Below the pieces are notes generated by a model. The model saw only the letters and a program-made list of their open reading frames with translations, was not told the DNA's origin and searched no databases. Source: Dipteris shenzhenensis (lineage: Eukaryota). From it: a stretch of 64,000 nt of DNA. Both the position numbers and the translations under genes were made by a program. The DNA is taken from the NCBI GenBank assembly GCA_047967505.1, contig CM106538.1; one strand, written 5' to 3'. Numbering within the stretch: position 1 is the stretch's first letter; the number at the start of each line of letters is the position of its first letter. This document shows, one piece after another, positions 1 to 64,000 of the stretch.

Positions 1-30
1 AACAGGACTCCCACTACAGCAATACATGGC

Positions 31-2331
31 ATGACACCAGACGAGATGTATATTGGTAGGAAACCAGACATTTCTCATTTGAAAATTTTTGGTTGCATTG
101 CCTATGTCCATGTGCCGGATGAGTTGAGGTCCAAGTTGGATCCAAAGGCTGAGAAGTGCATCTTTATTGGTTATTCTCTGCAGCAGAAAGGGTATAGATG
201 CTATAACCCTTCTATACGTAAGTTCACAGTGAGCAGAGATGTTGTTTTTTATGAGATGAGCAGCTGGTATAAACCAGTAAATGTGATGATTGATGTAGAT
301 GCACAAAATGGTAATGCTGCACAAAATTCACAACAGCAATCACAAAATATCAGTGGACCTACAGTGTCCTCTAGCAGTGGTTCACATACTTCGCCATGGA
401 CAGGTAGATTGAGATCATGAGAATCTCCTCAAAGCAATGCAGATAGTGGTACGCAGGTATCACAAAATGGAAAAGAGAAGGTAGATCAGCCCATGTTTGA
501 TGTGAATGCAGGTCACTCTTATGTGGATGGTGAATCCAGTGGCTCAGAACAGAGCATTCATGATGAGTTGGGTATTCCTTCTGTTGTTACACCTGCAGTA
601 AGGAAGACCAGAGATGTTTTGAGAGCACCTGGAAGTGAGCCTATTTTGCGCAGGTCTACCAGGGTTAGGTATCCTATGGATAGGCTGAAATATGATGGAT
701 TTACAGCCATTCACTATGCCTATATGGTCAAAGTGATACAGGAACCAAAACCCACTTGTTTTGAGCAAGCCATGGGAAATGAAAAATGGGAGAAAGCCAT
801 GGATGAAGAAATGGATGCCTTGGAAGCAAATGCTACATGGGAATTGGTGCCTTTGCCTAAAGATAAGAATGCAATTGGCTGTAAGTGGGTTTATAAGATC
901 AAGCACAATGCAGATGGTTCTGTGAACAGATGCAAGGCAAGATTAGTTGTCAAGGGGTATGCACAGACATACGGCATTGATTATGAAGAAACATTCAGTC
1001 CGGTTGCAAGGATGGCAACTGTAAGAGCAGTCATTGCTATGGCTGCATCAAAGGGATGGTCTTTACATCAGATGGATGTAAAGAATGCCTTCTTGCATGG
1101 TGATTTGCAAGAAGAGGTCTTTATGGAGCAGCCAGCAGGTTATGTTCATGCTATTCATCCTGAGTTTGTTTGCAGGTTGAAGAAATCCTTGTATGGCTTG
1201 AAGCAAGCACCTAGAGCATGGTCTGACAAGATAGGATAGTATCTTGTCACTATTGGCTTTCAGATTTCCAAGGCAGATTTCTCACTCTATGTGAGAAAAA
1301 TAGAGAAAGGTATTATGCTGCTTGTCATCTATGTTGATGATTTGATCATCACAGGTGATAGTGATGAAGATATCCTTCATGTGAAAATGCTATTGAAGCA
1401 GAAGTTTGAGATGAAGGATTTGGGAGAGCTGCGTTATTTCTTGGGCATTGAGGTGATTAGATCACCAAGTGGGATACAGCTCTTGCAGAGGCAGTATGGA
1501 TTGGACATGCTGTCCAAATATGGGATGACAGGCTGTAAGCCTATTTCAGTTCCTTTGGAGCAGAATGTGAAGCTGAGCAAGGATGCAGGTGAGCTTCTAG
1601 AAGAACCTACTATGTACAGACGCATAGTAGGAACTTTGATTTATATGACTATTATCAGGCCAGATTTAAGCTATGCTGTTGGATTGGTAAGTTAGTTTAT
1701 GCAGGCTCCAAGGAAACCGCATTTGGATGCGGCTAGACGCATACTCAGGTATGTGAAGTCCACATTGCAGTATGGACTATTTTATGAGGCTGGGGTTCAG
1801 ATACAGTTGCATGGATACACTGATGCTGATTGGGCTGGTAGTATTTCTGATAGACGATCTACCAGTGGATATGTGTTCTCTTTTGGGAGTGCTGCAGTCA
1901 CTTGGAGCAGCAAGAAACAGCCTACAGTTGCCTTGTCGAGCACAGAGGCTGAGTACAGGGGTGCAGCAATGGCTGCATGTGAGGTAGCTTGGTTGCATAA
2001 GCTACTCTATGATATGCATCAGTCTATAGATGGGCCAGTTGTGATTTATTGTGACAACATGAGTAGCATACACTTGGCAAATAACCCAGTCTATCATGCT
2101 AGAACAAAGCACATTGAGGTGCATTATCACTGTGTGCGGGAGAAGGTTTTACTAGGTCTTATTGATCTAGTTTATGTCAGCATAGAGGATCAGGTAGCTG
2201 ACATATTCACAAAAGCATTGGGCGCAGAGAAGCTGCGTAAGTTCAGAGACCTGCTTGGTGTGCAGGAATTGGTATTGAGCTCGAGGGGGAGTGTTGAGAT
2301 ATCGAGCTCCACTCGCGATATGCCAGGGTGA
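31..2331 (+). pseudogene. copia pol (IN C-term, RT, RNase H) interrupted by in-frame stops
   Basis: One reading frame broken by stops at 418-420, 1237-1239 and 1693-1695. The second copy has GGA, CAG and CAG at these codons. Confidence 0.93.
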
Positions 2332-2643
2332 CCGTTGTGCATTTATGTCACCGACTTGTTAGTTACAGATGCGGTTGGTACACCGCCCACGAATAATAGC
2401 TGGATGACAGCTATCTTTATCTACTCTAGTTCGTGGCTCAGTTAGTATGCTACCTTAGTTAGTTGAGTTCGGTTTGAGACCCACATATAGGGTTCTTCTA
2501 TTTCTTTGTACTTGAGTTCTTTTGGCTTTCACAACTAAGAAGAGGAAAACTGTTTTCAGCCTCCACCTTTGTATGTATTCCCCCATTGTGTATGTGAGAA
2601 AGCCGCAAGTGAGACTCCTTCCCTCTCTCCCACTATCTTCACA
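2292..2643 (+). repeat. 3' LTR of copia family A
   Basis: Starts TGTTGAGAT directly after the PPT and ends CTTCACA. Homologous to the LTRs at 40191-40546 and 45470-45817. Confidence 0.95.
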
Positions 2644-3016
2644 TGGCAGTGGTGCCAATCTGTTATTAGGCCCTAGAAAATGGCATTGAGAAGCCTAAAC
2701 TCACATGTGCATTCTTTTAGCATCAGTGCCCTTCTCTAGAAGGTCAGGTGAGAAAACTCTCATGTGATAACCTTCACATAAGGAGAATTGCATTGGTGCC
2801 ATTCTCTGATTCTCTGCAATCCATGTGATGAATCGAACTTCTGCCATTCTCCTTAACATTATGGAGGATGGCACTAGTGGCATTATCCTCAAACTCTCAC
2901 GGAGGATGGCACTTGTGCCATTTTGAACAAACTCACAATCCATGTGTTCAATGGCATTTGTGACACTCTTCATAACATCATATTATGTTGGAGAATGGCA
3001 CGAATACCATTCTTTA
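2644..3016. repeat. Array of degenerate palindromes, consensus GAGAATGGCACTAGTGCCATTCTC
   Basis: Copies near 2644, 2716, 2783, 2830, 2863, 2901, 2951 and 2991 with unrelated spacers. Two more copies at about 4682 and 4741. Confidence 0.75.
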
Positions 3017-3220
3017 ATATAACCATCTTAACTTTTATATTGTGTATATTTGCTTACTATGTGGGTGTAGTTTTTCATAATGCATATATAAGTTGCTTTG
3101 CCTTGGTTATTTTGTTAATAGAAGTGGCATTGTGGTTGTAATATTTCCTACTACACTTATGATTTTCTATTATACATTTCATTGTGTCCTTGGTTCTTTT
3201 GTTAACAGAACATTGCAAGA

Positions 3221-6200
3221 ATGGCTAGCAAGGGAAAGAGAAAGGTTCGAGAGGTGTCAATTTATGATAGAGTTAGTTCTGGAAGAGGATGGTTTTTGGA
3301 TATATACAATAACAAACTTCAAAAACTCCATAAAGTGCAGTGTTTTGTGAACATCCAAGGAACAACTTTTGAAGATGTTGGACAAGTTAAAGAGATGGAG
3401 GATACCAAGATAGACAACGTTCCTTGTCTCAAAATTCATACATTGGGTGGCAATGTGTATCAATTGGATCCTGCTTGTTTTGATCATGCGAGGATGAATG
3501 CTACTGGGGAGGACACGATGATATCTAGGGGTTGGAATAATGAGCCAAAAAATTATACCAACCAACAGATATTAGAAAGTTTTGATTTGGTAACAAAAGG
3601 GATAAAGCAAGATATAAAAAAGAGTAGAAAAGTTTCGAAAAGAACTAAGAAAAGTGATGTTGAGGGATCAAGCTCTCAAGTGTCTCAAAACACATTGAAA
3701 GAGAAGGCTAGAGAGACCGGTGAGGAGGAAACAACAGGTGAGAAGGAAATAAGGTCAAATGGAAAAACAAGCATTGGGGATAAATTGGATGAAGAAGCTA
3801 AAGATAAAGAGACCAGTTTAGGAGGAAAACAAGGAGGTATGGGAATAGTCACCGATGGAATTGGAAGTGGAGGTGATGCAACGAGGAGTGGTGAGACACA
3901 TATAACAGGACATGGTGAGAAGTCATATGAAGCAACTATCATCCTGTATAAGAAAATCCAGCCAAATGTTGACTTTAAGGCACTACAAAAGAAATTGGAA
4001 AGGAAGGACACAAGTATGACAGGCTTGATGGAGTACGTAGAGTACTTCCCATTTGGTTTGGAGTTTGAGGTGTTGATCCCAGTGATGAATTGCTTTAGAT
4101 CACCAAGCCAATATGTGTACAGGACATTGACCCTCAGCTATGTCAGTGACTTGGTCAAGAGTTTTGCAATGAATGCACGACCTCCTGCAACATGTGCATA
4201 TCTTATGCCTTACCACATAGGCACAAATACTCCGATGTGCAAGGAAGAGATAAAGGTGGAAAAGTTAAAGGATTATAATTATTGGATTCTTGCAGGGCAA
4301 CATTCGATTTATGCTGTAAGGATGTTTATAACTAAAGCACGTGGAGAAGCCTTCAATCAACGAAAAGGTTTCTATACACAGAGGAAGGCGAGAATTGTTG
4401 TCAATGCACTAGTTGAAGCAAGTTGTAAGATATCATCAATGGCCAACATGGAGGCACAGACCGTTTGGAAAAATCATCCATATATCAATATCTTACAACA
4501 CCTAAGGGCTCAGTGGGTTGCATTCAAACGACCAAAGAAACCAGCCCAAGGCCTTGTCAAAGGGCATAAAGATAAACAAAGTTGGGATGTGAGTAATAAA
4601 CTTTGTTTTGTATGCATTTTTTATTTCAAGAATGTTTATGGCTTTGTAAAAGAAATGATAGTAGTGTTAATTCCCTGATGTGAGAATGGCACTAATGCCA
4701 TTCTTCTAGTTACCAAGTCATGCTTTTGACATGGTAATGGGAGAATCGCACTAGTGTCATTATTATCTCTATTACATGATTTGGATTAGAAGAATGTCTA
4801 AGATGATTTTGGTTTTTTTTAATAGAATTTTGTAGGAGTAGCAAGCGTATCGATGGGCGCAAACTTTGCTACCAAGGACACACACATGGTCACATATGAT
4901 GATGACATCTACGAACAATGGATTAGGATTTTGACATTGGTGAAGCAGGGTGATCTTGAGGGTCAAAATCCCACAATAACATATATGAGGTGTCTACTAG
5001 GATTGGAAGACGAAGATGTACGTGCACTTCAAGCAGAGATTGAGTCTAAAGAAATAGTCTTGGTCAAGTCAAGCAAAGACAAGGACTCCATTGAAATGTC
5101 TCAACGGGCAATGGAGATTAAGCATGATAGAGCCCTAAAAGAAGTGCTCATTAAGGAGTTCAACTCACTTCACCCTTCGCCCCAACATCAAACATGGGAT
5201 TCCCTTGCAATTTACTTTAAAATTGATTCAATTGTTTATCAGAGCTTCAAGGGTTCATGTGAGTCATGGGTCAAAGAGAAGCTGCAAGTTGGCCAGTCCA
5301 CACCTGATTTCCCAAAAGCCGCATCAATCTATGTTGATTGGGTGATTAGTTCAATAGAGGGTAACAAGTCTACATCGCAGTCTTGTTTTCCTCGGACAAT
5401 TATTCAAGTGAACATGGAGATGGAGGGGGAGAGCTTTCTAACACGTCACTCCAAGGGACAACTTCCAATTAGCTTGTGTGTGCTTGACACCTCAAAGGGA
5501 TCTACCAAAGGCATGTGTTGGGATAAGGATGCCTTCAAGAAGTTGCTCTGTGGCTTGATGGAGACCGTTGCCACTCCGTCACATTATGTATTGCTATCAT
5601 TTATGAAAATGACAGAGATGGTAAATCTCAAGGAAGCAATGATAGAGGCTCGATTTTGGCATAGAAGGTTTGTGGGTGTTATCCATGAATCAGAGAGTGC
5701 ACAAAAGGGTTTGTCTGAGACCTTCTATTTTTTGTCATTTGTAAGCTCACATGATGGGTTTGATGGATTTGAGAACATGTTAGAAAACACAAGGCCATAC
5801 ACAATAATTGAGGACAATATTCTTGTAGTATGGAACATGAAGTTGTTGTGACGTCTTTACTAATGGATGTGTGGCATTACAAGCATTGTCAAGCAAAAGA
5901 AAAGTGATCTCACTGGTGAAGACATCCCAACAGGGGACAGAGGTCGAGGCTATGTGTGTGGCACATGCATCAAATAATCCCCATAGTAAGATTTGGTCTA
6001 GCATTGAGAGGCCTCTTGAGACACATAGAGCTAATTCACCTATCAATGAAGGAACTAAAGAGGGTGAGCATCACATTGAAGACTTGCGACCTTTAACTGA
6101 AGCAGATCTTGAAGCTATCCCAAAGATTACATTGGAAGATTTGGAGCAAGGTCCAAAGGAATAGGAGAATCTGAAGTATGAGTATTACCAAAAAGCGAGT

Positions 6201-6256
6201 GACACAAATAGAGTGGGTCAAAAAAAGCGGGCTAGTAAAACAATAAAAGATTTATA
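3221..6256 (+). pseudogene. Spliced orphan gene, probably TE-borne and degenerate, with SANTA-like, ParB/Srx-like and methyltransferase-like segments
   Basis: ORF 3221-4588 has a GTGAGT donor at 4589 and a poly-T/TAG acceptor ending at 4825, which joins it in frame to ORF 4853-5851. A frameshifted continuation (5850-6164) reads on past a TAG to 6256. Motifs: YWILAGQHS and DVFTNG..ALQALSSKRKVISL. Confidence 0.6.
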
Positions 6257-6697
6257 AATCGCCTATTTGAGGAGCAAAAAAATATAATTTATTCAAATTT
6301 TCATATGTTTCCTCAATGCTAGAAGGTTAAATATGCATATAACTTTAAAGTTTAAAGCCACTAACACAAATTTCACATCACCCATATTTGAGTTGGCACG
6401 TTTCACTACCAAGTCATCATTAGTATGAAAGACAGACCCTACAATAATTAACTCTCTCTTTCCACCATAGTAATTGAGATCATCAATGCAAACTTCCACA
6501 CCAGTGGGGCATTTCCAAGGACTCCTGGAATGGATTAGTCTACATTCCATGCATATGTAAATGCTTAGTGGAACAAAAAACATGTTTCTTTATCTACTGC
6601 AAAAACATTCCTCCCTAATGATTCACTCTTCCAATGCACTAATCCAACTAGTGCAATAAATTAACCACAAATTCATATTTTGGTGGATGAAATTTTA

Positions 6698-7025
6698 CTA
6701 GATGGTGCAAAAAGGCATGCCATTTGATTTTATATGTAACCTGAGCCCATTTGGACTTGTAAATCAAAGGATGCAGGGATGTGAAAATGTTATTTTTTGG
6801 GCCAGAATTGGGAGGGCATCAACATGCTCCCAAATTTGGCCCAAAAATGACAATTTTCACATTCTTGTATCTTTGCAAGGTCAAAATTTGGTTTTTTGGC
6901 CCAAAAAATGAGTTTTGGACATCCCTGCATATTTTGATTCTCAAATCAAAATGGCATAGTGTTACATATTAAATAAAATGGCAAGACATGATTTAGATGA
7001 ATATCATGCCCTTTTGCACCATCTA
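6698..7025. mobile_element. Fold-back / MITE-like long imperfect inverted repeat
   Basis: TAGATGGTGCAAAAAGGCATG (6699-6719) pairs with CATGCCCTTTTGCACCATCTA (7005-7025). Inner arms also pair (ATATGTAAC/GTTACATAT, ATGCAGGGATGT/ACATCCCTGCAT). Confidence 0.7.
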
Positions 7026-7564
7026 AAAAAATTGTGTGCATTAGATTATTGATTGTATGAATTTTTGGCCGATATGTTGCACCAAATTTAAAGCAAGTTT
7101 TTGCATTAATAGGGTGTGAGAAGACACTGTTTATTTTGGCAAATAAAATAGCAAAATTTTTAACATCCTCTACCTTTTGATTATGCTCGGGGGTTCACTT
7201 TTATAAACCCATAAAGCATGTGCGAGCAAGTACATGTTAAAAATTACCCCTATTCTTGCATTTTTACATTTTTGCATGTAATTGGATAAACCCTTGTACA
7301 TGTTTACATTGTGACACCCCTTCATAAATCTCCATATAACACTTATTTCCTTAATTTTTGACTTATCAATGTACAAAATCATTTTTACGGATACTTTTGG
7401 ACTAGTTTTTGGATAAAATTTAAGCTCTTCAAAGCACAGATGAAAACATAAAAACAAGCAATTTTTTAGATATTTTTGAAGGAGATGAAATCAAAATTAT
7501 AAAATTTAACGTGACACAGATAAGTTCCACCAAAAGATAAGATTCAGCACTTGTAAACTCTCGT

Positions 7565-7680
7565 AATATTTATAATGGTGTTAACAAACACTTTCAAAAG
7601 TTACAATAAGCAAACTGTCATAATATTTATAATGGTGTTAACAAACACCTTCAAAAGTTATAATGGTGTTAACAAACACC
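7565..7680. repeat. Short tandem repeat of TATAATGGTGTTAACAAACAC (3 copies)
   Basis: Direct repeats are visible at about 7571, 7628 and 7659. Confidence 0.8.
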
Positions 7681-8641
7681 AAAAGCTACTATATGCCTCT
7701 CACTGGACGGCATTAATATTTTCCATTTCTATCCTAGATTCAACCCATTCCTCTGCTGAGACCATCTCATCATAATCAATGTAGTTAAAACTACAAAAGA
7801 GAAGTAAAGAATTATAATTTTTTTCCTAGATAGCACTTTCTTGATTCTGTATGGCTTTCACTTCATGGGGTGGAAATCTCCCATAATGAGTGCTATGCAA
7901 AGTGACCTCACTTAGAAAGTCTGTTAGCTCTCTTCTATATGAAAGTAATCTATTTATTTCACTAGTGGACCTACTTATTTTCTGCTCTCCTCCTTCTCTA
8001 GGCAATTCTGAAGAGAAAACTCCTCCTTTTTGTCTTGGGTTAATGGAGCTCATCGTCTCTTTCTTTGCTCTCTGTTCACCTCGTTCTCGGCGACGGTGAT
8101 CCAATCTTTGTTGGTGCTAATGGTTTCCTCCACACAATTGATGACTTTGAAAAGATCCATGAAGCTTTAAGGTATGAGAATATGGAATGAGGAACAAGAG
8201 AAAGTGAGGAGTAAGGTGAGATGGAAGAAGAGTTCAAGAGTAAGGATGTGAGATGAAACAAGAGTGCAAGAATGGTAATGGGAGTAGACTTCAAGGCAAG
8301 ATGGAAGAAGGGTTTGAGAGTAAGGCTATAAGATGAGCACAAGAATGGTAATGGGATTAGAATATAGCCTGAGAGTAAGGCTACAGGCAAGATGGAAGGA
8401 GTAAGCTTGAGGAGAGGACAAAGGTAATGAGAGCAAAGTGGAAGAAGAGTTTGAGATAAAGCTACGGGTGAGATGTAGAAAACAAATGACTAGAGAGTGA
8501 TCTATAGTATTGCAGACTCATAATGTGAGATGAAAGATTTAGAATAAAGAATTGTGAGAGGCTTAGATGTTGCTATGATGATGGTTGGAGAATGCTAGAC
8601 TACTAGATTGTGTGAAGTAATAGATGCAAGACCATAATGAG

Positions 8642-8753
8642 CATGAGATATTTATTATATATAATAAGTTAGACTTTAAATGAAGACAAGTGATATAATT
8701 ATCAGATTCCAATCATGAGATATTTATTATATATAATAAGTTAGACTTTAAAT
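8642..8753. repeat. Direct duplication of about 40 bp
   Basis: CATGAGATATTTATTATATATAATAAGTTAGACTTTAAAT occurs twice. Confidence 0.8.
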
Positions 8754-9679
8754 AAAGTGAAACTGATTAAATAAATTGAGAGAGGACGAGTTGATGATGA
8801 GTACACTCTACTAGATAGTGTGAGGTAACAAGTGCAAGACCAGAATGTGAGACGATAGATTTTCAATAAAGTGAGATCTAAGAAATAATTATTATATTCT
8901 TATGATGAGAGACTATTTAATGTATATAATAGATTGGAATGAAAGTTTTTTTTTTTTTCATCATCACACATTTCATTAGGGGAGAATTTGGGTCTCCAAA
9001 GGGCCCCCAATTAGTGTTTCCTAGTTTCAAGGGGTTAGTGAGGGATTTAAGGTGTACCAATAGGAATGCTCCTTTTTGTGGGGCAATGCCATGTTGAGGT
9101 GGCATGTGCATAATAAATGCCCAAGGAAATAGGTGGTTTCAATTGGAAAAACCATGGTTTGTGGTGAAAGAAAACCATGGATTTTGAGGAGAAAACCATG
9201 AAGTTGGGGGAGGAAGAAGCGTGTGCTTCCATGTGTCCTTGAGCACCAAAAATTCAAAATTTTCCCCACCTACAAAGGCATGCATGGCAAGTGGCCTTGC
9301 AGGTGGGAGGAAGGAGGAAATCCCATGATAGTGACATGTGGCCTTGCACTTCCCAAAGTAAGGACTAGAACAGTGAGCAACCTCGTGCGGTTGCCACATG
9401 GCACAACAACTCGCCGCCACCCACCCAACCTACCTGCCAAAAAGTAATTACGTGACTAGCGTGCCCATGGAGAATGGAACCCATAACCTCCTATACATCA
9501 TTCATGAGCCTTGACCACTAGGACACCAAGCCAATGGTGACACTTCTCCCTGCCACGTGAAATATAAAATAACCCCACTTCTTCATTTGGTGGATCCTTG
9601 GGCATAAATGCAAAGCAAAACCATGTACAGTCTTCTAAAACCACTTTGTCCACCTTTATGACCCCTACAGATAGGATTG

Positions 9680-11670
9680 TATTAAGGAGACTAATCTTTT
9701 GCTAACTCCACAGTTGGTCTAGATCAAGATCAAAGGGGATTATATCATCCTTAGAGGAGAGAACTCTTAATTAGTCAATCGAAGCCATGCCCAAAAATTC
9801 CCAAATAGTTCCTACTTGAAGTCAGTCCCTACACTCACATGCAATTTCACATCATCATATTTCCTAAAACCCAACCACCTTCAGTTTAGTGAGAAAACTT
9901 CAAAATTTTCAAAGGCATTGGTTGATTGTTCAGTGGGTAGATTGTACATCGTTTGATTTTTGCACTCACATGCCATCATTATAAAGCCTATCAGCAGGTA
10001 TTTTCTTACTTTGTGCACACTATTTGAGCCTTGTAAAGCGTCTTGAATATTACCGGCATCATTTGCCACACAAGACTTTTATCAAATTGGATATATATTA
10101 CAATTATATCTTCACTGATAATTCAGATTGCACTTGATATAGACAATGTTTTGCAGTTGATTCAAACAATGTTTTTCACAAGCACTTTGAGTACTATTTA
10201 TTGCATCATGTCTACCACTAGCAACCTCGATTTGGATGCATCTGCTAATTTAGGCGATTCTAATTATGGCACATGGAAATACCAAATGGAGACCATTATT
10301 GTATGTCAAGACAAATGGGACTATCTCAATGGGTCTACACCTCGACCATCCAATGAACCAGCACTTGCTCCTGCCATTGCCATTTGATTAAAAAAATGTA
10401 CAAGATGTCATGCTTGGATTGCTCAACATGGTGAAGCATCCAAAGAAGCATGGGATATGTTTGCAGCTCTTTACGAGTCTAAGAACACATCCACAATCCT
10501 CACACAGAGAAACTAAATCAACCAGAAATTCTACAATAACAATGAAATTGGTCATGCTTACATACTTGGAATCAAGGATTACAACAATTAACATATAGCA
10601 GTAGGAGAGACTATGAATTCCATGAAAATGGTTCACTAGGAGAGGGATACGAGAATCTAGTCTAGGGTATTTCCATTCAATGGTAAATTTCAACAGTGGA
10701 AGAGCTGCAATCAGTGCTACTTGGGGAAGAACTCAGGACTCAATCCATTCAAGCACGAAAAAGTCATTCCAATGATCAAGCATTCACAGGTTCAGATAGA
10801 GGTAATTTAGGCAGAGGTAGATCATCTCAAAGGAGTGGTCAGTAGCATCAAAGTCATCAGTAGTAGTATCAGCACCCGCATCCGCAACACCATCAACATC
10901 AGTTTCCAAGAGGAATTCATTCCAACAGAGGAGGATTTCAAGGACGAGGGAATGCATCCACCAATGTGTCAAACATTTAGTGAAACTACTATCATAAGTT
11001 TGGACACAACAAAAGAGATTGTTGCAAGAAGCAGTACAAGCAAGGAAGTCAATCTAGTAGCAATCAAGGAAATATTCCATGGAAGAGTAAATCATCATAG
11101 TGTACATTCAAGTCACTGTCATTATGCTAATGAACCACAGAATATGTTTCTTGCAAGTGAGGATATGTAGAAGACTGGTACGATGTATCTCAACATTGAT
11201 TTCAATTCAAAAGGAGAATGCAATTATCAAGTTGATTAAGTAGATCAAGATCCTTGGTACATCGATAGCAGCACGTCATCTCATATGACAAAGCATCAGG
11301 AATGGTTCACAGAAATGAAACCATTAGAAGGATAGAAGAACATTATCTACATTGGATATAACACACCAAATCTAGTTAAGGGAAAGGCATTGTCCTTATG
11401 AACGATTTGACTCGTACAAAAGGATTGGTAAAAGATGTACTCTATGTTTCAAAGCTCATCAAGGACCTCTTGTCAATCTAGAGAGTCATCTTTGATGGAG
11501 ATGAATGCACCATCAAAGACGAATCCAAAGGATATCAGCTAGTAGGAAAAGCATTCAAGGAAGGACGCTTATTCATAATGCTAGCTTCAATAGTAGATTT
11601 GCATGCTTTGTTAGCTCAGCAGCAACTGATGCCACTTTCCATAGAGATATGGACATGTCAATTTCAAAAG
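9680..11670 (+). mobile_element. Old truncated copia family B fragment (leader, gag, protease)
   Basis: MSTTSNLDLDASANLGDSNYGTWKY matches MSTSNLNLEASAKLDNSNYGTWKY of the element at 54290-61546. DPWYIDS protease motif near 11250 and RYGHVNFK near 11645. Many stops and frameshifts. Confidence 0.88.
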
Positions 11671-14521
11671 CTTGATGAAGTTCAGAAATCAAAATATGGC
11701 AATTGGAATTCCTAAGCTTTAGATTCTTGGAAAAGTAAATTTTGAAAATCTCATAACTTTCACATCCAATGTCCAAATATAGTCATTTAGCCACTCAAAT
11801 CGAATGAAAAATACCTTTTGAGAACATCTACAAGGCATAAGTTATAAATTATATTAATTAGAAGATTGAATTCTACATTGAACTTTTAAGAATATAAAAA
11901 TAGTCATAATTTATATTTAGTCTTTGTAGATTTTTCATTTTTTGGTGAAATAATCACTAATTCTCATTGATGAAGCCTCTGATGAGTGATAAGAAAACTC
12001 TATGGAGAGGAGATATGGAAATCTGCACTCATTGACTAGCTGCATGCAACAATCTAGTAGTGTCAACAACATATTATCTCACTCTAGACTAGATTTGCAT
12101 GCAGCTCGAGTGGCAACCCCTCCACAACAAGAACCCGGTCTCATCCACGAGAGGCTACTGGAAGCATCATCCTATGCCTCCACCCTTTGCTTCACCTCAC
12201 GCATAGTCCATGACACATTCCACTACTTTTTGCACACCATCTCCACCGCAGTCCTCTCCCACAACATCCTTTTTTACAACACCCTCACATAGCATGACAT
12301 CGAAGAGATTTTTTGCCACACCACCACAAATGCCCATCCAATCATTGCCATGGCATACTTTCATGAGTATATGGTCCTAGATGTCAATATGGACATCCTT
12401 ACACTCTTTTACCACCCCATTGTATATAATTTTATGATGTGGACTAGAGTGTTACAGGATTCCATAGACTTCACCATGGCTACACCTCCTCTTGAACCAC
12501 CTAAGTCACCAGCCTTAGAAGACCAACCTTGCACTCTGGATATCCTCTACAGAAGTCTAGAATGGATGCAAGTGTATGGTCGGAGTGATGCTAAATATAT
12601 TTTCCATGGCCTGTTCTGGGCTGGTAGTGAAAGGTATCCTCCTACAAGCATTATAGTGCTATACAATAATATACTCCAAGCCCTACAGAATATGATTCAA
12701 ACTGGCATAGGTCAAATTGATGATTCCCATGTGGCATAGCCAATAGATGTACAGCCCGAAAACATGGATTCGGCTTTGAACCTTTTTAACTTCACCCCAA
12801 AACCACGCTGCAATCACAGCCCAACAAAGCTCTTAGCATAGGCCCCAACTCCACTATCATGGGCATACACACAAGCATAGGCCCCACCTCACATCCCTCC
12901 ACATCACAGCATGGCACAACGGACACATAATAGTAGCCTCTCAAATAGGAGGGACCACAAGACATGCCATAACACTCACTAATATAAAATCCTCAAACCC
13001 ATGGTCTTCTCTGACATGGAAGGGCCCTCCTATAAAGAAGGCCAAGAGGAGGTTGAACAATACCTCACGAAGAAGAATACCAATAGCTGTAAGACACCAT
13101 TCCCAACCACAACACATGATATAATGCCATAACATCATTCCGCACGGTCGAGCATGTGGCATATGTTAACCGATGGAAAGCAAGCTGTAGAGCTTCCACC
13201 TCACATGCAAAGATATCACAAAGGTGCAAGATCTCACGAATTGATCCAACACACCTTTTGTAAGTGACAGCATGAAAATTATAGGCACACATGGGGTGAA
13301 TACAATAGACTAGACTACAACCAAGTCCCCCACACAGACGCTGATGTAGGCCTACGGTGACAATGGCGGATCCCATTTTTGAAGCACATAGCATTTTGGA
13401 GAACATACTAATGTGCTGGAATAGAGCAAAGGATCGACCCCACTTACATGCCACTATGCCACCGAAGGAGCTGGCCAAATTTTGAATGGCTGCAGGTAGC
13501 AAATCCCAATGTAGCCTACAACTTCCCGAGATTTGAATTTCCAAAAGTTGTCTCTTCCTTAGCTCTAGTAGCTCATATGGAGGAGTTTAATAGTACCTTT
13601 GCCTCAGTCCTTGATCCTGCAGTCATAGCTACAATGCATTTCTTCCAACTCTTGATCCTTTTGCTATGGGACCTACCAACACTCGCACTGCCGGCCAAAG
13701 AGCATCATCAACAGCTCCGTATAGAAATAGTTTTCAATTTTAATGAGGGTCCCTTATTCCCTCAAGTCATGTGCCTTTATGTACATGTCTATAACCTTCA
13801 TGGTCACCACATTCAGGCTTTCCAAGATAGTGCGAGACACACTTTTGGAAGCCGCTCCATACATTTTGCCGCATCTCCCATAGAACCTTTGATTGGTACT
13901 ACATCATGAACAATGCCCTCGAGATCAACATCATGCACCGGAGACAATCCACGGATGGATTGTGAGCAAGAATGGGGACATGTTAACTACTACCATGGTT
14001 AACAGTTCATGTACTGTGATAACCAAGATGAGATGTAGGAGAGAGCATGAGGATTAGCATATGACATTCACCTTGGAGCCAAATGGGCCCAAGTCATCAT
14101 TAAATGAGAATGAGAGAGGTACATGAGAATACAAGGGCTAGCCCTCCCTTCAAAAGGTTGAATGTATGTAAGGCCAAACGTTTGACTTTGGTCTTCATTA
14201 TGTACTTGCAAGTTTTGGAATAGAAGCTCTCTCTTTCCTTTCATTCTCTTGCATTGAGTCTTATTTCTAAGTTGTCATGTGATTGCCACTCTCGCCCTTG
14301 CTTTCATCCCTTTCTTCCTTTCCCTCTCCCCTTCCCCCTCTCTCTGTGCCCCTCATGGAATCACTCGCACACAATATGGTAGATGCTTGGGTGACACAAG
14401 CATGAGGCTCGCATATACAAAGCTCCCAAAAGGAGTTGTTTGGTAGTAGAGGCTTCGATGGCATTCTTCCAAGATCCCCACGACACGTGAGTCACTACCC
14501 AAACTACATAGGGCCTCATGT

Positions 14522-14695
14522 CCATGTTGCTCAATAAGAAAAGAGAGACCACATGCCAAGCATGTGAAAGGAGTTTGTAATAAGATTATGGGGAGCACCT
14601 AATGCCATGTTTCTCAATAAGAAAAGAGAGACCACATGCCAAGCATGTGAAAGGCATGTGAAGGAGTTTGTAATCAGAGTATGGGGAGCACCTAA
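14522..14695. repeat. Tandem duplication of about 82 bp
   Basis: CCATGTT.CTCAATAAGAAAAGAGAGACCACATGCCAAGCATGTGAAAGG...GGGGAGCACCTAA occurs twice. Confidence 0.8.
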
Positions 14696-14779
14696 CGCCT
14701 TTAAAAATTTTCAAACAGAAAGTCAGTTGGACTTGAAACAAAAGGAGTTTCTAATGAAATTATGCTGATAGTTCATGGA

Positions 14780-16330
14780 TATTTGCATGTACCTATGTGG
14801 ACTTAAAAGAGGTTCATTCATGACATGGTCAACCAAATTCCTTTGAAACCAATTGCAAAACCTATTTGGTAACTACATTCTGTTGGGATATCTCAAGGTG
14901 TATGCCTCAGGCACACCTTATGTTTCTATGTGTGAGTGCTAGAGGCACAGTTAGGTGCCCACAAGCACAGTTAGGTGGTGGAGAGCCACATAGGATGATT
15001 GAGAGAATCTAGGAGTAGATTGAGGAGATGATTGTGGAGCTCTGAGGTCATCAGTGATGTCAGTGAGCATGTATGAGGTGCCTACTTAAGGACCTCACTC
15101 TTCTTCATTCTACAAGCAAGTAATGCAAGTATTCTGAGTTTGTGTCCACTCTTTGCTTTCCTTTCAGCTTTCCAACATGGTATCAGAGCCATTTTATCCC
15201 CCTTGAGCCCATTTCTGCCACATCATCATCTTCTTCTTCTCCATTTTCCTCTTTCTTCCCAAAATCTTTGAGAGCTTGGTTCTCCACCTACAAACGACCA
15301 TTGCCCAAACCCTCTGAGCTGGAAACTCCTCTAGTATGGGCGAACTTCCACCTGCAAGCAATTGAAGAAAAAACGTCTGTGGTGGCTGCCATTCTCCAAA
15401 CAACAAATTTCTTCTGTTGCTCAATACTCCCTGCCTGCTCCGCCATTGCCTGCTGAGCCCTCTTAGAAGTAGATGGGCGACCTCAAGACGAAGATTTTGA
15501 GCTATTTTTCAGGTCATTTGGTTCAGTAACGAGGGAGAAATCGTCAAAACTCAGTTTCAGCCTGTAGCAACTCTTCCGAGCAAAAGTGCACACCATTTCG
15601 TCCAACCTCTGTGCTGGACCTTCTCTGGTATATGAGCTTTCTTTTGCTTCAGAAAGCCCTCTTTTCCTTGCTTTGAAGAGTGAGCTACAAACTTTTTTTT
15701 TTTTTTTTTTTTGAGGTCATCAGTGATGTCAGTGAGCATGTATGAGGTGCCTACTTAAGGACCTCACTCTTCTTCATTCTACAAGCAAGTAATGCAAGTA
15801 TTCTGAGTTTGTGTCCACTCTTTGCTTTCCTTTCAGCTTTCCAACACATTCAAGGTTGGTTGCAGTTGACTAGCTCCAAAAAGTATGCTAAGCAAAATTA
15901 GTGAAGTTCTTAGAAACAAGTCTTATTTTTCTTTTTTGTGTGTCAAAATAATATTTCCATTTTAGTCCCAAAAGATGAATCCATCACCATGCAAGTGTGT
16001 TGATTACTAGGAGTTCAATAAGATGTTGGTTCTAGACTTGTATCCTCTTTCTTTCATCCTTCAAATTTTCTATCAAATATTAGGGAAGGAGCTCAATAGT
16101 TTCATGGATTTTGTCTGTAGGCTATAATCAAATTGCAATGTACTCAGAGCGTAAATTGAAGACTACATTTGTCTCTCCATATGGATTTTTTTGGAGTAAT
16201 GTGATGACATTCAATATGTGAAATGCACTTGGAACTCACCAAAGGTTTATGAATGACTCCTTTGAAATCCACTATTAAAAGGCTCTAATATTTTCATGGA
16301 TCAGTTAGCTCCAGGGATGACTATTTTGAC
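14780..16330 (+). mobile_element. Highly degenerate Ty3/gypsy RT remnant, interrupted by the 14881-15846 element
   Basis: Broken translations resemble IPLKP.AKP, CVDY.EFNK, DLYPL, SFMD..GYNQIAM and KTTFVSPYG. Confidence 0.6.
14881..15846 (+). mobile_element. Internally deleted LTR retrotransposon (5' LTR 14881-15177, PBS, partial 3' LTR 15712-15846)
   Basis: TG...CA ends, 5-bp TSD CATTC (14876-14880 and 15847-15851), and tRNA-iMet PBS TGGTATCAGAGCC at 15178-15190. The last 135 bp of the LTR are repeated identically. Confidence 0.92.
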
Positions 16331-17740
16331 TCTTACTAATAGCCTAAGGAAGGTTTGTAATTATTGATTTCATGACCCATGATGAGGATCAAGAAGAGGA
16401 AGTGCCAAATACCTAGAGTTTTGAGAATCAAACCTACTAATAGTAAAACAAAAGGTAGCCTCACCATGAATATGAAGCCTCTCATGTGGTCTTTAAGCCC
16501 AAAAGAGGATATGCGATGGTGAACAGGGGGATTTTGAATAGTTGCAAACCTATGGGGATCAAATCTAAGTATGTGAATAAGTAGCCTCACCATGAATGTG
16601 AAGCCTCTCATGTGGGCAAGATATTTTGAAAAGTGTTTTATGTGCCTAAAGAGAGTGAGCTGTGGTGAAAAGGAAAAATTTTTGATAGCTACAAAGCTAT
16701 GAGATGCAAGCCTAATAATCCCAACTATACTTTAATAGGACTTTAATCTACTTAAAGGGAATAAGAGCTCAAAAAGACAAGAACAATAACATTAAATCAA
16801 GTGATTAGCCTTTTATGCAAGTTGCCCAAGTCAATAGCTTATGCACATTGTCAAGCCCTTTTTTCAAAGATGTTTATAATCATTAAGTTTCCACCATAAA
16901 GAATCAATCTACATTACCTCCACTTTGGCCATGCACCTTCACATAACATGCCTTCAAAATGTATGCCCTCATTTTTGGACCTTTGGTTAGCATTATCAAC
17001 TCAAGGCTTAATCAAAAGCATCCTTTCACTTAGTTTGTTATGGACAATTAGTGCTTACATGAAAAAGCAATGGAATTTACATGGTCAAGGTTGTTGCAAA
17101 CAACTTTGCATGAGGTGTAGTCATTGACAATAACTTCATAAATCTATAGAACATGAAAAGATACAAAATTACCAACTTATTGATGGATCATTTAGCAATG
17201 AGGAGGATTTATATAAGGGGCCTCTTTTTGGAAAGAAAAGATGTGTGAAGTTTTTATAATCAAAAGTTACGGGATTAAAATTTCCCCAATAACCCTCTAG
17301 AATGATGAAAATAAGTAATTTAGCAACTTATAATAGCTATAGCAATTACATGTAGAGGCAAGCATAGTAATTCATATTGATCGCAATGTCAATGCAATTA
17401 AAGGATTGCTAGTGGGTCTAGGGAGACTAAGAAATGAAGTTTGAGTCCCTCTTAGAATTTGAAAGACCTCACATTTAATAAAAACCTAACATATAAGAAT
17501 ATTTTTCCAGTATAGACGTAATGTCTTTTTCTCATGGTAAGGCAATAACAAAGGCAAACTGTACCAAAGGGCAGTGCTTCCACAAACAAAGGGCCTACTC
17601 CATGGGTCTATTACCTCAATATTTTGATAGATCGCAGAGCATACTCTAATCTAGATTCTATTCTATGTTGCAAGGGATGTGGTCACTATGGAGAGGTGAG
17701 AATAGATATTAAGCCTACTCATTAGGGTGAGGGGGGGGGG

Positions 17741-17742
17741 GA

Positions 17743-17785
<43 letters not shown>
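17741..17785. repeat. (GA)n microsatellite
   Basis: Seen directly in the sequence, preceded by a G run. Confidence 0.95.
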
Positions 17786-17786
<1 letters not shown>

Positions 17787-18208
17787 ATAAGATTCCCAAG
17801 CCAATCAATAAGATGCCTAAATTGCATTTGTTGTCCATCACCACTAGATGGTATAAAAATTCACTCCCTTTCTATCTCAATGTGTTTTGTGTTTTGGTTG
17901 CATGAAATTTTTCCTATTATTATATTTGTTTGCTTGACACCAAATGTTTCATATGATCATATGCATTTTCATTGAATTTGGTTGTGTATACTTGAGGTTC
18001 TGTACATGTTCATTTTTCATTGTGGATCTGAAGGGGCTTCATGAGATTTGTTTGATTCTCCTTCATATGTCTTCAAAGTTATATTTATCCATATTAATGT
18101 TATAGACTAGGTTTGTGTGTAAAACTTGTTCAACTACACAATTAACATTTAGAAAAAAACGTCTTGGAAGGCAATGATAAGTTTAGGCTCCCTACTAGTC
18201 CAATAGAT

Positions 18209-18490
18209 CTTGAGCCATTTCTTTGTGCATATATTGTGAGATTCATGGACTCAAATTCATGAATCTACCCCATTGAAGAGTGCTCGAGGTAGTAGGACCA
18301 AGCAAATCTTTGCCTAGATTTTAAAGTGAATTTCAAAAGAGTGGGGCTTGAGCCATTTCTTCATGCATATATTGTGAGATTTCATGGATTCAAATTCATG
18401 AATCTACCCCATTGAAGAGTGCTAGGGGTAGTAGCACCAATCAAATCTTTGCCTAGATTTTAAAGTCAACTTCATAAGAGTGGGGCTTGA
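18209..18490. repeat. Tandem duplication of about 139 bp
   Basis: CTTGAGCCATTTCTT...GAATCTACCCCATTGAAGAGTGCT...AGAGTGGGGCTTGA occurs twice with a few differences. Confidence 0.85.
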
Positions 18491-18960
18491 AATTTTTTCC
18501 AAATAGCATGTCCTCAAGTATGGCATCATGGTACTTCATGATAACATTCATCCATGCATAGTCACTCCTAGTGGCACACTACAATGTCTACTAGCTATTT
18601 CTTCTCCATTAGATCCTCCCATACCAATACATCGATGGATTGTTGGTGATAAATGGATCACTTATTAATACCCGCATTAGTTTATCATGCAAAATATATC
18701 ATATGCTAGAGGTTAATATTTAAAGTACAAGGTTGATATTCCAAAAAGTTAAATATCTGTGGCTCTGAGGGAGCTTAATAGCTTGTCATGGGTTTAATGA
18801 TCCTATCAAATCATAGTGTGTGATTGGTGTAACTAGCAGCTACCGAGTTTACTTTGATGCCTAGGAGATCATCATCCTTGAGCACTTTCCAACACCTTGA
18901 CAAGTGTCTCCTTGCTTCCTCAGGAGGCCAATACAACCATACCTTACTATGCTTGGTGCA

Positions 18961-19042
18961 ACTTAATAGACATCCCAAGATGTATGGCCCTCTCATATGA
19001 GACTTAATAGACATCCCAAGATGTATGGCCCTCTCATATGAG
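18961..19042. repeat. Tandem duplication, 41 bp
   Basis: ACTTAATAGACATCCCAAGATGTATGGCCCTCTCATATGAG occurs twice. Confidence 0.9.
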
Positions 19043-21896
19043 CATAATAAAGGGTTGAATAATCGTGGAGTATATGTGGATTAATTCTTTAGAGAGACCA
19101 ACAAGGATCCATTTCAACATGGGGAAAATAACACTTAGCAATCTCATTTGACCAGCATAGGGATAAATAACTTTTCTAAAGATGTTTCATTTAATGCTCA
19201 AGGCATAGCACAAGAACCATGGACCGATGGAACTCATGTCTGTCAACATTGTCAACAAAACTATCCAACCTTTCAAATCCTTTAGCATTATGCTTCTCAA
19301 ATGAAACAAATGAAACAATACCTTAATAGTTCTAAGCCTAGAGGAAAAGATCACGTTTGCAAAAAAAGAAAGATGAAGGAATGTGTACAGAGTGGTTTAA
19401 CTAAAACAAATCCAACAAGATGAAAAAGAATCTACAACAAATCTACTTGGAGCAAACGTGAGTTACAAATAGCATGGCAAGATGTCATGCAAGCTTGTTG
19501 TTGCACACATTGCTCCCCATCTCCCTCCCATTTTACCCTCCCGTCATCCCCTCCCCTTGCTTGTTCCTCTCCTTCATGCCTGCTTGCCCCTCCCACCTCC
19601 CTCCACTCTCCATCGAGACTCCAGACCCCTCCATGTCCCCCCTTTGCACCGCGTTTTTGCATTCCCCCTAGCCCTTTGTTGTTGCCCTTCCTCCCCCCAA
19701 TTTCTTCTCCCTTGCCCTATCTCTAATCTACCATACCTCCTCTAGCATTGCTTGCATCTATTTCCCCTCCCTGCCTCCTTTGGGCTCTTTTCCATGCCAC
19801 CCAGGTTTTTTTTGGTCCATGCAGCTTTTGTTTTGAGTGTATGACTTTTCTCCTCTACTTGTTAGTGAGCTAACCTAAATTTTGGTGGGTAGGGTTGCAG
19901 CAAGGAGGTTTCTTCATCTTCTAGACTCAGGTGGCCCCATGATGCCTCAGCCCCTTTTCATCCTCCTCTACTATATTTTTTAGACAACCAAAAGGTTCAT
20001 TAGAGAGGCTACAACTTACAAACCCCCCTCTTTTTTCCTTTCTTTTCCATCTCTTCCCTCATTGAGTTTACCTCTTCTTCTCACTAGCCTGAGCGGCTTT
20101 TAACTTTGTCTCCTAGGGGACTGTAATCTTGGTGGTGACCTCTTAGTCTCTTGCCAGTTCCCACAACTCTCAAAGACCTTTGGATTTACCTCTCGTCAAA
20201 GGACAAGAAACATGTGCCTATTATAGTTTAGTATTTGTAGGATAGAGCATTGGTCGATGCATCAATAGTCTCATGCCCACAAGGAGATGGGTTCGAGATT
20301 GGATCTAGGAAAGCTTGGTGTTAGAGCGTGACCACATCCAAGAGGTCACCATCTATGGGAAAGGGATCTTTCTTCTCCATCTGAGTTTAAATGAATATCA
20401 CAAGTCCTTGATAAAGAAAATCCTTATTTTCCTTGGCCTGGGCCTGAATCTAATTTTATTTATCCCTTGGTACCAAGGCTTCATGGTGGATGACATAAAA
20501 TCAATGTTTCACGCATTCAAGTGACCTTAAGTTCCTCAGCCTTCCAAATTCTTCTATTGAATTTTTTTTTAGCATTGTGCAAGAGTATCTATTCTTAGCA
20601 ACCATGTTTTTGGTGAATGATGGGGTCCCTTGATTTTGTGAGTGATAGCAAATTCCTTGCCCAAGGAGATATTCCTCTAGACCTTTGATAGGGGCTCTTT
20701 CTATAAGAGGATTGAGGTTTCTAGGCCCTTAGGTAAGTTCCTACATCATAGACAAATGGGACACCTCAGGCGAGTTTATTGGTGTAATATAGGTAGAGCT
20801 ATCACTCATCGCCTTGTGCAAAAGAGGATGTGGGACCATCATTTAGCTAAACTTTACACTTGGATACACAATAACATGCAACATAGATTCTTTGGGTTGA
20901 GCCTTTCGATCTTGGACTTAGGTCGATCAAAGAAAATTGAGCAAGCACACTGTGATGAATTGTAGACACCATGCACATCACCGTTAGTAATTGGGAGTGG
21001 AAGCCTTACTAGTCCCCATCACATAAAACGAGCAAGTTGTGGGAGTCCCCTCAGGTTGACCTAAGGCAATTGAGGAGAATGCTTTCTTCATTTTTGTAGA
21101 AGACTCGATTCTCTCAATCGGTTCTTGAGTCCACTCCTAGTTCAGGCTTAGGGGAGGTGCCCCTTCCCAATCCCCCCATTGTGCCACTTAGCCCCCCCTC
21201 TACCTCAACCCCTCCACCCTCCGCCCTGTCCTTCCACCTCCCCCCTCTCCTCTTTGTCTGGACCTCCTTCCCCCCCTCCATTGTTGCCGCAGTGAGGCCC
21301 AAGGTCATCTCACTATCTACCCACCTTCCAAGCGACCTAGCTTCTTCGCCCTTCCCCCCGCCCCCCCTCCCCTTATGTTTGTAGCATCTTTCTCCTCTCC
21401 CCTTCACCCACTTGCTATTTCTACTTCCCCACCTTCATCTATGTTGTCAGTCACACTCACTATCTGCCCCTACCTAGCCCCTCAAATCAATGTGTGGCTT
21501 CAAGGTCCCAGTCTCAGCCTTCTTCCTCATAAGGACAAGGGGTGCAACCCCCAAAGTCAGTGCAAGATTCTTCCCTTTCCCTCACATTGTAGGGTTGAAT
21601 CCCTGCCTAGGATAGCCCCTTCCATAAGAGCTCTAGAAGTTGTTACAACTTGAAACTATCTAACATTTTAGATGACCACGTGCTTGAACTTAAGGTGTTA
21701 GTCATGATCTTATAGCCTTGAAAAGGGGGTTCCATTGCCCTAGTTGAGAGCCCATCACATTCTTTTTGGGGCTTCACCTTTGCTTCCATCATGGGTAGTA
21801 GTAGTGGATGTTAACTGGGACAATCACCTCGCTTTGATCTTCCACATTCTGGTTGCATTCTGGATTTGTGTATAGGTGTCACTCTTGCTAAGGTAG

Positions 21897-21897
21897 G

Positions 21898-21955
<58 letters not shown>
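21897..21955. repeat. (GA)n microsatellite
   Basis: Seen directly in the sequence. Confidence 0.95.
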
Positions 21956-21958
<3 letters not shown>

Positions 21959-22311
21959 GATGGGAATTGTCTTCCATAGGGAGTCTTATGGAGCAAGACT
22001 CGCGATCTCATAGTGGCTAGTAGACCAATATGAGAGTGCACGAGTAGGCCTTTAGGCCATAGACATCTGTCAAGATGGGTTCTCCTATCACTCCTCTATG
22101 GAATCATGGCAGCAATGACAAACGATGAGCAAACAATCTTTTGTAGACCATTGGCCCATGCTCAACAGAGATTTTTTTTTTTTTTTTTTGCCGAAAAAAC
22201 AGTGCTAATTATATTACTTCAAGAACAAGATACAAAAGGTCAGCTTGTAGCTGACGGGCTGCGTTCACAAATCGGACACAGTCCTAAAAGGTAACACAAT
22301 AAATCACTCTC

Positions 22312-25300
22312 TCACGTCGGGATAAGGCGAGTGTGAATGAACAGCCATCGGGGTGGTGAGTAGCGCCACCGAAGGCCCTGCGAAGTCTGCTCGAAGAAGA
22401 GGCCCTGAGTGTTCCAAGTCCGGAGGAAGCGTCTCCGCTTCTCTTGACCGGACCGGGAATCTCCCTGAATCTGGTCCCACTGGCCTCTGTGGGTATGAAT
22501 AATCTCGCACCAAATATCAGTCATGATTTGGGCAGTCGATAAGGAGGTGCCACCAAGGATCTGCGCGCAACGCGAGGTCCAAATGTGCCACCCTGCTATG
22601 CTGCTAATAATCTCCCAGACTGGCTGCCTCTCCTGAACTCCTGTATCCGCCTCTGCTAGGTGCTGCGGGATACCCTCGAGCAGCCCCCATGTACCCTGCA
22701 TGATAAGGAAAGTGGGGTCCTGCTGGCATGCCTCGAATAAGTGATGTAGACCAGGTGCGGTGCTGCACTAACAGAACGCACCCCACGTGATCAAGCTGGT
22801 GCTGCGCGAGTGAGAATCCCGAAAGTCCACCTCCACACTTCCTGGGCGCGAGTGCAGCTCCACAGGCAGTGTTTTGGTGACTCCTCAACCTCATGGCAGA
22901 TCTGACAGCGTCCGTCCTGGCCTATCTGTCTCAACCAGCTCCCCACCGGAAGACCTTTGTGGGCGAGAAGCCACAGGAAGTAGGAGATCTTCCGCGGCCG
23001 CCAGCTCTCCCACAAGGCCTTCCAGAAGGCTTGCAAAAAGAATCTGGAAATACCCTGTGCATACCAACTGGGCCGCTGGGTGGGGGGGCGGCTCTGCATC
23101 CTCCCAAGAACTCGCCTGCCCAAAGTCGTGCTGTAGGCAAAGAAGGAGGTCGGCCCCTGTCCTGTCACAACCTCTGGCCAGCTCCACTCTCCTGGGTCCC
23201 AATCAAGCTCTGACAAGGCCCGCCCCTTCCAGAGCCAGAGTCGCCAAAGCTGCAGCTGATCCTGCTCAATGCTAGGATCGGTACGCCAGACCTTCCCCAA
23301 AAGGCCTACGATCCGAACCCTCTGCCATGGGAGTAGGGGGTCGATGAGTGCATCCTCTCTCCTGAGTCGTCCATCCCCCATAACCGCGAAGAAAGAAATA
23401 GAGGAGTCGTCCATACGTCCTGTGACCACCAGTGGGATGCCACAGGGGGTGAACTGTCCCAGCCAACGGTCGTCACCAGGCATGAGGATCTGAGGCTCAG
23501 GTGGAACCAACCAATCAGCTGGGACTGCGCCGTCGATCTCCGTGTGTCTCGCCTGGGCTCCACGTGCACCTCCAGCTGCGTCTGCGAGATCAGCCGTCTC
23601 CAAATGTCTGTACGTGTCCCTCCAAACTCGAAGGGACCGCCGGGCTGGCCCCCTCATCCAACCATCCCACCTGATATGTGATCTCTCCCCCAACTGAAGG
23701 CCCTCGGCATCTCTGACCTGATCATTCCAGATAAGCGGCTGGCGATCGATCTCCTCCTGATAGCGGGGAGGGGACTAAATGAGACTGACGCCTCCAAACC
23801 ATGAGGAGGCTACGAACGAGTGGGGAACGGGGCTGAGTAAGCGGGGCGGAAGTGAAGATCCACCTGAGGGACGGGAGCCACTCTCCACCTCGGCACGGGA
23901 CACAAGAACCGACCCCCTGCTGAAGTAGCATCTTCCACGTCTGCCCCCCCGGGGTCAAACCGCGGATGACTAACTTGCCTAACAAGGCCTGACTCTGCAG
24001 CTCTGGATCGATGACTCCCAGGCCTCCCTCAGCCTACGGAAGAATAACTGTCTGCCAAGCAACCCTGGCTCTGGTATCTCTGAGGCCATCCTCCCCGGAC
24101 CAAAGGAAGTTCCGAACCAGCCTCCTAAGCTGTGCCACACTAGATCTCGAGAAACACCAACAGGAAGCCACATACCAAGCCGTGGCAAGGAGGACTTGGT
24201 TGACTACCAAGGCACGACCTGCAAGGGAAAGCTTAGCAGTGCTCCAGAAAGCGGATGGAATCTAGCATCGGGAGAAACTGCTGAGCTGGTGTGATGTCCA
24301 GGCCGACCTGAAAACCCAGGTATCTAGCTGTCTGTCCCCATGGGATCCACCTGAAACCCAAAAACCTCCCCCACTGAGAACGCGCCCCGGGGTCTGTGAG
24401 GAAACCAACTGATTTGTTCCAGTTGATTTTCGCACCAGCAGCCGAACAGAAGACCTCCAGGGCCATCCTCACCCTCTCCAGCATCAACTCATCGTCCTGG
24501 ACATACAGGGCTGTGTCATCCGCGTACTCCGAGTCCAAGAGCTCCGTGTCCTCCCGGAGGGGAAGGCGAACACCCCTGATCCCTGTAGACCTCGCCCGGA
24601 GGTAGTAAGTCATAGCCTTGGCGAAGAAGAGAAACAGGTAAGCGGCAAGGGGGCAGCCCTGACGCACTGATCTCTCCAAGCTAAAACGCTCACCCATCCT
24701 GCCTCCAATGATGACTCTGCTAGAGGCTGTCCTGTACAAAGCTGAAATACCCTGAATCCAACCTGCTGGGAAACCTAGCCGCTCCAGAGTCCCCTCCAGA
24801 AAGGACCAGTCCACCCGATCGTAGGCCTTCTCAAAGTCGAGAAGTAGGATGGCAAGGTGTGATCCGCTGTGCTGAGCCCACTCCGCCGCCTCTGAAAAGG
24901 TGAAGACATTATCCAGGATACTGCGATCCTGGACAAAGCCTGTCTGAGTGTCATGAATGAGGTCTGGAAGTAGAGGCCGAACTCTGGCGCTGATCATCTT
25001 GGCTAGGATTTTGTAGGCAGTGGTAAGGAGAGTGATCGGGCGCCACTGACGGATCTCCTGTCTATCTCCTCCCTTCGAGATGAGGCAAATCAGTCCCGAG
25101 GAGAGGCTCTCTTGCATATAACCGCTGCTGAAAATCCTCTGAAGAGCTGTTAAGAGGGGCTGATGGATCTGGTCTCAGAAGGAGGTGAAGAATGCCCGGG
25201 ATAGCCCATCCTCACCTGGGCACTTCTGTCCATCGATGGCCATCAAGGCCTCTAGCATCTCATCCGTGGTAAACGGTGCCAACAGCGTCACTTGCATGCT

Positions 25301-26618
25301 AGGCTGGACCAAGGAAGGAGTGTGTCTCCACACCTCCTCACGGGCACGACGAGTGCGAGGAGAGCAAGCGGCTCCTGCTGGAAAAGGGTCCTGTAGAAGT
25401 CGGTGGCCAATCCCAAGACCTCTCCCGGATCCGTGACGATGTGTCCCTCCGCTATCCTGAGACTCCGAAGCTGATCACCTGCAGCTCTCTGGCCATGTGT
25501 CCTGAAGAACTCCCTGCACATCCGGTCACCCTTCCGAGCCCAGAAGGAGAGAGAGGCGTGATAGGAAAACTCTGAGCCCGGGGATGCCTGCTGGAGCCGC
25601 TGAATGGAGGCGAGGTCCCTCCGAAGGGCTCTCTCTCTACCCCACCACTCCTGTCGAACCTGTAGGGCTGCGAGCTGTGGCAGATCTGGCTGGACTCCTG
25701 CAAAGCCTGTGCCACCGAATCAACCAAATCCGCGCACTCGCCCCAGTCTCTATCCCAAAGACTGCAAATACTGTTGCGCACGTCCTCCCTCGAGAAAATG
25801 GAGTCGGGAATCCGGCATGAGCGGGGGGGAAGGGCCTGAGCTGCCGAATCTAATGATAAGAGCACCGGCGCATGGTCGGAGAGTGTCGTCCCTGGAACTA
25901 TACCGGCCTGACCGCCTCTGCTGATGGCCCAATCACTAACATAAAATCTATCCAGCCTCTCCAGGAGTCTGCCTCCTTCCCTGCGGAAACCCCACGAGAA
26001 GTCCAAGCTCCCGTGCCAACGCCGGAAGGACGGGTCTCGCCAACAGTCCCTTCCTCCTGTCGCAAAGATAAAAGAGTCCCAAGCGGACTGCTCTGCCTGA
26101 GACATACCTGTAAACTCCGGTCCTCTGCCCTGCTGGTCCTCCAAGGTCTCCAAATTGTTGAAGTCACCTCCAACAATCCAAGAATCCATGTCTGGGAGAA
26201 TCCCTGTAAGTGTCCTCCAGAAGGTGGCTCTACAACGGAGATCTGTGGGAGCATAAATGTTGAGAATTCCAACTCTAGAGCCCTCCAATTCCAAGCCTAC
26301 CCAAAGGGCACGACCTGGAATCAACGTGCCATGACCGAAAACTCCCTGGGCTAGCTGCTCTCCCACGGAAGTACAGACACCACCACTCCTCCCCAGTGCG
26401 CCGATCGAGGGCTCCCAATAAGTGTGAGAGCGACCAGGGAGGATCTTCCCGCATCTACGGGAGTGAGCCGCCGAAAGCTTGTGTTCCTGGAGCAGAAGTA
26501 CATCCAAACGTCCTATCACTGCTGGCTGAAGTTCCTGTCTCAAAATGAGCTTCCTGGGACCACGGGTGCCAGAAGAGTGAAACCCGTTCACATTCCAGGA
26601 TACGAGGTGTAGGCTCAT
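22312..26618 (-). pseudogene. LINE ORF2: APE endonuclease, reverse transcriptase and zf-RVT, frameshifted
   Basis: SWNVNG, LQEHK, GGDFN, RLDRF and SDH (EN). WRPITLL, LDFEKAYD, RQGCPL and YADD (RT). FLWLL.H..L...C..C....E...H.LW.C (zinc finger). The protein is split over several frames. Confidence 0.93.
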
Positions 26619-28656
26619 GGTGAGGACTGGGAGGCAGCGAACAACTGTCTGCTCGCGGTGTCGAGGTCGAAGAAGAAGCTGACATTTCGGAGTAGAGGCG
26701 CTGGCGCTTATGGGAAGGTTTGGAGGGGGAGGCGGGGTCGTCCTGCCCGTCCTTCAACACCTTCAGCAAAGGCGAGAGGCCTTTGGTACCATGAACGAAG
26801 GCTTTCTCGAGCCAGCTCGAGATCTCTGAGGTGGACATCCCGTAGAAGGCACGGAGTTTTTGAGGCATCCAAGCTCTGACATCTTGGGGGAGGGGCCAAG
26901 ACAGGGGCGGCCTGAGGATCACAATCAGTCTGAATCGTTTGGCGGCGCAGCGCCACCGCAGGCGCACGTCACCCTCGGACCACTGAGTCTCGAGAAGCTG
27001 CCCACCGGACGGGCCTATCCAGGAGCAAATCTGAGCATGCGTCTACTCCCTGAGAGCCTCCCAGACCGAGTCGTCTGTCCAGGTTTCGGTGCCGTCGCTG
27101 AGGAACGTGAAAGCAAAGCTAGGGCCATCCCTAGGGGCCAAGGCGGCTATCTTCCCATCCGCCCCTTTGCGGAGCAGGAAGATACTGATGTCGAGGCAAG
27201 CAGGGAAGGTCCCGAGGTCGGCCACATCCAAGTAGTCCCAGGGGCCAGATCTGTAAAAGTCGCGGGGGAGCTCTCTCTCCTGAAGCTGAGGCCCGTCAGA
27301 GTCTGCCACTGAGGGGCTAGCGGACGGAGAAGCCTGCTCCGGTGGTGGTGTAGACTCCGGGTGTCCTGCCAGCGGAGGGGGAGGGGGAGGGGGAGGAGGC
27401 TGGGGAATAGGCAGCTCAGACTCCTCAGGGGCGGCTAGCGGAGGAGAAGAAGGAGGGGGAGCGGGAACTGCCCTCGGCTGAGGAACCGTCGGAGCAGCTA
27501 GCTCTGCGGGAGAACTGAAAGAGGCGGGGGGGGGAGGGATGGGGCTGCAACTGGAACTGGGGCTGAGAAGGAGGGGGAGAAGACTGAGGAGGACGAGGGG
27601 GCTGAAGCTGCGGGTCGGGAGACAAGGGGTGCAGTTGGGGGATGGGCTGGGGCTGGATGGGAAGAGGCTGGGGAGAGGAAGAGAGGAGGACCTGAGGCTG
27701 TGGAGGGCCGGCTACCGTCGAAGAAGATGCTCTCCCATGTCCCTGGGGCGGCTGCCTGTCGGGTCTCTGAGGTGCAGCTACAGGCGGGGTAACCTCTGCC
27801 TCCTTGCCTTTATCAGAAATCTTCTTGTTCTTTCCTCTTTTCCTTCTAACCTCAGTCCAGCCGCTAGCTATCTCTGGTCCGGCTGCCTCTGCTCCTCCTG
27901 GCATGGCTGCCCGGAGGGGGGAGGAGGGGGCAGAGAGGGGGGAGGCGGGGGAGGCCGAGAAGAGCTGGCGAAACGTGGGCAAGCAGCAGCCAGGTGTCCA
28001 AAGCCGTGACACCTCAGACACTGTCCTGGCTGTCCGGTGACTACCATGCTCTGGGTGATGCTGCCGGCACCTGTCACGATCTCGATCACTGCCGGGAGAG
28101 TCGCAGGATCTGCCACAGCCACACGGACTCGGGGGGCTCCTGCCGTAGTCACCGCATCGGCGAAAGTATCGTGCATAACCCAGCCGAAGTGGGAACCCAG
28201 GTCCCTAACAATCGGCCGCAGCTCAGCAGCAAGACCAGGAAAAACTAGCGTCACTGGATGGCGAGGTATACGGAACCGGGCATCAAAATCTGCTGCGCTG
28301 AATCCACGGTACCACGGGACTATCATGATAATCTTTCCATCCACTGACGTGGGGGAGCCAGCAATCAGGTTGCTCGCAGCTTTCGCACTAGAGAGTTTAA
28401 GCCAGAAGATGCCCCTTCCCATAAGGGCCACCTCCTCAATATGGCCGTCCTCTAGCATGAGAGTGGACTGGAGCCAGTCCCTGATGGCTGATCTGGAGGG
28501 GGAATGTCCAATGACTCTGCCATAGACAGAGGTAAGAGCAAAGTCATTGGCAACCTCCTGAACCCGAGATGATTGCTGCTCTGTCAGGATGACGCGGTAG
28601 GCGTCTGGAGAGGGAGGGACCGTCTGGGCCTCCGGTTCCGGGAAGGGAGCCGCCAT
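26619..28656 (-). pseudogene. LINE ORF1 (DUF4283/RRM-like domain plus CCHC knuckle), frameshifted downstream
   Basis: MAAPFPEP start at 28656, MGRGIFWLKL..VPW and CLRCHGFGHLAAAC. A Pro/Ser-rich tail continues in other frames. Confidence 0.8.
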
Positions 28657-31075
28657 ACCGCCAAGACAAACTGCGAGGCTTCCGATGAGGAAGAGGCTGT
28701 CACCCAAAAAAGGGGGGGGTAGAAGCGGGAGGGTGGAGCCTGGGTGTGGCGGGAACGGAGGTGGCGCGAGGTGGAGGCGTGGAGGCAGGGGACGGATGAA
28801 GTGGGGCGGCGGGAGCGGAAGCGGGGGCGGGGGAGAGGCAGAGCGGGGACGAGGGGGCGGACGGGGGGCGAGGGGAATGGAGGGGCGGAGGGGGCGGGGT
28901 GGGGCGAATGGACGGGGGGGGGGGGGGGGCGGGGGTGAAGGCGGGAGGGGAAGGCGGGGGTGGAACGGGAGGGCGGAGAGGCGGGAGGGGGCGAGGCGGG
29001 AGGTGAGGGGTGAGGGGGCGGAATGGGCGGCGGGGGTGAGCAGAGTGGAGCGAGGGGGTAGCGGGCTGGGGCGGAGGGGGGTAGCAGGGCGGGGGTGAGC
29101 GGAGGGGGTAGCGAGGCGGGGGTGAGCGGAGGGGGTAGCAGGGCGGGAGGTGTGGAGCGAGGGGGTAGCGGAGTGGAGCAGAGGGGGTAGCGGGGCGGGG
29201 GTGAGCGGAGGGGGGTAGCGGGCGGGGGTGGAGCGTGGCGAGGGGGACGGAGCGAGGTGGGGGTGAGGGGGGAGGTGAGGGCGGAGGGGTAGGGGCGGGA
29301 GAGGGCGAGGCAAGGAGGGGCTAGGGGGAGGTAGAGGTACGGCGGGGGAGGGGAAGCTCGCAGGAGCTCCTGTCATAGATATTAGCGGAGGACTGCTCAA
29401 TAGAGATATAGCTTTAGCAGCTGTGAGACGCAAGTGGACAAATGTATTGAGACCCACAGGAGATGCTAGAGATGACCACTACCTTCTACCAATAGTTGTT
29501 TCAATTAAAGGAGGAGTTTGTCCAGGTCCTTTTAGCCTAGGAGGTAGTCTGGGACCATATCCTGCCAGTGGTCTCCTCAAGCATGAGTGAGTGGATAAGT
29601 GGAGGCCCCTTTCACTAACAAGGAGTGCCCTCAAGTCCCTCCCTTTGCAGAAGTGCCATAGAAAGGATGGATTGATGGCATCCTTCTTTAGTCCCTCCCT
29701 TTGCCTACCTCAAGGGAATAGGGTAATGGACTATTTCGGCAAGGATTGGACCATTGAGCCAGTTTAGTCTTAACAAGGTAGGAGGGGGTGTGGTGGCATC
29801 TTTGGTTATGGGTGGTCAACATGTTCGAGAGATGCAATGGGCTCCAAGAGAGTGGTTTTGGTGTGCACACATAGGGCACTTAGAGAGGGTGGAGAAGATG
29901 CTCTTCCTTTCGTATATGACATGCATTGGTTGTCACCTCCGATTGTAGGGTGTAGCCCAACCTCCCTTGAGAGAGTGGAAAAGATTATCTCTAGATTTTG
30001 GTTTGCTTATGGACTAGCTACATGCCACAGAGGATGGGGGCCCTCCAGATTATCACAAGGACACACAAGATGCAATGGAACTTCAAATGGGCAGAGGGGT
30101 TCTCCCTAGATCGGACCTCTCTAGCTTAAAATATCCAAGGCCAATGGTCTTTTGGATATAGAGGCACAAGATATGCTAACATTATTGCTTGGAACATCTA
30201 GGTTGCCCATTGCAGTTTGTGATGGGAGGCCAGCAAGTTTCCCTAGTATCCACCTTAGTTGCCATCTAGCATGGCAAGACATTTGCGTGCCATATGGGAG
30301 CGTGGGATGTTAGGATCTTGAACTATCGATGAGAGGCAAATGTGTTTCTGCAAGGCTTGGCTTACAGGTGTCTATTTCATAGATACCTAGGGAATGGGAT
30401 GGGTTCTCTGAAAACACGCTTGTTGACAACTAGTCCTTTCTTTAGCATTTCTTCCATGCTCAACCACCATGATCAATTGATTTATAAAGGTCAATTTATT
30501 AATGGAAAGTTCTTTTTTTGAGGAAAAAAGTTACAAATAGCATAGAGACATTCCAACAAGAACTTCAAAGTTTGTATGAAGTTCAAGATATGCAACTCAT
30601 CCATGCAAAAAGAATCATGACCAATCTGGAGGAGAGCAAATGGAGAATTTTAAGGAGTCAAATAAAGGGACTAAAGACCAAAGAAAATTAGATGATGCAA
30701 GTATAATAAGAACTCACTACAACGACAAAAACCCAACTGGCATAATCATTACAAAAAATTGCCAAGAAAACCACATTGACAAAATGCTACAGAAGTCAAA
30801 TACAAGTGGTAAAGTGTCATCACATAGCATGATCCAGATACAAGTGTTGTTACCACTAACATAGCATAATCCAAAGCAAATGGTTGTGTTACCACTAACA
30901 TAGCATAATCCAAAGCAAACTAATTTCAAAAGAGACATATAAATCATTATACAATACAAAGAAAAGTGTCAAGAACGACAAAATCAAGAAGGACAAACAT
31001 CTCAAGCAAGAATCTCAAATAGTATGAAAAAGATGGGAGAACCCAATGGAAGAAGTCCTAATGTAAGGAGTCACA

Positions 31076-31741
31076 TGTTAAATTACACTACACAGCGGAA
31101 CAGAAACTGAACAAAGAATAAAGAGTACACAACAAACTGGAGATGAACAAAATTTTCCTTCAATACTGATGTAGTATAGATGATGGCTCCGTTCACCCGT
31201 GCGCTCCCACAGCAGAGCTTAGATGGCGATCTAGACAGATACTAGATGAAGAGCTACTAGCTGAAAGATCTCTACTGGAAGATCTAATCTGGTACAATGA
31301 ACTGGAGAGATCGCCTCTTGATAGCTATGAGGACAGTAGTCAAATCAACGTAGTCGATGGAACCGACCAGTCAACCTAGTCGGTGAAGCCGACCAGTCAA
31401 CCTAGTCGGTAGAACCGACTAGTCGTCCATGGAATATTCAGAGAATATTTCCTATACCGTCGCCTCGGGAACTCTCGCCCCCGAACCCCCACCAGGGGGA
31501 CCGCTGGCCCCCTGACCCCCCAACTGGAACTGGCCCCCAAGCCCCAGCAAGAATAAGGAACTCCCACACAATCACCTTTCTACCATCAACGGTCTCATTG
31601 ATAAACCTCATCTAACATGCAAGTAAGGATCCATCCAGTGTCACGGGCTCACACATGGCTTCTCATATGGGAGCCTTACAACTTGAGCACCTTGGACCAC
31701 TGGTGGTTACCAGGAGAGTGGGGCATTGAGCATATCTAACA
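31076..31741. mobile_element. Solo LTR (666 bp)
   Basis: TGTTA...TAACA termini and 5-bp TSD TCACA (31071-31075 and 31742-31746). No PBS or coding sequence. Internal CCGACCAGTCAACCTAGTCGG repeats. Confidence 0.85.
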
Positions 31742-33263
31742 TCACACGGTTGTACAAAGAAGTCCTAACACAAGCAATCATAAGGTTGTACCATACAAGT
31801 AGTCACAAGGTTGCACCAAGACATTATTGCCATTTTGACATGTGATAATCATCTAGTTGACAAATCGCAAGTACAATGCAAATAGCGACATATTAAAGCT
31901 TTAAACTCATTGCCAACCATACATTCAAACAAAAACTTCGAAGAAGACACTCATACAAATATGCCAAGAACTAACTAAAGATGATAGGAATATTTTCTAT
32001 CATGCAACAATGCCTCTGGATTCGAAAGATTCAATGGGCAGCCCTCCCCTAAGAATGGTAGGTGGATTGATACTATTACTCCAAAAGCCACCAGATACAT
32101 CCCACAGTACAATTCATCATCAACTTCTGGCATTGAAACTGATCATCCTAGCACAGCAAGTGTTCGAGAAATATGTCACTTACCTCACCTCCAACCTTCC
32201 CCATACCTGTTCACACTTCGTTGCAACCTCCATGTCCATTCTCACCAACTCCCAAGAGATGAAAGTCAACCATTACTCCCTCTTATGTTCCTTTGCCCAT
32301 GCCTACAACTCACCTATAAGTCCTAGGCAAACCATCCTTAATTGCCATATTTTTCCATAACCTTGAAAGTCCTTCCACAAAAGATTATCAAGATTGCCTC
32401 ACCGTTAGCCCCCCATTAATCAAATCCAGAGCCAATCCCTATCTTATCTTCATTGATCCATCCAAGTCAACTTTTTCACTTTTTGATTTCCCCATCTTTA
32501 GCATTCCAATGTCTGCCATATCAATATATACACGCAAAGAGGGAGATCTATACAAAGTCCTGTCTCGGTCTGCCATGGGAAGGAAATTCCTATATACAGT
32601 CATGCTTCAGTTTACAAAGCTATATACCACTGATATCCCTTGAGGGGCAAGTGGACCCCATGTAGAGTTCTTACTCTCTTTCCCTACTCTCACATGCTTT
32701 TCAAGTTTGGTGCCTAGCTTCCGCAATGTAGCTGAGTAGCGTTAGTGTATGATTTTATAAAAAAGTAAGCATTGGTCCACATTATATCATAAGACATGTT
32801 CGTGGTTGTAACGAGAGAAACCTGAATCAAGCTACATGACGACTAGCATAAAGAAAACTACATGATCAGAGATTCTATACTTACCATAATATTTCATATC
32901 CTTTCTTTCCTTCAATTTTTTTTAATGTGCACAAAATGAGGGATGACAGAAAATCTTGAGACTACGATGACACTCCTAATCTCACCAATCACAGACCTTG
33001 CACTCTTTAAGGAAAACTGGTCTGATCAAATTGTGTTTTATTCATAGAAAAGAGGACAAATGTGACAATTCACCAATGTATTAAGAAACATGTTGTGACA
33101 GAGATAGCCTTACTGATCTAATCAAAGAACAAAAAGTAGGGAGCAATGAAGCAAAGGGAAGAGAAACAGAAAGCAGACACTACAGAGGTTACCAAAAAAG
33201 GTCGTCCCAAGTTGGTATAAGTAATTATTATACTAAGGCATTTCCATATCTCAGCATTGACAA

Positions 33264-33878
33264 TCAGAATACTGGGCAACCTTTAACTATGATACCTGGG
33301 GCAGTAGGGCATGTGGCAAGTGGACAATGATCAATATCTGTGCCCCACCACTCTAATTTTTTCTTTGTCAATCCAAGTGAGAAATAAAGTAGTACTCCCA
33401 TAAATGCTGTACCAGCATCAAGAGCTGCAGAAAGTATGTAATTGTAACGCTGCCACCATCCTTTCCTGAACTGAAAAATGTAGAAGTTGAAAAAAGCGCC
33501 TACTATCAACCAAGTGAAAATGTTCACAGGAGTTGCAGGGGGCATGCTTGAAAAGCCTCCAAGCAACACTGGAATATTAATTAGGGCTATCCATCCCACT
33601 CTTGGGAAGACTTTGCTAAGAATCCAGATTGGAACAGGAAGAAGAGCCCCAAGCAAAAAAAACCAGGTGAGGTTTTTATAGATACCAGAAGATCCAAAGA
33701 GGTACCTTGGACCTACAAGGCCCCACAATACAGAGGCATCATACGCAACTCGATCCTTCGGGCACGTCCAGGGACTCGCAGGAGGAAGAGTATCAATATC
33801 ACAAATGGAATCAATTGATGTAAGCATCCACCATGCGATTGATATGTTGACTGTACCAGCAATCAATGTGCCCACAAG
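33264..33878 (-). CDS. OPT3: OPT3 coding exon 6
   Basis: LVGTLIAG...KGCPVF followed by TGA. Confidence 0.93.
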   Translation of the reverse strand, partial: LVGTLIAGTVNISIAWWMLTSIDSICDIDTLPPASPWTCPKDRVAYDASVLWGLVGPRYLFGSSGIYKNLTWFFLLGALLPVPIWILSKVFPRVGWIALINIPVLLGGFSSMPPATPVNIFTWLIVGAFFNFYIFQFRKGWWQRYNYILSAALDAGTAFMGVLLYFSLGLTKKKLEWWGTDIDHCPLATCPTAPGIIVKGCPVF

Positions 33879-36793
33879 CTGTAACACAGATTAACAGAAA
33901 TGTTAAGTGTCTCCCAACAAGCCCACCTTGCTCCACTTATGGTGTACCCTGTGCATGGTGTGTTGAGGTTATATTTCTTTTGGAGGAGGAAGAAGGGGTT
34001 TTCTCACAGCAGCATGCTCGTGTGTGGACATGCATGTGGAATGGGAGAGTCCACTCAGTGAACAGGTGCATGTGGTTAGCTTCCAAGTTTTGGCAAAGCA
34101 GAGAACAAATACATGAAATAAATGTGCTTAGTGAGAAGAACGTCAACCTGTGCTGTGTACATACACCTCGGCGGAATTTTCATGTAATGACCCAGCTTTA
34201 GGTCAGCCAAGAATGAGATAGCATGGGTCATACTTATCCTGCCATAGGTCTTGAAGAGTGTGTTTGCTATTGGCCTTCCTGGAAGTAGATAGCCAATCAC
34301 AAACTCTGCCAATACATTGAATCCAGGAGGCTGTTCCATGAAAAGTTCAAAGCCCATCAGACTATTTGGCTGGGAGAGTTCAAGAAAATAAAAGAGTAGT
34401 TGATTCAGTCTTATGATCTGCTTTGTCGCTTCAGCCAATCCATCCATCCAAAAGACACACCAAAGTTGAAACAGGGAAACCAGAGTTCATGAAAGAAAGA
34501 GATGGCATGGCTCCTTGTGCCACACCATGAACAAAGAGAGCTGAGAATTCAAGACTAGGGCACAGTAGCCAGCAGGAAACAAACCTGATTAGTCGTTGCT
34601 GTGATTACTCCAATGGGAAGGGTAAAAAGTGATGCAATACCGCATGCCAGAAGTACACCCCACCAGGGTAGCTGAACAGCATCTTCCCATACAATGGACA
34701 CCATAAGAGATAGTGCAAGGCTAACCACCAGCAAAATGACAAACCAGCTCTGAGGGACCTCCCTATACCGTCTCATCAATTGTGAATGCACATCAGATTT
34801 CTGGTCCATCATAGCAGACTGACTACGCTGAAGGATTTCCCTGTCAAACAGAAGATATTTCTTGTTTAATTAGATGCTGGTAAAATGATTTTGAAGGTAA
34901 CAGGAAATTCCCACCATCCAGTTTGTAGGTAAGGCACGTACTTCCCATGGAAAAAAGCCACATGAGTAAGGGTTGCTGCAATTCTTGCAAACCCAAATCC
35001 GATGGAAAGAGCAAAGAATGTGCTCATATACAAACTGCTATAATTGTTGTATGCCTGGGCGTCAAAGGTGAAATCTGTTGTCATCACACGACTTATATTG
35101 TACTTATTCCCTTTGTCTGTGTACAGCTGACTTGAAAATAAGGCAAAAGTTCTTGCCTGATATGCATCTCCCCAATATGCGGCTGGGACAACTACGTAAA
35201 TAAAGAGAATAAACCCAATCCCAAGGTTGACAATAGAGAACCATGGTGTCACCAGGGGGCTACCAAGATAGGATGATACTCCAGCCCAGTCTAGTGAGAT
35301 TGCCCCAATACCCAAACCATGGAAACCAGAACCCACTTGATTTGCAGTGACATTGTGTGGCCAGATCCAGCATATCCAGGAGAAGAATGTGAGCATACTG
35401 AATAAGTACCCTGGTAATGTATAATATGCAAAGCTAATCATCGCAAATATAATGAAGAATTGCATTCTGGTCAATCCCTTCCTCGTACGAATATCATTCT
35501 CGTGTAGAGTCCTGAGGGTTTTCTTCACAACAAATGATAAACATCAGACAATACACTATTTCATTTGCATCTCCTATTCAAATGTTCAAATTTGCAGCTT
35601 TATTTTCTTTCTATTGATTTAAAAACATAGTTGATAATTGTGTTCTTCTCTTGGATTTGTTAGGGCAGGCCCAAAATAGTATTTCTAAAATAAAAGCTAA
35701 GCCTGCAGGCTGCATGTCCATGTGAACCGTGCCTTTTTACCATGCCCACGGCACTGCCAAGGGAGCGCACCCAAGCTGGCATTAATCAAGCCTGAGGCCT
35801 AGACATGAGCGCATATCTCACAGCGCTTTGGCCAGGCTCACTCTTGGCATGCCCACGCTGGGGGGCAGCCTAAAAATTTTCCAAAAAAAGTCTCAGGAAT
35901 CAATAATAATTATGAAGGCTCAGGAGCTACCCAGAAAGAAACAACACAATAACATTTTGGGTGCACCTGAAAAGGGAGACTTGCACTAAGTTCGAAGGCC
36001 ACCACATATGTGCGGGTTCAATCAGGTATCGCCGAAAAATGCCAGCCCATCCATAACCGAGTACCTTGTCATGCACACAGAAAACAAGCGTGAGAAAGCC
36101 TCAAAGAGAACACCAGAAGAAAACCACCTGCCTACTGGTGAGGAGACACCAAGATAGGCCAAAAGTGCCAAAGGACTTCATTTCAAAAATCAGAGAGCAC
36201 GGAGGAAAAGTTGAGATCCCCAGCTTACCAATTTAAAAGTTCTAAATTGAGGAGAAATATATTGAGCTTATTACCTGCGTTGTGAGAACAATGAGAAGGC
36301 CCGCGATAAAGCGAATGTTTTTCTTGTAAAAGGCTTTTATGATGTTGATTGCTCCGACTGAGTATGCATCTCCACCACCAAACGCCACGCCAGCATTTGC
36401 AAAGATCGTGATGAGCACGTGCTCTTTCATGTTAAAGGGTCCTGGGTTGAGGCAAAATTTTGAGCCAAGTAGGGGAACTGTAAACTGAGTCGCGGGAAGC
36501 ACTGCTGCCATAAACCGTCCAATAGGAAGGGCAGCTATCTGTGCAAATGTGGCTGATACCGCGAGGGGCTGAGTTCGGTAAGAAAAGAACGTGTTTAAAA
36601 ACATCAATACAACGCAGGACGTTACGCCTAAAACCCACATCCTGAAAGTCATGACAGGCAAAGACGGATCATCTGTGATTGGCACAGTAAGCGCGACTTC
36701 TTCCACTACGGACTGAACTGCATTCACATCTGGAGGCTCAACACTCGCCCCGTTTGCATATGCCGCCCTTCCAAAGGCAGGATTGTCTTCCAT
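33264..36793 (-). CDS. OPT3: Oligopeptide transporter OPT3-like (6 coding exons, 2241 nt, 746 aa)
   Basis: [32 protein letters not shown] (NPG motif), [18 protein letters not shown] (KP motif) and C-terminal [19 protein letters not shown]. All five introns are GT-AG and phase-consistent. Confidence 0.95.
34148..34330 (-). CDS. OPT3: OPT3 coding exon 5
   Basis: [10 protein letters not shown]...[17 protein letters not shown], flanked by AG and GT. Confidence 0.92.
34585..34840 (-). CDS. OPT3: OPT3 coding exon 4
   Basis: [10 protein letters not shown]...ITATTNQ, flanked by AG and GT. Confidence 0.92.
34942..35511 (-). CDS. OPT3: OPT3 coding exon 3
   Basis: TLHE...FFHG, flanked by AG and GT. 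Confidence 0.92.
35967..36064 (-). CDS. OPT3: OPT3 coding exon 2 (not in the ORF track)
   Basis: [32 protein letters not shown], flanked by AG and GT. Confidence 0.92.
36275..36793 (-). CDS. OPT3: OPT3 coding exon 1
   Basis: ATG at 36793 to ...VLTTQ, then donor GTAA. Confidence 0.9.
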
Positions 36794-37718
36794 TCTTATA
36801 AACAGGCGCCCGTTAGCACTACCTTCTGGTTTTGAGGGCCCAAAAAATCTTCAAAACAAAAATAGAAACCAAACATCCCATAAACATCTAACATTGTGGC
36901 GAAAGATTCAAAATTAGACACCTCTCTCAACTCTGTACTTCACACGGTCCATTCCATCGCGATACCAATACTTGGAAGCGATTGAAAATTGAGAAAAAGT
37001 GTCTAGAAGAAAACCTGGAAACGAAATGAATTCCAAACGTTGGAGCTATGGATATCTACACAGATGATTACACAAAGCCAACAAGCTAAACATTCAAATT
37101 TTACCTTAAATTCAAAGCTGCAGCAAAGTGAAGCTCACAATGGGGCTGTCTGCATAAACCAGAATTCCGTGTCGACTAATCGAGTCTCGCAGGAAGATGC
37201 TGGTCGCAAAGTCTGAAACAGACTTCATCCAATAGCGCAAGCACCCAAATTTGATGACTATCAACACGGGCGAGCAGGCTATTTATGAGCTCTTGGACCG
37301 GTACGACCAGGAATTGGACAAAGGGAGGAATGAGGGAAGGCGAGGCGGGTACGGCAATTAGTGGGGAGGTAGTGGAATCCAGAAGCCAACGATGGGAGCT
37401 GATTGCAACAAGGGGGAGGGGGAGAGAGGGGCAAGGAAGCGGTGGAGCACGCGCGGGCAAGGAGGGAGCACGCGCTGCCAAAAGCCATAGCCATCGCCCG
37501 AGTTGGTCGAGTTTGGTCGAGGCGGCAGTGGCAGTTAGACACTGTCACTCCTCACTTGAGTTTCAAAGGCAAATTAGCCATCGCCACCATAGCCGGAGCT
37601 CGAGCTTCGAGCTCGAGTTCGAGTTCAAAGCCAAAGCCATAGCAATCGCCATCGCCATAGCTGGAGCTTCGAGCTTCCACTCTCAGTAGACACTGTCAGT
37701 CCTCCTCTTCAGTTCCCC

Positions 37719-37780
37719 GTCCACGTCACTTGCCACTTGTCCTCCACGTCACCCTGGCTTCGTCTCGTCGCCACGTCACC
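37719..37780 (-). promoter_or_regulatory. Three TGACGTGG (Hex/G-box-like bZIP) motifs upstream of OPT3
   Basis: CCACGTCA occurs at about 37721, 37744 and 37771, just beyond a GC-rich putative first exon. Confidence 0.45.
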
Positions 37781-38277
37781 CTCACACTTTTCTAATCGAA
37801 TTCGAGACACGTTTTCCAATTTATTTATAAGCCTTTATTTTGGTCCACTATTATACACGGCTGCTTGACCATTTTCCTCCCCGATTAGAGCTTTTCCACA
37901 CTTGGCCCAAGGTAAATCGACTCTCAAGATTGCCCGCCCACCATAAGGTTTGGCGACCTTGAGCGGCCATAGTGTGTAGACGCTCTCAATGAGTCATGCA
38001 CTCAACACGTTTTCCTTTCTTCTTGAACGTCTCTATAGGTTTGAGAGTGGCACTTTTAGCCTTAACCCTAGATGGTGTGCCAGGTCACCAAGGAGGCATG
38101 GCGGGCATTAAGGAGGCACACACCTCTCAAGAGCACAATGACATCTACCTTCCCTGCTCACAGGGTTCCACATTCTCACCTTAGAGCCCCCTAGGCTCTT
38201 TGAGTGTCCAATGTAAGTGGTTCATGTGGTCCATGCATACACATCAAGGTAGCTTTTTATACTTTTTGATAAAAATG

Positions 38278-38280
<3 letters not shown>

Positions 38281-38337
<57 letters not shown>
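38281..38337. repeat. (CT)n microsatellite
   Basis: Seen directly in the sequence. Confidence 0.95.
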
Positions 38338-38341
<4 letters not shown>

Positions 38342-39299
38342 TTGTTGATTCATCCAAGACAAGCTCCAAAAGGAGTCCATGCAAGAAGCATGATCTAAAG
38401 AGCTACATGCCTAAGGCTAACCTCAAGGGCAAATTTACTTTAAAGCCATATACGGCATGCCATTATATTCTATAATAGAGAACCACCATCCATCATTAAC
38501 ATATGTGGGACCATATATTATACAAGGGTGGCACAATCTTTTCACTTCCATACTAATAATTGCAAGTTCTACTTTCATGGAAGTACCCCCACCATCCCCC
38601 CCTCCTCTCCCCCCTGCCCCCCCCGCTCCCTCTTGCCTTCCCCCCCTTCTACAACAAGCATGTTCTTTACCTATTTGTACAATTATCTATTGCCTTCAAC
38701 AATAGATTTCTATCTATCTTGATCGCCTTGCAAAGGAAGATCTCTTATGTACGACCTAATGCTCGCACATAGCTACCATCCATCAAACATTGTCCTCCTA
38801 CCTATGGAATATTATCCTTTATTAAAGCCTTCAATTACATTCCTATTGTTGTTTTTGTAGTTGATCCTATGATATAAGTTAGGAAGTGCATGAATCTGTA
38901 TGTAGGGGCACCCCAATGTTATTTGGCAAACTAGAAGCAATGGAATCACTAAAAGCTAAACAATGTTCAACTATGCAAAATATCACATTATCTATAGCTC
39001 TCTCCTTATAGTAAATGAAGTTGTCCCATGTTCCATGGGAAATCCAAAGAGCTAGCCCATAATTGCTTGCACAAAATTAATGCTTCTTAGTTCTTAGATC
39101 AATTGGGTACTCTACTAAGGTTGGATGATAGACATGTAAGTCCTATTTATGTTACTAATTGACAATTACACCTCAACTCAACTAATAGTTGTGCACTCTA
39201 GCTTATGGGCTTGTGGAACATGTTTCACCATTCACAAAGCTACGTTGTAGTTCCTACATATCATACACTCAAATTTATTTTCCATCATCATATTTGTAG

Positions 39300-39319
39300 T
39301 CTTCATCTTCATCTTCATT

Positions 39320-39352
<33 letters not shown>

Positions 39353-39378
39353 TTGTTCTTCTTGTTCTTGTTCTTCTT
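39300..39378. repeat. Compound (CAT)n / CTTCAT / CTTGTT microsatellite
   Basis: Seen directly in the sequence. Confidence 0.9.
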
Positions 39379-40190
39379 TTCAAAGACTATGCTACTAAAA
39401 TGGCCAAGAAAAAAGGTTATCATGTTATCATTTTTGTAAGAATTGAGGGTTAATATGTAAATGTTATACATTCATACAAGATCAAGGCTATTCGAATAAA
39501 ATTTAGAACCAAAAAAAGGTCACCTTTTATGACATGGATGGGCATAAAGTTAATAATTTGACATTCTAATAGATATGGAAAGAATGAGTGCCTACACTCT
39601 CATGGGACCATTTTACGTGATTCTTTCTTTGGGATCTTATTTCTTCATGTTACATGATGATTTTTTTGAGTTGACATTACATGTCGATGAAAAAAAATAC
39701 AAGGAGCAAGAATAAAATACCGAGTTGTATCATCATATGGAGATTTTGGATAACTTATGTATTTTTTGTTTTATTTTGAGCACCTCCTATGATAAGTGCT
39801 ACATTTAACGCCATGCCATTCACAGAGTAGATGACTTTCAACTCATGATAGTCGAGCATGTAAGTTTGACAGGTGGCCATGCCTTATTAGTTTTTTAGGA
39901 TGATTCAAAATAGTAGCTCCACACTTGCACCTTTGGCCCCTAGTTTTATGCAACCAGATCATTATATCCATAGCAACCATGTGCTATTCTTTAATCCTGC
40001 ATTCTATGATAAAGATTACTCAACTATAGCATACCTTAGACAATGCAATCAATTCTCTTGGTTTTGTTGACACCCTTGTTTGTCACAACCTATGGGTTTG
40101 CATATTCATGAATCTTTACATCTAGATTCTTCAAAAAGTTAGGTTCATAGTCCACATTGAGTTATGACATGTTTAGCCTTAACATGTTTA

Positions 40191-40546
40191 TGTTGAGATA
40201 TCGAGCTCCACTCGCGATATGCCAGGGTGACTGTTGTGCATTTATGTCACCGACTTGTTTAGCTGGAGATGCGGTTGGTACACCACCCACGAATAATAGC
40301 TGGATGACAGCTATCCTTATCTACTCTAGTTTGTGGCTCAGTTAATATGCCACCTTAGTTAGTTGAGTTTGGTTTGAGACCCACATATAGGGTTCTTCTA
40401 TTTTCTTTGTACTAGAGTTCTTTTGGCTTTCACAACTAAGAAGAGAAAAAACTGTTTTCAGCCTCCACCTTTGTGTGTATTCCCCCAATTGTTCATGTGA
40501 GAAAGCTGCAAGTGAGACTCCTTCGCTCTCTCCTACTATCTTCACA
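40191..40546 (+). repeat. 5' LTR, copia family A
   Basis: TG...CA ends, followed by the PBS. Confidence 0.95.
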
Positions 40547-41045
40547 TGGTATCAGAGCCTTGTTTGTGGTAAGGAGCTCAAGAAAGCATGGTAAGAGGAC
40601 CAGTGTTGCTTTCCTATTTCGAGTTTGGGAGCAAATCTCTGCAGGTAGCACAGCCAGAAGTGCAAGAGTGCATTGTCTCAGATTGAGACGCCCTTCGCGG
40701 TGTGGCGAGAGCGCAGTATATGCTGCAAGGTCATTTCTGATTCGAGTCATTTCGGGGCCTGTTTTGGAGACGGAAGTTCTCCGCAGGCACTCAGAAAAAG
40801 GCCCTGTTTTTGCTGTGCGACCACTGTTCTGCGGGTCGGTGAAAAGTTGCCGCAGAAATTGCATCATATGCCTTTGTGCAGAGATATTGGGAGTTGCAGA
40901 TTCATGCTTGTTGCCTGTTGATGCAAAATCGTCACTAGGAAGTGACTGTGTGGTGAAATACCACTTTCGTCAGTTTTGCAGTTCTGCAAGTGTGAGGCAA
41001 AAGCTGTGTTTTTTGCAGTGACAGAATATTTTGCAGTGTTCTGTA

Positions 41046-44000
41046 ATGGCATCTGATTCTCTTTCACAGATTGTCACTGAAAAGCTTGACAAGAACAACT
41101 TCCAGGCATGGAAGTTTAGAATGACGAATTTCTCGATGGGAAAAGGCTATTGGGAGTTCATTACAGGAAATGAAGAAGAACCTGTTCTTCCTAATGTTCC
41201 CAGTCAACAGGAAATGCAGGCATTCAAAGGATGGCATGAGAGAGCCAGGAAAGTTATGTACTCGCTGTCTATCAGTATTTCGGACTCCATGATTGTGCAT
41301 ATTCAGGATGCAAGTACGCCAAAGGAGGCATGGGATACTTTGGCAAAAATGTACAAATACGCAAGCTAGGAAAATGCAGCTCACAATGTGCAGAGAGAAA
41401 ACATGAGCACTACCACATGAAGCAAGAGCTGCACAATGTGCAGAGAGAAAACATGAGCACTACCACATGAAGGTGAAGAAAATTGCAGATGAACTTGCTT
41501 CCATTGGGTCGCCAGTGGATGATGACGATTTGGTTTCTGTGACCTTGAATGGTCTAGGAAAGGATTATGCACAATTCCGGACATCCATTGCTGTCCGTGA
41601 AAAATTTCCAGATTTTGAGGAGTTGATTGCTCTTCTAATTTCTGAAGAGCAGAGAAATGGGGGTGCATCTTCTTCAGCAGGAACTTCAAAAGAAACTGTC
41701 TCTATGCTGGCAGAGGTAGAGGCAGAGGTAGAGGAGGCCGATCTGCAGGCCGTGGTAGAAATCAGAATATGCAGCAAACGCAAGAAAACCAGTCCTATGC
41801 AGGAGGACGTGGTAACTCTAGAGGCAGGGGGAGCCAAAGAGGCCATGGTGGATGGCAGAGAGGCCAAAATGCAAACACCAATGTTGAATGCTACTATTGT
41901 GGCAAAATGGGTCATATGGCTAAGGACTGCTATAAAAAGCATAATGACATTATGACTGGAAAATTGCAGCAAGGCAATTATGCATCTTCTAGTAGGCAGG
42001 GTGATGACAGAGATGAGCATCTATTTATGGTGCAGCATATGACCAATTGTGTGACAAGTGCAGAAGAACGAAATGATGTGTGGTATGTTGACTCAGGTGC
42101 GTCAAACCACATGACAGGTCATGCAGAATGGATGCAAGATGCAAGGAAAATGGAAAAACCAGGATTTGTGGAGACTGGTGATGATACTGTACATCCTATT
42201 GTGCAGATTGGCAAAATTCCTTTGTCTATGCAGGATGGGAAAAAGAAATACTTGTCTGATGTATTTCATGTCCCGAACATCACCAAGAACCTGGTTTCTG
42301 TTGGTCAGATGGTTGAGCAGGGCTTGCAGGTCAGATTTAATCCTCATGGATGCTTTGTTGAGGATATGAAAAATAATGGTCGCTTGATAGCAAAAGGAAA
42401 GAAGAAGGGCAGGATGTTTACGTTGGATGCGGACATGCCTGAATTGAGTGCAGCAATGTTTGCACATGGGACCGGTGTAGTTGCAGATATTGATATCTGG
42501 CACAAACGCATTTGTCATGTTAATATACAGCGACTTAAATCAATGCAAGCCCAAAATATTGTTGCAGGATTGCCTAAATTCAAGGTTGCAGAAATGCACA
42601 AGGTTTGTGAAGCCTGTCAATTTGGGAAACAGGCAAGGAAACCTTTTCCTAGGCATGTTCAAGAGAGTAAAAAGCCATTGGAATTAATCCACTCTAATGT
42701 GTGGACTACTAAAGCTGCATCTATTGGTGGCTGTCACTATTTTGTCACATTTATTGATGACTTCAGCAGAAAACTTTGGGTGTATTTTTTGAAAAAGAAA
42801 AGTGAAGTGTTTGGGCACTTCAAAGCTTTCAAAGCTATGGTTGAAAAAGAAACAGGCCTGCAAATAAAATGCCTAAGGTCAGATGGAGGGGGAGAGTACC
42901 TCTCAAATGAGTTTGCAAGGTTCTTGCAGGAGCATGGTATAAAGCAGCAATATTCATGCAGTCATACCCCACAGCAAAATGGAATTGCAGAAAGGAAAAA
43001 CAGGCATATTGGAGAGGTATCACGGGCTATGCTAAATGAAAAAGATCTACCAGATTAGTATTGGGCTGAAGCAGTTGCTACAGCAGTTTATATAATGAAC
43101 AGGACTCCCACTGCAGCAATACATGGCATGACGCCAGAGGAGATGTATACTGGTAGGAAACCAGATATTTCTCATTTGAAAATTTTTGGTTGCATTGCCT
43201 ATGTCCATGTGCCAGATGAGTTGAGGTCCAAGTTGGATCCAAAAGCTGAGAAGTGCATCTTTATTGGTTATTCTCTACAGCAGAAAGGGTATAGATGCTA
43301 TAACCCTTCTACACGTAAGTTCACAGTGAGCAGAGATGTTGTTTTTGATGAGATGAGTAGCTGGTATAAACCAGTGAATGTGATGATTGATGTAGATGCA
43401 CAAAATGGTAATGCTGCACAGATTTCACAGTGAGCAGAGATGTTGTTTTTGATGAGATGAGTAGCTGGTATAAACCAGTGAATGTGATGATTGATGTAGA
43501 TGCACAAAATGGTAATGCAGCAATCACTAAATATTAGTGGACCTAGAGTGTTCTCTAGCAGTGGTTCACATACTTCGCCATGGACAGGCAGATTGAGATC
43601 AGGAGAATCTCCTCAAAGCAATGCAGAGAGTGGTATGCAGGTATCACGAAAAGGAAAAGAGAAGGTAGATCAGCCCATGTTTGATGTGAATGCAGGTCAC
43701 TCTTATGTGGATGGTGAATCCAGTGGCTCAGAACAGAGCATTGATGATGAGTTGGGTATTCCTTCTGTTGTTACACCTGGAGTAAGGAAGACCAGGGATG
43801 TTTTGAGAGCACCTGGAAGTGAGCGTATTTTGCGCAGGTCTACCAGGGTTAGGTATCCTGTGGATAGGCTGAAATATGATGGATTTACAGCCATTCACTA
43901 TGCCTATATGGTCAAAGTGATACAGGAACCAGAACCCACTTCTTTTGAGCAAGCCATGGGAAATGAAAAATGGGAGAAAGCCATGGATGAAGAAATGGAT

Positions 44001-45509
44001 GCCTTGGATGCTAATGCTACATGGGAATTGGTGCCTTTGCCTAAAGACAAGAATGCAATTGGCTGTAAGTGGGTTTATAAGATCAAGCACAATGCAGATG
44101 GTTCTGTGAATAGATACAAGGAAAGATTAGTTGTCAAGGGGTATGCACAGACATATGGCATTGATTATGAAGAAACTTTCAGTCCGGTTGCAAGGATGGC
44201 AACCATAAGAGCAGCCATTGCTATGGCTGCATCAAAGGGATGGTCTTTACATCAGATGGATGTAAAGAATGCCTTCTTGCATGGTGATTTGCAAGAAGAG
44301 GTCTTTATGGAGCAGCCAGCAGGTTGTGTTCATGCTATTCATCCTGAGTTTGTTTGCAGGTTGAAGAAAGCCTTGTATGGCTTGAAGCAAGCACCTAGAG
44401 CATGGTCTGACAAGATAGGACAGTATCTTGTCACTATTGGCTTTCAGATTTCCAAGGCAGATTTCTCACTCTATGTGAGAAAAACAGAGAAAGGGATTAT
44501 GCTGCTGGTCATTTATGTTGATGATTTGATCATCACAGGTGATAGTGATGAAGATATCCTTCATGTGAAAATGCTATTGAGACAGAAGTTTGAGATGAAG
44601 GATTTGGGAGAGCTGCGTTATTTCTTGGGCATTGAGGTGATTAGATCACCAAGTGGGATACAGCTCTTGCAGAGGCAGTATGGATTGGACATGCTGTCCA
44701 AATATGGGATGACAGGCTGTAAGGCTATTTCAATTCCTTTGGAGCAGAATGTGAAGCTGAGTGCAGATGCAGGTGAGCTTCTGGAAGACCCTACTATGTA
44801 CAGACGCATAGTAGGAAGTTTGATTTACATGACTATTACCAGGCCAGATTTGAGCTATGCTGTTGGGTGGGTAAGTCAGTTTATGCAGGCTCCAAGGAAA
44901 CCGCATTTGGATGCGGCTAGACGCATACTCAGGTATGTGAAGTCCACATTGCAGTATGGACTATTTTATGAGGCGCAGATACAGTTGCATGGATACACTG
45001 ATGCTGATTGGGCTGGTAGTATTTCTGATAGGCGATCTACCAGTGGATATGTGTTCTCTTTTGGGAGTGCTGCAGTCACTTGGAGCAGCAAGAAACAGCC
45101 TACAATTGCCTTGTCGAGCACAGAGGCTGAGTACAGAGGTGCAGCAATGGCTGCATGTGAGGTAGCTTGGTTGCATAAGCTACTCTATGATATGCATCAG
45201 TCTACAGATGGGCCGGTTGTCATTTATTGTGACAACATGAGTAGTATACATTTGGCAAAGAACCCAGCCTTTCATGCCAGAACAAAGCACATTGAGGTGC
45301 ATTATCACTATTTGCGGGAGAAGGTCTTACTAGGTCTTATTGATCTAGTTTATGTCAGCACAGAGGATCAGGTAGCTGACATATTCACGAAAGCATTGGG
45401 CGCAGAGAAGCTGCGCAAGTTCAGAGACCTGCTTGGTGTGCAGGAATTGAGATGTAGCTCGAGGGGGAGTGTTGAGATATCGAGCTCCACTCGCGATATG
45501 CCAGGGTGA
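41046..45509 (+). pseudogene. copia gag-pol (gag, CCHC, protease, integrase, RT, RNase H) with frameshifts and stops
   Basis: MASDSLSQIVTEKLDKNNF, CYYCGKMGHMAKDC, WYVDSGASNHM, IDDFSR..RSDGGGEY, YVDD and DADWAG. Broken by internal duplications and a TAG at 43056-43058. Confidence 0.93.
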
Positions 45510-45817
45510 CTGTTGTGCATTTATGTCACCGAGCTGGAGATGCGGTTGGTACACCACCCACGAATAATAGCTGGATGACAGCTATCCTTATCTACTCTAG
45601 TTTGTGGCTCAGTTAATATGCCACCTTAGTTAGTTGAGTTTGGTTTGAGACTCGCATATAGGGTTCTTCTATTTTCTTTGTACTAGAGTTCTTTTGGCTT
45701 TCACAACTAAGAAGAGAAAAAACTGTTTTCAGCCTCCACCTTTGTGTGTATTCCCCCAATTGTTCATGTGAGAAAGCCGCAAGTGAGACTCCTTCCCTCT
45801 CTCCCACTATCTTCACA
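45470..45817 (+). repeat. 3' LTR, copia family A
   Basis: Differs from the 5' LTR by an 8-bp indel and about 5 substitutions (counted by eye). Confidence 0.95.
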
Positions 45818-46379
45818 GTTTAGGCATGGCTTAGCCATTTACAACACATAGTCTCATTGATTGATCAACTAGTCTTTGATCTAGGAAAGTGTTTCTTTTT
45901 GGCATACTTCCATCTTTCCTTTGTCCTATCTTTTATGGTTTTTTCCCAAAGGATAAGGATGAACTACAACTAGTTGTACTCATTGTATAGATTTTCATTG
46001 TATAGTCACTATGCTCACACATGCACATACTACTTGAAGCTTTTTAGTCTTCCCTTTTCAAATTTTGTTGCTCGCACATGCACTGAACAAAAAAAGATCT
46101 TGTGCATGCACTCTCTACTTATCCAGTTCAATTTAAGATGGGGTCTTAAGGATGGTGCAAATTGCACCATAGATATAGGGCATAGGGTCAAACCCTAGCC
46201 CTAACCCTAAGGGTTTCATGTATGTATTCATCTTATATTCAATAAAACATGTGTACAATCCACTACTTGTGCACTCCACTCTCTCCCCCTAAGCCCCCTA
46301 ACCCTAATTGGGTTCATAAATATATCCATCTTTATGTTCAATACAACATAGTATACAATTAGCTATCTTATGCACTCTA

Positions 46380-49300
46380 CTTGCTTCCCTTGAGCTTGGA
46401 GGAGTAAATGATTTCAACAACATGGTTGATGCTGCACAAAGAGCAGAAAGAAGACTTGGCACTAAGTCAAGGTCCAAAAAACAAAAGAAGAAAAGACATT
46501 TTGACTCTAACATAGATTCTGAAACAGAAACAGATACTGATTGTGAGGAAGAGGAAAGTGATGCAACAGCAGATGGCACATCAGATGAAGAGAGTGATGA
46601 GGAAGAGACCTGCAAGATAAACAAAAGACAAAGCAAGGACAAAGACAAATCAAAAGGCAAGAAGAAAATAGACAAGCTCTCTAAGTTAGAGCAAATGATC
46701 AAAGAACAATTGGAAACTTTGAAAACGCCCCCACTTCCACCTAAAATTTCTTGTGCATTTTGTGGGAAGGACAATCATGAGAAAGAAAGATGTTGGCATA
46801 ACCCAAATTACAGGAAAGGAGTTCCTCCTCATGTACAAAACTCAAATAAACAAGCCCCACTAGTGGCAGCCAATCAGATTGCAATAGGCAACCAAGGACA
46901 ACCAAGATTCAACAATCCACAACAAAGAAGACCCAATCAACAGAATTGGGGGAATCAACAAGGGCAAAACCAAAATCAACCATGCACATACTATGGCAGG
47001 GAAGGACACATACAGGGTCCTCAGTGTGAACTTTGGTGCAAGCATCAAGGAGAAAGAGGAATCCCCATTATCAACTATAATGCACGAGGTAGTCAGAATC
47101 AACAATAGCTACCACCACCAGGTGTTGATATGGTGTATTTGGATCCTATCAATGAGGATTACAATAGACAAACTCAAAGAAGTCAGAGTAATATACAAGC
47201 ACTCGTAGTGACTAGATCTAAAGGTACAAAGCCCATGCCCGCCGGCCTTGGAGATGCACCATGAATGACAACAAAGCCAATGAATTAGCCCAATCAAGCA
47301 CAAGTAAAAAACCAAGCTCTATAGCAGATGCTAGAGAATAATGCAGCAACAAAAGCACAAAGATCACAACTCTACAACAAGGGTAAGGCTAAGCTTGACC
47401 AAGTCCAAACACAGTTCGACATTGTTCCGACAAAAGACATCCGACAGCAAGCTAAAGCTACTCAACTTCAACATGGCAACATACATCAATTTAACAAGAC
47501 CCCAAACACAAAAAGAAGAGTACAATCCTCCCCCAACCAAAAATATATTCCAAAAGATAGACAAGATTTGGTAGCCGACAAGGAAGCAAAACAGTGGACA
47601 ATTCCGATTCTAGACACCATGCTCAACAATAGAAGTCAGATACAACAAAAGAAAAAGCAAAAAAGTGGACAATCAAAGAGGAATAGACAATTCCGATTCT
47701 GGACACCATGCTCAACAATAGAAGTCAGATACAACAAAAGAAAACGTAGGAACAAGAAGATCCCACACTCTTCTTTCAAGAGCTTTTGGAGTCCAAAGTC
47801 CAAATAACATTGGATCAAATCCTGAATCTTGTTCCAGCTTTTAAGCATCAATTATGTCAACATTTGCATTTTACAGACAATCCTCTACCCACAAATCAGC
47901 CACAAAGTGATGATGAAGAGGAAACCCCTGGCATCTACACATCGAGTATTGAAGATGTGGATTATCAAGTCCCACTCATAGATGTGGATTATAAAAGGCA
48001 AAGGATCCCTGAGATACTAGTTAATGGAGGGTTAGGAGTGAATATCCTCTCTAAGGATCTCTTTAAAAAAATTTATTGCAATGAATTTGGTCCAGCACCA
48101 TTTCAGGTCAGAATGGTTGACCAAAGGAGGATAAAACCTCTTGGATTACTACGGGGACAGGAAATTACTATTATGGGACTCTCCTTCATAGGTACATTTG
48201 TGGTACTCAGGATGGAGGAAAGAGATTCGGCATATTCCATGTTATTGGGCAGGCCGTGGTTGAGAGCTGCCAAAGTGAAACAAGAATGGGGTTCAGAAAG
48301 AATCACAATTAGGAAAGGCAAAAAGAAGTTCAAAATCAATCTCTCTTCAAGGAGAAGCTTCCCAAAACAAGCTCACCCACTACAAGCAGAAGGCATTAAT
48401 ATGATAGCAGAATTTGAGGAGGATGAGGAAGAAATTTTCCTTAGGAGAAATCCTTTAGTTTTCCCCATCTTTGAAATTGATGTAATCAAAATTTTTGATC
48501 AGTATACATGCTCAAATCAACAAACAGAGCCATTCTACCTACATCCGACCATGGTAGAACAGCACACAGTTGGAAAACAGTCGAAACTAGATCGTATCAG
48601 CATCAACATCCAAAGTGACAAGCAAGCCCCGCCAGATGACCCACTACATGAGGATACTCGGAAATCAGATGCACAGACCATCCTATAGTCCACACATATT
48701 CTGAGTTTTCCATTCTTTTTGGGCAAATTCACAATAGGTGAAATCCATGTAACATGTGTGAGAGGATAAATGAAACCAAATCTCAATAGCTTATCAATTT
48801 CCTCTTTATCTTGTTTGGCATAGTTGGGATTCATTCTATATCTTCCCTGTATCACTGGCATAGCATCTTGCTTGAGGTTGATTTTGTGGTGACAAAACTT
48901 GGAGTCTACTCCTTTCATATCAGTATAATGCCAAGAAAAGACATCATTATACTCTGTCAATAAGTCTTTTAAAGCCATTTTGAAAGGTGGAGGAAGACAA
49001 GTACTTACCAAACATGTCTTGGGGTTGTGGGGGTCTCCAAGGTTCATTTCCTCCAAGTCATCTTGTTGGACTCTAGCACTCTGTGCATATGTTCTTCAAA
49101 GTGAGTTTCAGCTTCGCTCAATGCTACCACCATTACTGATCCTTTCCCTCTACCATTTTGTGATTCTTTACTTGATACTATAGCAGGACATGAAATCTAT
49201 AGATGGTTTTGGTGGGTACAGCTAGATCAGAATGGCACCTGAAGATAAAGACAAGACAACATTTGTCACTGAATGGGGAGTGTTTGCTTCAAATGTTATG

Positions 49301-51440
49301 ACATTTGGTCTTAAGAATGCTCCTCCAACATTTCAAAAATACATTCAAGAGGTGTTTACTGAATATCTTACATCTTTTATGAAAGTTTTCCTTGATGATT
49401 TTTCAATATTTGGAAAGAAAGTGGAGCATCTACAACACTTGAGCTTATGCTTTGCCAAGTGTAGAATGGCCGGTCTACCCAGCCAAATGTGCATTTGCTG
49501 TAAGTAGAGGAATTCTACTAGGGCACATCGTCTCCCAAGATGGAATGGAAATAGATCCAAACAAAGTTTCAGCCATTCAACATGCTCAACCACCCAAAAA
49601 TATCAAGTAGCTTCAAAGATTTATAGGCCAAATTAAATGGCACTATAGATTTCTCAGATACCTTACTGACATATGCTATCCTCTCACCAAAGTGACACGG
49701 GAAATAGAGCCATACATTTGGGGTGATGCTTAGCAATATGTTTTTAATATGCTGAAGAAAATGTTGATGATAGCTCCTATACTACAACCACCTGAATGGA
49801 CTCTTCCCTTTGAGGTTTTTGTTGATGCTTCTGATGCAGCAATAGGTGCAGTACTTATGCAGCAAAGAACATCATAGTGGTTCAGACAAGTTTACCATGC
49901 CAATAGAATATTAACTAAGCATGAGAGAAACAATGCAGTCACAGAAGGAGAAGCACTTGGAATGATCTATGCATTGCACAAATTCAAACATTATTTATTG
50001 GGAAACAAGGTACATTTCCATGTGGATCATCAAGCTCTCATTTATTTAGTCAACAAACTGCAATTAACAAGAAGATTGGCCAGATGGATGCTTTTGTTGC
50101 AGGACTTTGACTATAGCATTGTGGATAGTAGAAAACAACATGCCATTGCTGATTACTTGAGCAGGTTACTATCAGGAGAAGCTCCAACTGGCATTCTAAA
50201 TGAACTCCTAATGCAAGCACTTGTATGGCAAGAACTGAAGGGCCACCTAATTCGTATGATAAAATGCTTTTCTCCCTCACTGGTTTAATTCTCGGAAACA
50301 TTATCTAGGGATTAGAGACAAAAACTTGTTTTATAGAGCTAACCTTTCCTAGTCATTGCTGGTGTTTTGTATAGAAAAGAAATCGACCAAGTAATCAGAA
50401 GATATGTCCAAGATCATGAGCAAAAAGCTGTCCTAGCTGAAGCCCATGGAGGACCAGTAGGAGGACACTTTTCTCGAGACATTACAGGTAAGAAGATTTT
50501 GCAAGCTAGTTTATGGTGGCCTACAATTCTAAAAGATGCTCATAATTGGGCCAAAGCATGTTTGCCATGTCAAAGAGATGATAGACCACTTGATAGTGAT
50601 AGGATGCCCCATCAGCCAATCCTCCCATTGGGACCTTTTCAGAAATGGGGACTAGATTTCATTGGACCCAATCAAGCCTCCAGCAAAATTTTTAGGTAAT
50701 CAATATATATTGGGTGCCACTAACTATTGTACAAAATGGGTTGAAGCTGTAGCACTTAAAACATGCAAAGCTGAAACTATAGCACATTTCCTTTATCATA
50801 ATATTGTCACAAGATTTGCTGTTCCTATTGAAATAGTGTTAGACAGAGGAACACATTTCCAAACAAAACTATCAGGAATATGACTAAGATGCACATGATG
50901 TTGCATAAAAAATCTACAACCTATTATCCACAAGCCAATGGACAAGCTGAGAGTTCCAATAAGCTAATGAAAAAGGTCTACAGAAGAACAATTGTTGATC
51001 ACCACCATGAGGATTGGGATTAGCACTTGGATTCAGTGCTATGTGCACTCAAAACGACACACAAGGTTGCAACATTGGTATATGGATGTGAAGCAGTAGT
51101 ACCTATGGAATTTCTGGCAGGTAGCCTGAGAGTGGCAATAGATAATAAATTATCTCCAAAAGATTCAATCAATGCAAGATTAGAGCAAATTCTGCAATTG
51201 AATGAGGACAGGCTTACAAGTTCACATACTACTGAGATAATTCAGAAAAAGAGGGCACCATGGATTTAAAAAAACATAAAGTTCAAATTGTTCAAAAAAG
51301 GTGAATAGTGTTAATGTTTAACACAAAGTTGGGGAAAATACCAAGAAAGTTCAAGCTCAGATATGATGGCCTCTTCAAGGTACTTGAGGTTTTTGAGCAA
51401 GGTACCTTCAAATTGGCTGACCTACATGGGAACGTATCCT
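46380..51440 (+). mobile_element. Degenerate Ty3/gypsy internal region (gag, PR, RT, RNase H, IN); LTRs not identified
   Basis: CAFCGKDNHEKERC, ILVNGGLGVNI..LLGRPWL, KLRICVDYR (inverted), DKDKTTF..FGLKNAP..FLDD, FVDASD, GGHF..C..C and KWGLDFIGP. The order RT-RH-IN is gypsy. Confidence 0.92.
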
Positions 51441-52757
51441 TATATTGGACTTGACCCCACTCAAGCAAAAATCAACACAATCTCTCTACAACTTTGCAAA
51501 GACCTCCATCACTCTCCTATGTCTATTTCAGCTGTTCAGATTGACAAATTTATCTTTTACAACCTATGACTTCAATCTGACACAAGTCCGACAGGCACAC
51601 ATGAAACATGTTGTGTCATCAACAGAAACATTCAGGTAAGCTCTAATCCCAACCAGCCCAATTCAATCAGTGATGCAAGTAAGGAAAACTTCAAAGAAGC
51701 AAGCACAGTGGTGAGCCTGGCCAACAATAATCTGACAATCATCCAACAAGAAAACATCCGACTCCAACTCCGACTCCGACTCTAACTCCGACCAACATGT
51801 GCAACGTCACTCCCCCATCCAACCTCACTCCGACTCTGACTCTGACTCTGACTCCAACACCTCATCTCACTCCACTTCATGCTAAAGGGGACACTCCGTC
51901 TCTGTTGACTGCTTTTTTGCCATCCGGCTTTGTTCCAACATACTGAAGAACTTCCGACAACCCTTTGACCCTGCTCCACCAACAAGGGAATCTGTCTCAT
52001 GCATACCCCATTCTCCATACAAATGGGACAATCAACAAATGTACACGGTATGAATCGAAAGATTCTCCACAAGCCACTTCACTCGCATGAGGCTCACACC
52101 TCCACATTAGCTGTTTCCACCGACGCACTCCATCATCACAAATACATCCAGCCGTGCTAAATGCAAGCTGATAAGTAGTCCCTCACACACCCCAAAAATC
52201 ACTAGTAGTTCATTGCATGCGCCACTAACAATCCGTCCCTTGAAACACAAGATAGACAGAAGCTTTCCCCACGAGCCCCCCCTACATATGGCACCGAAAC
52301 ACACCATTGTCTCACATTTTCTAACACATTGGAAGAGCCCAAGCCCAGCCCAAGCAACCTTCACCTCTTGAGCATAGCAGCGCTCTTGGATGCAGGCACC
52401 TAAGTTGCATTAATTCGCTCAAATTTTTTTTCCGATTCGAAAAAACGCGAGAAATCGTGATTTTTTTTAATTAAACGAATCCAATGATTTTTCCTAATTT
52501 ATTCGTATGAATAGGTTATTCGTACGAATAAACATAGTATAAATATGAAACAACTGTTATTTTTGGTATTCGTACGAATACATCCAGCTGTATTCTTGAG
52601 CCACCTACTTGCCTGCCTGCCACTTCTTGGTTGCCTACTTGCTACCTCTTGCTTATTTCCATACCTACCATCTCTCGTCATAGGTACCTTACTATACTTT
52701 ACTTTTATTATAGTCTCTTGTTAGTAATCAATATTTCTCTCTCTCTTGTTTTGTTTA

Positions 52758-53360
52758 AGACTGGCACTCATCTCTCTTAGGAGAGTTGTGTGTTGGAGTC
52801 TTTTTAAATTGTTTAATATTTATTTTGTATTGTATTTAAGTGTGTGTCTAGATAGGCTGGCACTCATCTCTCTTGCAAGAGTTGTGTGTTGCAGTTTGTT
52901 TTTATCGTGTGTTGCAATTTTAATTATGATATAAATAATTATCTTTTACATGAGACTGGCACTCATCTCTCTTAAGAGAGTTGTGTGTTGCAATCTCAGT
53001 TTGTATAAAAATGTTTGTTTGTAGGAACTCTTGGGCTAGTCCTCTCTCTTAAGAGAGTTGTGTGTTACAGTCCAAGCTTAGTGATGTTTTCATAGATGCT
53101 TATTCTGACACTCATCTCTCCCTTGAGAGTTGTGTGTTACAGTCTAAGTTTAGAGATGTTTTCAAGTACTTAGTCTGGCACTCAACTGTCTCTTGATAGT
53201 TGTGTATTGCAGTCTAAGTTAGATATCATGTGACCTTGTCTTAGACACTTAGTGTCCTTGGATAGTTGTGTGTTGCAGCCTAAGTTAGAAATCATGCGAT
53301 GTGCTTTTAGACACTTAGTCTGGCACTCAACTGTCCCTTGATAGTTGTGTGTTGCAATTG
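52758..53360 (+). repeat. Array of eight ~44-bp hairpin repeats with 25-55 bp spacers
   Basis: Consensus AGACTGGCACTCATCTCTCTTAAGAGAGTTGTGTGTTGCAGTCT. Copies at about 52758, 52854, 52953, 53033, 53102, 53172, 53250 (partial) and 53317. Confidence 0.9.
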
Positions 53361-53594
53361 AATCCTAGTATTAGATGGTGAAGTCCATGATTAGATTATA
53401 CGTAGGTCATTTTTTGTGTCTTGATTTTCTATAGTATGCTACATGATTTGCGGCTTGAGCTTGAGTTGAGAGGTTATACTTAAGTAATTTCTTAGACTTC
53501 TTGCATTTCTTAGACTACTTGCATTGATTTTCTTATTACACTTGGCACTAAATTCTTTTTTGAATTCTATGTTGTAGCTCATTGCATATGAGAT

Positions 53595-54289
53595 GGTTCA
53601 TGCAGGTGAGAAGAGGAAGTGTCAACAAGCTGATCTCACAAAGTCTCAGAGGAAGGTGTTGAAAAACGAGAATGTACACTTCTTAATGAATGTCGATCAG
53701 GACATCATTGAGAGCTTTCCAAAATGGTGAAAGTGGTGTACAAAATTTGGTGAGGACAATGGCAGAGCATGGAGGGAGGACCTTGTGTGATCGATTTTCA
53801 TATGTTTTCATAGTAGAGTATATAGACCAGTATTTGTACTATTTGTACCACTTACCGATGGAGGGCCGACGATGCCTCGGTCAAATAGATCGAGACATAA
53901 ACTCATGTGACATAAAGTGGGAGGGTCCTGTTGTAGATGCCAAGGTCACGTACATCAAGAATGCGTGGCAAGGTTACAAAGGCAAAGGAGTTGCCTCGAC
54001 CTCCCTTCCATCAATGCACCCACATCCCCAAGCACAACCGCAACCACAAGCATCAATGCACCCATGCCCCCAGTCAGATGCTGCATTACATCCACCACAA
54101 CCACAAGCACCAATGCACACATGTCCCAATCATATGTCGCATTCCACCCAACGTAGCGGCAAGCACCACTGCAGCCACACCACACGTATGCACCAGTGCA
54201 TCCACCACAACATGTCGAACCCTATATCCCTTTTTTCCAAGATATTTTATACCTAGAAGTTCCTCCTCCTTTTTCACATCTCCCACCAC
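53595..54289 (+). pseudogene. Unknown degenerate coding region, probably the 5' part of the kinase-like gene split by the copia
   Basis: Follows a pyrimidine-rich TAG acceptor at about 53577. A Pro/His/Gln-rich tract continues on the far side of the copia at 61547. Confidence 0.4.
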
Positions 54290-54546
54290 TGACAAAATAT
54301 GAAGAGGGGAGAGGAGAAGAGTGGAGATGAGGAGAGAGGGCACAGCTAGAGAGCACACCACAAATGACTAACTGTACACTAGAATTAGTTGAAAAAATAG
54401 AATATATACAAACCCTTTTAGGGTTAGGGTTAGGGGATCTAACCCTTTCCTTTATAGCACTCTATAAGGTTAGTGCTATGCACATATGATCACGTGATGG
54501 TGCTATGCACACATGATCACATGATGTTGAGCGTGAACTCTCAACA
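54290..54546 (-). repeat. 3' LTR, copia family B
   Basis: TG...CA ends, adjacent to the PPT. Confidence 0.95.
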
Positions 54547-54634
54547 CCTTCCCTCAAGATCAACATCATGAAGTAGGCCTTCCCTCAAGATGATGATTCT
54601 GGGGAATCGAAGAAGGACTGAGCATTACATTCCA

Positions 54635-57600
54635 TCACACCCCTTTAATGGGAATGTCCTTCCTCTGCATCAAACCAAGAGCTAGTCGGTGTTTCTCGAA
54701 TAGCTCTTTACCGAGTGGTTTGGTAAAGATGTCTGCAACATTTTCTTTGCTATCACAATGCTGCAGTGTGATGTCACCAAGTAACACTCTTTCTCTGATG
54801 AAGTGCTCTCTGACATCAATGTGCTTTGTTCTGGAGTGATACACTGGATTTTTGGCCAATGCTTGAGCCGATTGATTATCACAGTATATTGTTGTTGGCT
54901 TTGACTCATCAAAGTAATCTGTTTCTGACAATAGTCTTCTGAGCCATATAGCCTCACATGCACCTGTAGTGAGTGCTCTATATTCTGCTTCAGTCGAAGA
55001 CAAGAAACAGTTGGCTGTTTGTTTGACAACCATGATATAGCACCTTGACCAAGGAAAAATGCATATCCCTGTGTCGATCTCCTAGTCTCATGATCTCCAG
55101 CATAGTCACTATCACAGTATCCATGCAACCGTGGATGACTTCCTCTGTATTCTATCCCAAATTGTCTTGTACCTCTGATGTATCTCAAGACTCTTTTGGC
55201 TGCATTCCAGTGAGACTGTTTTGGATTTGCCATAAACTGTGCTAGTGAGCTTACTGCATAACAAATATCTGGCCGTGTGATTGTCAGATATATAAGAGAT
55301 CCAATGAGTTGCCTGTAGTATCTGTCATTGACTGTAGGCTTTTTTGAATCTTTAGTAAGTTTCAAACTCTGTTCCATGGGAGTGGCTGCAATCTTGCAAT
55401 CTGCCATATGAAACTTCTTTAGGAGACTGTCAACATATTTGAGCTGACTCATGAATGTGCTATCTGAATCTCTCCAGAACTCAATTCCAAGACAATAGTG
55501 CATAAGTCCAAGATCTTTCATGTCGAACTCTGCAGATAAGTCTTGTTTTAGCTTTCTGATGAAGCTATCCTTGCTTCCTGTCACAATCAGATCATCTACG
55601 TACAAAAGTGCAATAGTAATATCTTCCCCTTGAACTTTGTAGTAGAGAGTATGATCTGCATTGGACTTCATGTATCCCAGATCAGCAAAATACTTATCAA
55701 TTCTGCTGTACCAACTTTTGGGTGCTTGCTTTAAGCCATAGAGACTTTTCTTGAGATGGCAAACCTTGTTCTCCTGTCCTGGTTCAACATAACCGGCTGG
55801 TTGTTGCATGTAGACTTCCTCGTCTAGATAACCATTGAGAAATGCATTCTTGACATCGAGCTGATACACATTCCATTTACTGAGTGTCGCTAGTGATATC
55901 AAGAACCGTATGGAATCCATCTTTGCTACTGGAGCATAAGTCTCATCATAATCTTGACCATATTGTTGTGCAAATCCTTTTGCAACTAATCTGGCTTTGT
56001 ATCTTTGAATACTGCCATCTGGATTGTACTTCACTTTGTATACCCATTTGTTGGCTATGGCCTTCTTTCCTGATGGAAGGTCGCATAATTCCCAAGTGTT
56101 GTTTTTATACAAAGCATCCATTTCTTCATTCATTGCAGTTTGCCATTCTGGCTTATCTACTGCGTCTTCGAAGTACACTGGCTCTTCTGTAGCCATGATG
56201 GTAGTCATAAGAGCATAGTTGGTGGTTTCCACCTGAATTGCTTTGCCTTTTTGAGCATATGTCAATCTGGCTGGTGGTCTGCTTTCCCTAGTAGACCGTC
56301 TGAGCTGCTGTGACGCTGATTGGGGTGTTGCTGGCAATTCTTGCTCTTCTTCATCAACCTGTTCTGTAGATGACTGTGAAGTCGATGCTTCTATCTCCTG
56401 TGTAGGTGAGGTTTTCCATGCTGATTCCTCATCAAAGATTACATCTCTGGAGATAATGACTTTGCGGTTGATGGGATCATACAATTTGTATGCTTTACTT
56501 TCTTCACTGTAGCCAACCATGATGCATTTGCGTGACTTCGCATCCAATTTCCTGCGATGATCATCATGTATGTGGGCATATGCTATGCAACCAAATATGC
56601 GGAGATGCCCAATGCGTGGCTTGTGTCCAGTGAATGCTTCATAAGGAGTCATACCTTGTATCGGTTCGGTAGGAAGCCGATTAAGCAAGTAGTTAGCTGT
56701 AGCTATTGCTTCTGCCCAATACTGATTCGGAAGATGCTTTTCACTAAGCATTGCTCTAGCACTGTCTGCTAAAGTCCCATTCTTCCTTTCAGCTATTGCA
56801 TTTTGCTGAGGAGTATCTGCACATGTGAATTGTCTTCGAATGCCGTGATTTTTGCAAAAGTTCATGAAGGCTGAAGACATGTATTCACCTCCTCTGTCTG
56901 ATCTCATGACCTTGATCTTTCTGCCTGTTTGGTTTTCTACCATGGCTTTGAATTCTTGAAATCTGGCAAACACTTCAGATTTCTCTTTCAGAAAGTAAAC
57001 CCAACAATATCTGCTGTAGTCGTCGATGAAGGTCAAGTAATAAAGTGAACCATTGATGCTGCGGGTCTGGGCATAACCCCATACATCTGTATGAATCAAA
57101 TCAAGAATACCTCGTGCACGAGAGGTACTTCTGACAAAGTTGGTTCGCTTTTGTTTGCCGAAGCAGCATGCTTCACAAACCTTTCCAAGAAACTGTAGCT
57201 TCGGAATCCCAATTGCCATATTTTGATTCCTTAGATCTAACAAGTACTTGAAGTTGACATGACCATATCTCTTGTGCCATTTTGCAGATAGTGGCATCTA
57301 TTGCATTTGAGCTGACATGGCATGCTTATCTGGTACTGTAGCTAGCATCCTGTATAAGCATCCTTCCTTGACACCTTTTGCTACTAGCTGACCTCTTTTG
57401 GATTTGTCTCTGATAGTGCATTCATCACCGTCGAAGATGACTTTGTAGTTGTGTTCCGTCATTTGACCTACTGACAAAAGGTTCTTGCTGAGCTTCGGAA
57501 CATAGAGCACATCTTTGACTAATCCTTTTGTACCAGTGAAATTGTTCATAGGGATAACACCTGTCCCTTGAACCGGATTCGGTGTATTGTCTGCTGTATA

Positions 57601-58878
57601 GATGACATTCTTTTGACCTTCTAATGGCTTCATTTCTGTGAACCATTCCTGATGATTTGTCATATGAGATGATGCACCGCTGTCGATGTACCAAGGATCC
57701 TGTTCCACTTGGTCGACTTGATAGCTGAAATCCTCTTTGGGATTGAAATCAGTGTCTTGGTGCATTGTATCAGTCTGATGCAATTCCTCACTTGCAAGAA
57801 ACATATTGCCATGTTCATTTGCAAAATGACTGTGACTAGAATGTCCACCACGATGATTTCCTCTTCCTCGGGAATTCCCTCTATTACTGTTGGATTGACC
57901 GCCTTGGTCATACTGCTTCTTGCGGCAATCTCTTTCATAGTGTCCAAACTTGTGACAATAGTTGCATTGAATGTTTGACACATTGGTGGATGCATTCCCT
58001 CGTCCTTGGAATCTTCCTCTGTTGGAATGATTTCCTCTTTGCTGATTTTGATGTTGCTGAGGATGCTGCTGATGCTGATGCTGATTCTGACTTTGATTTT
58101 GACCACTTTTCTGATATGATCTACCTCTGTTTCTGCCTTTGCCTCTGCTTTTGTCTGAAGCGGTGAATGCTTGATCATTAGAATGACCTTTACGTGCTTG
58201 AATGGCCTGAGTCCTGAGTTCTTCACCAAGTAGAACTGACTGAAGTTCTTCCAGTGTTGGAATTTGCCGTTGGATGGCAATACTCTGGACTAGATTCTCA
58301 TATCCTTCTCCTAGTCCATTCAGGATTACTTGAACCATTTCTGCGGGATTCATAGTTTCTCCTACTGCTGCAAGTTGATTGTTGTAGTCTTTGATGCGGA
58401 GTACATAAGCATGACCGGTTTCACTGCTGTTGCGGAAACTCTGGTTGATCTGGTTTCTCAAGGTGAGAATCCTGGATGTGTTCTTGGACTCGTAGAGAGC
58501 TGCGAACATATCCCATGCTTCTTTTGATGTCTTGACTGTGTTGAGCTGTCCTAGCATGACATCTTGCACGTTCTGCTTGATCAGGTGATAGGCATACTTA
58601 TCTTTCTTATCCCATTCTGCTTGAGCTCGGGCAATGGCAGGATCTGCTACTGGTGCGGAAACTGTTTGTGTAGATGTAGATCCCGTTGCTGGTGCTGTGA
58701 CATCAGATGGAGTAGAGCTACTGGTGGCTGGATCGGCCAATGGTCTAGGTATGGATCCATCGACATACTCCCATTTGTCCTGAAGCACAAGAATGGTCTC
58801 CATTCGGTATTTCCATGTACCGTAATTGGAGTTGTCTAACTTAGCAGATGCCTCCAGATTGAGGTTGCTAGTCGACAT
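54635..58878 (-). pseudogene. copia gag-pol with one in-frame TAG (57298-57300) and one frameshift in RNase H (near 55010)
   Basis: MSTSNLNL at 58878, CNYCHKFGHYERDC, WYIDSGASSHM, HTDVWG..IDDYSR..RSDRGGEY, LDVKNAFL, YVDD, CDSDYAG and RTKHIDVR. Confidence 0.93.
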
Positions 58879-59684
58879 GGTGCAAACAATGTACTCAAAA
58901 GTGTCCTGAAAAAACTCTGTATGAATCAACTGCAAATATACTGAAGATGCCAAGTGAAATCTCTGTACCGTCGGTGAAGATAGAACTGCAGTAAATAAGA
59001 TCTGACCTGTGTTACAAGGCTTGTGGCAATGATGCCGGGAATAGCCAAGAGGCTTTACAAGGCTGAAAATGATGTGCACGATGCCGTGAGATAGCCAAAT
59101 AGGCTTTACAATGGTGGCATGTGTGTGTGAAATCAAGTGCTATCTGCCCACTGAATCAATCTGCAATGCCTCTGAACTCTGAAGTCTGCTCACTGAACTG
59201 ATGAACGTAAGGTTTCAGGTAATGTAATGATGTGAAATCGGATGTGAGCGTATGGACTGACTCCGAGTAGGTACTAGTCGGGAATTTTGGGCATGGCTTA
59301 GATTGGCAACTTGGGGAATTCAAAGCGTCCCCTCTATGGCGATCTAGTCTACTCTGATCTAGATCTAAACCAACCGTCGATCGATGAAAGAACAGCAAAT
59401 AATTCCTTTTCCTTTGTTCTTTTTTAAGTGCTGGGTCAGATGCGTCGATGTAGAGGCAAATGTGCGTGAAGGAAGTGGTTTTGTCGGCGAGGCTCAAATG
59501 TGAGTGTAACTTGCGCCGAAATGTGCGCGTGATGTAACGAGCGCGTAGAGCACAAAAAATCGAGCGACTTTCCTTTTTGGAGCACCCTCAAATTCTTCCT
59601 GGATCAAGAGATATGACTTGATCTAGGTGGAGGGGCAAAAGGAGTGCAAATGGTGCTCAATGATGATGTGTCACTGTGAGTCAC

Positions 59685-60130
59685 ATGCAGTGATGATGTG
59701 GCACTGTGCTTAGCAAGAGGTGTGCCAGTGAAGCTCTGTGCTGAGGTGGCAGTGCTGAGGTGTCACTAATGACGTGGCACTGATGACGTGGCAATGATGA
59801 CGTGGCACAGATGACATGGCACAAGTGACATGGCAAATGACATGGCCTGATGACGTGTCACTGATGACGTGGTAGGTGACGTGGCTGATGACGTGTCACT
59901 GATGATGTGGCAGGTGACGTGGCTGATGACGTGTCACTGATGACGTGGCAGGTGACGTGGCTGATGACGTGTCACTGATGACGTGGCAGGTGATGTGGCA
60001 GTCGGTGCTGACGTGGCAGTCGTGCTGACGTGGCAGATAAGACAGGTACACGTGGCACTTCCGGGTGCCTGATGACGTGGCAATTGGAGATAAGGGTTGC
60101 CACGTGGCAAAACGCTATCTGCCACGTGTC
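59685..60130. repeat. Tandem array of TGACGTG(G/T)C motifs in the copia leader
   Basis: About 16 exact TGACGTG, 3 CACGTG, and CpG-decayed TGACAT/TGATGT variants at 12-14 bp spacing. Confidence 0.92.
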
Positions 60131-60558
60131 AAAACGCGAGGCACCGGAATCTACCCAAGATTCTGACGGAATCTTGGAGATTCCGTCGTCTTCTCCGTTG
60201 ATGGAGGCGGCCGTCGAGCCCGTTGGCTGTGCTGTGGGCTATCGTAGGAGCCGTCCGCTTCGTTGAAGAAGACTCGTTGATGAGCTTGTTGATGGGAGCC
60301 TTCGCGGCTGTGTGCAGATGGAGGGGCGCTTCGTTGTTGCGTTGCAAGCCTGTGGTTGAAGGCTATGGCGCCACAGAACGTGGTTGGCTAGGCCTATCGG
60401 AGCTGGCGATTCAGCAGAATGCGCAGGGGCTGGTGCCAAAAGTGGAGCCAAGCTAGAAGCCGTTGGAGCTAAGCATCGTAGTCATTGCAGGTGAGACGGC
60501 TGAGGCGTCGCTGAAGGAGGCAAACTTTCGAAGCTGGTCGTTTGGAGGCGCGTAGGAG

Positions 60559-60849
60559 ATGTTGGATGCCGATAACATCTTCCTGCGCAACACCGACGAG
60601 CTGTTTCAATGCGGCCAATTCTACGCAGTATTCATCAATCCTTGCATCTTCCACACAGGCTTGTTTGTTCTCGAGCCGTCTCAAGCAACTTTCAAGAGCT
60701 TGCTTGATGGATTACAATCCAAGGAGAATCCCGATGGCGCGGATCAAGGCTACTTGATGGCCCAATTCGATGACTTGCTTGGAAGGCCTCTGTTCGTGCC
60801 GCCTCCCAACAATTCCAAAGTTAATGGATTCTATCGTCTGCCATTGGGC
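60559..60849 (+). pseudogene. PGSIP7/8: Captured fragment of a plant GT8 glycosyltransferase (PGSIP7/PGSIP8-type)
   Basis: MLDADNIFLRNTDELFQCGQFYAVFINPCIFHTGLFVLEPS...NPDGADQGYL...DLL..PLF.PP....RLPLG, containing the DxD motif and the GT8 DQG motif. It is antisense to, and inside, the copia. Confidence 0.88.
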
Positions 60850-61289
60850 TGCGCTGCTTCGAAGGAGGCTATGGCTTTGCTGAAGAAGGACGTCGCCATC
60901 CCGTTGGCGTAGAAGCCTTGTAGCGCAACACTTTCTTTGCTGTGTCGTAGCTCTTTGGAGACAAGTTTTCCCTCAAACTAGAATGTCAATTCTCTCCCAC
61001 AAGGACAAAGAGATAACAATTCTCAAGAGTGAAACTCTCACAATCAATGAAGAATCTCTCTCTCTCTCTCAACTCAAGAAACACTCAAAGGAAGGAACTA
61101 AAATCTCTCAAGAATGAACTCAAAGAAAGAAGAATGGACGGAAATTTCTTCTCAATGACGGAAATTTCTCTCAACGGAAGTGAAGGGAAAGATCTCACAA
61201 TCACTCAAGAGAACTCTCAATCTCACAATCTCTCTCACACTCTCAAGAAACTCAATGTCTCAACGGAAGACAAGGGAGCTCTGATACCA

Positions 61290-61546
61290 TGACAAAATAT
61301 GAAGAGGGGAGAGGAGAAGAGTGGAGATGAGGAGAGAGGGCACAGCTAGAGAGCACACCACAAATGACTAACTGTACACTAGAATTAGTTGAAAAAATAG
61401 AATATATACAAACCCTTTTAGGGTTAGGGTTAGGGGATCTAACCCTTTCCTTTATAGCACTCTATAAGGTTAGTGCTATGCACATATGATCACGTGATGG
61501 TGCTATGCACACATGATCACATGATGTTGAGCGTGAACTCTCAACA
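61290..61546 (-). repeat. 5' LTR, copia family B
   Basis: Identical by eye to 54290-54546 and adjacent to the PBS. Confidence 0.95.
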
Positions 61547-61804
61547 CACATGCACGATCACATTTCACCACATCTTTTGTGCCTCCATTTGTGCCTCCTA
61601 CTGCATGCGCAAACCAATTTTCATCTCTCGTATTTTTTCCTGCACCACAAATGCACAATCTATCTGCACAAGTAAATATATTTCCATCTCCATTCTCGCC
61701 TGCACAAGCACCACACACATCACATGGCTTGCATGATCATGTAGAAGTGCCAAGACCCATGCGGCCCATACTACTTCAGCGACGAGACATCCGATTCATG
61801 CCTA

Positions 61805-62400
61805 GTGCTGCTGTGCTGTCCCGTTGATGCATTGAAGGCCAGCACATTGGAAGTAGCCACATGCTTGGGCAATGTCATACATCCAGTCATCATCTGGGCA
61901 ATAGGTCTAGTCCATGATGATAACCCAATGATACTATTTCCGTTTTGGAATGGAAATCATTTGGAAAGATGGCTAACCTACCTCAGACATGACGAAAAGC
62001 GACCATCTCCGGTGTTTCACAGAGATGATGCAGAAATGCCTGCTAGAGCTCCATGGGTCCCTCAGCATGTATTTGATATTTTAAGTGCACTAGTTCTCAC
62101 TATTCATTACATGCACTAACACAATGTCCCGCATAATGATTTGCATGCGCAAAACATTATGCTACACTTCTTGGAGTCATTTGAGGAGGTGTATTTGGGC
62201 ATTTGTGATTGGGGAATGATGACCCCATGCAGCACTAAAAAGCACTATCCCGCATTACTCAGTGACAGCCCCAACACTATGCGAAGCTCCATTGCTAGGT
62301 TTCATCATGTTGCTCCAGAGTGCCTTTGCACCAATCCCCCACCTTTCGATGTTGCATAGGATGTGTATGCCATGTCTCATCACATCTTGAAAATCTTGGA
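61805..62400 (+). pseudogene. Protein kinase-like pseudogene (catalytic lobe)
   Basis: FPFWNG hinge, HNDLHAQN catalytic loop (62132), CDWG (62207), VAPE (62309) and DVYA. In-frame stops at 62117 and 62357. Confidence 0.78.
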
Positions 62401-62699
62401 CATTTGTGCACCATCGCCAAGTACGGGGCCCGCAGAAGCTCTAATCGGGCATGTACGATGATTTGCAATTCAAGGAAAGTCAATCGAACCGAATAGATGT
62501 CCGAGTACTGCAGATTTTTATGGGATTTTTGACATTGCTCCAAGATGTGGTATACAGCTCAGTCCAAACCAAGGACTTAGAGCAGCCAATGACTGAGTCT
62601 TTCTTGGACGCCAAGATGTAACATGAGTCAATCATGGAACTTGTAACATTTTTAGTTTTATATATCATCCACTCTATTGTTCAAACAGTTTGTATATTT

Positions 62700-62925
62700 A
62701 CAATGACATGATAAATGATGCGATAAGTAATATTTAAATATTGTTTGTATAAGTAAATGATGCAATAAAAATGATGATCCAATTGTCAAATATGATAAAT
62801 GGTGCAATAATTAATGTTTAAATATTATTTGTATAACTGAATGTTGTGATAAAAATGATGGTCCAATTTTAAAATATGATAAATGATGCGACAATAAATA
62901 TCTAGGTATTATTTGTATAGGTTTA
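62700..62925. repeat. AT-rich ~83-bp degenerate tandem repeat (about 3 copies)
   Basis: ATGATAAATG.TGC.A.AA..AAT.T.TA..TATT.TTTGTATA recurs. Confidence 0.65.
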
Positions 62926-63519
62926 ATATTATTTAATTGTTTAATATTGTTTAAATATTTAATATTATTTGTGGTTACAAATTGATTTTATCTTGTTGTC
63001 ATTTTTTAGGCTAAGTATGAGCATGGAGGGAGATAACTTAGAGAACATTCTCTCACAAGATCCTCCCTAACCAGAGCAACCTCCAGTCCAAGAGGGCCCA
63101 CAAGGTGTTTTTGTGCCTCAAGAGGCTGATTTAGCAGACCAACTAAATCACGCTGATGCTCAGGCTATCTTACAAGTGCAAAGAGAGATGCTGGGCAAAG
63201 AGGGACTAGGTATTTTTGCTGCTGGTCCAGTGGATGACGATACCATGCAAGGCGACAACACATATGCTTTGAAAAACACGTTCAAGCATGCAATATATTA
63301 ATTATCATTCAATCACGCTCTTTTAAAATAATTCACATTCTATTGAAAGAATATTAAATATTCATTCAAAAGAAAGTGTAAGAGTGAGTCAACTCTTCTA
63401 ATAACTTTTAAACTTTCAATTCCTACACTTTAAAACTATGTATTCTTTCACATTCTATTGAAAGAATATTACATATTCATTCAAAGAAAGTGTGAGAATA
63501 CAAACACAATAAAATCATA

Positions 63520-64000
63520 TTTCTCACATGAGGTCTAGGGAGCTCAACGAGAAGATCCTAAAACTCTCACATATAAAAATTCCCACAAAAGATCTAAGGA
63601 ACTCAACAAGGAGATCTTAGAACTTCCACAAACTAATTTAATAATTTCATAGACATGAAAACAAGCCCATTTCTCACAAGAAATCTAAGGAACTCAATAA
63701 GGAGATCCTAAACTCCCACATACAAAAATCTATTCACATGAAATCTAAGAAACTCAACAAGGAGATCCTATAACTCCCACAAAAAAATTTCATAGACACA
63801 AAAACAAGCCCATTTATCATAAGAGATCTAAGGAGCTCACCAAAGAGATCCTAGAACTCCCATGTACAAAATCTATTCACATGAGATCTAAGAAACTCAA
63901 TAAGGAGATCTTAGAACTCCCACAAACAAATTTCATAGACACAAAAACAAGCCCCTTTATCACAAGAGATCTAAGGAACTCACCAAAGAGATCCTAGACC
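63520..64000. repeat. Tandem repeat with ~143-bp higher-order unit (about 60 + 83 bp), running off the window
   Basis: Core ATCTAAGGAACTCAACAAGGAGATC at 63533, 63592, 63683, 63743, 63826, 63886 and 63969. Confidence 0.9.

Follow-up and report, generated by a model that had tools for sequence, protein, structure and literature searches.

Clustered palindromes in the non-coding DNA of a ParB–methylase-like gene: possible docking sites of the encoded protein

In the window, that is the whole 64-kb stretch of DNA analysed here, a degenerate 24-nt palindrome forms clusters at a single gene only, and there solely in non-coding sequence. The product of this gene is proposed to be a nuclear protein that combines a conserved N-terminal region, a predicted ParB/Srx fold and a methyltransferase-like domain lacking DPPY. 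We tentatively read the palindromes as cognate binding sites of this self-recognising, probably mobile-element-derived protein, because the clustering is restricted in this way, because the motif has been retained while the spacers have not, because two DNA-handling modules are predicted in the protein, because the related gene at locus L001 is also flanked by motif arrays and because precedents from algae and for the VANC proteins are in print. Gene and palindromes together (Table 1) most likely stem from a mobile element, either as its relic or as its cargo.

ParB-type proteins that load at clustered palindromes are characteristic of the chromosomes and plasmids of bacteria, and only recently have ParB-like genes accompanied by a repeat array been noticed, in algal transposons. 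To find such a pair in a plant-type genome would broaden the picture to a diverged protein that is invisible to profiles and carries a degenerate methylase centre. It would also offer an example, open to direct testing, of a protein that seems to change between lineages in step with its sites, with a bearing both on the recognition of their own DNA by mobile elements and on the discovery of sequence-specific DNA-binding modules.

Table 1. Features at and around the ParB–methylase-like gene (positions in the window)
Feature	Position	Strand	Basis
3' LTR of truncated copia	2292..2643	+	homology to LTRs of copia at 40191-45817
Upstream palindrome cluster, 8 degenerate 24-nt copies	2639..3014	.	motif scans and repeat comparison
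Untranslated leader, two pyrimidine-rich ...TTGTTAA(T/C)AG acceptor-like elements	3101..3220	+	repeat comparison
Coding exon 1, 456 codons, open	3221..4588	+	ORF and alignment to relatives
Predicted ParB/Srx-fold core, P0001 residues ~277-418	4049..4474	+	AlphaFold2 model, fold searches, alignment
Intron, GT..AG, phase 0, 237 nt	4589..4825	+	position common to relatives
Intronic palindrome pair	4682..4764	.	motif scans and repeat comparison
Coding exon 2, 341 codons then TGA	4826..5851	+	ORF and alignment; fold from L001 orthologous region
LCVLDTSK, invariant Asp at putative DPPY place of beta-class methyltransferases	5474..5497	+	alignment and strand E210-216
Decayed 3' coding end	5852..6165	+	frame translations and tblastn

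Results

The palindromes and their surroundings

With up to two mismatches the core TGGCACTAGTGCCA is matched six times in 64 kb, compared with 0.20 matches expected, and none of 100 shuffles reached six. Five of these matches, at 2644, 2869, 2907, 4687 and 4746, belong to the gene in question; the sixth is isolated, at 59817. The consensus given in the earlier note, GAGAATGGCAC-TA-GTGCCATTCTC, served for scans with the full 24-mer. When up to seven mismatches are allowed, all seven matches in the window fall within two clusters, 2783-3014 (starts at 2783, 2828, 2864, 2902 and 2991) and 4682-4764 in the intron (starts at 4682 and 4741). At up to eight mismatches the copies at 2639 and 2947 join, nine of 12 matches then lying inside the clusters, and each of 20 block shuffles yields zero to three matches with a mean of about 1.2. 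One further upstream copy, at 2713, is reached at nine mismatches; at this threshold neither of the two exons contains a match. Starts of the eight upstream copies are spaced by 35-74 nt. The intronic copies differ from the consensus at two (4682-4705) and four (4741-4764) positions. The clustering upstream of the gene and in its intron that had been described in the earlier note is thus real, with eight upstream copies, two in the intron and none in the exons.

The same note had spoken of unrelated spacers, an observation that was borne out: the spacers between the palindromes cannot be aligned while the motif itself is kept, which is not expected of a neutrally decaying tandem repeat, and Tandem Repeats Finder reports no array at the cluster, which fits copies split by unrelated sequence. 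On direct reading, a companion element AAACTC(A/T)CA / CATGTG is present in the upstream spacers, always on the plus strand. Higher-order duplicates pair 2817-2862 with 2936-2981 and 2863-2899 with 2901-2937. The contigs of the sequencing runs have no bearing on the arrays; none extends over 2735-3028 and cover is thin over 4646-4937. Contig starts and stops near the array edges (3020, 3043, 4646, 4696) reflect nothing but lack of cover.

On its 5' side the cluster borders on a truncated copia with RVT_2 matches within 421-1695. Its 3' LTR can be followed, by homology to the LTRs of the copia at 40191-45817, up to position 2643 exactly, where this homology ends. The LTR indeed adjoins the first palindrome copy, as claimed before, its last base being followed directly by the core match that starts at 2644.

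Structure and state of the gene

Exon 1 encodes, in this order, the conserved N-terminal region (residues 1-130), a basic low-complexity linker and the domain with the predicted ParB/Srx fold, while exon 2 encodes a helical region and then the N-terminal two thirds of a domain resembling beta-class DNA amino-methyltransferases. The intron is longer in the window gene (237 nt) than in the relatives at L001 (84 nt) and L002 (about 93 nt). The second acceptor-like element in the leader ends 10 nt before the ATG, and its counterpart at L001, ...tttgtttcag, is found 6 nt before the ATG; from this we infer a possible intron in the 5' UTR of the window gene.

At its 3' end the window copy has decayed: from 5852 on, what remains of the C-terminal methyltransferase-like part is distributed between two other frames, VKTS stands in place of the motif-I-like FGDG seen in the relatives, and contigs of sequencing runs X1 and X2 have an extra T behind 5848. 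In exon 1 at least 32 substitutions separate the window copy from the X1 contig, those listed comprising 13 synonymous and 19 non-synonymous ones. This copy is probably no longer fully functional, and owing to the decay of its 3' end any function at the locus may be past.

Arrays at a second locus

Among the relatives, L001, the gene of which is 40% identical to that of the window, is the sole one with visible flanks. These contain 14 copies of a 17-nt motif compared with 0.01 expected, four of them 277-463 nt 5' of the ATG and ten starting 179 nt past the stop. Motif arrays therefore recur with the gene family, at two loci, though the motif itself differs: that at L001 is not palindromic, every copy has the same orientation on both flanks, and no motif is common to the two loci. 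By eye, the half-sites are loosely alike (TGGCAC versus TGGAC; the 2644 copy also contains 'AGTGGTG'). Motif copies are absent from the introns of both L001 and L002, and no array was found 3' of the window gene. The uniform direction at L001 could equally mean that the gene unit lies inside a satellite.

With both loci in hand, three explanations of the palindromes that do without the encoded protein can be weighed. The first, which we consider unlikely, takes the cluster for a decayed, functionless minisatellite or local duplication in promoter and intron, the palindromy being an accident of the founding unit. It would agree with the degeneracy of the copies (2-9 mismatches of 24), with the visible higher-order duplication of about 119 nt and with the abundance of such repeats in plant non-coding DNA, further examples of which occur in the window, e.g. 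at 8200-8900. Yet the motif is recognisable where the spacers are not and reappears 1.7 kb away in the intron, and even a relative as distant as L001 has gene-adjacent arrays.

According to the second, the palindromes are ordinary cis-regulatory sites through which a dimeric host transcription factor controls the gene. Dimeric factors typically use dyad symmetry, the upstream cluster ends about 200 nt 5' of the ATG, and direct reading reveals a TATA-like CATATATAAG at 3084-3093. Ten copies would nevertheless be unusual for one promoter and the L001 motif is completely different, so that this explanation appears decidedly improbable.

The third possibility, hairpins in the pre-mRNA that affect splicing or give rise to small RNAs, is to be regarded as very improbable indeed. 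It is true that, of the six upstream copies that were folded, four surpass shuffled sequences, as does one intronic copy of the two (z -2.0 to -5.6), that the whole intron does so with a z of -4.65, and that the upstream cluster could sit inside the putative 5'-UTR intron. Such folding is, however, implied by the palindromes as such; it is not seen for the copy at 4741 (z +0.46), and the L001 motif is not only non-palindromic but also present downstream of its gene. Rfam has no match anywhere in the window, and support for hairpins beyond the palindromy was not encountered.

The ParB/Srx-fold domain

The designation ParB-like, which the earlier note had introduced for the gene, is supported at the level of the fold but not by Pfam or PDB sequence searches. 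The AlphaFold2 model of the core has a pLDDT of 90.5. When it was compared with 48,161 chains using VIA, all eight chains with a Z of at least 5 were of the ParB/Srx type, namely PadC (Z 8.6, rmsd 3.4, 100 aligned), KorB (Z 8.4, rmsd 2.9, 94 aligned), free serine kinase (7.5), pNOB8 ParB-N (6.5), Arabidopsis Srx (6.3), SbnI (6.2), Atu1540 (5.5) and human Srx (5.1). The top list of Foldseek likewise consisted of ParB, Noc, Srx and KorB, with PadC as the best at E 1.6e-3 and zero matches at E 0.001 or better. The models thus support an assignment of the exon 1 domain to the ParB/Srx superfamily at the fold level. Pfam, on the other hand, returned no ParB-type match for P0001 or for 18 relatives, its sole touch among 28 aligned members being that of one member to DndB (E 0.04), and no ParB was found in PDB sequence and profile searches with the gene.

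The family shares the motif YWIL(A/D)GQHS, in which G359 and H361 never vary across 28 sequences and Q is present in at least 90%. We take this conserved G-Q-H box to be reminiscent of ParB box II. Canonical CTP-dependent ParB proteins have a GxRR arginine patch in box II; at the putative equivalent position the family has G-Q-H-S and no Arg. The DNA-binding part of canonical ParB is a helix-turn-helix domain and not the ParB/Srx domain. Behind the ParB-like domain the models contain a helical region, formed by the end of exon 1 and by residues corresponding to 26-178 of L001 exon 2, for which a search as part of a larger model gave no informative fold match. Homodimer prediction for the ParB-like domain, run without controls, gave no answer (score 0.00). 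For the N-terminal region the ESM Atlas offered no lead (best score 0.76, an unnamed cluster), and no ParA/CbiA-type domain is present in the 59 of 64 window ORFs of at least 120 aa that were scanned.

The methyltransferase-like domain

For exon 2 the fold was modelled on the L001 counterpart (pLDDT 69), to which the window exon is 31% identical. VIA placed CcrM first (Z 14.4, rmsd 3.5, 200 aligned), followed by TTHA0409 (14.1), EcoP15I Mod (14.0) and M.MboIIA (13.6); ranks 1-11 are occupied exclusively by beta-class DNA amino-methyltransferases or type III Mod subunits, and 21 chains have a Z of at least 8. Foldseek yielded 115 matches at E 0.001 or better, again headed by CcrM (9.1e-8). The model exhibits the permuted order with the catalytic strand first and the SAM-binding strand last. 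Going by this relative's model, the exon 2 region is clearly predicted to adopt the fold of a beta-class N6A/N4C DNA methyltransferase. With a methyltransferase fold beside a ParB/Srx fold, the protein would therefore be built from two DNA-handling modules; in the relatives P0012 and P0020 both reside on one polypeptide. The methyltransferase-like domain had not been mentioned in the earlier note.

As in the case of exon 1, sequence profiles do not report this domain: Pfam has no match for P0002 and no methyltransferase match for P0012 or P0020, both of which span the region, and no methylase was found with the exon 2 alignment profile among PDB sequences. The site corresponding to DPPY was located by strand order and not by residue-level superposition. 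There, the invariant Asp is followed by LTK, TSK, LIK, CTE, NTE, LTT, TME or TTE and in none of 11 rows by PP[YFW]; judged from the alignment, the catalytic motif (D/N/S)PP(Y/F/W) is degenerate in all 11 aligned relatives. A SAM-loop-like F-[GS]-[DN]-G (compare FxGxG) is seen in nine of nine rows that cover the region and is decayed in the window copy.

Search for a transposon frame

Neither a transposase nor defined ends were found around the gene in the window, where the view to the 5' side is limited by the copia and by the edge of the window. This bears on a further explanation, to which we assign a small though appreciable probability: the arrays could be subterminal repeats of a DNA transposon and serve as sites for a transposase whose gene lies elsewhere; the ParB–methylase-like gene would then be mere cargo, comparable to that of the Sola1, Plavaka and Mutator elements of algae. 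Related genes of this type in algae reside in giant DNA transposons, as far as the accessible parts of the reports go, and the L001 gene has arrays on both flanks. The window copy is decayed, and the 77 representatives found at E 0.001 or better are diverged and in many cases fragmentary, with less than 250 aa; related proteins of 799-2280 aa were not found and a scan of viral contigs gave no relative. Against mere cargo stands that no DDE or other DNA-transposase domain occurs in the 59 of 64 window ORFs of at least 120 aa scanned, that neither a terminal inverted repeat nor a second array is found across the 59 kb downstream of the gene, that the L001 arrays are direct and not inverted, and that the intron, which is internal and 1.7 kb away from the array, holds two copies.

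Discussion

If the palindromes are docking sites, the protein would recognise the dyad-symmetric 24-mers, probably as a dimer, with either the helical region behind the ParB-like domain or the methylase-like domain making the contact. The protein would gather at the site clusters of its own locus, all of them in non-coding DNA, and may mark, protect or regulate this DNA, and motif and protein would diverge jointly between lineages. A more far-reaching version, which we regard as a long shot, bears the possibility of a plant nuclear counterpart of parS/ParB: a selfish one-gene unit equipped with arrays of its own fast-evolving candidate binding sites, on which the protein would load and then spread or bridge, thereby shielding the unit from silencing or carrying it along. 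The methylase-like domain might in that case act as a catalytically dead DNA reader, and the unit would represent a type of mobile or self-propagating element without a conventional transposase.

Docking sites of this kind would have several parallels. In the bacterial ParB-parS, KorB-OB and Noc-NBS systems proteins load at clustered palindromes, and ParB–methylase fusions exist in phages and plasmids. The window gene shares with these systems the predicted ParB/Srx-fold domain and the clustered short palindromes near the gene, but it has no ParA partner, shows GQHS in place of the box II arginines, is nuclear and contains an intron. The plant En/Spm (CACTA) elements have TnpA-binding subterminal repeats at both ends, inside the terminal inverted repeats. 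Here, the similarity consists in short motifs that cluster near a gene encoded by the element and in part form inverted dimers, whereas no element ends are seen at the window locus.

A literature search retrieved no paper on land plants that joins ParB, DNA methyltransferase and transposon. A plant parallel of a different kind is provided by the VANC anti-silencing proteins of Arabidopsis. Their targets are tandem repeats that vary between related VANDAL transposons (PMC5735166), and according to the part of that source available to us a protein encoded by a plant element there binds short motifs arrayed in non-coding stretches of this same element, with motifs differing between elements. The protein families are unrelated, and binding and hypomethylation by VANC are experimental, whereas the window gene is known from sequence and models.

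The same two modules, a ParB-like domain followed by a DNA amino-methyltransferase, are found in an accessory gene (ParB-like plus N4C/N6A-methylase) of an Ectocarpus Sola1 transposon (PMC12477816). In the available sections of that report the algal domains were recognised by the authors and are predicted to be active, whereas neither domain of the window gene is detected by Pfam and its family is degenerate at DPPY; an array of binding sites, as present at the window gene, is not mentioned for the algal genes in these sections. The PAG3 gene of red-algal Plavaka transposons, by contrast, adjoins tandem inverted-repeat arrays (Petroll et al., 10.1101/2025.02.11.637652). Going by the accessible portion of its description, PAG3 resembles the window gene in being a eukaryotic nuclear gene in which an N-terminal ParB-like domain is fused to one of a nucleic-acid-modifying type beside an array of repeats, and self-binding has been proposed as a hypothesis in both cases. 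As set out in that portion, PAG3 differs in having a 2OG-oxygenase domain instead of a methylase-like one and in residing within defined transposons of 17-19 kb with a DDE transposase, whereas the window gene has no visible transposon frame, resembles ParB by fold alone and lies in plant-like DNA. The plant-like character of the host DNA is evident from the copia, LINE and OPT genes in the window.

Results

Matches to the core TGGCACTAGTGCCA with at most two mismatches number six in the window versus 0.2 expected, a count reached by none of 100 shuffles, and five of the six are located at 2644-2920 and 4687-4759. A second scan of the whole 64 kb, using the 24-mer consensus of the earlier note at up to seven, eight and nine mismatches, placed all seven matches of the strictest setting inside two clusters (Table). 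At up to eight mismatches nine of twelve matches were in the clusters (shuffles, 0-3), with copies at 2639 and 2947 added; a further upstream copy at 2713 was reached at nine mismatches, a level at which neither exon 1 nor exon 2 contains a match. Core scan, 24-mer scan and shuffles thus confirm the clustering upstream of the gene and in its intron, to the exclusion of the exons, that had been described from reading the sequence. The copia LTR was likewise correctly said to adjoin a palindrome copy, which is the first one; it ends at exactly 2643. Two higher-order duplicates are visible in the upstream region, the spacers between the palindromes cannot be aligned, and Tandem Repeats Finder detected no array at the window palindromes; we consider it rather unlikely that they are a decayed minisatellite without function. 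A companion AAACTC(A/T)CA / CATGTG element lies on the plus strand in every case.

Features of the window and of the related locus L001
Feature	Position	Strand	Remarks
Copia element	1-2643		
Copia element	40191-45817		
Copia element	54682-59587	-	
24-mer copies, upstream	2783, 2828, 2864, 2902, 2991		≤7 mismatches
24-mer copies, intron	4682, 4741		≤7 mismatches
Exon 1	3221-4588		456 codons, open
Exon 2	4826-5848		341 codons, open
Foldback or MITE-like inverted repeat	6670-7054		90-nt arms, 79% complementarity; 55-nt outer arms
Short repeats (tandem or dispersed), unrelated, 3' of gene	7555-7695; 8213-8890		
LINE	22791-29478	-	Exo_endo_phos, RVT_1, zf-RVT domains; broken into several frames
OPT oligopeptide-transporter gene	33264-36850	-	multi-exon
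L001 gene	546-3200		
TGGACAAGTGGTGGACC copies, L001 upstream	83-269	+	4 copies
TGGACAAGTGGTGGACC copies, L001 downstream	3379-4237	+	10 copies

Within the intron, the stretch 4657-4775 is a much better folder than its shuffled versions (z -4.65). Palindromes are so simply because they are palindromic; a role as RNA hairpins appears extremely improbable. A degenerate half-copy at ~4661-4676 is the pairing partner of the palindrome at 4741, and 4709-4737 form a small hairpin of their own. Compared to the introns of L001 and L002, two relatives of the gene on metagenome contigs, the window intron is ~150 nt longer, and this additional length suggests an inserted foldback piece. A pyrimidine-rich acceptor-like element is duplicated at 3101-3123 and 3188-3210 (91% identical); the second copy lies shortly before the ATG, and a similar ...tttcag precedes that of L001. 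A 5'-UTR intron is possible in the window gene, in which case the upstream array would be intronic or promoter-proximal. Host transcription-factor sites, as another explanation for palindromes in such positions, are in our view very unlikely.

Exons 1 and 2 are separated by a GT..AG intron. All relatives from the protein search read 'WD|VS...' into the intron at the identical position, where it is directly visible in L001 and L002. The products of both exons match no Pfam family and no PDB sequence. An exhaustive HMMER search retrieved 77 representatives at E ≤0.001, nine of these at ≤1e-30, all unnamed and many of them short fragments; a further search, for longer proteins with shared words, was negative. 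In two relatives, P0012 (990 aa) and P0020 (750 aa), both modules reside within a single chain; the encoded protein is thus a fusion of a ParB/Srx domain and a degenerate DNA methylase.

The AlphaFold2 model of the ParB-like domain (residues 244-456, 28 aligned relatives) has a pLDDT of 90.5. Among 48,161 chains searched with VIA only eight reached Z ≥5, namely PadC (8.6), KorB (8.4), free serine kinase (7.5), pNOB8 ParB-N (6.5), Arabidopsis sulfiredoxin (6.3), SbnI (6.2), Atu1540 (5.5) and human sulfiredoxin (5.1), all of which we take to be of the ParB/Srx fold. Foldseek returned the same families with a best E of 1.6e-3, none at ≤0.001. The designation 'ParB-like' therefore holds for the fold and has no counterpart in sequence matches. 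Invariant or near-invariant positions in the 28 sequences include G-Q-H of 'YWIL(D/A)GQHS', a box that resembles ParB box II minus its arginines.

The second module was modelled on the exon-2 product of the relative L001 (11 sequences, pLDDT 69). Residues 180-418 match beta-class DNA amino-methyltransferases, which occupy VIA ranks 1-11 (CcrM Z 14.4, TTHA0409 14.1, EcoP15I Mod 14.0, M.MboIIA 13.6) and are followed by MT-A70 relatives at ranks 12-20; Foldseek gave 115 matches at E ≤0.001 (CcrM, 9.1e-8). At the DPPY position, as we infer it from strand order, an invariant Asp is followed by LTK, TSK, CTE and similar, and by PP plus an aromatic residue in none of the 11 alignment rows. All nine rows covering the region retain an F-[GS]-[DN]-G loop. 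The methylase centre looks dead. Window exon 2 aligns with L001 residues 6-268; remnants of the C-terminal methylase-like part follow in two other frames (5852-6165), with the FGDG loop lost. In contigs from two sequencing runs (X1, X2), one additional T after 5848 lengthens the frame by 20 codons. At its 3' end, the window copy has probably become a pseudogene.

L001 and L002 are the two loci that a single metagenome-contig scan yielded. The L001 contig is 4265 nt long as a whole and encodes a protein 40% identical to that of the window. It contains 15 matches to the 17-mer TGGACAAGTGGTGGACC with up to three mismatches versus 0.01 expected in the whole contig. A looser 33-nt family comprises six copies upstream and ten downstream. 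The upstream part of the array is a 55-nt tandem repeat, and both flanks have units in common at 75-89% identity without forming one collinear duplication; a unit that lies within a satellite or tandem array could likewise account for the direct orientation on both sides. The window palindromes do not occur in L001, nor does the L001 motif occur in the window beyond one chance-level match. L002 (1186 nt) lacks flanks, and the introns of both relatives contain no motif. Both loci with at least 500 nt of readable 5' flank thus carry an array within ~200-280 nt of the gene start, each with a short motif of its own, which, in this very small sample of two, is suggestive of arrays accompanying the gene family. 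The TGGACAAGTGGTGGACC motif is also found in L001 exon 1 (710-726, three mismatches), in a stretch encoding the conserved VGQVVE peptide; the array unit could have arisen out of coding sequence, or else the gene could contain a site for the protein that it encodes.

Discussion

The analysis shows palindrome clustering, two folds, their fusion within a single polypeptide, a degenerate catalytic motif and, in one relative, arrays as well. Our favoured reading, held tentatively, is that the neighbouring ParB–methylase-like protein docks at the palindromes as its cognate sites, the two forming a self-recognition module derived from a mobile element. The protein would bind the palindromes as a dimer, would load or spread on them and might affect chromatin or silencing. 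The binding sites proposed in the earlier note are partly supported, by clustering, ParB/Srx fold and the L001 arrays; binding itself is what we infer.

Alternatively, a transposase whose gene lies elsewhere might use the palindromes as subterminal sites. The DNA of the window is nuclear and plant-like; its only evident host gene is the OPT gene. The first two copia elements belong to one family (LTRs 93-94% identical), and the one next to the palindromes is truncated by the window edge and interrupted by in-frame stops at 418-420, 1237-1239 and 1693-1695. A Pfam scan of 59 of the 64 window ORFs of at least 120 aa revealed neither a DNA transposase nor ParA, and neither another palindrome array nor an inverted repeat to match turned up in the 59 kb downstream of the gene, the search for a transposon context being limited on the 5' side by copia and window edge. 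We assign such subterminal sites a low probability.

Docking sites beside the gene for their own binding protein would resemble PAG3, a ParB-like accessory gene of red-algal Plavaka transposons with adjacent tandem arrays of inverted repeats, described in a genome preprint whose authors propose that the protein binds and modifies its own transposon (10.1101/2025.02.11.637652). The accessory gene of the Ectocarpus Sola1 element combines ParB-like and N4C/N6A-methyltransferase parts (PMC12477816), and Dam-type methylases are fused to ParB-HTH in chlorophytes and chytrids (PMC4738411). In Arabidopsis VANDAL elements, VANC proteins bind tandem-repeat-forming motifs that differ between related elements (PMC5735166). 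Searches of one literature library on ParB with transposon, plant, methyltransferase or land plants yielded these works alone, and no report for a land-plant-type genome. Window gene and array form a pair as in the algal type but differ from it in their plant-like surroundings, a protein that profile searches fail to detect, and the dead-looking methylase centre; by analogy, the pair appears to be a variant of this very recently described ParB-accessory-gene type.

A solved 'N-methyltransferase' (PDB 9wj7, chain B) contains at residues 284-320 a stretch, 'HWIISGKHPMRASK', weakly similar to the family box 'YWIisGQHSisAaK'. The match is not significant (E 0.24); even so, the occurrence of a ParB-box-like stretch within a methyltransferase deserves mention.

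Follow-up and report, generated by a model that had tools for sequence, protein, structure and literature searches.

The SANTA domain of KNL2/M18BP1 has recently been described structurally. Its first crystal structure (9R6H; Walstein et al., EMBO J 2026; PMC12953894) shows a three-stranded and a four-stranded beta-sheet followed by three helices, the third of which is the longest, and the conserved surface of the human M18BP1 domain includes Trp413/His414, Glu420, Arg421, Ser431 and Lys468 (PMC12953894). SANTA-like beta-domains are also found in phage proteins (PMC12953894). Both the binding partner and the evolutionary origin of SANTA are unsettled, and any further protein family of SANTA-like fold would be useful if confirmed. 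A candidate is provided by a gene in the window, the whole stretch of 64,000 nucleotides analysed here, whose product had been proposed to join a SANTA-like N-terminal domain, via a charged linker, to a ParB/methyltransferase core. The gene is organized as follows:

3221..4588, plus strand: exon 1 (456 codons), encoding a basic N-terminal tag, the N-domain, a charged linker and a ParB/Srx-fold core
3257..3607, plus strand: N-terminal globular domain (N-domain), residues ~13-129 (HMM envelope on P0001, 13-129)
3608..3967, plus strand: charged linker, rich in G, S and T, probably disordered
3968..4588, plus strand: predicted ParB/Srx-fold core, modelled as residues 250-456
4589..4825, plus strand: inferred intron, GT...AG, phase 0, with ...aatag on the acceptor side
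4826..5851, plus strand: exon 2 (341 codons), a C-terminal region conserved in the family

The first open reading frame (3221-4678, plus strand) translates to 485 aa. Exon 1 ends in ...SWD and is followed by gtgagt (...TGG GAT / GTGAGT in the window), and in 6/6 of the closest homologues the open reading frame stops a few codons past the same W-D-V-S, as a read-through of the GT donor would produce. Once 4588 is joined to 4826, the frame remains open to 5851 over 797 codons, with a single terminal stop at 5849-5851. The same two-ORF arrangement is present at a homologous locus on a metagenome contig (L001); the alignment of its exon 2 to the window begins at 4841, ahead of the first ATG (4853) in the second ORF. 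Thus, the shared endpoint, the open joined frame and the layout of L001 point to a gene of two exons with a phase-0 intron at 4589-4825. Among the contigs of three public runs, none listed as RNA, none spans the 4588/4826 junction and one of DNA type continues through the donor. The possibility that the gene is an extra ORF of the copia element upstream was rejected, as 575 nt separate the end of that element's 3' LTR (2646) from the ATG, and the gene bears an intron.

The window as a whole is repeat-rich nuclear DNA of plant-like character, in which the gene described here lies between copia fragments. Besides elements of copia type (RVT_2, rve, gag), the window contains a LINE (RVT_1, Exo_endo_phos, zf-RVT) and a gene for an OPT transporter. 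Upstream, 1-2646 is occupied by a 5'-cut copia (RVT_2; 3' LTR at 2361-2646), which is 96% identical over three 300-nt segments to a complete copia at 40261-45817. The latter has 286-nt LTR segments that are 98% identical and a 99-nt tandem duplication at 43320-43522. A second copia on the minus strand (54290-61547) encodes gag, Pol_BBD, rve and RVT_2 in two long ORFs; the 258-nt repeats on either side of it are 100% identical, which suggests a very recent insertion, and a gag-like fragment of a related element is found at 10437-11736 on the plus strand. The LINE-type retroelement (22791-29457, minus strand; Exo_endo_phos, RVT_1, zf-RVT), which is accompanied by an upstream 529-aa ORF with no Pfam match, has a G+C content of 56-61% as compared with ~40% elsewhere in the window. 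At 33264-35528 on the minus strand, two ORFs, presumably exons of a host gene, each match a separate portion of the family of OPT oligopeptide transporters (E 1e-34 and 5e-43).

The gene belongs to a sizeable family. Searched against 1.84 billion proteins, a seven-sequence profile retrieves 148 representative clusters (at 50% identity) with E ≤ 1e-3, many of which are fragments; 27 of the 148 reach E ≤ 1e-30. Those members that carry a species name are hypothetical proteins from the fern Adiantum nelumboides (three of them, all different), the lycophyte Diphasiastrum complanatum and the liverwort Riccia sorocarpa; because of these taxa and of the three distinct Adiantum proteins, the family is, as judged from its sequences, a multi-copy one of ferns and other non-seed land plants. 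Pfam does not cover it: at E ≤ 0.01, no family was matched in 54 of 60 representatives, and the remaining six show neighbouring or low-complexity matches (NIF, SH3_Tf2-1, the hAT dimerisation domain, EEP_ig-like, YkcB_C, and repeats in P0143). The preliminary description knew of no account of a SANTA-like module fused to a ParB/methyltransferase core, and the titles and abstract openings of the papers retrieved describe neither the family nor a ParB fold with interchangeable N-terminal modules.

The N-terminal domain is real and conserved. The region originally singled out (3284-3560) falls within the N-domain, and the five strings on which the SANTA proposal rested are all found in the 485-aa ORF, between residues 23 and 112 (window 3287-3556):

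3287-3298, plus strand: GWFL, residues 23-26
plus strand: IQG, residues 45-47
3431-3466, plus strand: KIHTLGGNVYQL, residues 71-82
plus strand: FDHARMNATG, residues 87-96
3542-3556, plus strand: EPKNY, residues 108-112

Conservation extends over the whole protein in six homologues (E 1e-49 to 1e-56). An HMM of the N-domain only finds matches in 39/154 proteins, and one built from 27 sequences does so in 56/180, with an identity of 30-40% across many clusters. The domain is thus more than a chance resemblance, since the strings lie inside a region that is conserved in homologues and recovered by a domain-only HMM.

The conserved residues, however, are mostly other ones than those that suggested SANTA. 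In A2, an alignment of 27 members (A1 having 7), only 5/16 of the proposed anchor residues are kept among the 26 other sequences: W24 (21/21), L82 (20/25), P84 (18/25), M92 (18/23) and Y80 (17/25, with F in a further 6/25). Two fall below the 70% line (I72, 14/25; E108, 6/21), while the others are lost: I45 (1/26), G47 (4/26), T74 (0/24), G76 (5/24), G77 (6/24), V79 (0/25), G96 (1/22), P109 (1/21) and Y112 (0/20). In particular, the most SANTA-like segment, 'T.GG.VY', is private to the window copy, T74 and V79 having no counterpart in any other sequence. The anchors follow the SANTA pattern given in the preliminary description and not one derived from a SANTA alignment. Instead, the family has its own signature, W-Y-x-D, H-x-F, F-x-D-x-G(Q), C, (Y)QL, M and M-x-SRGW, with W24, D27, F42, D52, G54, Q55, D65, C69, Q81, L82, M92, M100 and S102-R103-G104-W105 as the invariant set; these columns include no conserved Trp-His pair such as the Trp413/His414 of the SANTA surface. 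The expectation that the motif would recur in homologues therefore fails for most of its positions.

Profile searches lead to the same result. The Pfam SANTA model, taken here to be PF09133 as cited in the preliminary description, gives no row for P0001 at E ≤ 1, none at E ≤ 10 for two N-terminal pieces from the window, the 7 members of A1 and the 27 domain-bearing members of A2, and none at E ≤ 0.01 among the 60 representatives, these nulls being read with the model's presence in the library copy taken as given and with HMMER filters that discard most matches above E~0.1. Among all chain sequences of the PDB, the A2 profile at E ≤ 10 did not match the human M18BP1 SANTA chain 9R6H, and its sole match was 4a9a_C in the linker (E 0.44); the A1 profile found nothing among PDB sequences and P0001 had no meaningful match there. 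Moreover, neither P0001 nor P0002, the second ORF, contains a SANT/Myb or other Pfam domain, unlike proteins of the KNL2/M18BP1 type. The N-terminal pieces and the A2 members also lack a Pfam match to any PH-clan family, residues 15-125 of P0001 have no usable match in the ESM Atlas, and a word-indexed homologue search with longer forms of P0001 returned nothing at E ≤ 1e-3.

Predicted structure is where the likeness to SANTA persists. The AlphaFold2 model of the N-domain (27-sequence alignment; pLDDT 87.5, pTM 0.82) builds a beta-sandwich from strands at residues 24-29, 35-43, 51-64, 67-74 and 79-82. Beyond the last strand, the chain makes two short turns of helix (84-90), passes through an ordered loop that contains M-x-SRGW (100-105) and closes with a C-terminal helix (114-126). 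As the model starts at protein residue 10, the strands correspond to model residues 15-20, 26-34, 42-55, 58-65 and 70-73 and the helix to 105-117. The predicted fold is thus a sandwich of two sheets ending in a C-terminal helix, an arrangement like that of PH domains or of SANTA. Foldseek found no match in the PDB at E ≤ 1e-3. The SANTA chain 9r6h_A appeared at rank 23 (E 0.45, probability 0.47) with the top query-normalised TM-score among the listed rows, 0.41 over 108 columns, as compared with ~0.25 for GRK2 PH domains that ranked higher. A search independent of Foldseek, covering 48,161 chains, scored Bcr PH at 5.5, CCM2 PTB and Rtt106 at 5.3 each, SNX17 FERM at 5.2 and 9r6h_B at 5.1. The longest alignment, 95 residues, was that with the SANTA chain, and among the best 50 rows 49 were PH-superfold domains and the remaining one SANTA. 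Against predicted viral structures, the best rows were uncharacterised phage proteins (E 6.7e-3, probability 1.00, TMq 0.44, 75 columns). In terms of the model, SANTA therefore matches the fold as well as any other domain and covers the most residues, but at a weak score that is level with PH-type domains, so that SANTA homology and a common arrangement cannot be separated. All in all, of the SANTA-like domain first proposed, the conserved domain stands, its predicted fold is about as close to SANTA as to ordinary PH-type domains, and no sequence test favours SANTA.

The remainder of the protein agrees with the original proposal in part. The linker was correctly described as Lys-rich and acidic: residues 130-250 (121 aa) contain 18% K+R and 17% D+E, with G, S and T also abundant. 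In the window copy, the linker also carries a private 68-residue insertion, opposite which the six other A1 sequences have gaps (columns 213-280). For the core, a model based on 66 sequences (pLDDT 90.9) has PadC, Noc, ParB, KorB, sulfiredoxin and SbnI as the top Foldseek rows, which assigns it, by predicted fold, to the ParB N-terminal-domain fold and the ParB/Srx superfamily. Its motif, Y-W-I-L-A-G-Q-H-S, lies at residues 354-362, the position before G being A in the window copy; over the 66 sequences the signature reads [S31/D15/N12/A3/G3]-G66-Q64-H66-[S58/T6]. By sequence context, G-Q-H-S presumably corresponds to the DGQHR/GCHR/GERR motif of the superfamily, with Ser replacing the motif Arg. 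Sequence profiles do not recover this relationship: Pfam ParBc has no match in P0001, P0002, the A1 members or the 60 representatives, and TIGR03187 (DGQHR, NCBIfam) reaches at best 12.5 bits (E 0.091, cut-off 58.85) in P0003 only, one of five proteins scanned. PADLOC gives no match for 12 proteins, and PHROGs neither a match below E 0.0099 nor a consistent family. Exon 2 is 34% identical to that of L001 over 268 residues and has BLASTP matches in P0009, P0061, P0015 and P0045. P0002 has no Pfam family at E ≤ 1, no usable ESM Atlas match and nothing at E ≤ 1e-3 in a word-indexed homologue search, and exon 2 of L001 has no Pfam family at E ≤ 10 and no PDB sequence match better than E 1.1. Hence, of the supposed ParB/methyltransferase core, the ParB half is retained by fold, whereas no methyltransferase match was found by sequence in P0002 or in exon 2 of L001.

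The N-domain is also, by profile comparison, one among several alternative N-termini on the same core, with at least three other kinds. Indeed, three groups of core-bearing relatives (A, B and C) have N-termini that do not resemble the N-domain profile (hhalign probability 0.4-0.5%), and a fourth group, D (P0041/P0047), has a divergent N-domain (85.9%, E 5e-6, 108 columns). On the same core, P0068/P0083/P0084/P0092/P0108 and P0118/P0151/P0153/P0136 carry at least two further conserved N-terminal regions, which are 150-300 residues long, have no Pfam match and show no likeness to the N-domain. A swappable N-terminal module on a constant core suggests an adaptor or targeting role. The reading favoured here, with a probability modestly above even, is accordingly that of a family-specific adaptor domain that is SANTA-like in fold only and not demonstrably a member of the SANTA family. 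The N-domain, predicted as a PH-like beta-sandwich capped by a C-terminal helix in an arrangement that the solved SANTA structure also matches, would act as an adaptor or targeting module, probably by binding a protein or peptide. The basic/acidic, NLS-like linker would tether it to the ParB/Srx-fold core, which would in turn bind nucleotide and/or DNA, and a C-terminal region of ~340-470 residues would follow. Both the start of the protein, with its conserved M-x-x-K-[RK]-K, and the K-rich linker resemble nuclear localisation signals, which they may be.

Of the alternatives, a genuine but very divergent SANTA domain on a ParB-like core, directing the protein to chromatin or to centromere-associated partners as initially proposed, survives best, and yet it must be considered rather unlikely. 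Distinctly less probable is the fuller claim that the N-domain is a true SANTA-superfamily domain and that the ParB-like protein carrying it comes from a repetitive, possibly mobile, gene family in ferns and allied plants. If true, and taken together with the SANTA-like domains of phages, this claim would place the origin of the SANTA module of a centromere-licensing factor among the proteins of selfish or mobile DNA, and it would make the binding partners of SANTA accessible in a second type of protein, independent of the first. With a structural score that is weak and tied, the centromere idea is a lead and not a discovery.

A second alternative regards the N-domain as a nucleic-acid-binding accessory of the core that helps to recognise specific sites, as ParB does with parS. 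ParB-family proteins bind palindromic sites (parS), and palindromes are indeed present at the gene:

2783..3014, no strand assigned: four imperfect palindromes of 24 nt with the consensus GAGAATGGCAC-nnn-GTGCCATTCTC, located 207-438 nt before the ATG
4682..4764, no strand assigned: two copies in the intron, at 4682-4705 and, weaker, at 4741-4764

With ≤3 mismatches allowed, the palindrome occurs at five sites in 64 kb (2783, 2864, 2902, 2991 and 4682), all of them at the gene, as compared with a mean of 0.00 and a maximum of 0 in shuffled sequences. In addition, the list of similar folds includes PH-like domains associated with DNA or chromatin, namely those of Rtt106, SSRP1, TFIIH p62 and the DddB dsDNA deaminase. 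However, L001, the homologous locus, lacks the palindrome, which was therefore rejected as a conserved feature of the family; the upstream sites lie inside a ~119-nt repeat (repeat families D1, D4 and D8), so that they could represent a small repeat or MITE unrelated to the protein, or else a binding-site array; and nothing links the N-domain itself to DNA. A DNA-recognition role for the N-domain is thus very unlikely.

The state of the window copy has to be distinguished from that of the family. Exon 2 was probably cut short at its 3' end: a contig of a public run, 95-99% identical, carries ~80 bases near 5824-5848 that are missing from the window copy, in which the stop at 5849 follows, and exon 2 of L001 encodes 466 aa as compared with 341 codons here. 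By eye, an ORF in another frame at 5871-6164 resembles the continuation of exon 2 in homologues (a D-I-F-x-x-G stretch in L001 and P0015), a resemblance that tblastn did not confirm. The window copy is also among the 3/66 sequences with A at the S/D/N position of the core motif. Because of this Ala, the private insertion, the ~80 missing bases followed by a stop and the copia surroundings, the copy is probably decaying, with no bearing on the domain of the family. The weakest alternative, a dead copy of a repetitive gene whose drifting N-terminal ORF carries a domain of no functional consequence, draws on the 3' truncation, on the transposable-element-rich surroundings and on the 24 non-synonymous and 15 synonymous changes among 39 listed differences from the 95-99% identical contig (9 and 4 in the N-domain; 52 more unlisted), a ratio that indicates weak constraint only; as it concerns the copy and not the family, in which the domain is kept at 30-40% identity with an invariant core signature, and as none of the nine listed N-domain replacements falls at an invariant residue, it is hardly credible.

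Compared with the systems described so far, the protein departs from each in specific respects. In its structural alignment with SANTA (9R6H), the N-domain shows 15% identity with no profile or sequence match, and its invariant residues (W-Y-x-D, F-x-D-x-G, C, QL and M-x-SRGW) differ from the SANTA signature of the preliminary description; where KNL2-type proteins carry SANT/Myb or CENPC-like motifs, the N-domain protein has a ParB-like core instead. With PH-like domains (PH, PTB, FERM-F3, EVH1, those of the histone chaperones Rtt106 and SSRP1/Pob3, and TFIIH p62), most alignments extend over 72-92 residues, mainly 72-83, at low scores, as against 95 for SANTA, and no counterpart was identified among them for the long ordered loop with the invariant M-x-SRGW. 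As for ParB/Srx proteins, including the DGQHR group (DndB-type, TIGR03187), the core of the family has Ser in place of the final motif Arg in 58/66 sequences and Thr in 6/66, and the first Asp of DGQHR in 15/66 only; moreover, the family gene bears an intron and resides in a eukaryotic land-plant host. Collectively, these comparisons describe a sizeable plant family outside Pfam that joins a bacterial-type ParB fold with interchangeable N-terminal modules, in which the N-domain may be closest in its working to SANTA and to PH-like adaptor domains and the core, according to its predicted structure, belongs to the ParB/Srx superfamily and has an unusual motif.

Follow-up and report, generated by a model that had tools for sequence, protein, structure and literature searches.

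The locus

What does a fern gene do if its product joins a domain resembling ParB to a domain resembling a DNA methyltransferase? The question is raised by a locus in a 64-kb stretch of DNA, here called the window, for which an initial annotation had proposed a spliced gene of this kind. The strings quoted in that annotation and the spliced open reading frame are all present, and the parts of the gene are laid out as follows.

3221..4588, + strand: exon 1, 456 codons, defined by an open reading frame with an ATG and by alignment with P0001-3, P0014, P0047, P0062 and L121-L128; it comprises a conserved N-terminal domain (~3221-3600), a K/E/G-rich low-complexity linker (~3600-3990) and a ParB/DndB-like domain (~4010-4588)
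4112..4306, + strand: core motifs of the ParB/DndB-like domain, YVYR..L....V from 4112 and YWILAGQHS at 4280-4306, with the strand KARIVVN just 3′ of YWILAGQHS in exon 1
4589..4825, + strand: phase-0 GT-AG intron, GT at 4589-4590 and AG at 4824-4825
4826..5824, + strand: exon 2 up to the first lesion, defined by tblastn with P0004, by the fold of P0004 and by the motif table; a helical region (~4853-5375) is followed by the start of a methyltransferase-like fold
5465-5497, + strand: motif IV-like strand PISLCVL-D-TSK, in which PISLCVLD is 5465-5488
5850..6164, + strand: motif I-like strand, helix and strand (DVFTNG...ALSSKRKVISLVK) and then the tail, aligned to 18 homologs; the stop codon of this segment is at 6162-6164

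The last codon of exon 1 is complete, the frame carries on into exon 2 at 4826, and the spliced product from the ATG at 3221, with exon 2 taken to 5848, is 797 aa with zero stops. The frame of the ORF at 3206-4678 holds YVYRTLTLSYVSDLVKSF, YWILAGQHSIYA, ARIVV and KISSMAN. When residues are numbered from the ATG at 3221, YVYR is 298-301 (4112-4123) and YWILAGQHS is 354-362 (4280-4306). Among 1.84 billion representatives, 58 relatives of exon 2 score E ≤ 1e-3, and 8 of the 58 reach E ≤ 1e-30; exon 1 finds 3, with E from 1e-35 to 1e-40. The spliced protein is colinear over the junction with P0062, which is an annotated fern gene model, and also with P0029, an ORF that runs without a break on a contig of 2116 nt. 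Because both exons have relatives and the colinearity runs across the junction, the locus is more than a chance reading frame. In run X3, which we guess to be RNA, contigs lie over exonic parts only, with none spanning 4589-4825, so that these reads neither show the splice junction nor contradict it.

This intron is genuine and sits at a conserved position. The same site, after W-D/K and with GTN as the next codon, is found in 6 genomic loci (L121 and L123-L127) and in P0001-3, spanning three protein clades; L122 is disrupted there and L128 stops short. A reading of L122-L124 as intron-less was rejected, as their ORFs break off directly behind the W-D codon and the tblastn alignments had run across short introns. 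A recent gain of the intron by the proposed prokaryote-like module is unlikely, since the site is common to genomic relatives from three protein clades.

The gene family

The relatives that carry a species name are all from ferns, 9 from Adiantum nelumboides and 1 from Ceratopteris richardii (10 accessions; 9/20 clusters looked up). Adiantum is rich in paralogs, fragments and chimeric models, and one of its accessions is fused to an RT/RNase H fragment. Both the ParB-like and the methyltransferase-like half belong to a single polypeptide in P0062, P0047, P0014 and the spliced product of the window.

Some family members carry, or precede, an NIF/FCP1-like domain. NIF (PF03031) scores above the gathering cutoff in P0008, P0010, P0047 and P0062, scores below it in P0009 (18.8 bits vs 21.8), and is also found on L126, while a tblastn search of the window gave neither an NIF domain nor a remnant of one. 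The DxDxT of NIF/FCP1-like domains reads DLNG or SLCG in this family.

The C-terminal half and its lost tetrad

The C-terminal half, as modelled on homolog P0004, is strongly supported to have the fold of beta-class N4/N6 DNA methyltransferases. Residues 1-330 of P0004 correspond to window 4853-5830 by tblastn (E = 2e-63), and the fold is predicted for this homolog, which is 33% identical to the window sequence, while the window lacks ~32 residues of the domain that P0004 has. The AF2 model, made on a 37-row alignment, has a pLDDT of 84.2 and a pTM of 0.77. Foldseek with this model against the PDB gives 42 matches at E ≤ 1e-3, N6A/N4C enzymes at E = 1.4e-6 to 1e-4 among them, and the matches listed as far as rank 36 are DNA methyltransferases of the beta-class or Type III Mod kind. 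VIA with P0004 residues 175-412 finds N6A/N4C DNA methyltransferases for all of the best 20 entries, with Z = 12.2-14.9 over 173-219 aligned residues, and MT-A70 enzymes rank after these at Z ~10. Structural matches of P0004 include CcrM, M1.HpyAVI, TTHA0409, RsrI, PvuII, MboIIA and rotifer N4CMT, and the named matches in BFVD are N4/N6 methylases together with one 494-aa "ParB/Sulfiredoxin" phage protein. The order of the predicted fold is Rossmann-like with the motif IV strand ahead of the motif I strand; PISLCVLD falls on the strand that carries motif IV and DVF..G on the strand that carries motif I, and both are kept in homologs. The beta-class assignment made from the window letters is thus upheld on the homolog, and the DVF..G motif it pointed to is indeed conserved, as the window segment from 5850 aligns with V[IL]D[VIA][FY]SxG...R..I.L of 18 homologs.

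The point of interest is whether such a fold could still methylate DNA. An active, or recently active, N6A/N4C ParB-methyltransferase, comparable to those of phages and to what has been suggested for accessory proteins of algal transposons, and with DPPY lost in the window copy only, would suit the fold and strand order of the beta-class enzymes, the Asp that ends the motif IV-like strand, and the loop of the form [FY]-small-x-G that follows the motif I-like strand. We nevertheless hold that alternative to be very improbable: PP[YFW] after the conserved Asp is found in 0/24 family members in the motif table, with D-T-S-K in the window; the acidic residue that ends the next strand after motif I is not conserved, being E, C, T, K or Q; and PF01555 has zero HMM matches at the gathering score in the window exons and the 18 homologs. 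Around motif I, [DE]x[FY]xxG is kept in 18/20 rows covering that stretch, and the loop is [FY]-[SGCAT]-x-G in 18/20, reduced from FxGxG. The absence of DPPY had been taken as a sign of decay in this copy; since none of the 24 members carries the tetrad, its loss is a family trait instead. Judging from the motifs, we infer that the methyltransferase-like domain of the family no longer methylates DNA.

The putative ParB/DndB-like domain of exon 1

Membership of the C-terminal domain of exon 1 in the ParB/DndB (DGQHR-type) superfamily is plausible from its sequence. Across 7 sequences R301, Y354, W355, I356, G359 and H361 are invariant (YWI..G.H), and the GQH motif named in the initial annotation is conserved among homologs as a YWIxxGQHS-type motif in which G and H are invariant; the position of the Arg in GxxR/DGQHR is S in 13/14 sequences and F in 1/14. 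A search of 14 sequences gave no significant Pfam, NCBIfam or PDB sequence match for this part, and the sub-threshold matches are to TIGR03187 DGQHR (E = 0.091) and phrog_1033 ParB-like (E = 0.072), each in 1/7 members.

The alignment by hhalign to a Pfam-verified DndB set scores 80.7% over 65 columns spanning both motifs, and it brings both the G.H motif and the R..L...V helix that precedes it into line with their DndB counterparts. Reversed controls score ≤1.4% and the positive control of DndB vs ParB-like scores 98%. With the motif columns deleted the probability falls to 0.2-0.4%, the DndB templates having been chosen by the same motif, and the upstream-only and downstream-only halves score ≤0.4%. 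Against a small ParB-like set, 16 columns are aligned at 51-55%. Profile searches of PDB sequences (A3, A4, A5) gave chance-level rows only, namely proteasome alpha-7 at E = 0.04, SCP1 at E = 1.3 via the NIF part, and an N-methyltransferase at E = 0.43. Word-indexed homolog searches gave 0/712 candidates for exon 2 at near lengths and 0/208 for the ParB-like part in longer proteins. AF2 of the ParB-like part, with a 4-row alignment only, has a pLDDT of 31.5 and the model was unused; a homodimer prediction for the domain scored 0.00 without controls or a supplied alignment and weighs neither way. The ParB/Srx fold of the initial annotation thus stands as plausible on the sub-threshold hits and the hhalign score.

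The domain might instead not be ParB-like, having a separate eukaryotic fold, perhaps that of the Starship auxiliary family DUF3723, and the DGQH string would then be convergent. ESM features rank DUF3723 clusters first among named clusters, at 0.95 for the window part (176 shared features) and 0.89 for P0001, with the ParB_N cluster at rank 30 (0.91), and no ParB-clan HMM match is of significance. Even so we consider this doubtful, as the weak matches to DGQHR and ParB-like families come from two independent libraries, hhalign registers the helix together with the G.H motif, and DUF3723 may itself be ParB-related, although a look for literature joining DUF3723 and ParB found none. DUF3723 is an unexplained auxiliary gene of fungal Starships, and the link, if true, would offer an initial way in to a Starship gene whose function is unexplained.

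Decay of the window copy

The 3′ end of the gene is broken in the window at these places.

5824..5849, + strand: two frame-breaking lesions, ~79 nt missing after 5824 and 1 nt after 5848
5827-5847: remnant between the lesions, reading SMEHEVV in a third frame
6153, no strand assigned: likely 3′ truncation, from the identical loose ends of related copies in runs X1 and X2

A frame change before DVFTNG had been described in the initial annotation and is seen here, with DVFTNGCVALQALSSKRKVISL beginning at 5850 in a frame that differs from that of spliced exon 2. Contigs from X1 and X2, 95-99% identical to the window, carry the extra 79 nt and 1 nt, so the frame change comes from two deletions relative to near-identical relatives, and no full-length protein can come from the window copy. 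At 40 places an A/T of the window stands against a G/C of X1, and at 8 places the reverse holds; differences from X1 in exon 1 fall on codon positions 1:2:3 as 12:11:16 (39 among the differences listed, with 57 further ones outside this tally). The decay is near-neutral and of the deamination type. Downstream of 6153 we find zero NIF-like remnants and zero further palindromes. An annotation should list the window copy as an ordinary pseudogene that has decayed.

Palindromes beside the gene

The 5′ region and the intron contain repeated short palindromes.

2784..3013, no strand assigned: array of 5 copies of a 22-bp palindrome, AGAATGGCA-N4-TGCCATTCT, 229-437 nt 5′ of the ATG; sites at ≤3 mismatches are at 2784, 2829, 2865, 2903 and 2992, with 2948 a sixth at 4 mismatches
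4683-4704 and 4742-4763: intron palindromes, the first perfect

The spacing in the array is 36-89 nt, or 36-45 nt if 2948 is included. In the whole 64-kb window the palindrome is found 7 times at ≤3 mismatches, all in the 5′ array or the intron, and mononucleotide shuffles give a mean of 0.8 at ≤4 mismatches. Palindromes of 22-24 bp are present in the window and in 6/8 related loci, with 8 in L126, 6 in L127, 5 in L122, 4 each in L121 and L128, and 2 in L125, against 0 in shuffles; L123 has a direct 20-nt motif in place of a palindrome. The motifs are of three types with zero cross-matches between types, and the types track protein clades having 100/100 support, amid flanks that are otherwise not alignable. 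Between L127 and L128 the change is symmetric in both arms, AGGCTC...GAGCCT vs ATGCTC...GAGCAT. Common descent by itself would be enough to make palindrome types follow protein clades. The palindromes look like candidate sites for the family's own protein.

The best explanation, which we favor by a modest degree, is that the family protein would be a sequence-specific DNA binder and not a methylase, one that would read the 22-24-bp palindromes in its own 5′ region and intron in the way that ParB reads parS. In this scheme the inactive methyltransferase fold would be there to bind DNA or SAM, and the protein would regulate or mark its own repeated, possibly transposon-borne unit, in line with what has been suggested for accessory proteins of algal giant transposons that pair ParB with a methyltransferase or an oxygenase. 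An intact family protein consists of the N-terminal domain, the basic low-complexity linker, the probable ParB/DndB-like domain, the helical region and the beta-class methyltransferase fold, and the window copy is a decayed, truncated member of a multi-copy gene family whose named members are all from ferns. More tentatively, the family could be a fern analogue of ParB-parS, a diversifying protein of a ParB-like domain plus a dead methyltransferase in which each clade would recognise a 22-24-bp palindrome of its own, arrayed in promoter region and introns, and so mark or regulate a repeated, possibly transposon-borne unit, the binding domain having maybe the DUF3723 fold. Such an analogue might act by anti-silencing, or by recruitment of RNA polymerase II via the NIF-like pseudo-phosphatase.

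Surroundings of the gene

One repeat element abuts the locus on its 5′ side and lies outside the gene.

2292..2646, + strand: copia 3′ LTR, found by self-blastn

This LTR matches both LTRs (40191-40549 and 45470-45817) of a second copia copy at 94-96% and marks an interruption of the upstream sequence. A reading of the gene as an extra ORF of the upstream copia was rejected because the copia 3′ LTR ends at 2646. Among the 34 downstream ORFs located at 6.1-22 kb there are 0 of any transposase family, 33 being without a Pfam family and the remaining one being copia gag; the upstream sequence is cut by copia, and the search takes in little ground. A terminal inverted repeat or inverted pair enclosing the gene, and a target-site duplication, were looked for within reach of the window copy and none was found, and the 7.5-kb locus L126 likewise has no transposase or terminal repeats near it. 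The proposal that the gene travels in a plant mobile element is not supported, as no transposase, TIR or TSD was found around it. The family is possibly linked to transposons, and since nothing of that sort is within reach, the link is one of analogy and copy number only.

These surroundings bear on the alternative of a host family, domesticated or specific to the fern lineage, with no present tie to mobile elements, in which the palindromes would be cis-regulatory elements of another factor or structural repeats. The failure to find a transposase or terminal repeats near the window copy and on L126 would suit a host gene, as would an intron position kept over three deep clades and the full-length annotated models in two fern genomes. 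That alternative seems unlikely to us, given the paralogs, fragments and chimeras that fill one fern (9 Adiantum accessions), the near-neutral, deamination-type decay and truncation of the window copy, and the clade-specific repeat arrays amid diverged flanks, which better fit a cognate binder. With a DNA binder as the preferred reading, the several clades supply candidate protein-site pairs by which the idea of self-binding or self-marking becomes testable.

Comparison with known systems

The bacterial and phage beta-class methyltransferases, such as CcrM, M.RsrI, M.PvuII, M1.HpyAVI and M.MboIIA, share the predicted fold and strand order with the fern family, at VIA Z 12-15 over roughly 190-200 residues. 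The fern family, in turn, lacks DPPY, has a degenerate FxGxG loop, contains introns and carries additional domains, N-terminal and helical. With ParB-parS and DndB, the family shares a hydrophobic strand leading into D/S/A-G-Q-H, the upstream R..L...V helix and short palindromes near the gene, but the ferns have Ser or Phe where GxxR/DGQHR has its Arg. A plant parallel is found in the VANC anti-silencing proteins of Arabidopsis VANDAL transposons, which are transposon-encoded DNA binders with arrayed short targets that change with the protein lineage; the protein fold is unrelated, and the analogy is one of logic only.

The closest architecture is algal. In its account of accessory genes, PMC12477816 describes the Sola1-1_Ec32 element of Ectocarpus as encoding a 1104-aa accessory protein with a ParB-like domain and an N4C/N6A methyltransferase, and reports similar ParB-methyltransferase proteins in transposons of green and red algae. 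The fern protein would share the algal domain order, with its probable ParB-like domain ahead of an amino-methyltransferase fold of prokaryote type; both are eukaryotic, spliced and multi-copy, and a self-binding role is proposed for both. The fern family differs in that neither domain is visible to Pfam, the catalytic tetrad is lost throughout, no transposase partner is seen, palindrome arrays are documented, and some members have NIF-like pseudo-phosphatases. As far as the published accounts go, ParB-methyltransferase accessory proteins of eukaryotic transposons had been noted only in algae and with no mechanism; what is probably the same architecture is now found in ferns, in a version that was hidden from family libraries and whose methyltransferase is, by its motifs, evidently a methyltransferase no more.

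Red algal Plavaka elements provide the other comparison. For these elements, bioRxiv 10.1101/2025.02.11.637652 gives PAG2 as an N6A methylase with SET, and places tandem inverted repeats alongside PAG3 (ParB plus a 2OG oxygenase) in Bostrychia. Like PAG2 and PAG3, the fern gene would join a ParB-like domain to a nucleic-acid-modifying fold and has inverted-repeat tandem arrays beside it. In the fern the partner would be a dead methyltransferase, where Plavaka has an oxygenase and a defined element with its transposase.

Gene structure and fern relatives

The 64-kb window is retroelement-rich, plant-like sequence, and all of the strings that the initial annotation quoted for the gene are found in it, with DVFTNGCVALQALSSKRKVISL starting at 5850 in a frame different from that of exon 2. 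The splicing and translation that it proposed as a check gives a stop-free product of 797 aa from the following parts.

3221: ATG, gene start
3221-4588: exon 1, ending at a codon boundary
4589-4825: GT-AG intron, phase 0
4826 to the stop at 5849-5851: exon 2

Neither exon has a match among Pfam or PDB sequences. For exon 1, 239 candidates included 3 relatives that are about 40% identical, and the ORFs of all three end just past GWD|VS, the window intron start. A word-indexed homolog search gave no relative of exon 2; an exhaustive search of 1.84 billion representatives gave 58 at E ≤ 1e-3, including 39 at E ≤ 1e-10 and 8 at E ≤ 1e-30. Named clusters were found for 9 of the 20 proteins looked up, and all 10 named accessions are fern hypothetical proteins (Adiantum nelumboides, 9; Ceratopteris richardii, 1). 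The spliced window protein is colinear across the exon junction with the homolog P0062, a 1125-aa model in which the full architecture is seen, and with P0029, which a 2116-nt contig encodes as one continuous ORF.

An exon 1 alignment scan of metagenome contigs added 8 loci, L121 to L128. In 6 of these (L121, L123-L127) W-D or W-K closes the exon 1 ORF, and the codon that comes directly after is GTN; the L122 ORF is disrupted near the intron site and that of L128 ends before it. Because the 6 ORFs end in this way, the phase-0 intron site is common to three protein clades, and the intron described initially as a gain is an old one.

The frame change reported before DVF is the result of two deletions. 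Contigs from public runs, 95-99% identical to the window, have 79 extra letters after 5824 and one extra T after 5848, and with both restored the frame is continuous from exon 2 through SMEHEVV (5827-5847) to DVFTNG, matching the homologs' ..ME..L..[IL]D[VI]F. There are 40 places where the window has A/T against G/C in the run X1, and 8 in the reverse direction; of the listed differences, the 39 in exon 1 are spread over codon positions 1, 2 and 3 as 12:11:16, with 57 further differences outside that listing. This bias and this spread are the pattern of an unconstrained copy that has decayed by deamination. In two runs the near-identical contigs lose their match to the window at 6153, downstream of which the window contains neither a NIF-like remnant nor a further palindrome.

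The methyltransferase half

In an alignment of 37 sequences, the out-of-frame DVFTNG... of the window aligns with the conserved block V[IL]D[VIA][FY]SxG...R..I.L, ahead of which the window lacks about 32-40 residues that homologs have. For the fold we turn to P0004, an intact homolog 468 aa long that aligns to the window with 33% identity at E = 2e-63; its AF2 model has pLDDT 84.2 and pTM 0.77. Foldseek gives it 42 PDB matches at E ≤ 1e-3, headed by CcrM, M1.HpyAVI, TTHA0409, rotifer N4CMT, RsrI, PvuII, M.BceJIV and MboIIA. By VIA, the best 20 entries for residues 175-412 have Z = 12.2-14.9 and are all N6A/N4C DNA methyltransferases, with MT-A70-type enzymes in a lower tier at Z of about 10. 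A viral structure library concurs on the fold, its matches including a 494-aa phage "ParB/Sulfiredoxin" protein.

On this fold PISLCVLD is located on the strand ending in motif IV and DVF..G on the strand ending in motif I. The Asp of the motif IV strand is kept across the family and followed by [STNAL][TSAI]x, with PP[YFW] in 0 of 24 family sequences. The glycine loop reads [FY]-small-x-G, and no conserved acidic residue is found after the following strand in the family sequences compared. Given the structure matches of the P0004 model and these motifs, the C-terminal half has the fold of a beta-class DNA methyltransferase, as first named, from which the catalytic tetrad is absent family-wide. 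DPPY is indeed missing from the window copy, as a feature of the family and not as the private decay that had been thought possible, and we infer from the motifs that the domain is a pseudo-enzyme.

The ParB-like half

The C-terminal domain of exon 1 has the invariants Y-W-I-x-x-G-x-H (YWILAGQHS in the window), preceded by a helix Y.YR..L....V..L and followed by a strand KARIVVN. The defining Arg of GxxR/DGQHR is replaced by Ser, or by Phe in one member. Profile libraries gave no significant match to the domain among 14 sequences, and a profile search of PDB sequences gave none. Weak matches do fall on the right families. One of 7 family members hits TIGR03187 DGQHR sub-threshold (E = 0.091), and one of 7 hits phrog_1033 "ParB-like partition protein" (E = 0.072).

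With hhalign, the templates were VIDGQHR-bearing proteins from bacterial genomes, 20 of them confirmed as DndB by Pfam. Seven family rows align to DndB over the motif only (64%, 21 columns), and 14 rows reach 80.7% over 65 columns, including the upstream helix. Reversed controls score ≤1.4%, and DndB against a ParB-like set scores 98%. Without the motif columns the score is 0.2-0.4%, with the register of the best local alignment unchanged. As the templates were chosen by motif, the match is suggestive and not proof. AF2 on a 4-row alignment of this part reached pLDDT 31.5.

By ESM features the ParB_N cluster ranks 30 (0.91), below eukaryotic clusters that include DUF3723 (PF12520). DUF3723 is among the nearest named clusters, at 0.95 with 176 shared features for window residues 260-456 (3998-4588) and at 0.89 for the homolog P0001. 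DUF3723 is a fungal Starship auxiliary gene of unknown function; a literature search found no paper connecting it with ParB. The ParB/Srx assignment made initially is only probable, with the hhalign match to DndB in its favor and the lack of a significant profile match against it, and we lean modestly toward membership of the ParB/DndB superfamily.

Palindrome arrays and the NIF-like module

A 22-bp palindrome, AGAATGGCA-N4-TGCCATTCT, has 7 matches in the 64-kb window at ≤3 mismatches, 5 upstream of the ATG (2784-3013) and 2 in the intron (4683-4763), and none elsewhere. Related loci have a like layout with differing sequences.

Palindromes at related loci
L121: CCCTATGGCC-N4-GGCCATAGGG; 4 upstream
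L122: CCCTATGGCC-N4-GGCCATAGGG; 5 upstream
L125: AGGCTC[GA]AACTTAAGTT[CT]GAGCCT; 2 intronic
L126: AGGCTC[GA]AACTTAAGTT[CT]GAGCCT; 8, being 5 upstream and 3 between the methyltransferase-like and NIF-like ORFs
L127: AGGCTC[GA]AACTTAAGTT[CT]GAGCCT; 6, being 5 upstream and 1 intronic
L128: ATGCTC...GAGCAT variant; 4 upstream

Mononucleotide shuffles of the related loci gave 0 matches, and there are no cross-matches among the three palindrome types. L123, whose clade is the one nearest to P0001, carries in place of a palindrome a direct 20-nt motif, with 5 copies on the upstream side and 8 on the downstream side, all on a single strand, in arrays flanking the gene (84-397 and 3499-4241).

Palindrome type tracks protein clade with 100/100 support, an agreement that descent alone could explain. 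The loci are unalignable beyond their coding parts, yet the palindromes are kept in several copies, and between L127 and L128 both arms change symmetrically. ParB proteins recognize short palindromes. In red-algal Plavaka, tandem inverted repeats are reported to adjoin a ParB-domain accessory gene (bioRxiv 10.1101/2025.02.11.637652). On these grounds we propose the palindromes as candidate cognate sites of the ParB-like protein, which would bind those of its own locus.

Within or after some family members comes a NIF/FCP1-like domain (PF03031, with E values as low as 6e-17); it follows the methyltransferase-like part in four homologs (P0008, P0010, P0047, P0062), and the window has none. L126 encodes it in an ORF of its own, 395 codons long (5924-7108), with the three palindromes ahead of it. 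Since the DxDxT of the domain reads DLNG or SLCG, it is apparently a second dead enzyme fold of the same gene unit.

Neighboring elements and comparison with known transposons

The surroundings of the gene contain the following.

1-2646: copia-type element, cut by the window start, about 95% identical to the copy at 40191-45817
6650-7085: nested inverted repeat, MITE-like, 500 nt 3' of the gene; arms 6718-6807 / 6894-6983 (79%), outer arms 6670-6724 / 7000-7054
9776-11736 (+): fragment 75-78% identical to the element at 54285-61547
22300-29500 (-): GC-rich block (56-61% versus about 40% around) with long ORFs, by eye LINE-like (endonuclease, reverse transcriptase), along with a proline-rich ORF
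33264-36850 (-): three long ORFs, putative membrane transporter exons, oligopeptide-transporter-like by eye
40191-45817: complete copia copy; 356-nt LTRs 96% identical (40191-40546 / 45470-45817), 669-aa pol ORF
46320-49095: putative Ty3/gypsy-type gag and protease ORFs
54285-61547 (-): other copia-type element; 263-nt LTRs 99.6% identical, long open gag and pol ORFs of 613 and 871 aa

The last looks like a young insertion, and the putative transporter may be the sole host gene in the window. The gypsy-like ORFs begin directly after the 3' LTR of the second copia copy, which suggests nested insertions. The gene is not an additional ORF of the upstream copia element, because the 3' LTR of that element terminates at 2646.

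The initial observation is real and its naming largely correct; this analysis adds the fern family, its palindrome arrays, which differ by clade, and the NIF-like module. Its further claim, that the gene travels in a plant mobile element, is unproven: no transposase, TIR or TSD was found around the gene, whose 5' side is interrupted by the copia element. We put the chance that the family is transposon-borne at about even, on the grounds of copy number, the degenerate and chimeric copies among its Adiantum members, the decay of the window copy and published precedent. Transposons of Ectocarpus, green algae and red algae are described as encoding ParB-methyltransferase accessory proteins (PMC12477816; bioRxiv 10.1101/2025.02.11.637652), and ParB-fused methylases are reported from chlorophytes and chytrids (PMC4738411).

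Follow-up and report, generated by a model that had tools for sequence, protein, structure and literature searches.

A copia retrotransposon on the minus strand of a fern contig (Dipteris shenzhenensis, CM106538.1) carries in its 5' leader, on the opposite strand, an open run of codons that reads like part of a plant glycosyltransferase. This raises the question of what the stretch is, where it came from and how it entered the element. We addressed the question within the 64,000 nt of DNA analysed here (called the window below; all positions refer to it). It is likely that an internal, intron-free 293-nt piece of a PGSIP8-like mRNA, lying reversed in the copia leader, and at least one further piece of a host mRNA entered as reverse-transcribed spliced mRNAs, and that these pieces are non-coding passengers. 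The features on which the argument draws are collected in Table 1.

The element itself is a structurally almost intact, very young member of the Ty1/copia group. Its two LTRs are identical at 258 of 258 bases in a direct-repeat comparison within the window, and read on the minus strand both of them start with TG and end with CA. Assignment to Ty1/copia follows from this TG...CA LTR pair, from the primer binding site (PBS) by the 5' LTR and the polypurine tract by the 3' LTR, and from domains that run from gag through the protease side and the integrase to RVT_2. The PBS motif TGGTATCAGAGC we take to be the usual copia primer site, for initiator tRNA-Met. Between the LTRs there is a single gag-pol frame of 1484 codons on the minus strand, with one TAG as its sole break, and Pfam places the domains in the copia order (gag, Pol beta-barrel, GAG-pre-integrase, integrase, SH3-like, RVT_2). 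A clean 5-bp target site duplication was not found around the element: 54285-54289 read ACCAC and 61547-61551 read CACAT, with only CAC in common. As the target duplication is absent around identical LTRs, recombination between sister copies is possible.

Table 1. Positions of the copia element, its leader and the host-derived sequence within it (strand is given as a point where none applies)
Feature	Position	Strand	Details
PGSIP8-like GT8 piece	60558..60850	+	293 nt; 97 codons 60559-60849; antisense to element; no intron at 60675/60676
Shared 8-nt stretch GCGCGTAG	60549..60556	+	left junction; also in parent transcript just upstream of matched part (X1, X2 contigs)
Second host-derived piece	60396..60452	+	60396-60433 matches abundant host transcript
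5' LTR	61290..61547	-	TG...CA; last shared base 61547 may belong to flank
3' LTR	54290..54547	-	direct-repeat partner of 61290-61547
Primer binding site (PBS)	61278..61289	-	exact motif TGGTATCAGAGC; adjoins 5' LTR directly
Polypurine tract	54547..54555	-	GAGGGAAGG on minus strand; adjoins 3' LTR; read from letters
gag and beta-barrel (protease-side) polyprotein part	57301..58878	-	Pfam Retrotran_gag_2 1.4e-25, Pol_BBD 3.3e-26
In-frame TAG	57298..57300	-	inside GAG-pre-integrase region
Integrase, SH3-like domain, RVT_2 reverse transcriptase and C-terminal part	54682..57297	-	Pfam rve 1.7e-14, SH3_retrovirus 1.9e-34, RVT_2 2e-80
5' leader	58879..61277	-	2399 nt; gag ATG at 58878
Tandem array in leader	59742..60036	.	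units of 14, 17 and 38 nt; rich in TGACGTGGC; Tandem Repeats Finder
GC-rich block holding host-derived pieces	60140..60930	.	55-60% GC; composition
Remaining segments of GC-rich block	60140-60395, 60453-60557, 60851-60930	.	no family, structure or RNA match

Some further features of the element and of its surroundings deserve mention. The in-frame TAG, present despite the identical LTRs, may reflect either a very recent mutation, mobilisation in trans or stop readthrough. Each LTR carries a telomere-like (TTAGGG)3 inside a short palindrome (61418-61435 and 54418-54435). The leader contains 13 upstream ATGs on the element's sense strand. In its tandem array, words like TGACGTGGC built around ACGT recur about 19 times, and we take them to resemble a G-box or ABRE-type bZIP site; contigs from one of the public runs described below (X2) skip parts of this array, so its copy number differs among family members.

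Elsewhere in the window, another copia-type element occupies 40261-45817 (286-nt LTRs that are 98% identical, PBS at 40547); it contains a 104-nt internal duplication (43320-43522), and a partial copy, 96% identical to it, lies at 1-2646. The segment 15043-15846 is bounded by a pair of 135-nt direct repeats that are 100% identical, with 669 nt separating them, and the same PBS motif starts at 15178 right after the first repeat; by this layout the segment, of about 800 nt, looks like a terminal-repeat retrotransposon in miniature (TRIM). Beside the 5' LTR of the studied element, plus-strand ORFs interrupted by stops (61745-62359) give a weak Pkinase match (E 6e-4, below the cutoff), and from these features they are probably a kinase-like pseudogene or a TE-borne piece. 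Finally, an array of repeats of about 140 nt (e.g. 63725-63855 versus 63868-63998, 94% identical) at 63500-64000 runs off the end of the window.

The glycosyltransferase-like stretch belongs to a stop-to-stop ORF at 60556-60912 on the plus strand, which has 118 codons with Met as the second. Residues 2-98 of its translation align without gaps to PGSIP8-like proteins of Ceratopteris and Adiantum, with 83 identities out of 97 (86%) and a pairwise E of 7e-62. A search against 5.8 billion proteins gave a best E of 4e-49, with 401 of 554 candidates at E<=0.001, and most of the matches among those listed are named PGSIP8 or PGSIP7. The DxD (LDADN) and DQG (GADQGY) motifs are both present and fall in columns that are conserved among the homologues; PDB glycogenins also match the piece, at E 1.4e-8, and are aligned over both motifs. 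Pfam assigned the 118 residues (a short query) to 0 families at E up to 10, leaving the GT8 model PF01501 unmatched, so the GT8 assignment is that of the homologues, whose precomputed families are mostly PF28460 (PF01501 or PF11051 in few). Likeness to PGSIP8 ends after RLPLG, in the pairwise alignment as well as in tblastn. The piece lies between the PBS and the gag ATG of a minus-strand element, and is thus antisense to the element. A preliminary description, made from the letters, had read the locus in this way: a GT8 fragment of PGSIP7/8 type, with the DxD and DQG core within 97 open codons, placed between PBS and gag on the strand opposite a young copia and losing its similarity abruptly after RLPLG. 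The searches and the structure of the element agree with it on each of these points.

How much of a PGSIP8 protein is present can be stated closely. The piece spans residues 95-191 only of a 436-aa homologue (P0001), and tblastn of seven PGSIP8-like proteins against the whole window found no PGSIP8 part beyond this stretch. Judged from its sequence, the stretch is a fragment and not a gene, a whole catalytic domain and the C-terminal membrane part being absent.

Evidence on the form in which the fragment was captured comes from the introns of other plants. In ORF-proteins predicted on genomic contigs of many plants, the matches to the piece stop right after the motif HTGLFVL[Q/E]. Among 120 such short ORF-proteins, the residue after the motif is V in 90, P in 16 and another residue in 12 (the motif is missing in two); V at this place is expected when a GT donor site is read through. 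Full-length proteins with the motif have P next in 117 out of 117 cases. Two proteins mark the position from other sides: P0137 translates through a short intron at that spot, and P0136, whose residues before PS are unrelated, matches from PS through YQMDASYF and no further. The closest ORF of the V type (P0144, 95% over 39 aa) has fern-like residues upstream. The window, by comparison, reads VLEPSQ straight across this conserved intron position (60675/60676).

The ends of the piece can be placed with the same proteins. In 83 of the 90 V-type ORFs, the ORF already contains NKLYAW before it reaches MLDADN, which therefore does not open an exon, and RLPLG sits eight codons before the next exon end (P0136). 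A piece that reads uninterrupted over a position where plants conserve an intron, and has both ends inside exons, points to a spliced mRNA as its source. It fits a cDNA origin and does not fit capture at the DNA level, the intron positions being those of other plants' ORF-proteins and not of the parent locus in this genome. The element can be counted among the transducing elements, as it holds between its LTRs a host piece from spliced RNA (with other plants' ORF-proteins as the intron reference). The comparison of intron positions thus bears out the earlier proposal that cellular RNA had been captured; template switching, the route then proposed, would be one way of achieving it.

A search for the parent gene ended at a near-identical transcript contig. 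Four small public runs (X1-X4; their kinds are guessed labels only, 'DNA?' or 'RNA?') contain 13-15% of the sampled words of 60000-61290, and we compared their contigs over 59600-61560. X1, X2 and X4 each yielded one contig (of 2629, 2501 and 2591 nt, respectively) that aligns to 60558-60850 without gaps, with three, four and four differences in 293 nt. All three contigs extend more than 250 letters beyond the match on both sides, and we read these extensions as the PGSIP8 sequence found on either side of the piece in full-length proteins; the contigs are therefore parent transcripts, or at least represent the spliced form. From X3 came several variants that are shorter and differ from the piece at 2 to 23 positions. 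At 60623 and 60720, the piece departs from the parent contigs of every one of the four runs: the change at 60623 puts Tyr in place of a nearly invariant Cys, and that at 60720 is silent. The guessed run labels bear on the argument from introns: if X1 were truly DNA, the parent gene of that organism would itself be without the intron, and the case for an mRNA origin would be weaker. Contigs of the four runs do not cover 60260-60391, 60458-60523 and 60854-60919 and bridge no junction, which carries no weight either way.

The sequence around the piece tells us something about how it was joined. The 8-nt stretch GCGCGTAG at the left junction would be either microhomology or part of 10 more captured bases with a small indel. 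At the right junction, nothing is common to the window and the parent. A partial likeness to PGSIP8 that seemed visible by eye to the left of 60558 was rejected as a further piece, as it comes down to these 8 nt.

A second piece of host origin was found in the GC-rich sequence to the left. Positions 60396-60433 are matched by contigs of depth 193-219 in three of the four runs (X2, X3 and X4), with unlike sequence on both sides, and 60434-60452 seems, from its letters, to pick up that frame again about 12 codons further on (VP.VEP). The contig letters around the match translate to an open frame containing VLKIG, LARYA and ICQ, which we take to be class I fructose-bisphosphate aldolase, from which the second piece would then derive. 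With the short ORF of the window at this place as the query, PDB, Pfam and representative-protein searches found nothing to support the aldolase label. Both recognised host pieces lie on the plus strand, antisense to the element. As the second one lies in the GC-rich flank, the flank is at least partly a mosaic. The preliminary description had suggested that the GC-rich flanks (60140-60550) might be further captured pieces, and this turned out right for 60396-60433, where a host transcript matches, whereas the rest gave nothing.

Searches of the block were otherwise negative. Outside the recognised pieces, it has no match in Pfam, PDB, Rfam or a scan of 1.84 billion representative proteins. 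Over 60090-61290, searches for captured pieces gave 0 matches in PDB and 0 in Rfam, and no Pfam match to the 7 plus 19 ORFs compared reached its threshold. The best of them, Tmemb_14 in an 84-aa ORF (E 0.007; 17.5 bits against a cutoff of 24.8), was rejected, as the same ORF has 0 matches among the 1.84 billion representatives. A tblastn search of the flanks at E 50 for more of PGSIP8 returned chance-level matches only, and the flank segments show no likeness to one another or to the remaining leader (no pair with z>4). We also considered the block 60140-60930 as a nested element and rejected it: no flanking inverted repeats were found and no poly(A) was seen by eye.

Since the pieces are antisense and intron-free, read-through into a neighbouring gene is impossible, and what is left is reverse transcription of spliced mRNA followed by reversed joining. 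In retroviral transduction, read-through and template switching place spliced cellular sequence between the LTRs, with short homologies at the junctions. The locus shares with it the spliced, intron-free cellular sequence between LTRs and the short homology at a junction. Classic retroviral transduction gives the sense orientation, whereas the piece here is antisense, and this difference counts against an origin within the retrotransposition cycle insofar as that is thought of as classic read-through transduction. In the mechanism we propose, spliced host mRNAs would be reverse-transcribed and the copies would enter the GC-rich leader block in reverse orientation. Along the likely route, the element's reverse transcriptase would have jumped to a co-packaged mRNA or to the cDNA of that mRNA; alternatively, cDNA scraps may have been joined at short homologies. 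The reversed orientation would need one of three events: a jump onto packaged mRNA during plus-strand synthesis, the use of host cDNA as a template during minus-strand synthesis, or end joining of cDNA scraps. The data do not separate these three, and we favour capture within the retrotransposition cycle, which we regard as probable.

The next candidate is a repair event private to this copy, in which a break in the leader after integration was filled with scraps of host cDNA by microhomology-mediated end joining, so that the block never transposed. This is unlikely in our view, and several observations are nevertheless what it would lead one to expect: the 8 nt shared at the left junction, the composition of the block as a mosaic of short unrelated pieces, and a sibling copy that lacks the block. 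The sibling is a contig of X1 that differs from the studied element at one of 276 bases in the LTR and PBS and at 13 of 150 in the gag-side leader, and it has 1686 unlike letters in place of 59750-61270 of the window; members of the family thus differ in the interior of their leader, and not all of them carry the block. Also in keeping with a private repair, no other copy with the junctions was seen in the four runs or in metagenome scans, where exact patterns of 29 nt (LTR/PBS) and 30 nt (right junction) each returned 0 matches; the power of these searches is low. A related copia in the window (leader, gag and pol start at 9707-11736 on the plus strand, 75-77% identical to the studied element) is cut off upstream at 9707, so its leader is not comparable.

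Against a repair after integration stands the timing. The LTRs are identical at all 258 positions and the piece has two derived differences, one of which removes a conserved Cys. Had the LTRs and the piece begun to diverge at the same time, our own arithmetic would predict about 3.5 LTR differences, and with none seen the Poisson P is about 0.03, which is weak, as it comes from two sites only. The two differences from all parent contigs, together with the identical LTRs, suggest that the capture is older than this insertion. The differences at 60623 and 60720 could in principle, on the other hand, sit in the parent allele of this genome itself, which counts against such an order of events.

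The captured piece may have consequences for the parent gene. Over 293 nt, the complementarity between any full-length transcript of the element and the parent mRNA would be 99%, and siRNAs directed against the element would match the parent gene. We see an antisense or siRNA effect on the parent as a possible side effect and not as an established function. The preliminary description had proposed siRNA cross-talk or a shielding from silencing; the former is a general model from the literature (10.1101/777037), and the latter finds no backing in the present data. A broader reading makes the family leader a collecting site, where pieces of abundant host mRNAs would be pasted repeatedly in antisense and then spread with the element, with selection acting on the cross-talk. 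We regard this as improbable; were it true, the family's transcripts would be natural antisense RNAs and sources of siRNAs against a cell-wall or sphingolipid-type glycosyltransferase and a glycolytic enzyme.

It is also quite improbable that the family keeps antisense host pieces as a selected module that would trigger or blunt silencing, either by knocking down PGSIP8 and the aldolase or by protecting the element. Both recognised pieces are antisense, the identity to the parent is 99% and, by our own arithmetic, most 24-mers match it perfectly; in addition, the available part of one maize study documents siRNA cross-talk between transposable elements and donor genes and gives a general conflict model (10.1101/777037). 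The same part of that study reports that 204 maize Sireviruses (3%) carry exon fragments, that 15% of those hold two or more, and that there is no orientation bias (10.1101/777037), so two pieces in one orientation are weak evidence. The sibling copy without the block speaks against a module kept by the family as well.

Very improbable is a new chimeric gene, in which the plus-strand ORF would be expressed as a truncated GT8-like protein. The frame is indeed open for 118 codons and has a Met at its second codon, but an open frame is expected of a piece 99% identical to its parent, and this one covers only about 97 of 436-502 residues, has lost the nearly invariant Cys, is unrecognised by Pfam and has no similar protein that includes its tail among 121 short proteins found. 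An assembly artefact that joined a gene read to a repeat is hardly credible either, as a misjoin would more likely bring genomic sequence with the intron, and what is seen is an internal 293-nt segment of cDNA type with two private differences, set between two non-genic segments in an element that is otherwise colinear.

The locus can be compared with other systems that carry pieces of host genes. Captures at the DNA level, as by Pack-MULEs and Helitrons, normally retain introns; unlike them, the piece here is intron-free, and no terminal inverted repeats surround the block. What it has in common with Pack-MULEs and Helitrons, as these are treated in the available parts of two sources, is the mosaic of short pieces from several host genes and the possible siRNA cross-talk (PMC13317346, 10.1101/777037). 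Closer to it are other LTR elements. Template switching in plant LTR elements has been described, and the maize LTR retroelement Bs1 carries three transduced host gene segments, according to the text available from one source (PMC13317346). Like Bs1, the element studied here is an LTR retroelement whose LTRs enclose pieces of at least two cellular genes; unlike in Bs1, where the pieces form a transcribed and translated hybrid ORF (PMC13317346, in the same text), they are antisense here, sit in a leader that precedes a nearly intact gag-pol and give no hint of being a gene. A maize survey found gene fragments in 425 LTR elements; 36 of these are copia and, in its available part, none has two genes (PMC2774510). 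Exon fragments inside full-length elements are thus shared with maize Sireviruses and other LTR captures, as far as the available text of these reports goes (10.1101/777037, PMC2774510), and the fern host and the PGSIP8-like donor set the present case apart from those in maize.

Literature searches returned no paper pairing 'PGSIP8' with 'retrotransposon', and no fern-specific study of gene capture by LTR retrotransposons among the matches listed. Capture of gene fragments by plant LTR retrotransposons is already well known, and the locus is a clean, ordinary example of it. New here are the match to the parent transcript, the spliced source, the second piece and the sibling with a different leader interior. 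To judge from the 3-4 differences from the parent in 293 nt and the identical LTRs, it is an unusually fresh case when set beside the maize captures.

For annotation, the 118-codon ORF should not be named a GT8 gene. The locus is useful as an example and leaves existing knowledge unchanged. In the available parts of the sources, gene captures and the possible siRNA conflict are documented mainly in grasses (PMC13317346, 10.1101/777037, PMC2774510), and to these the locus adds a very fresh case from a fern. In captures as fresh as this one, it may still be possible to read by which route the piece entered (a jump of the reverse transcriptase versus end joining) and how the donor gene first responded epigenetically.
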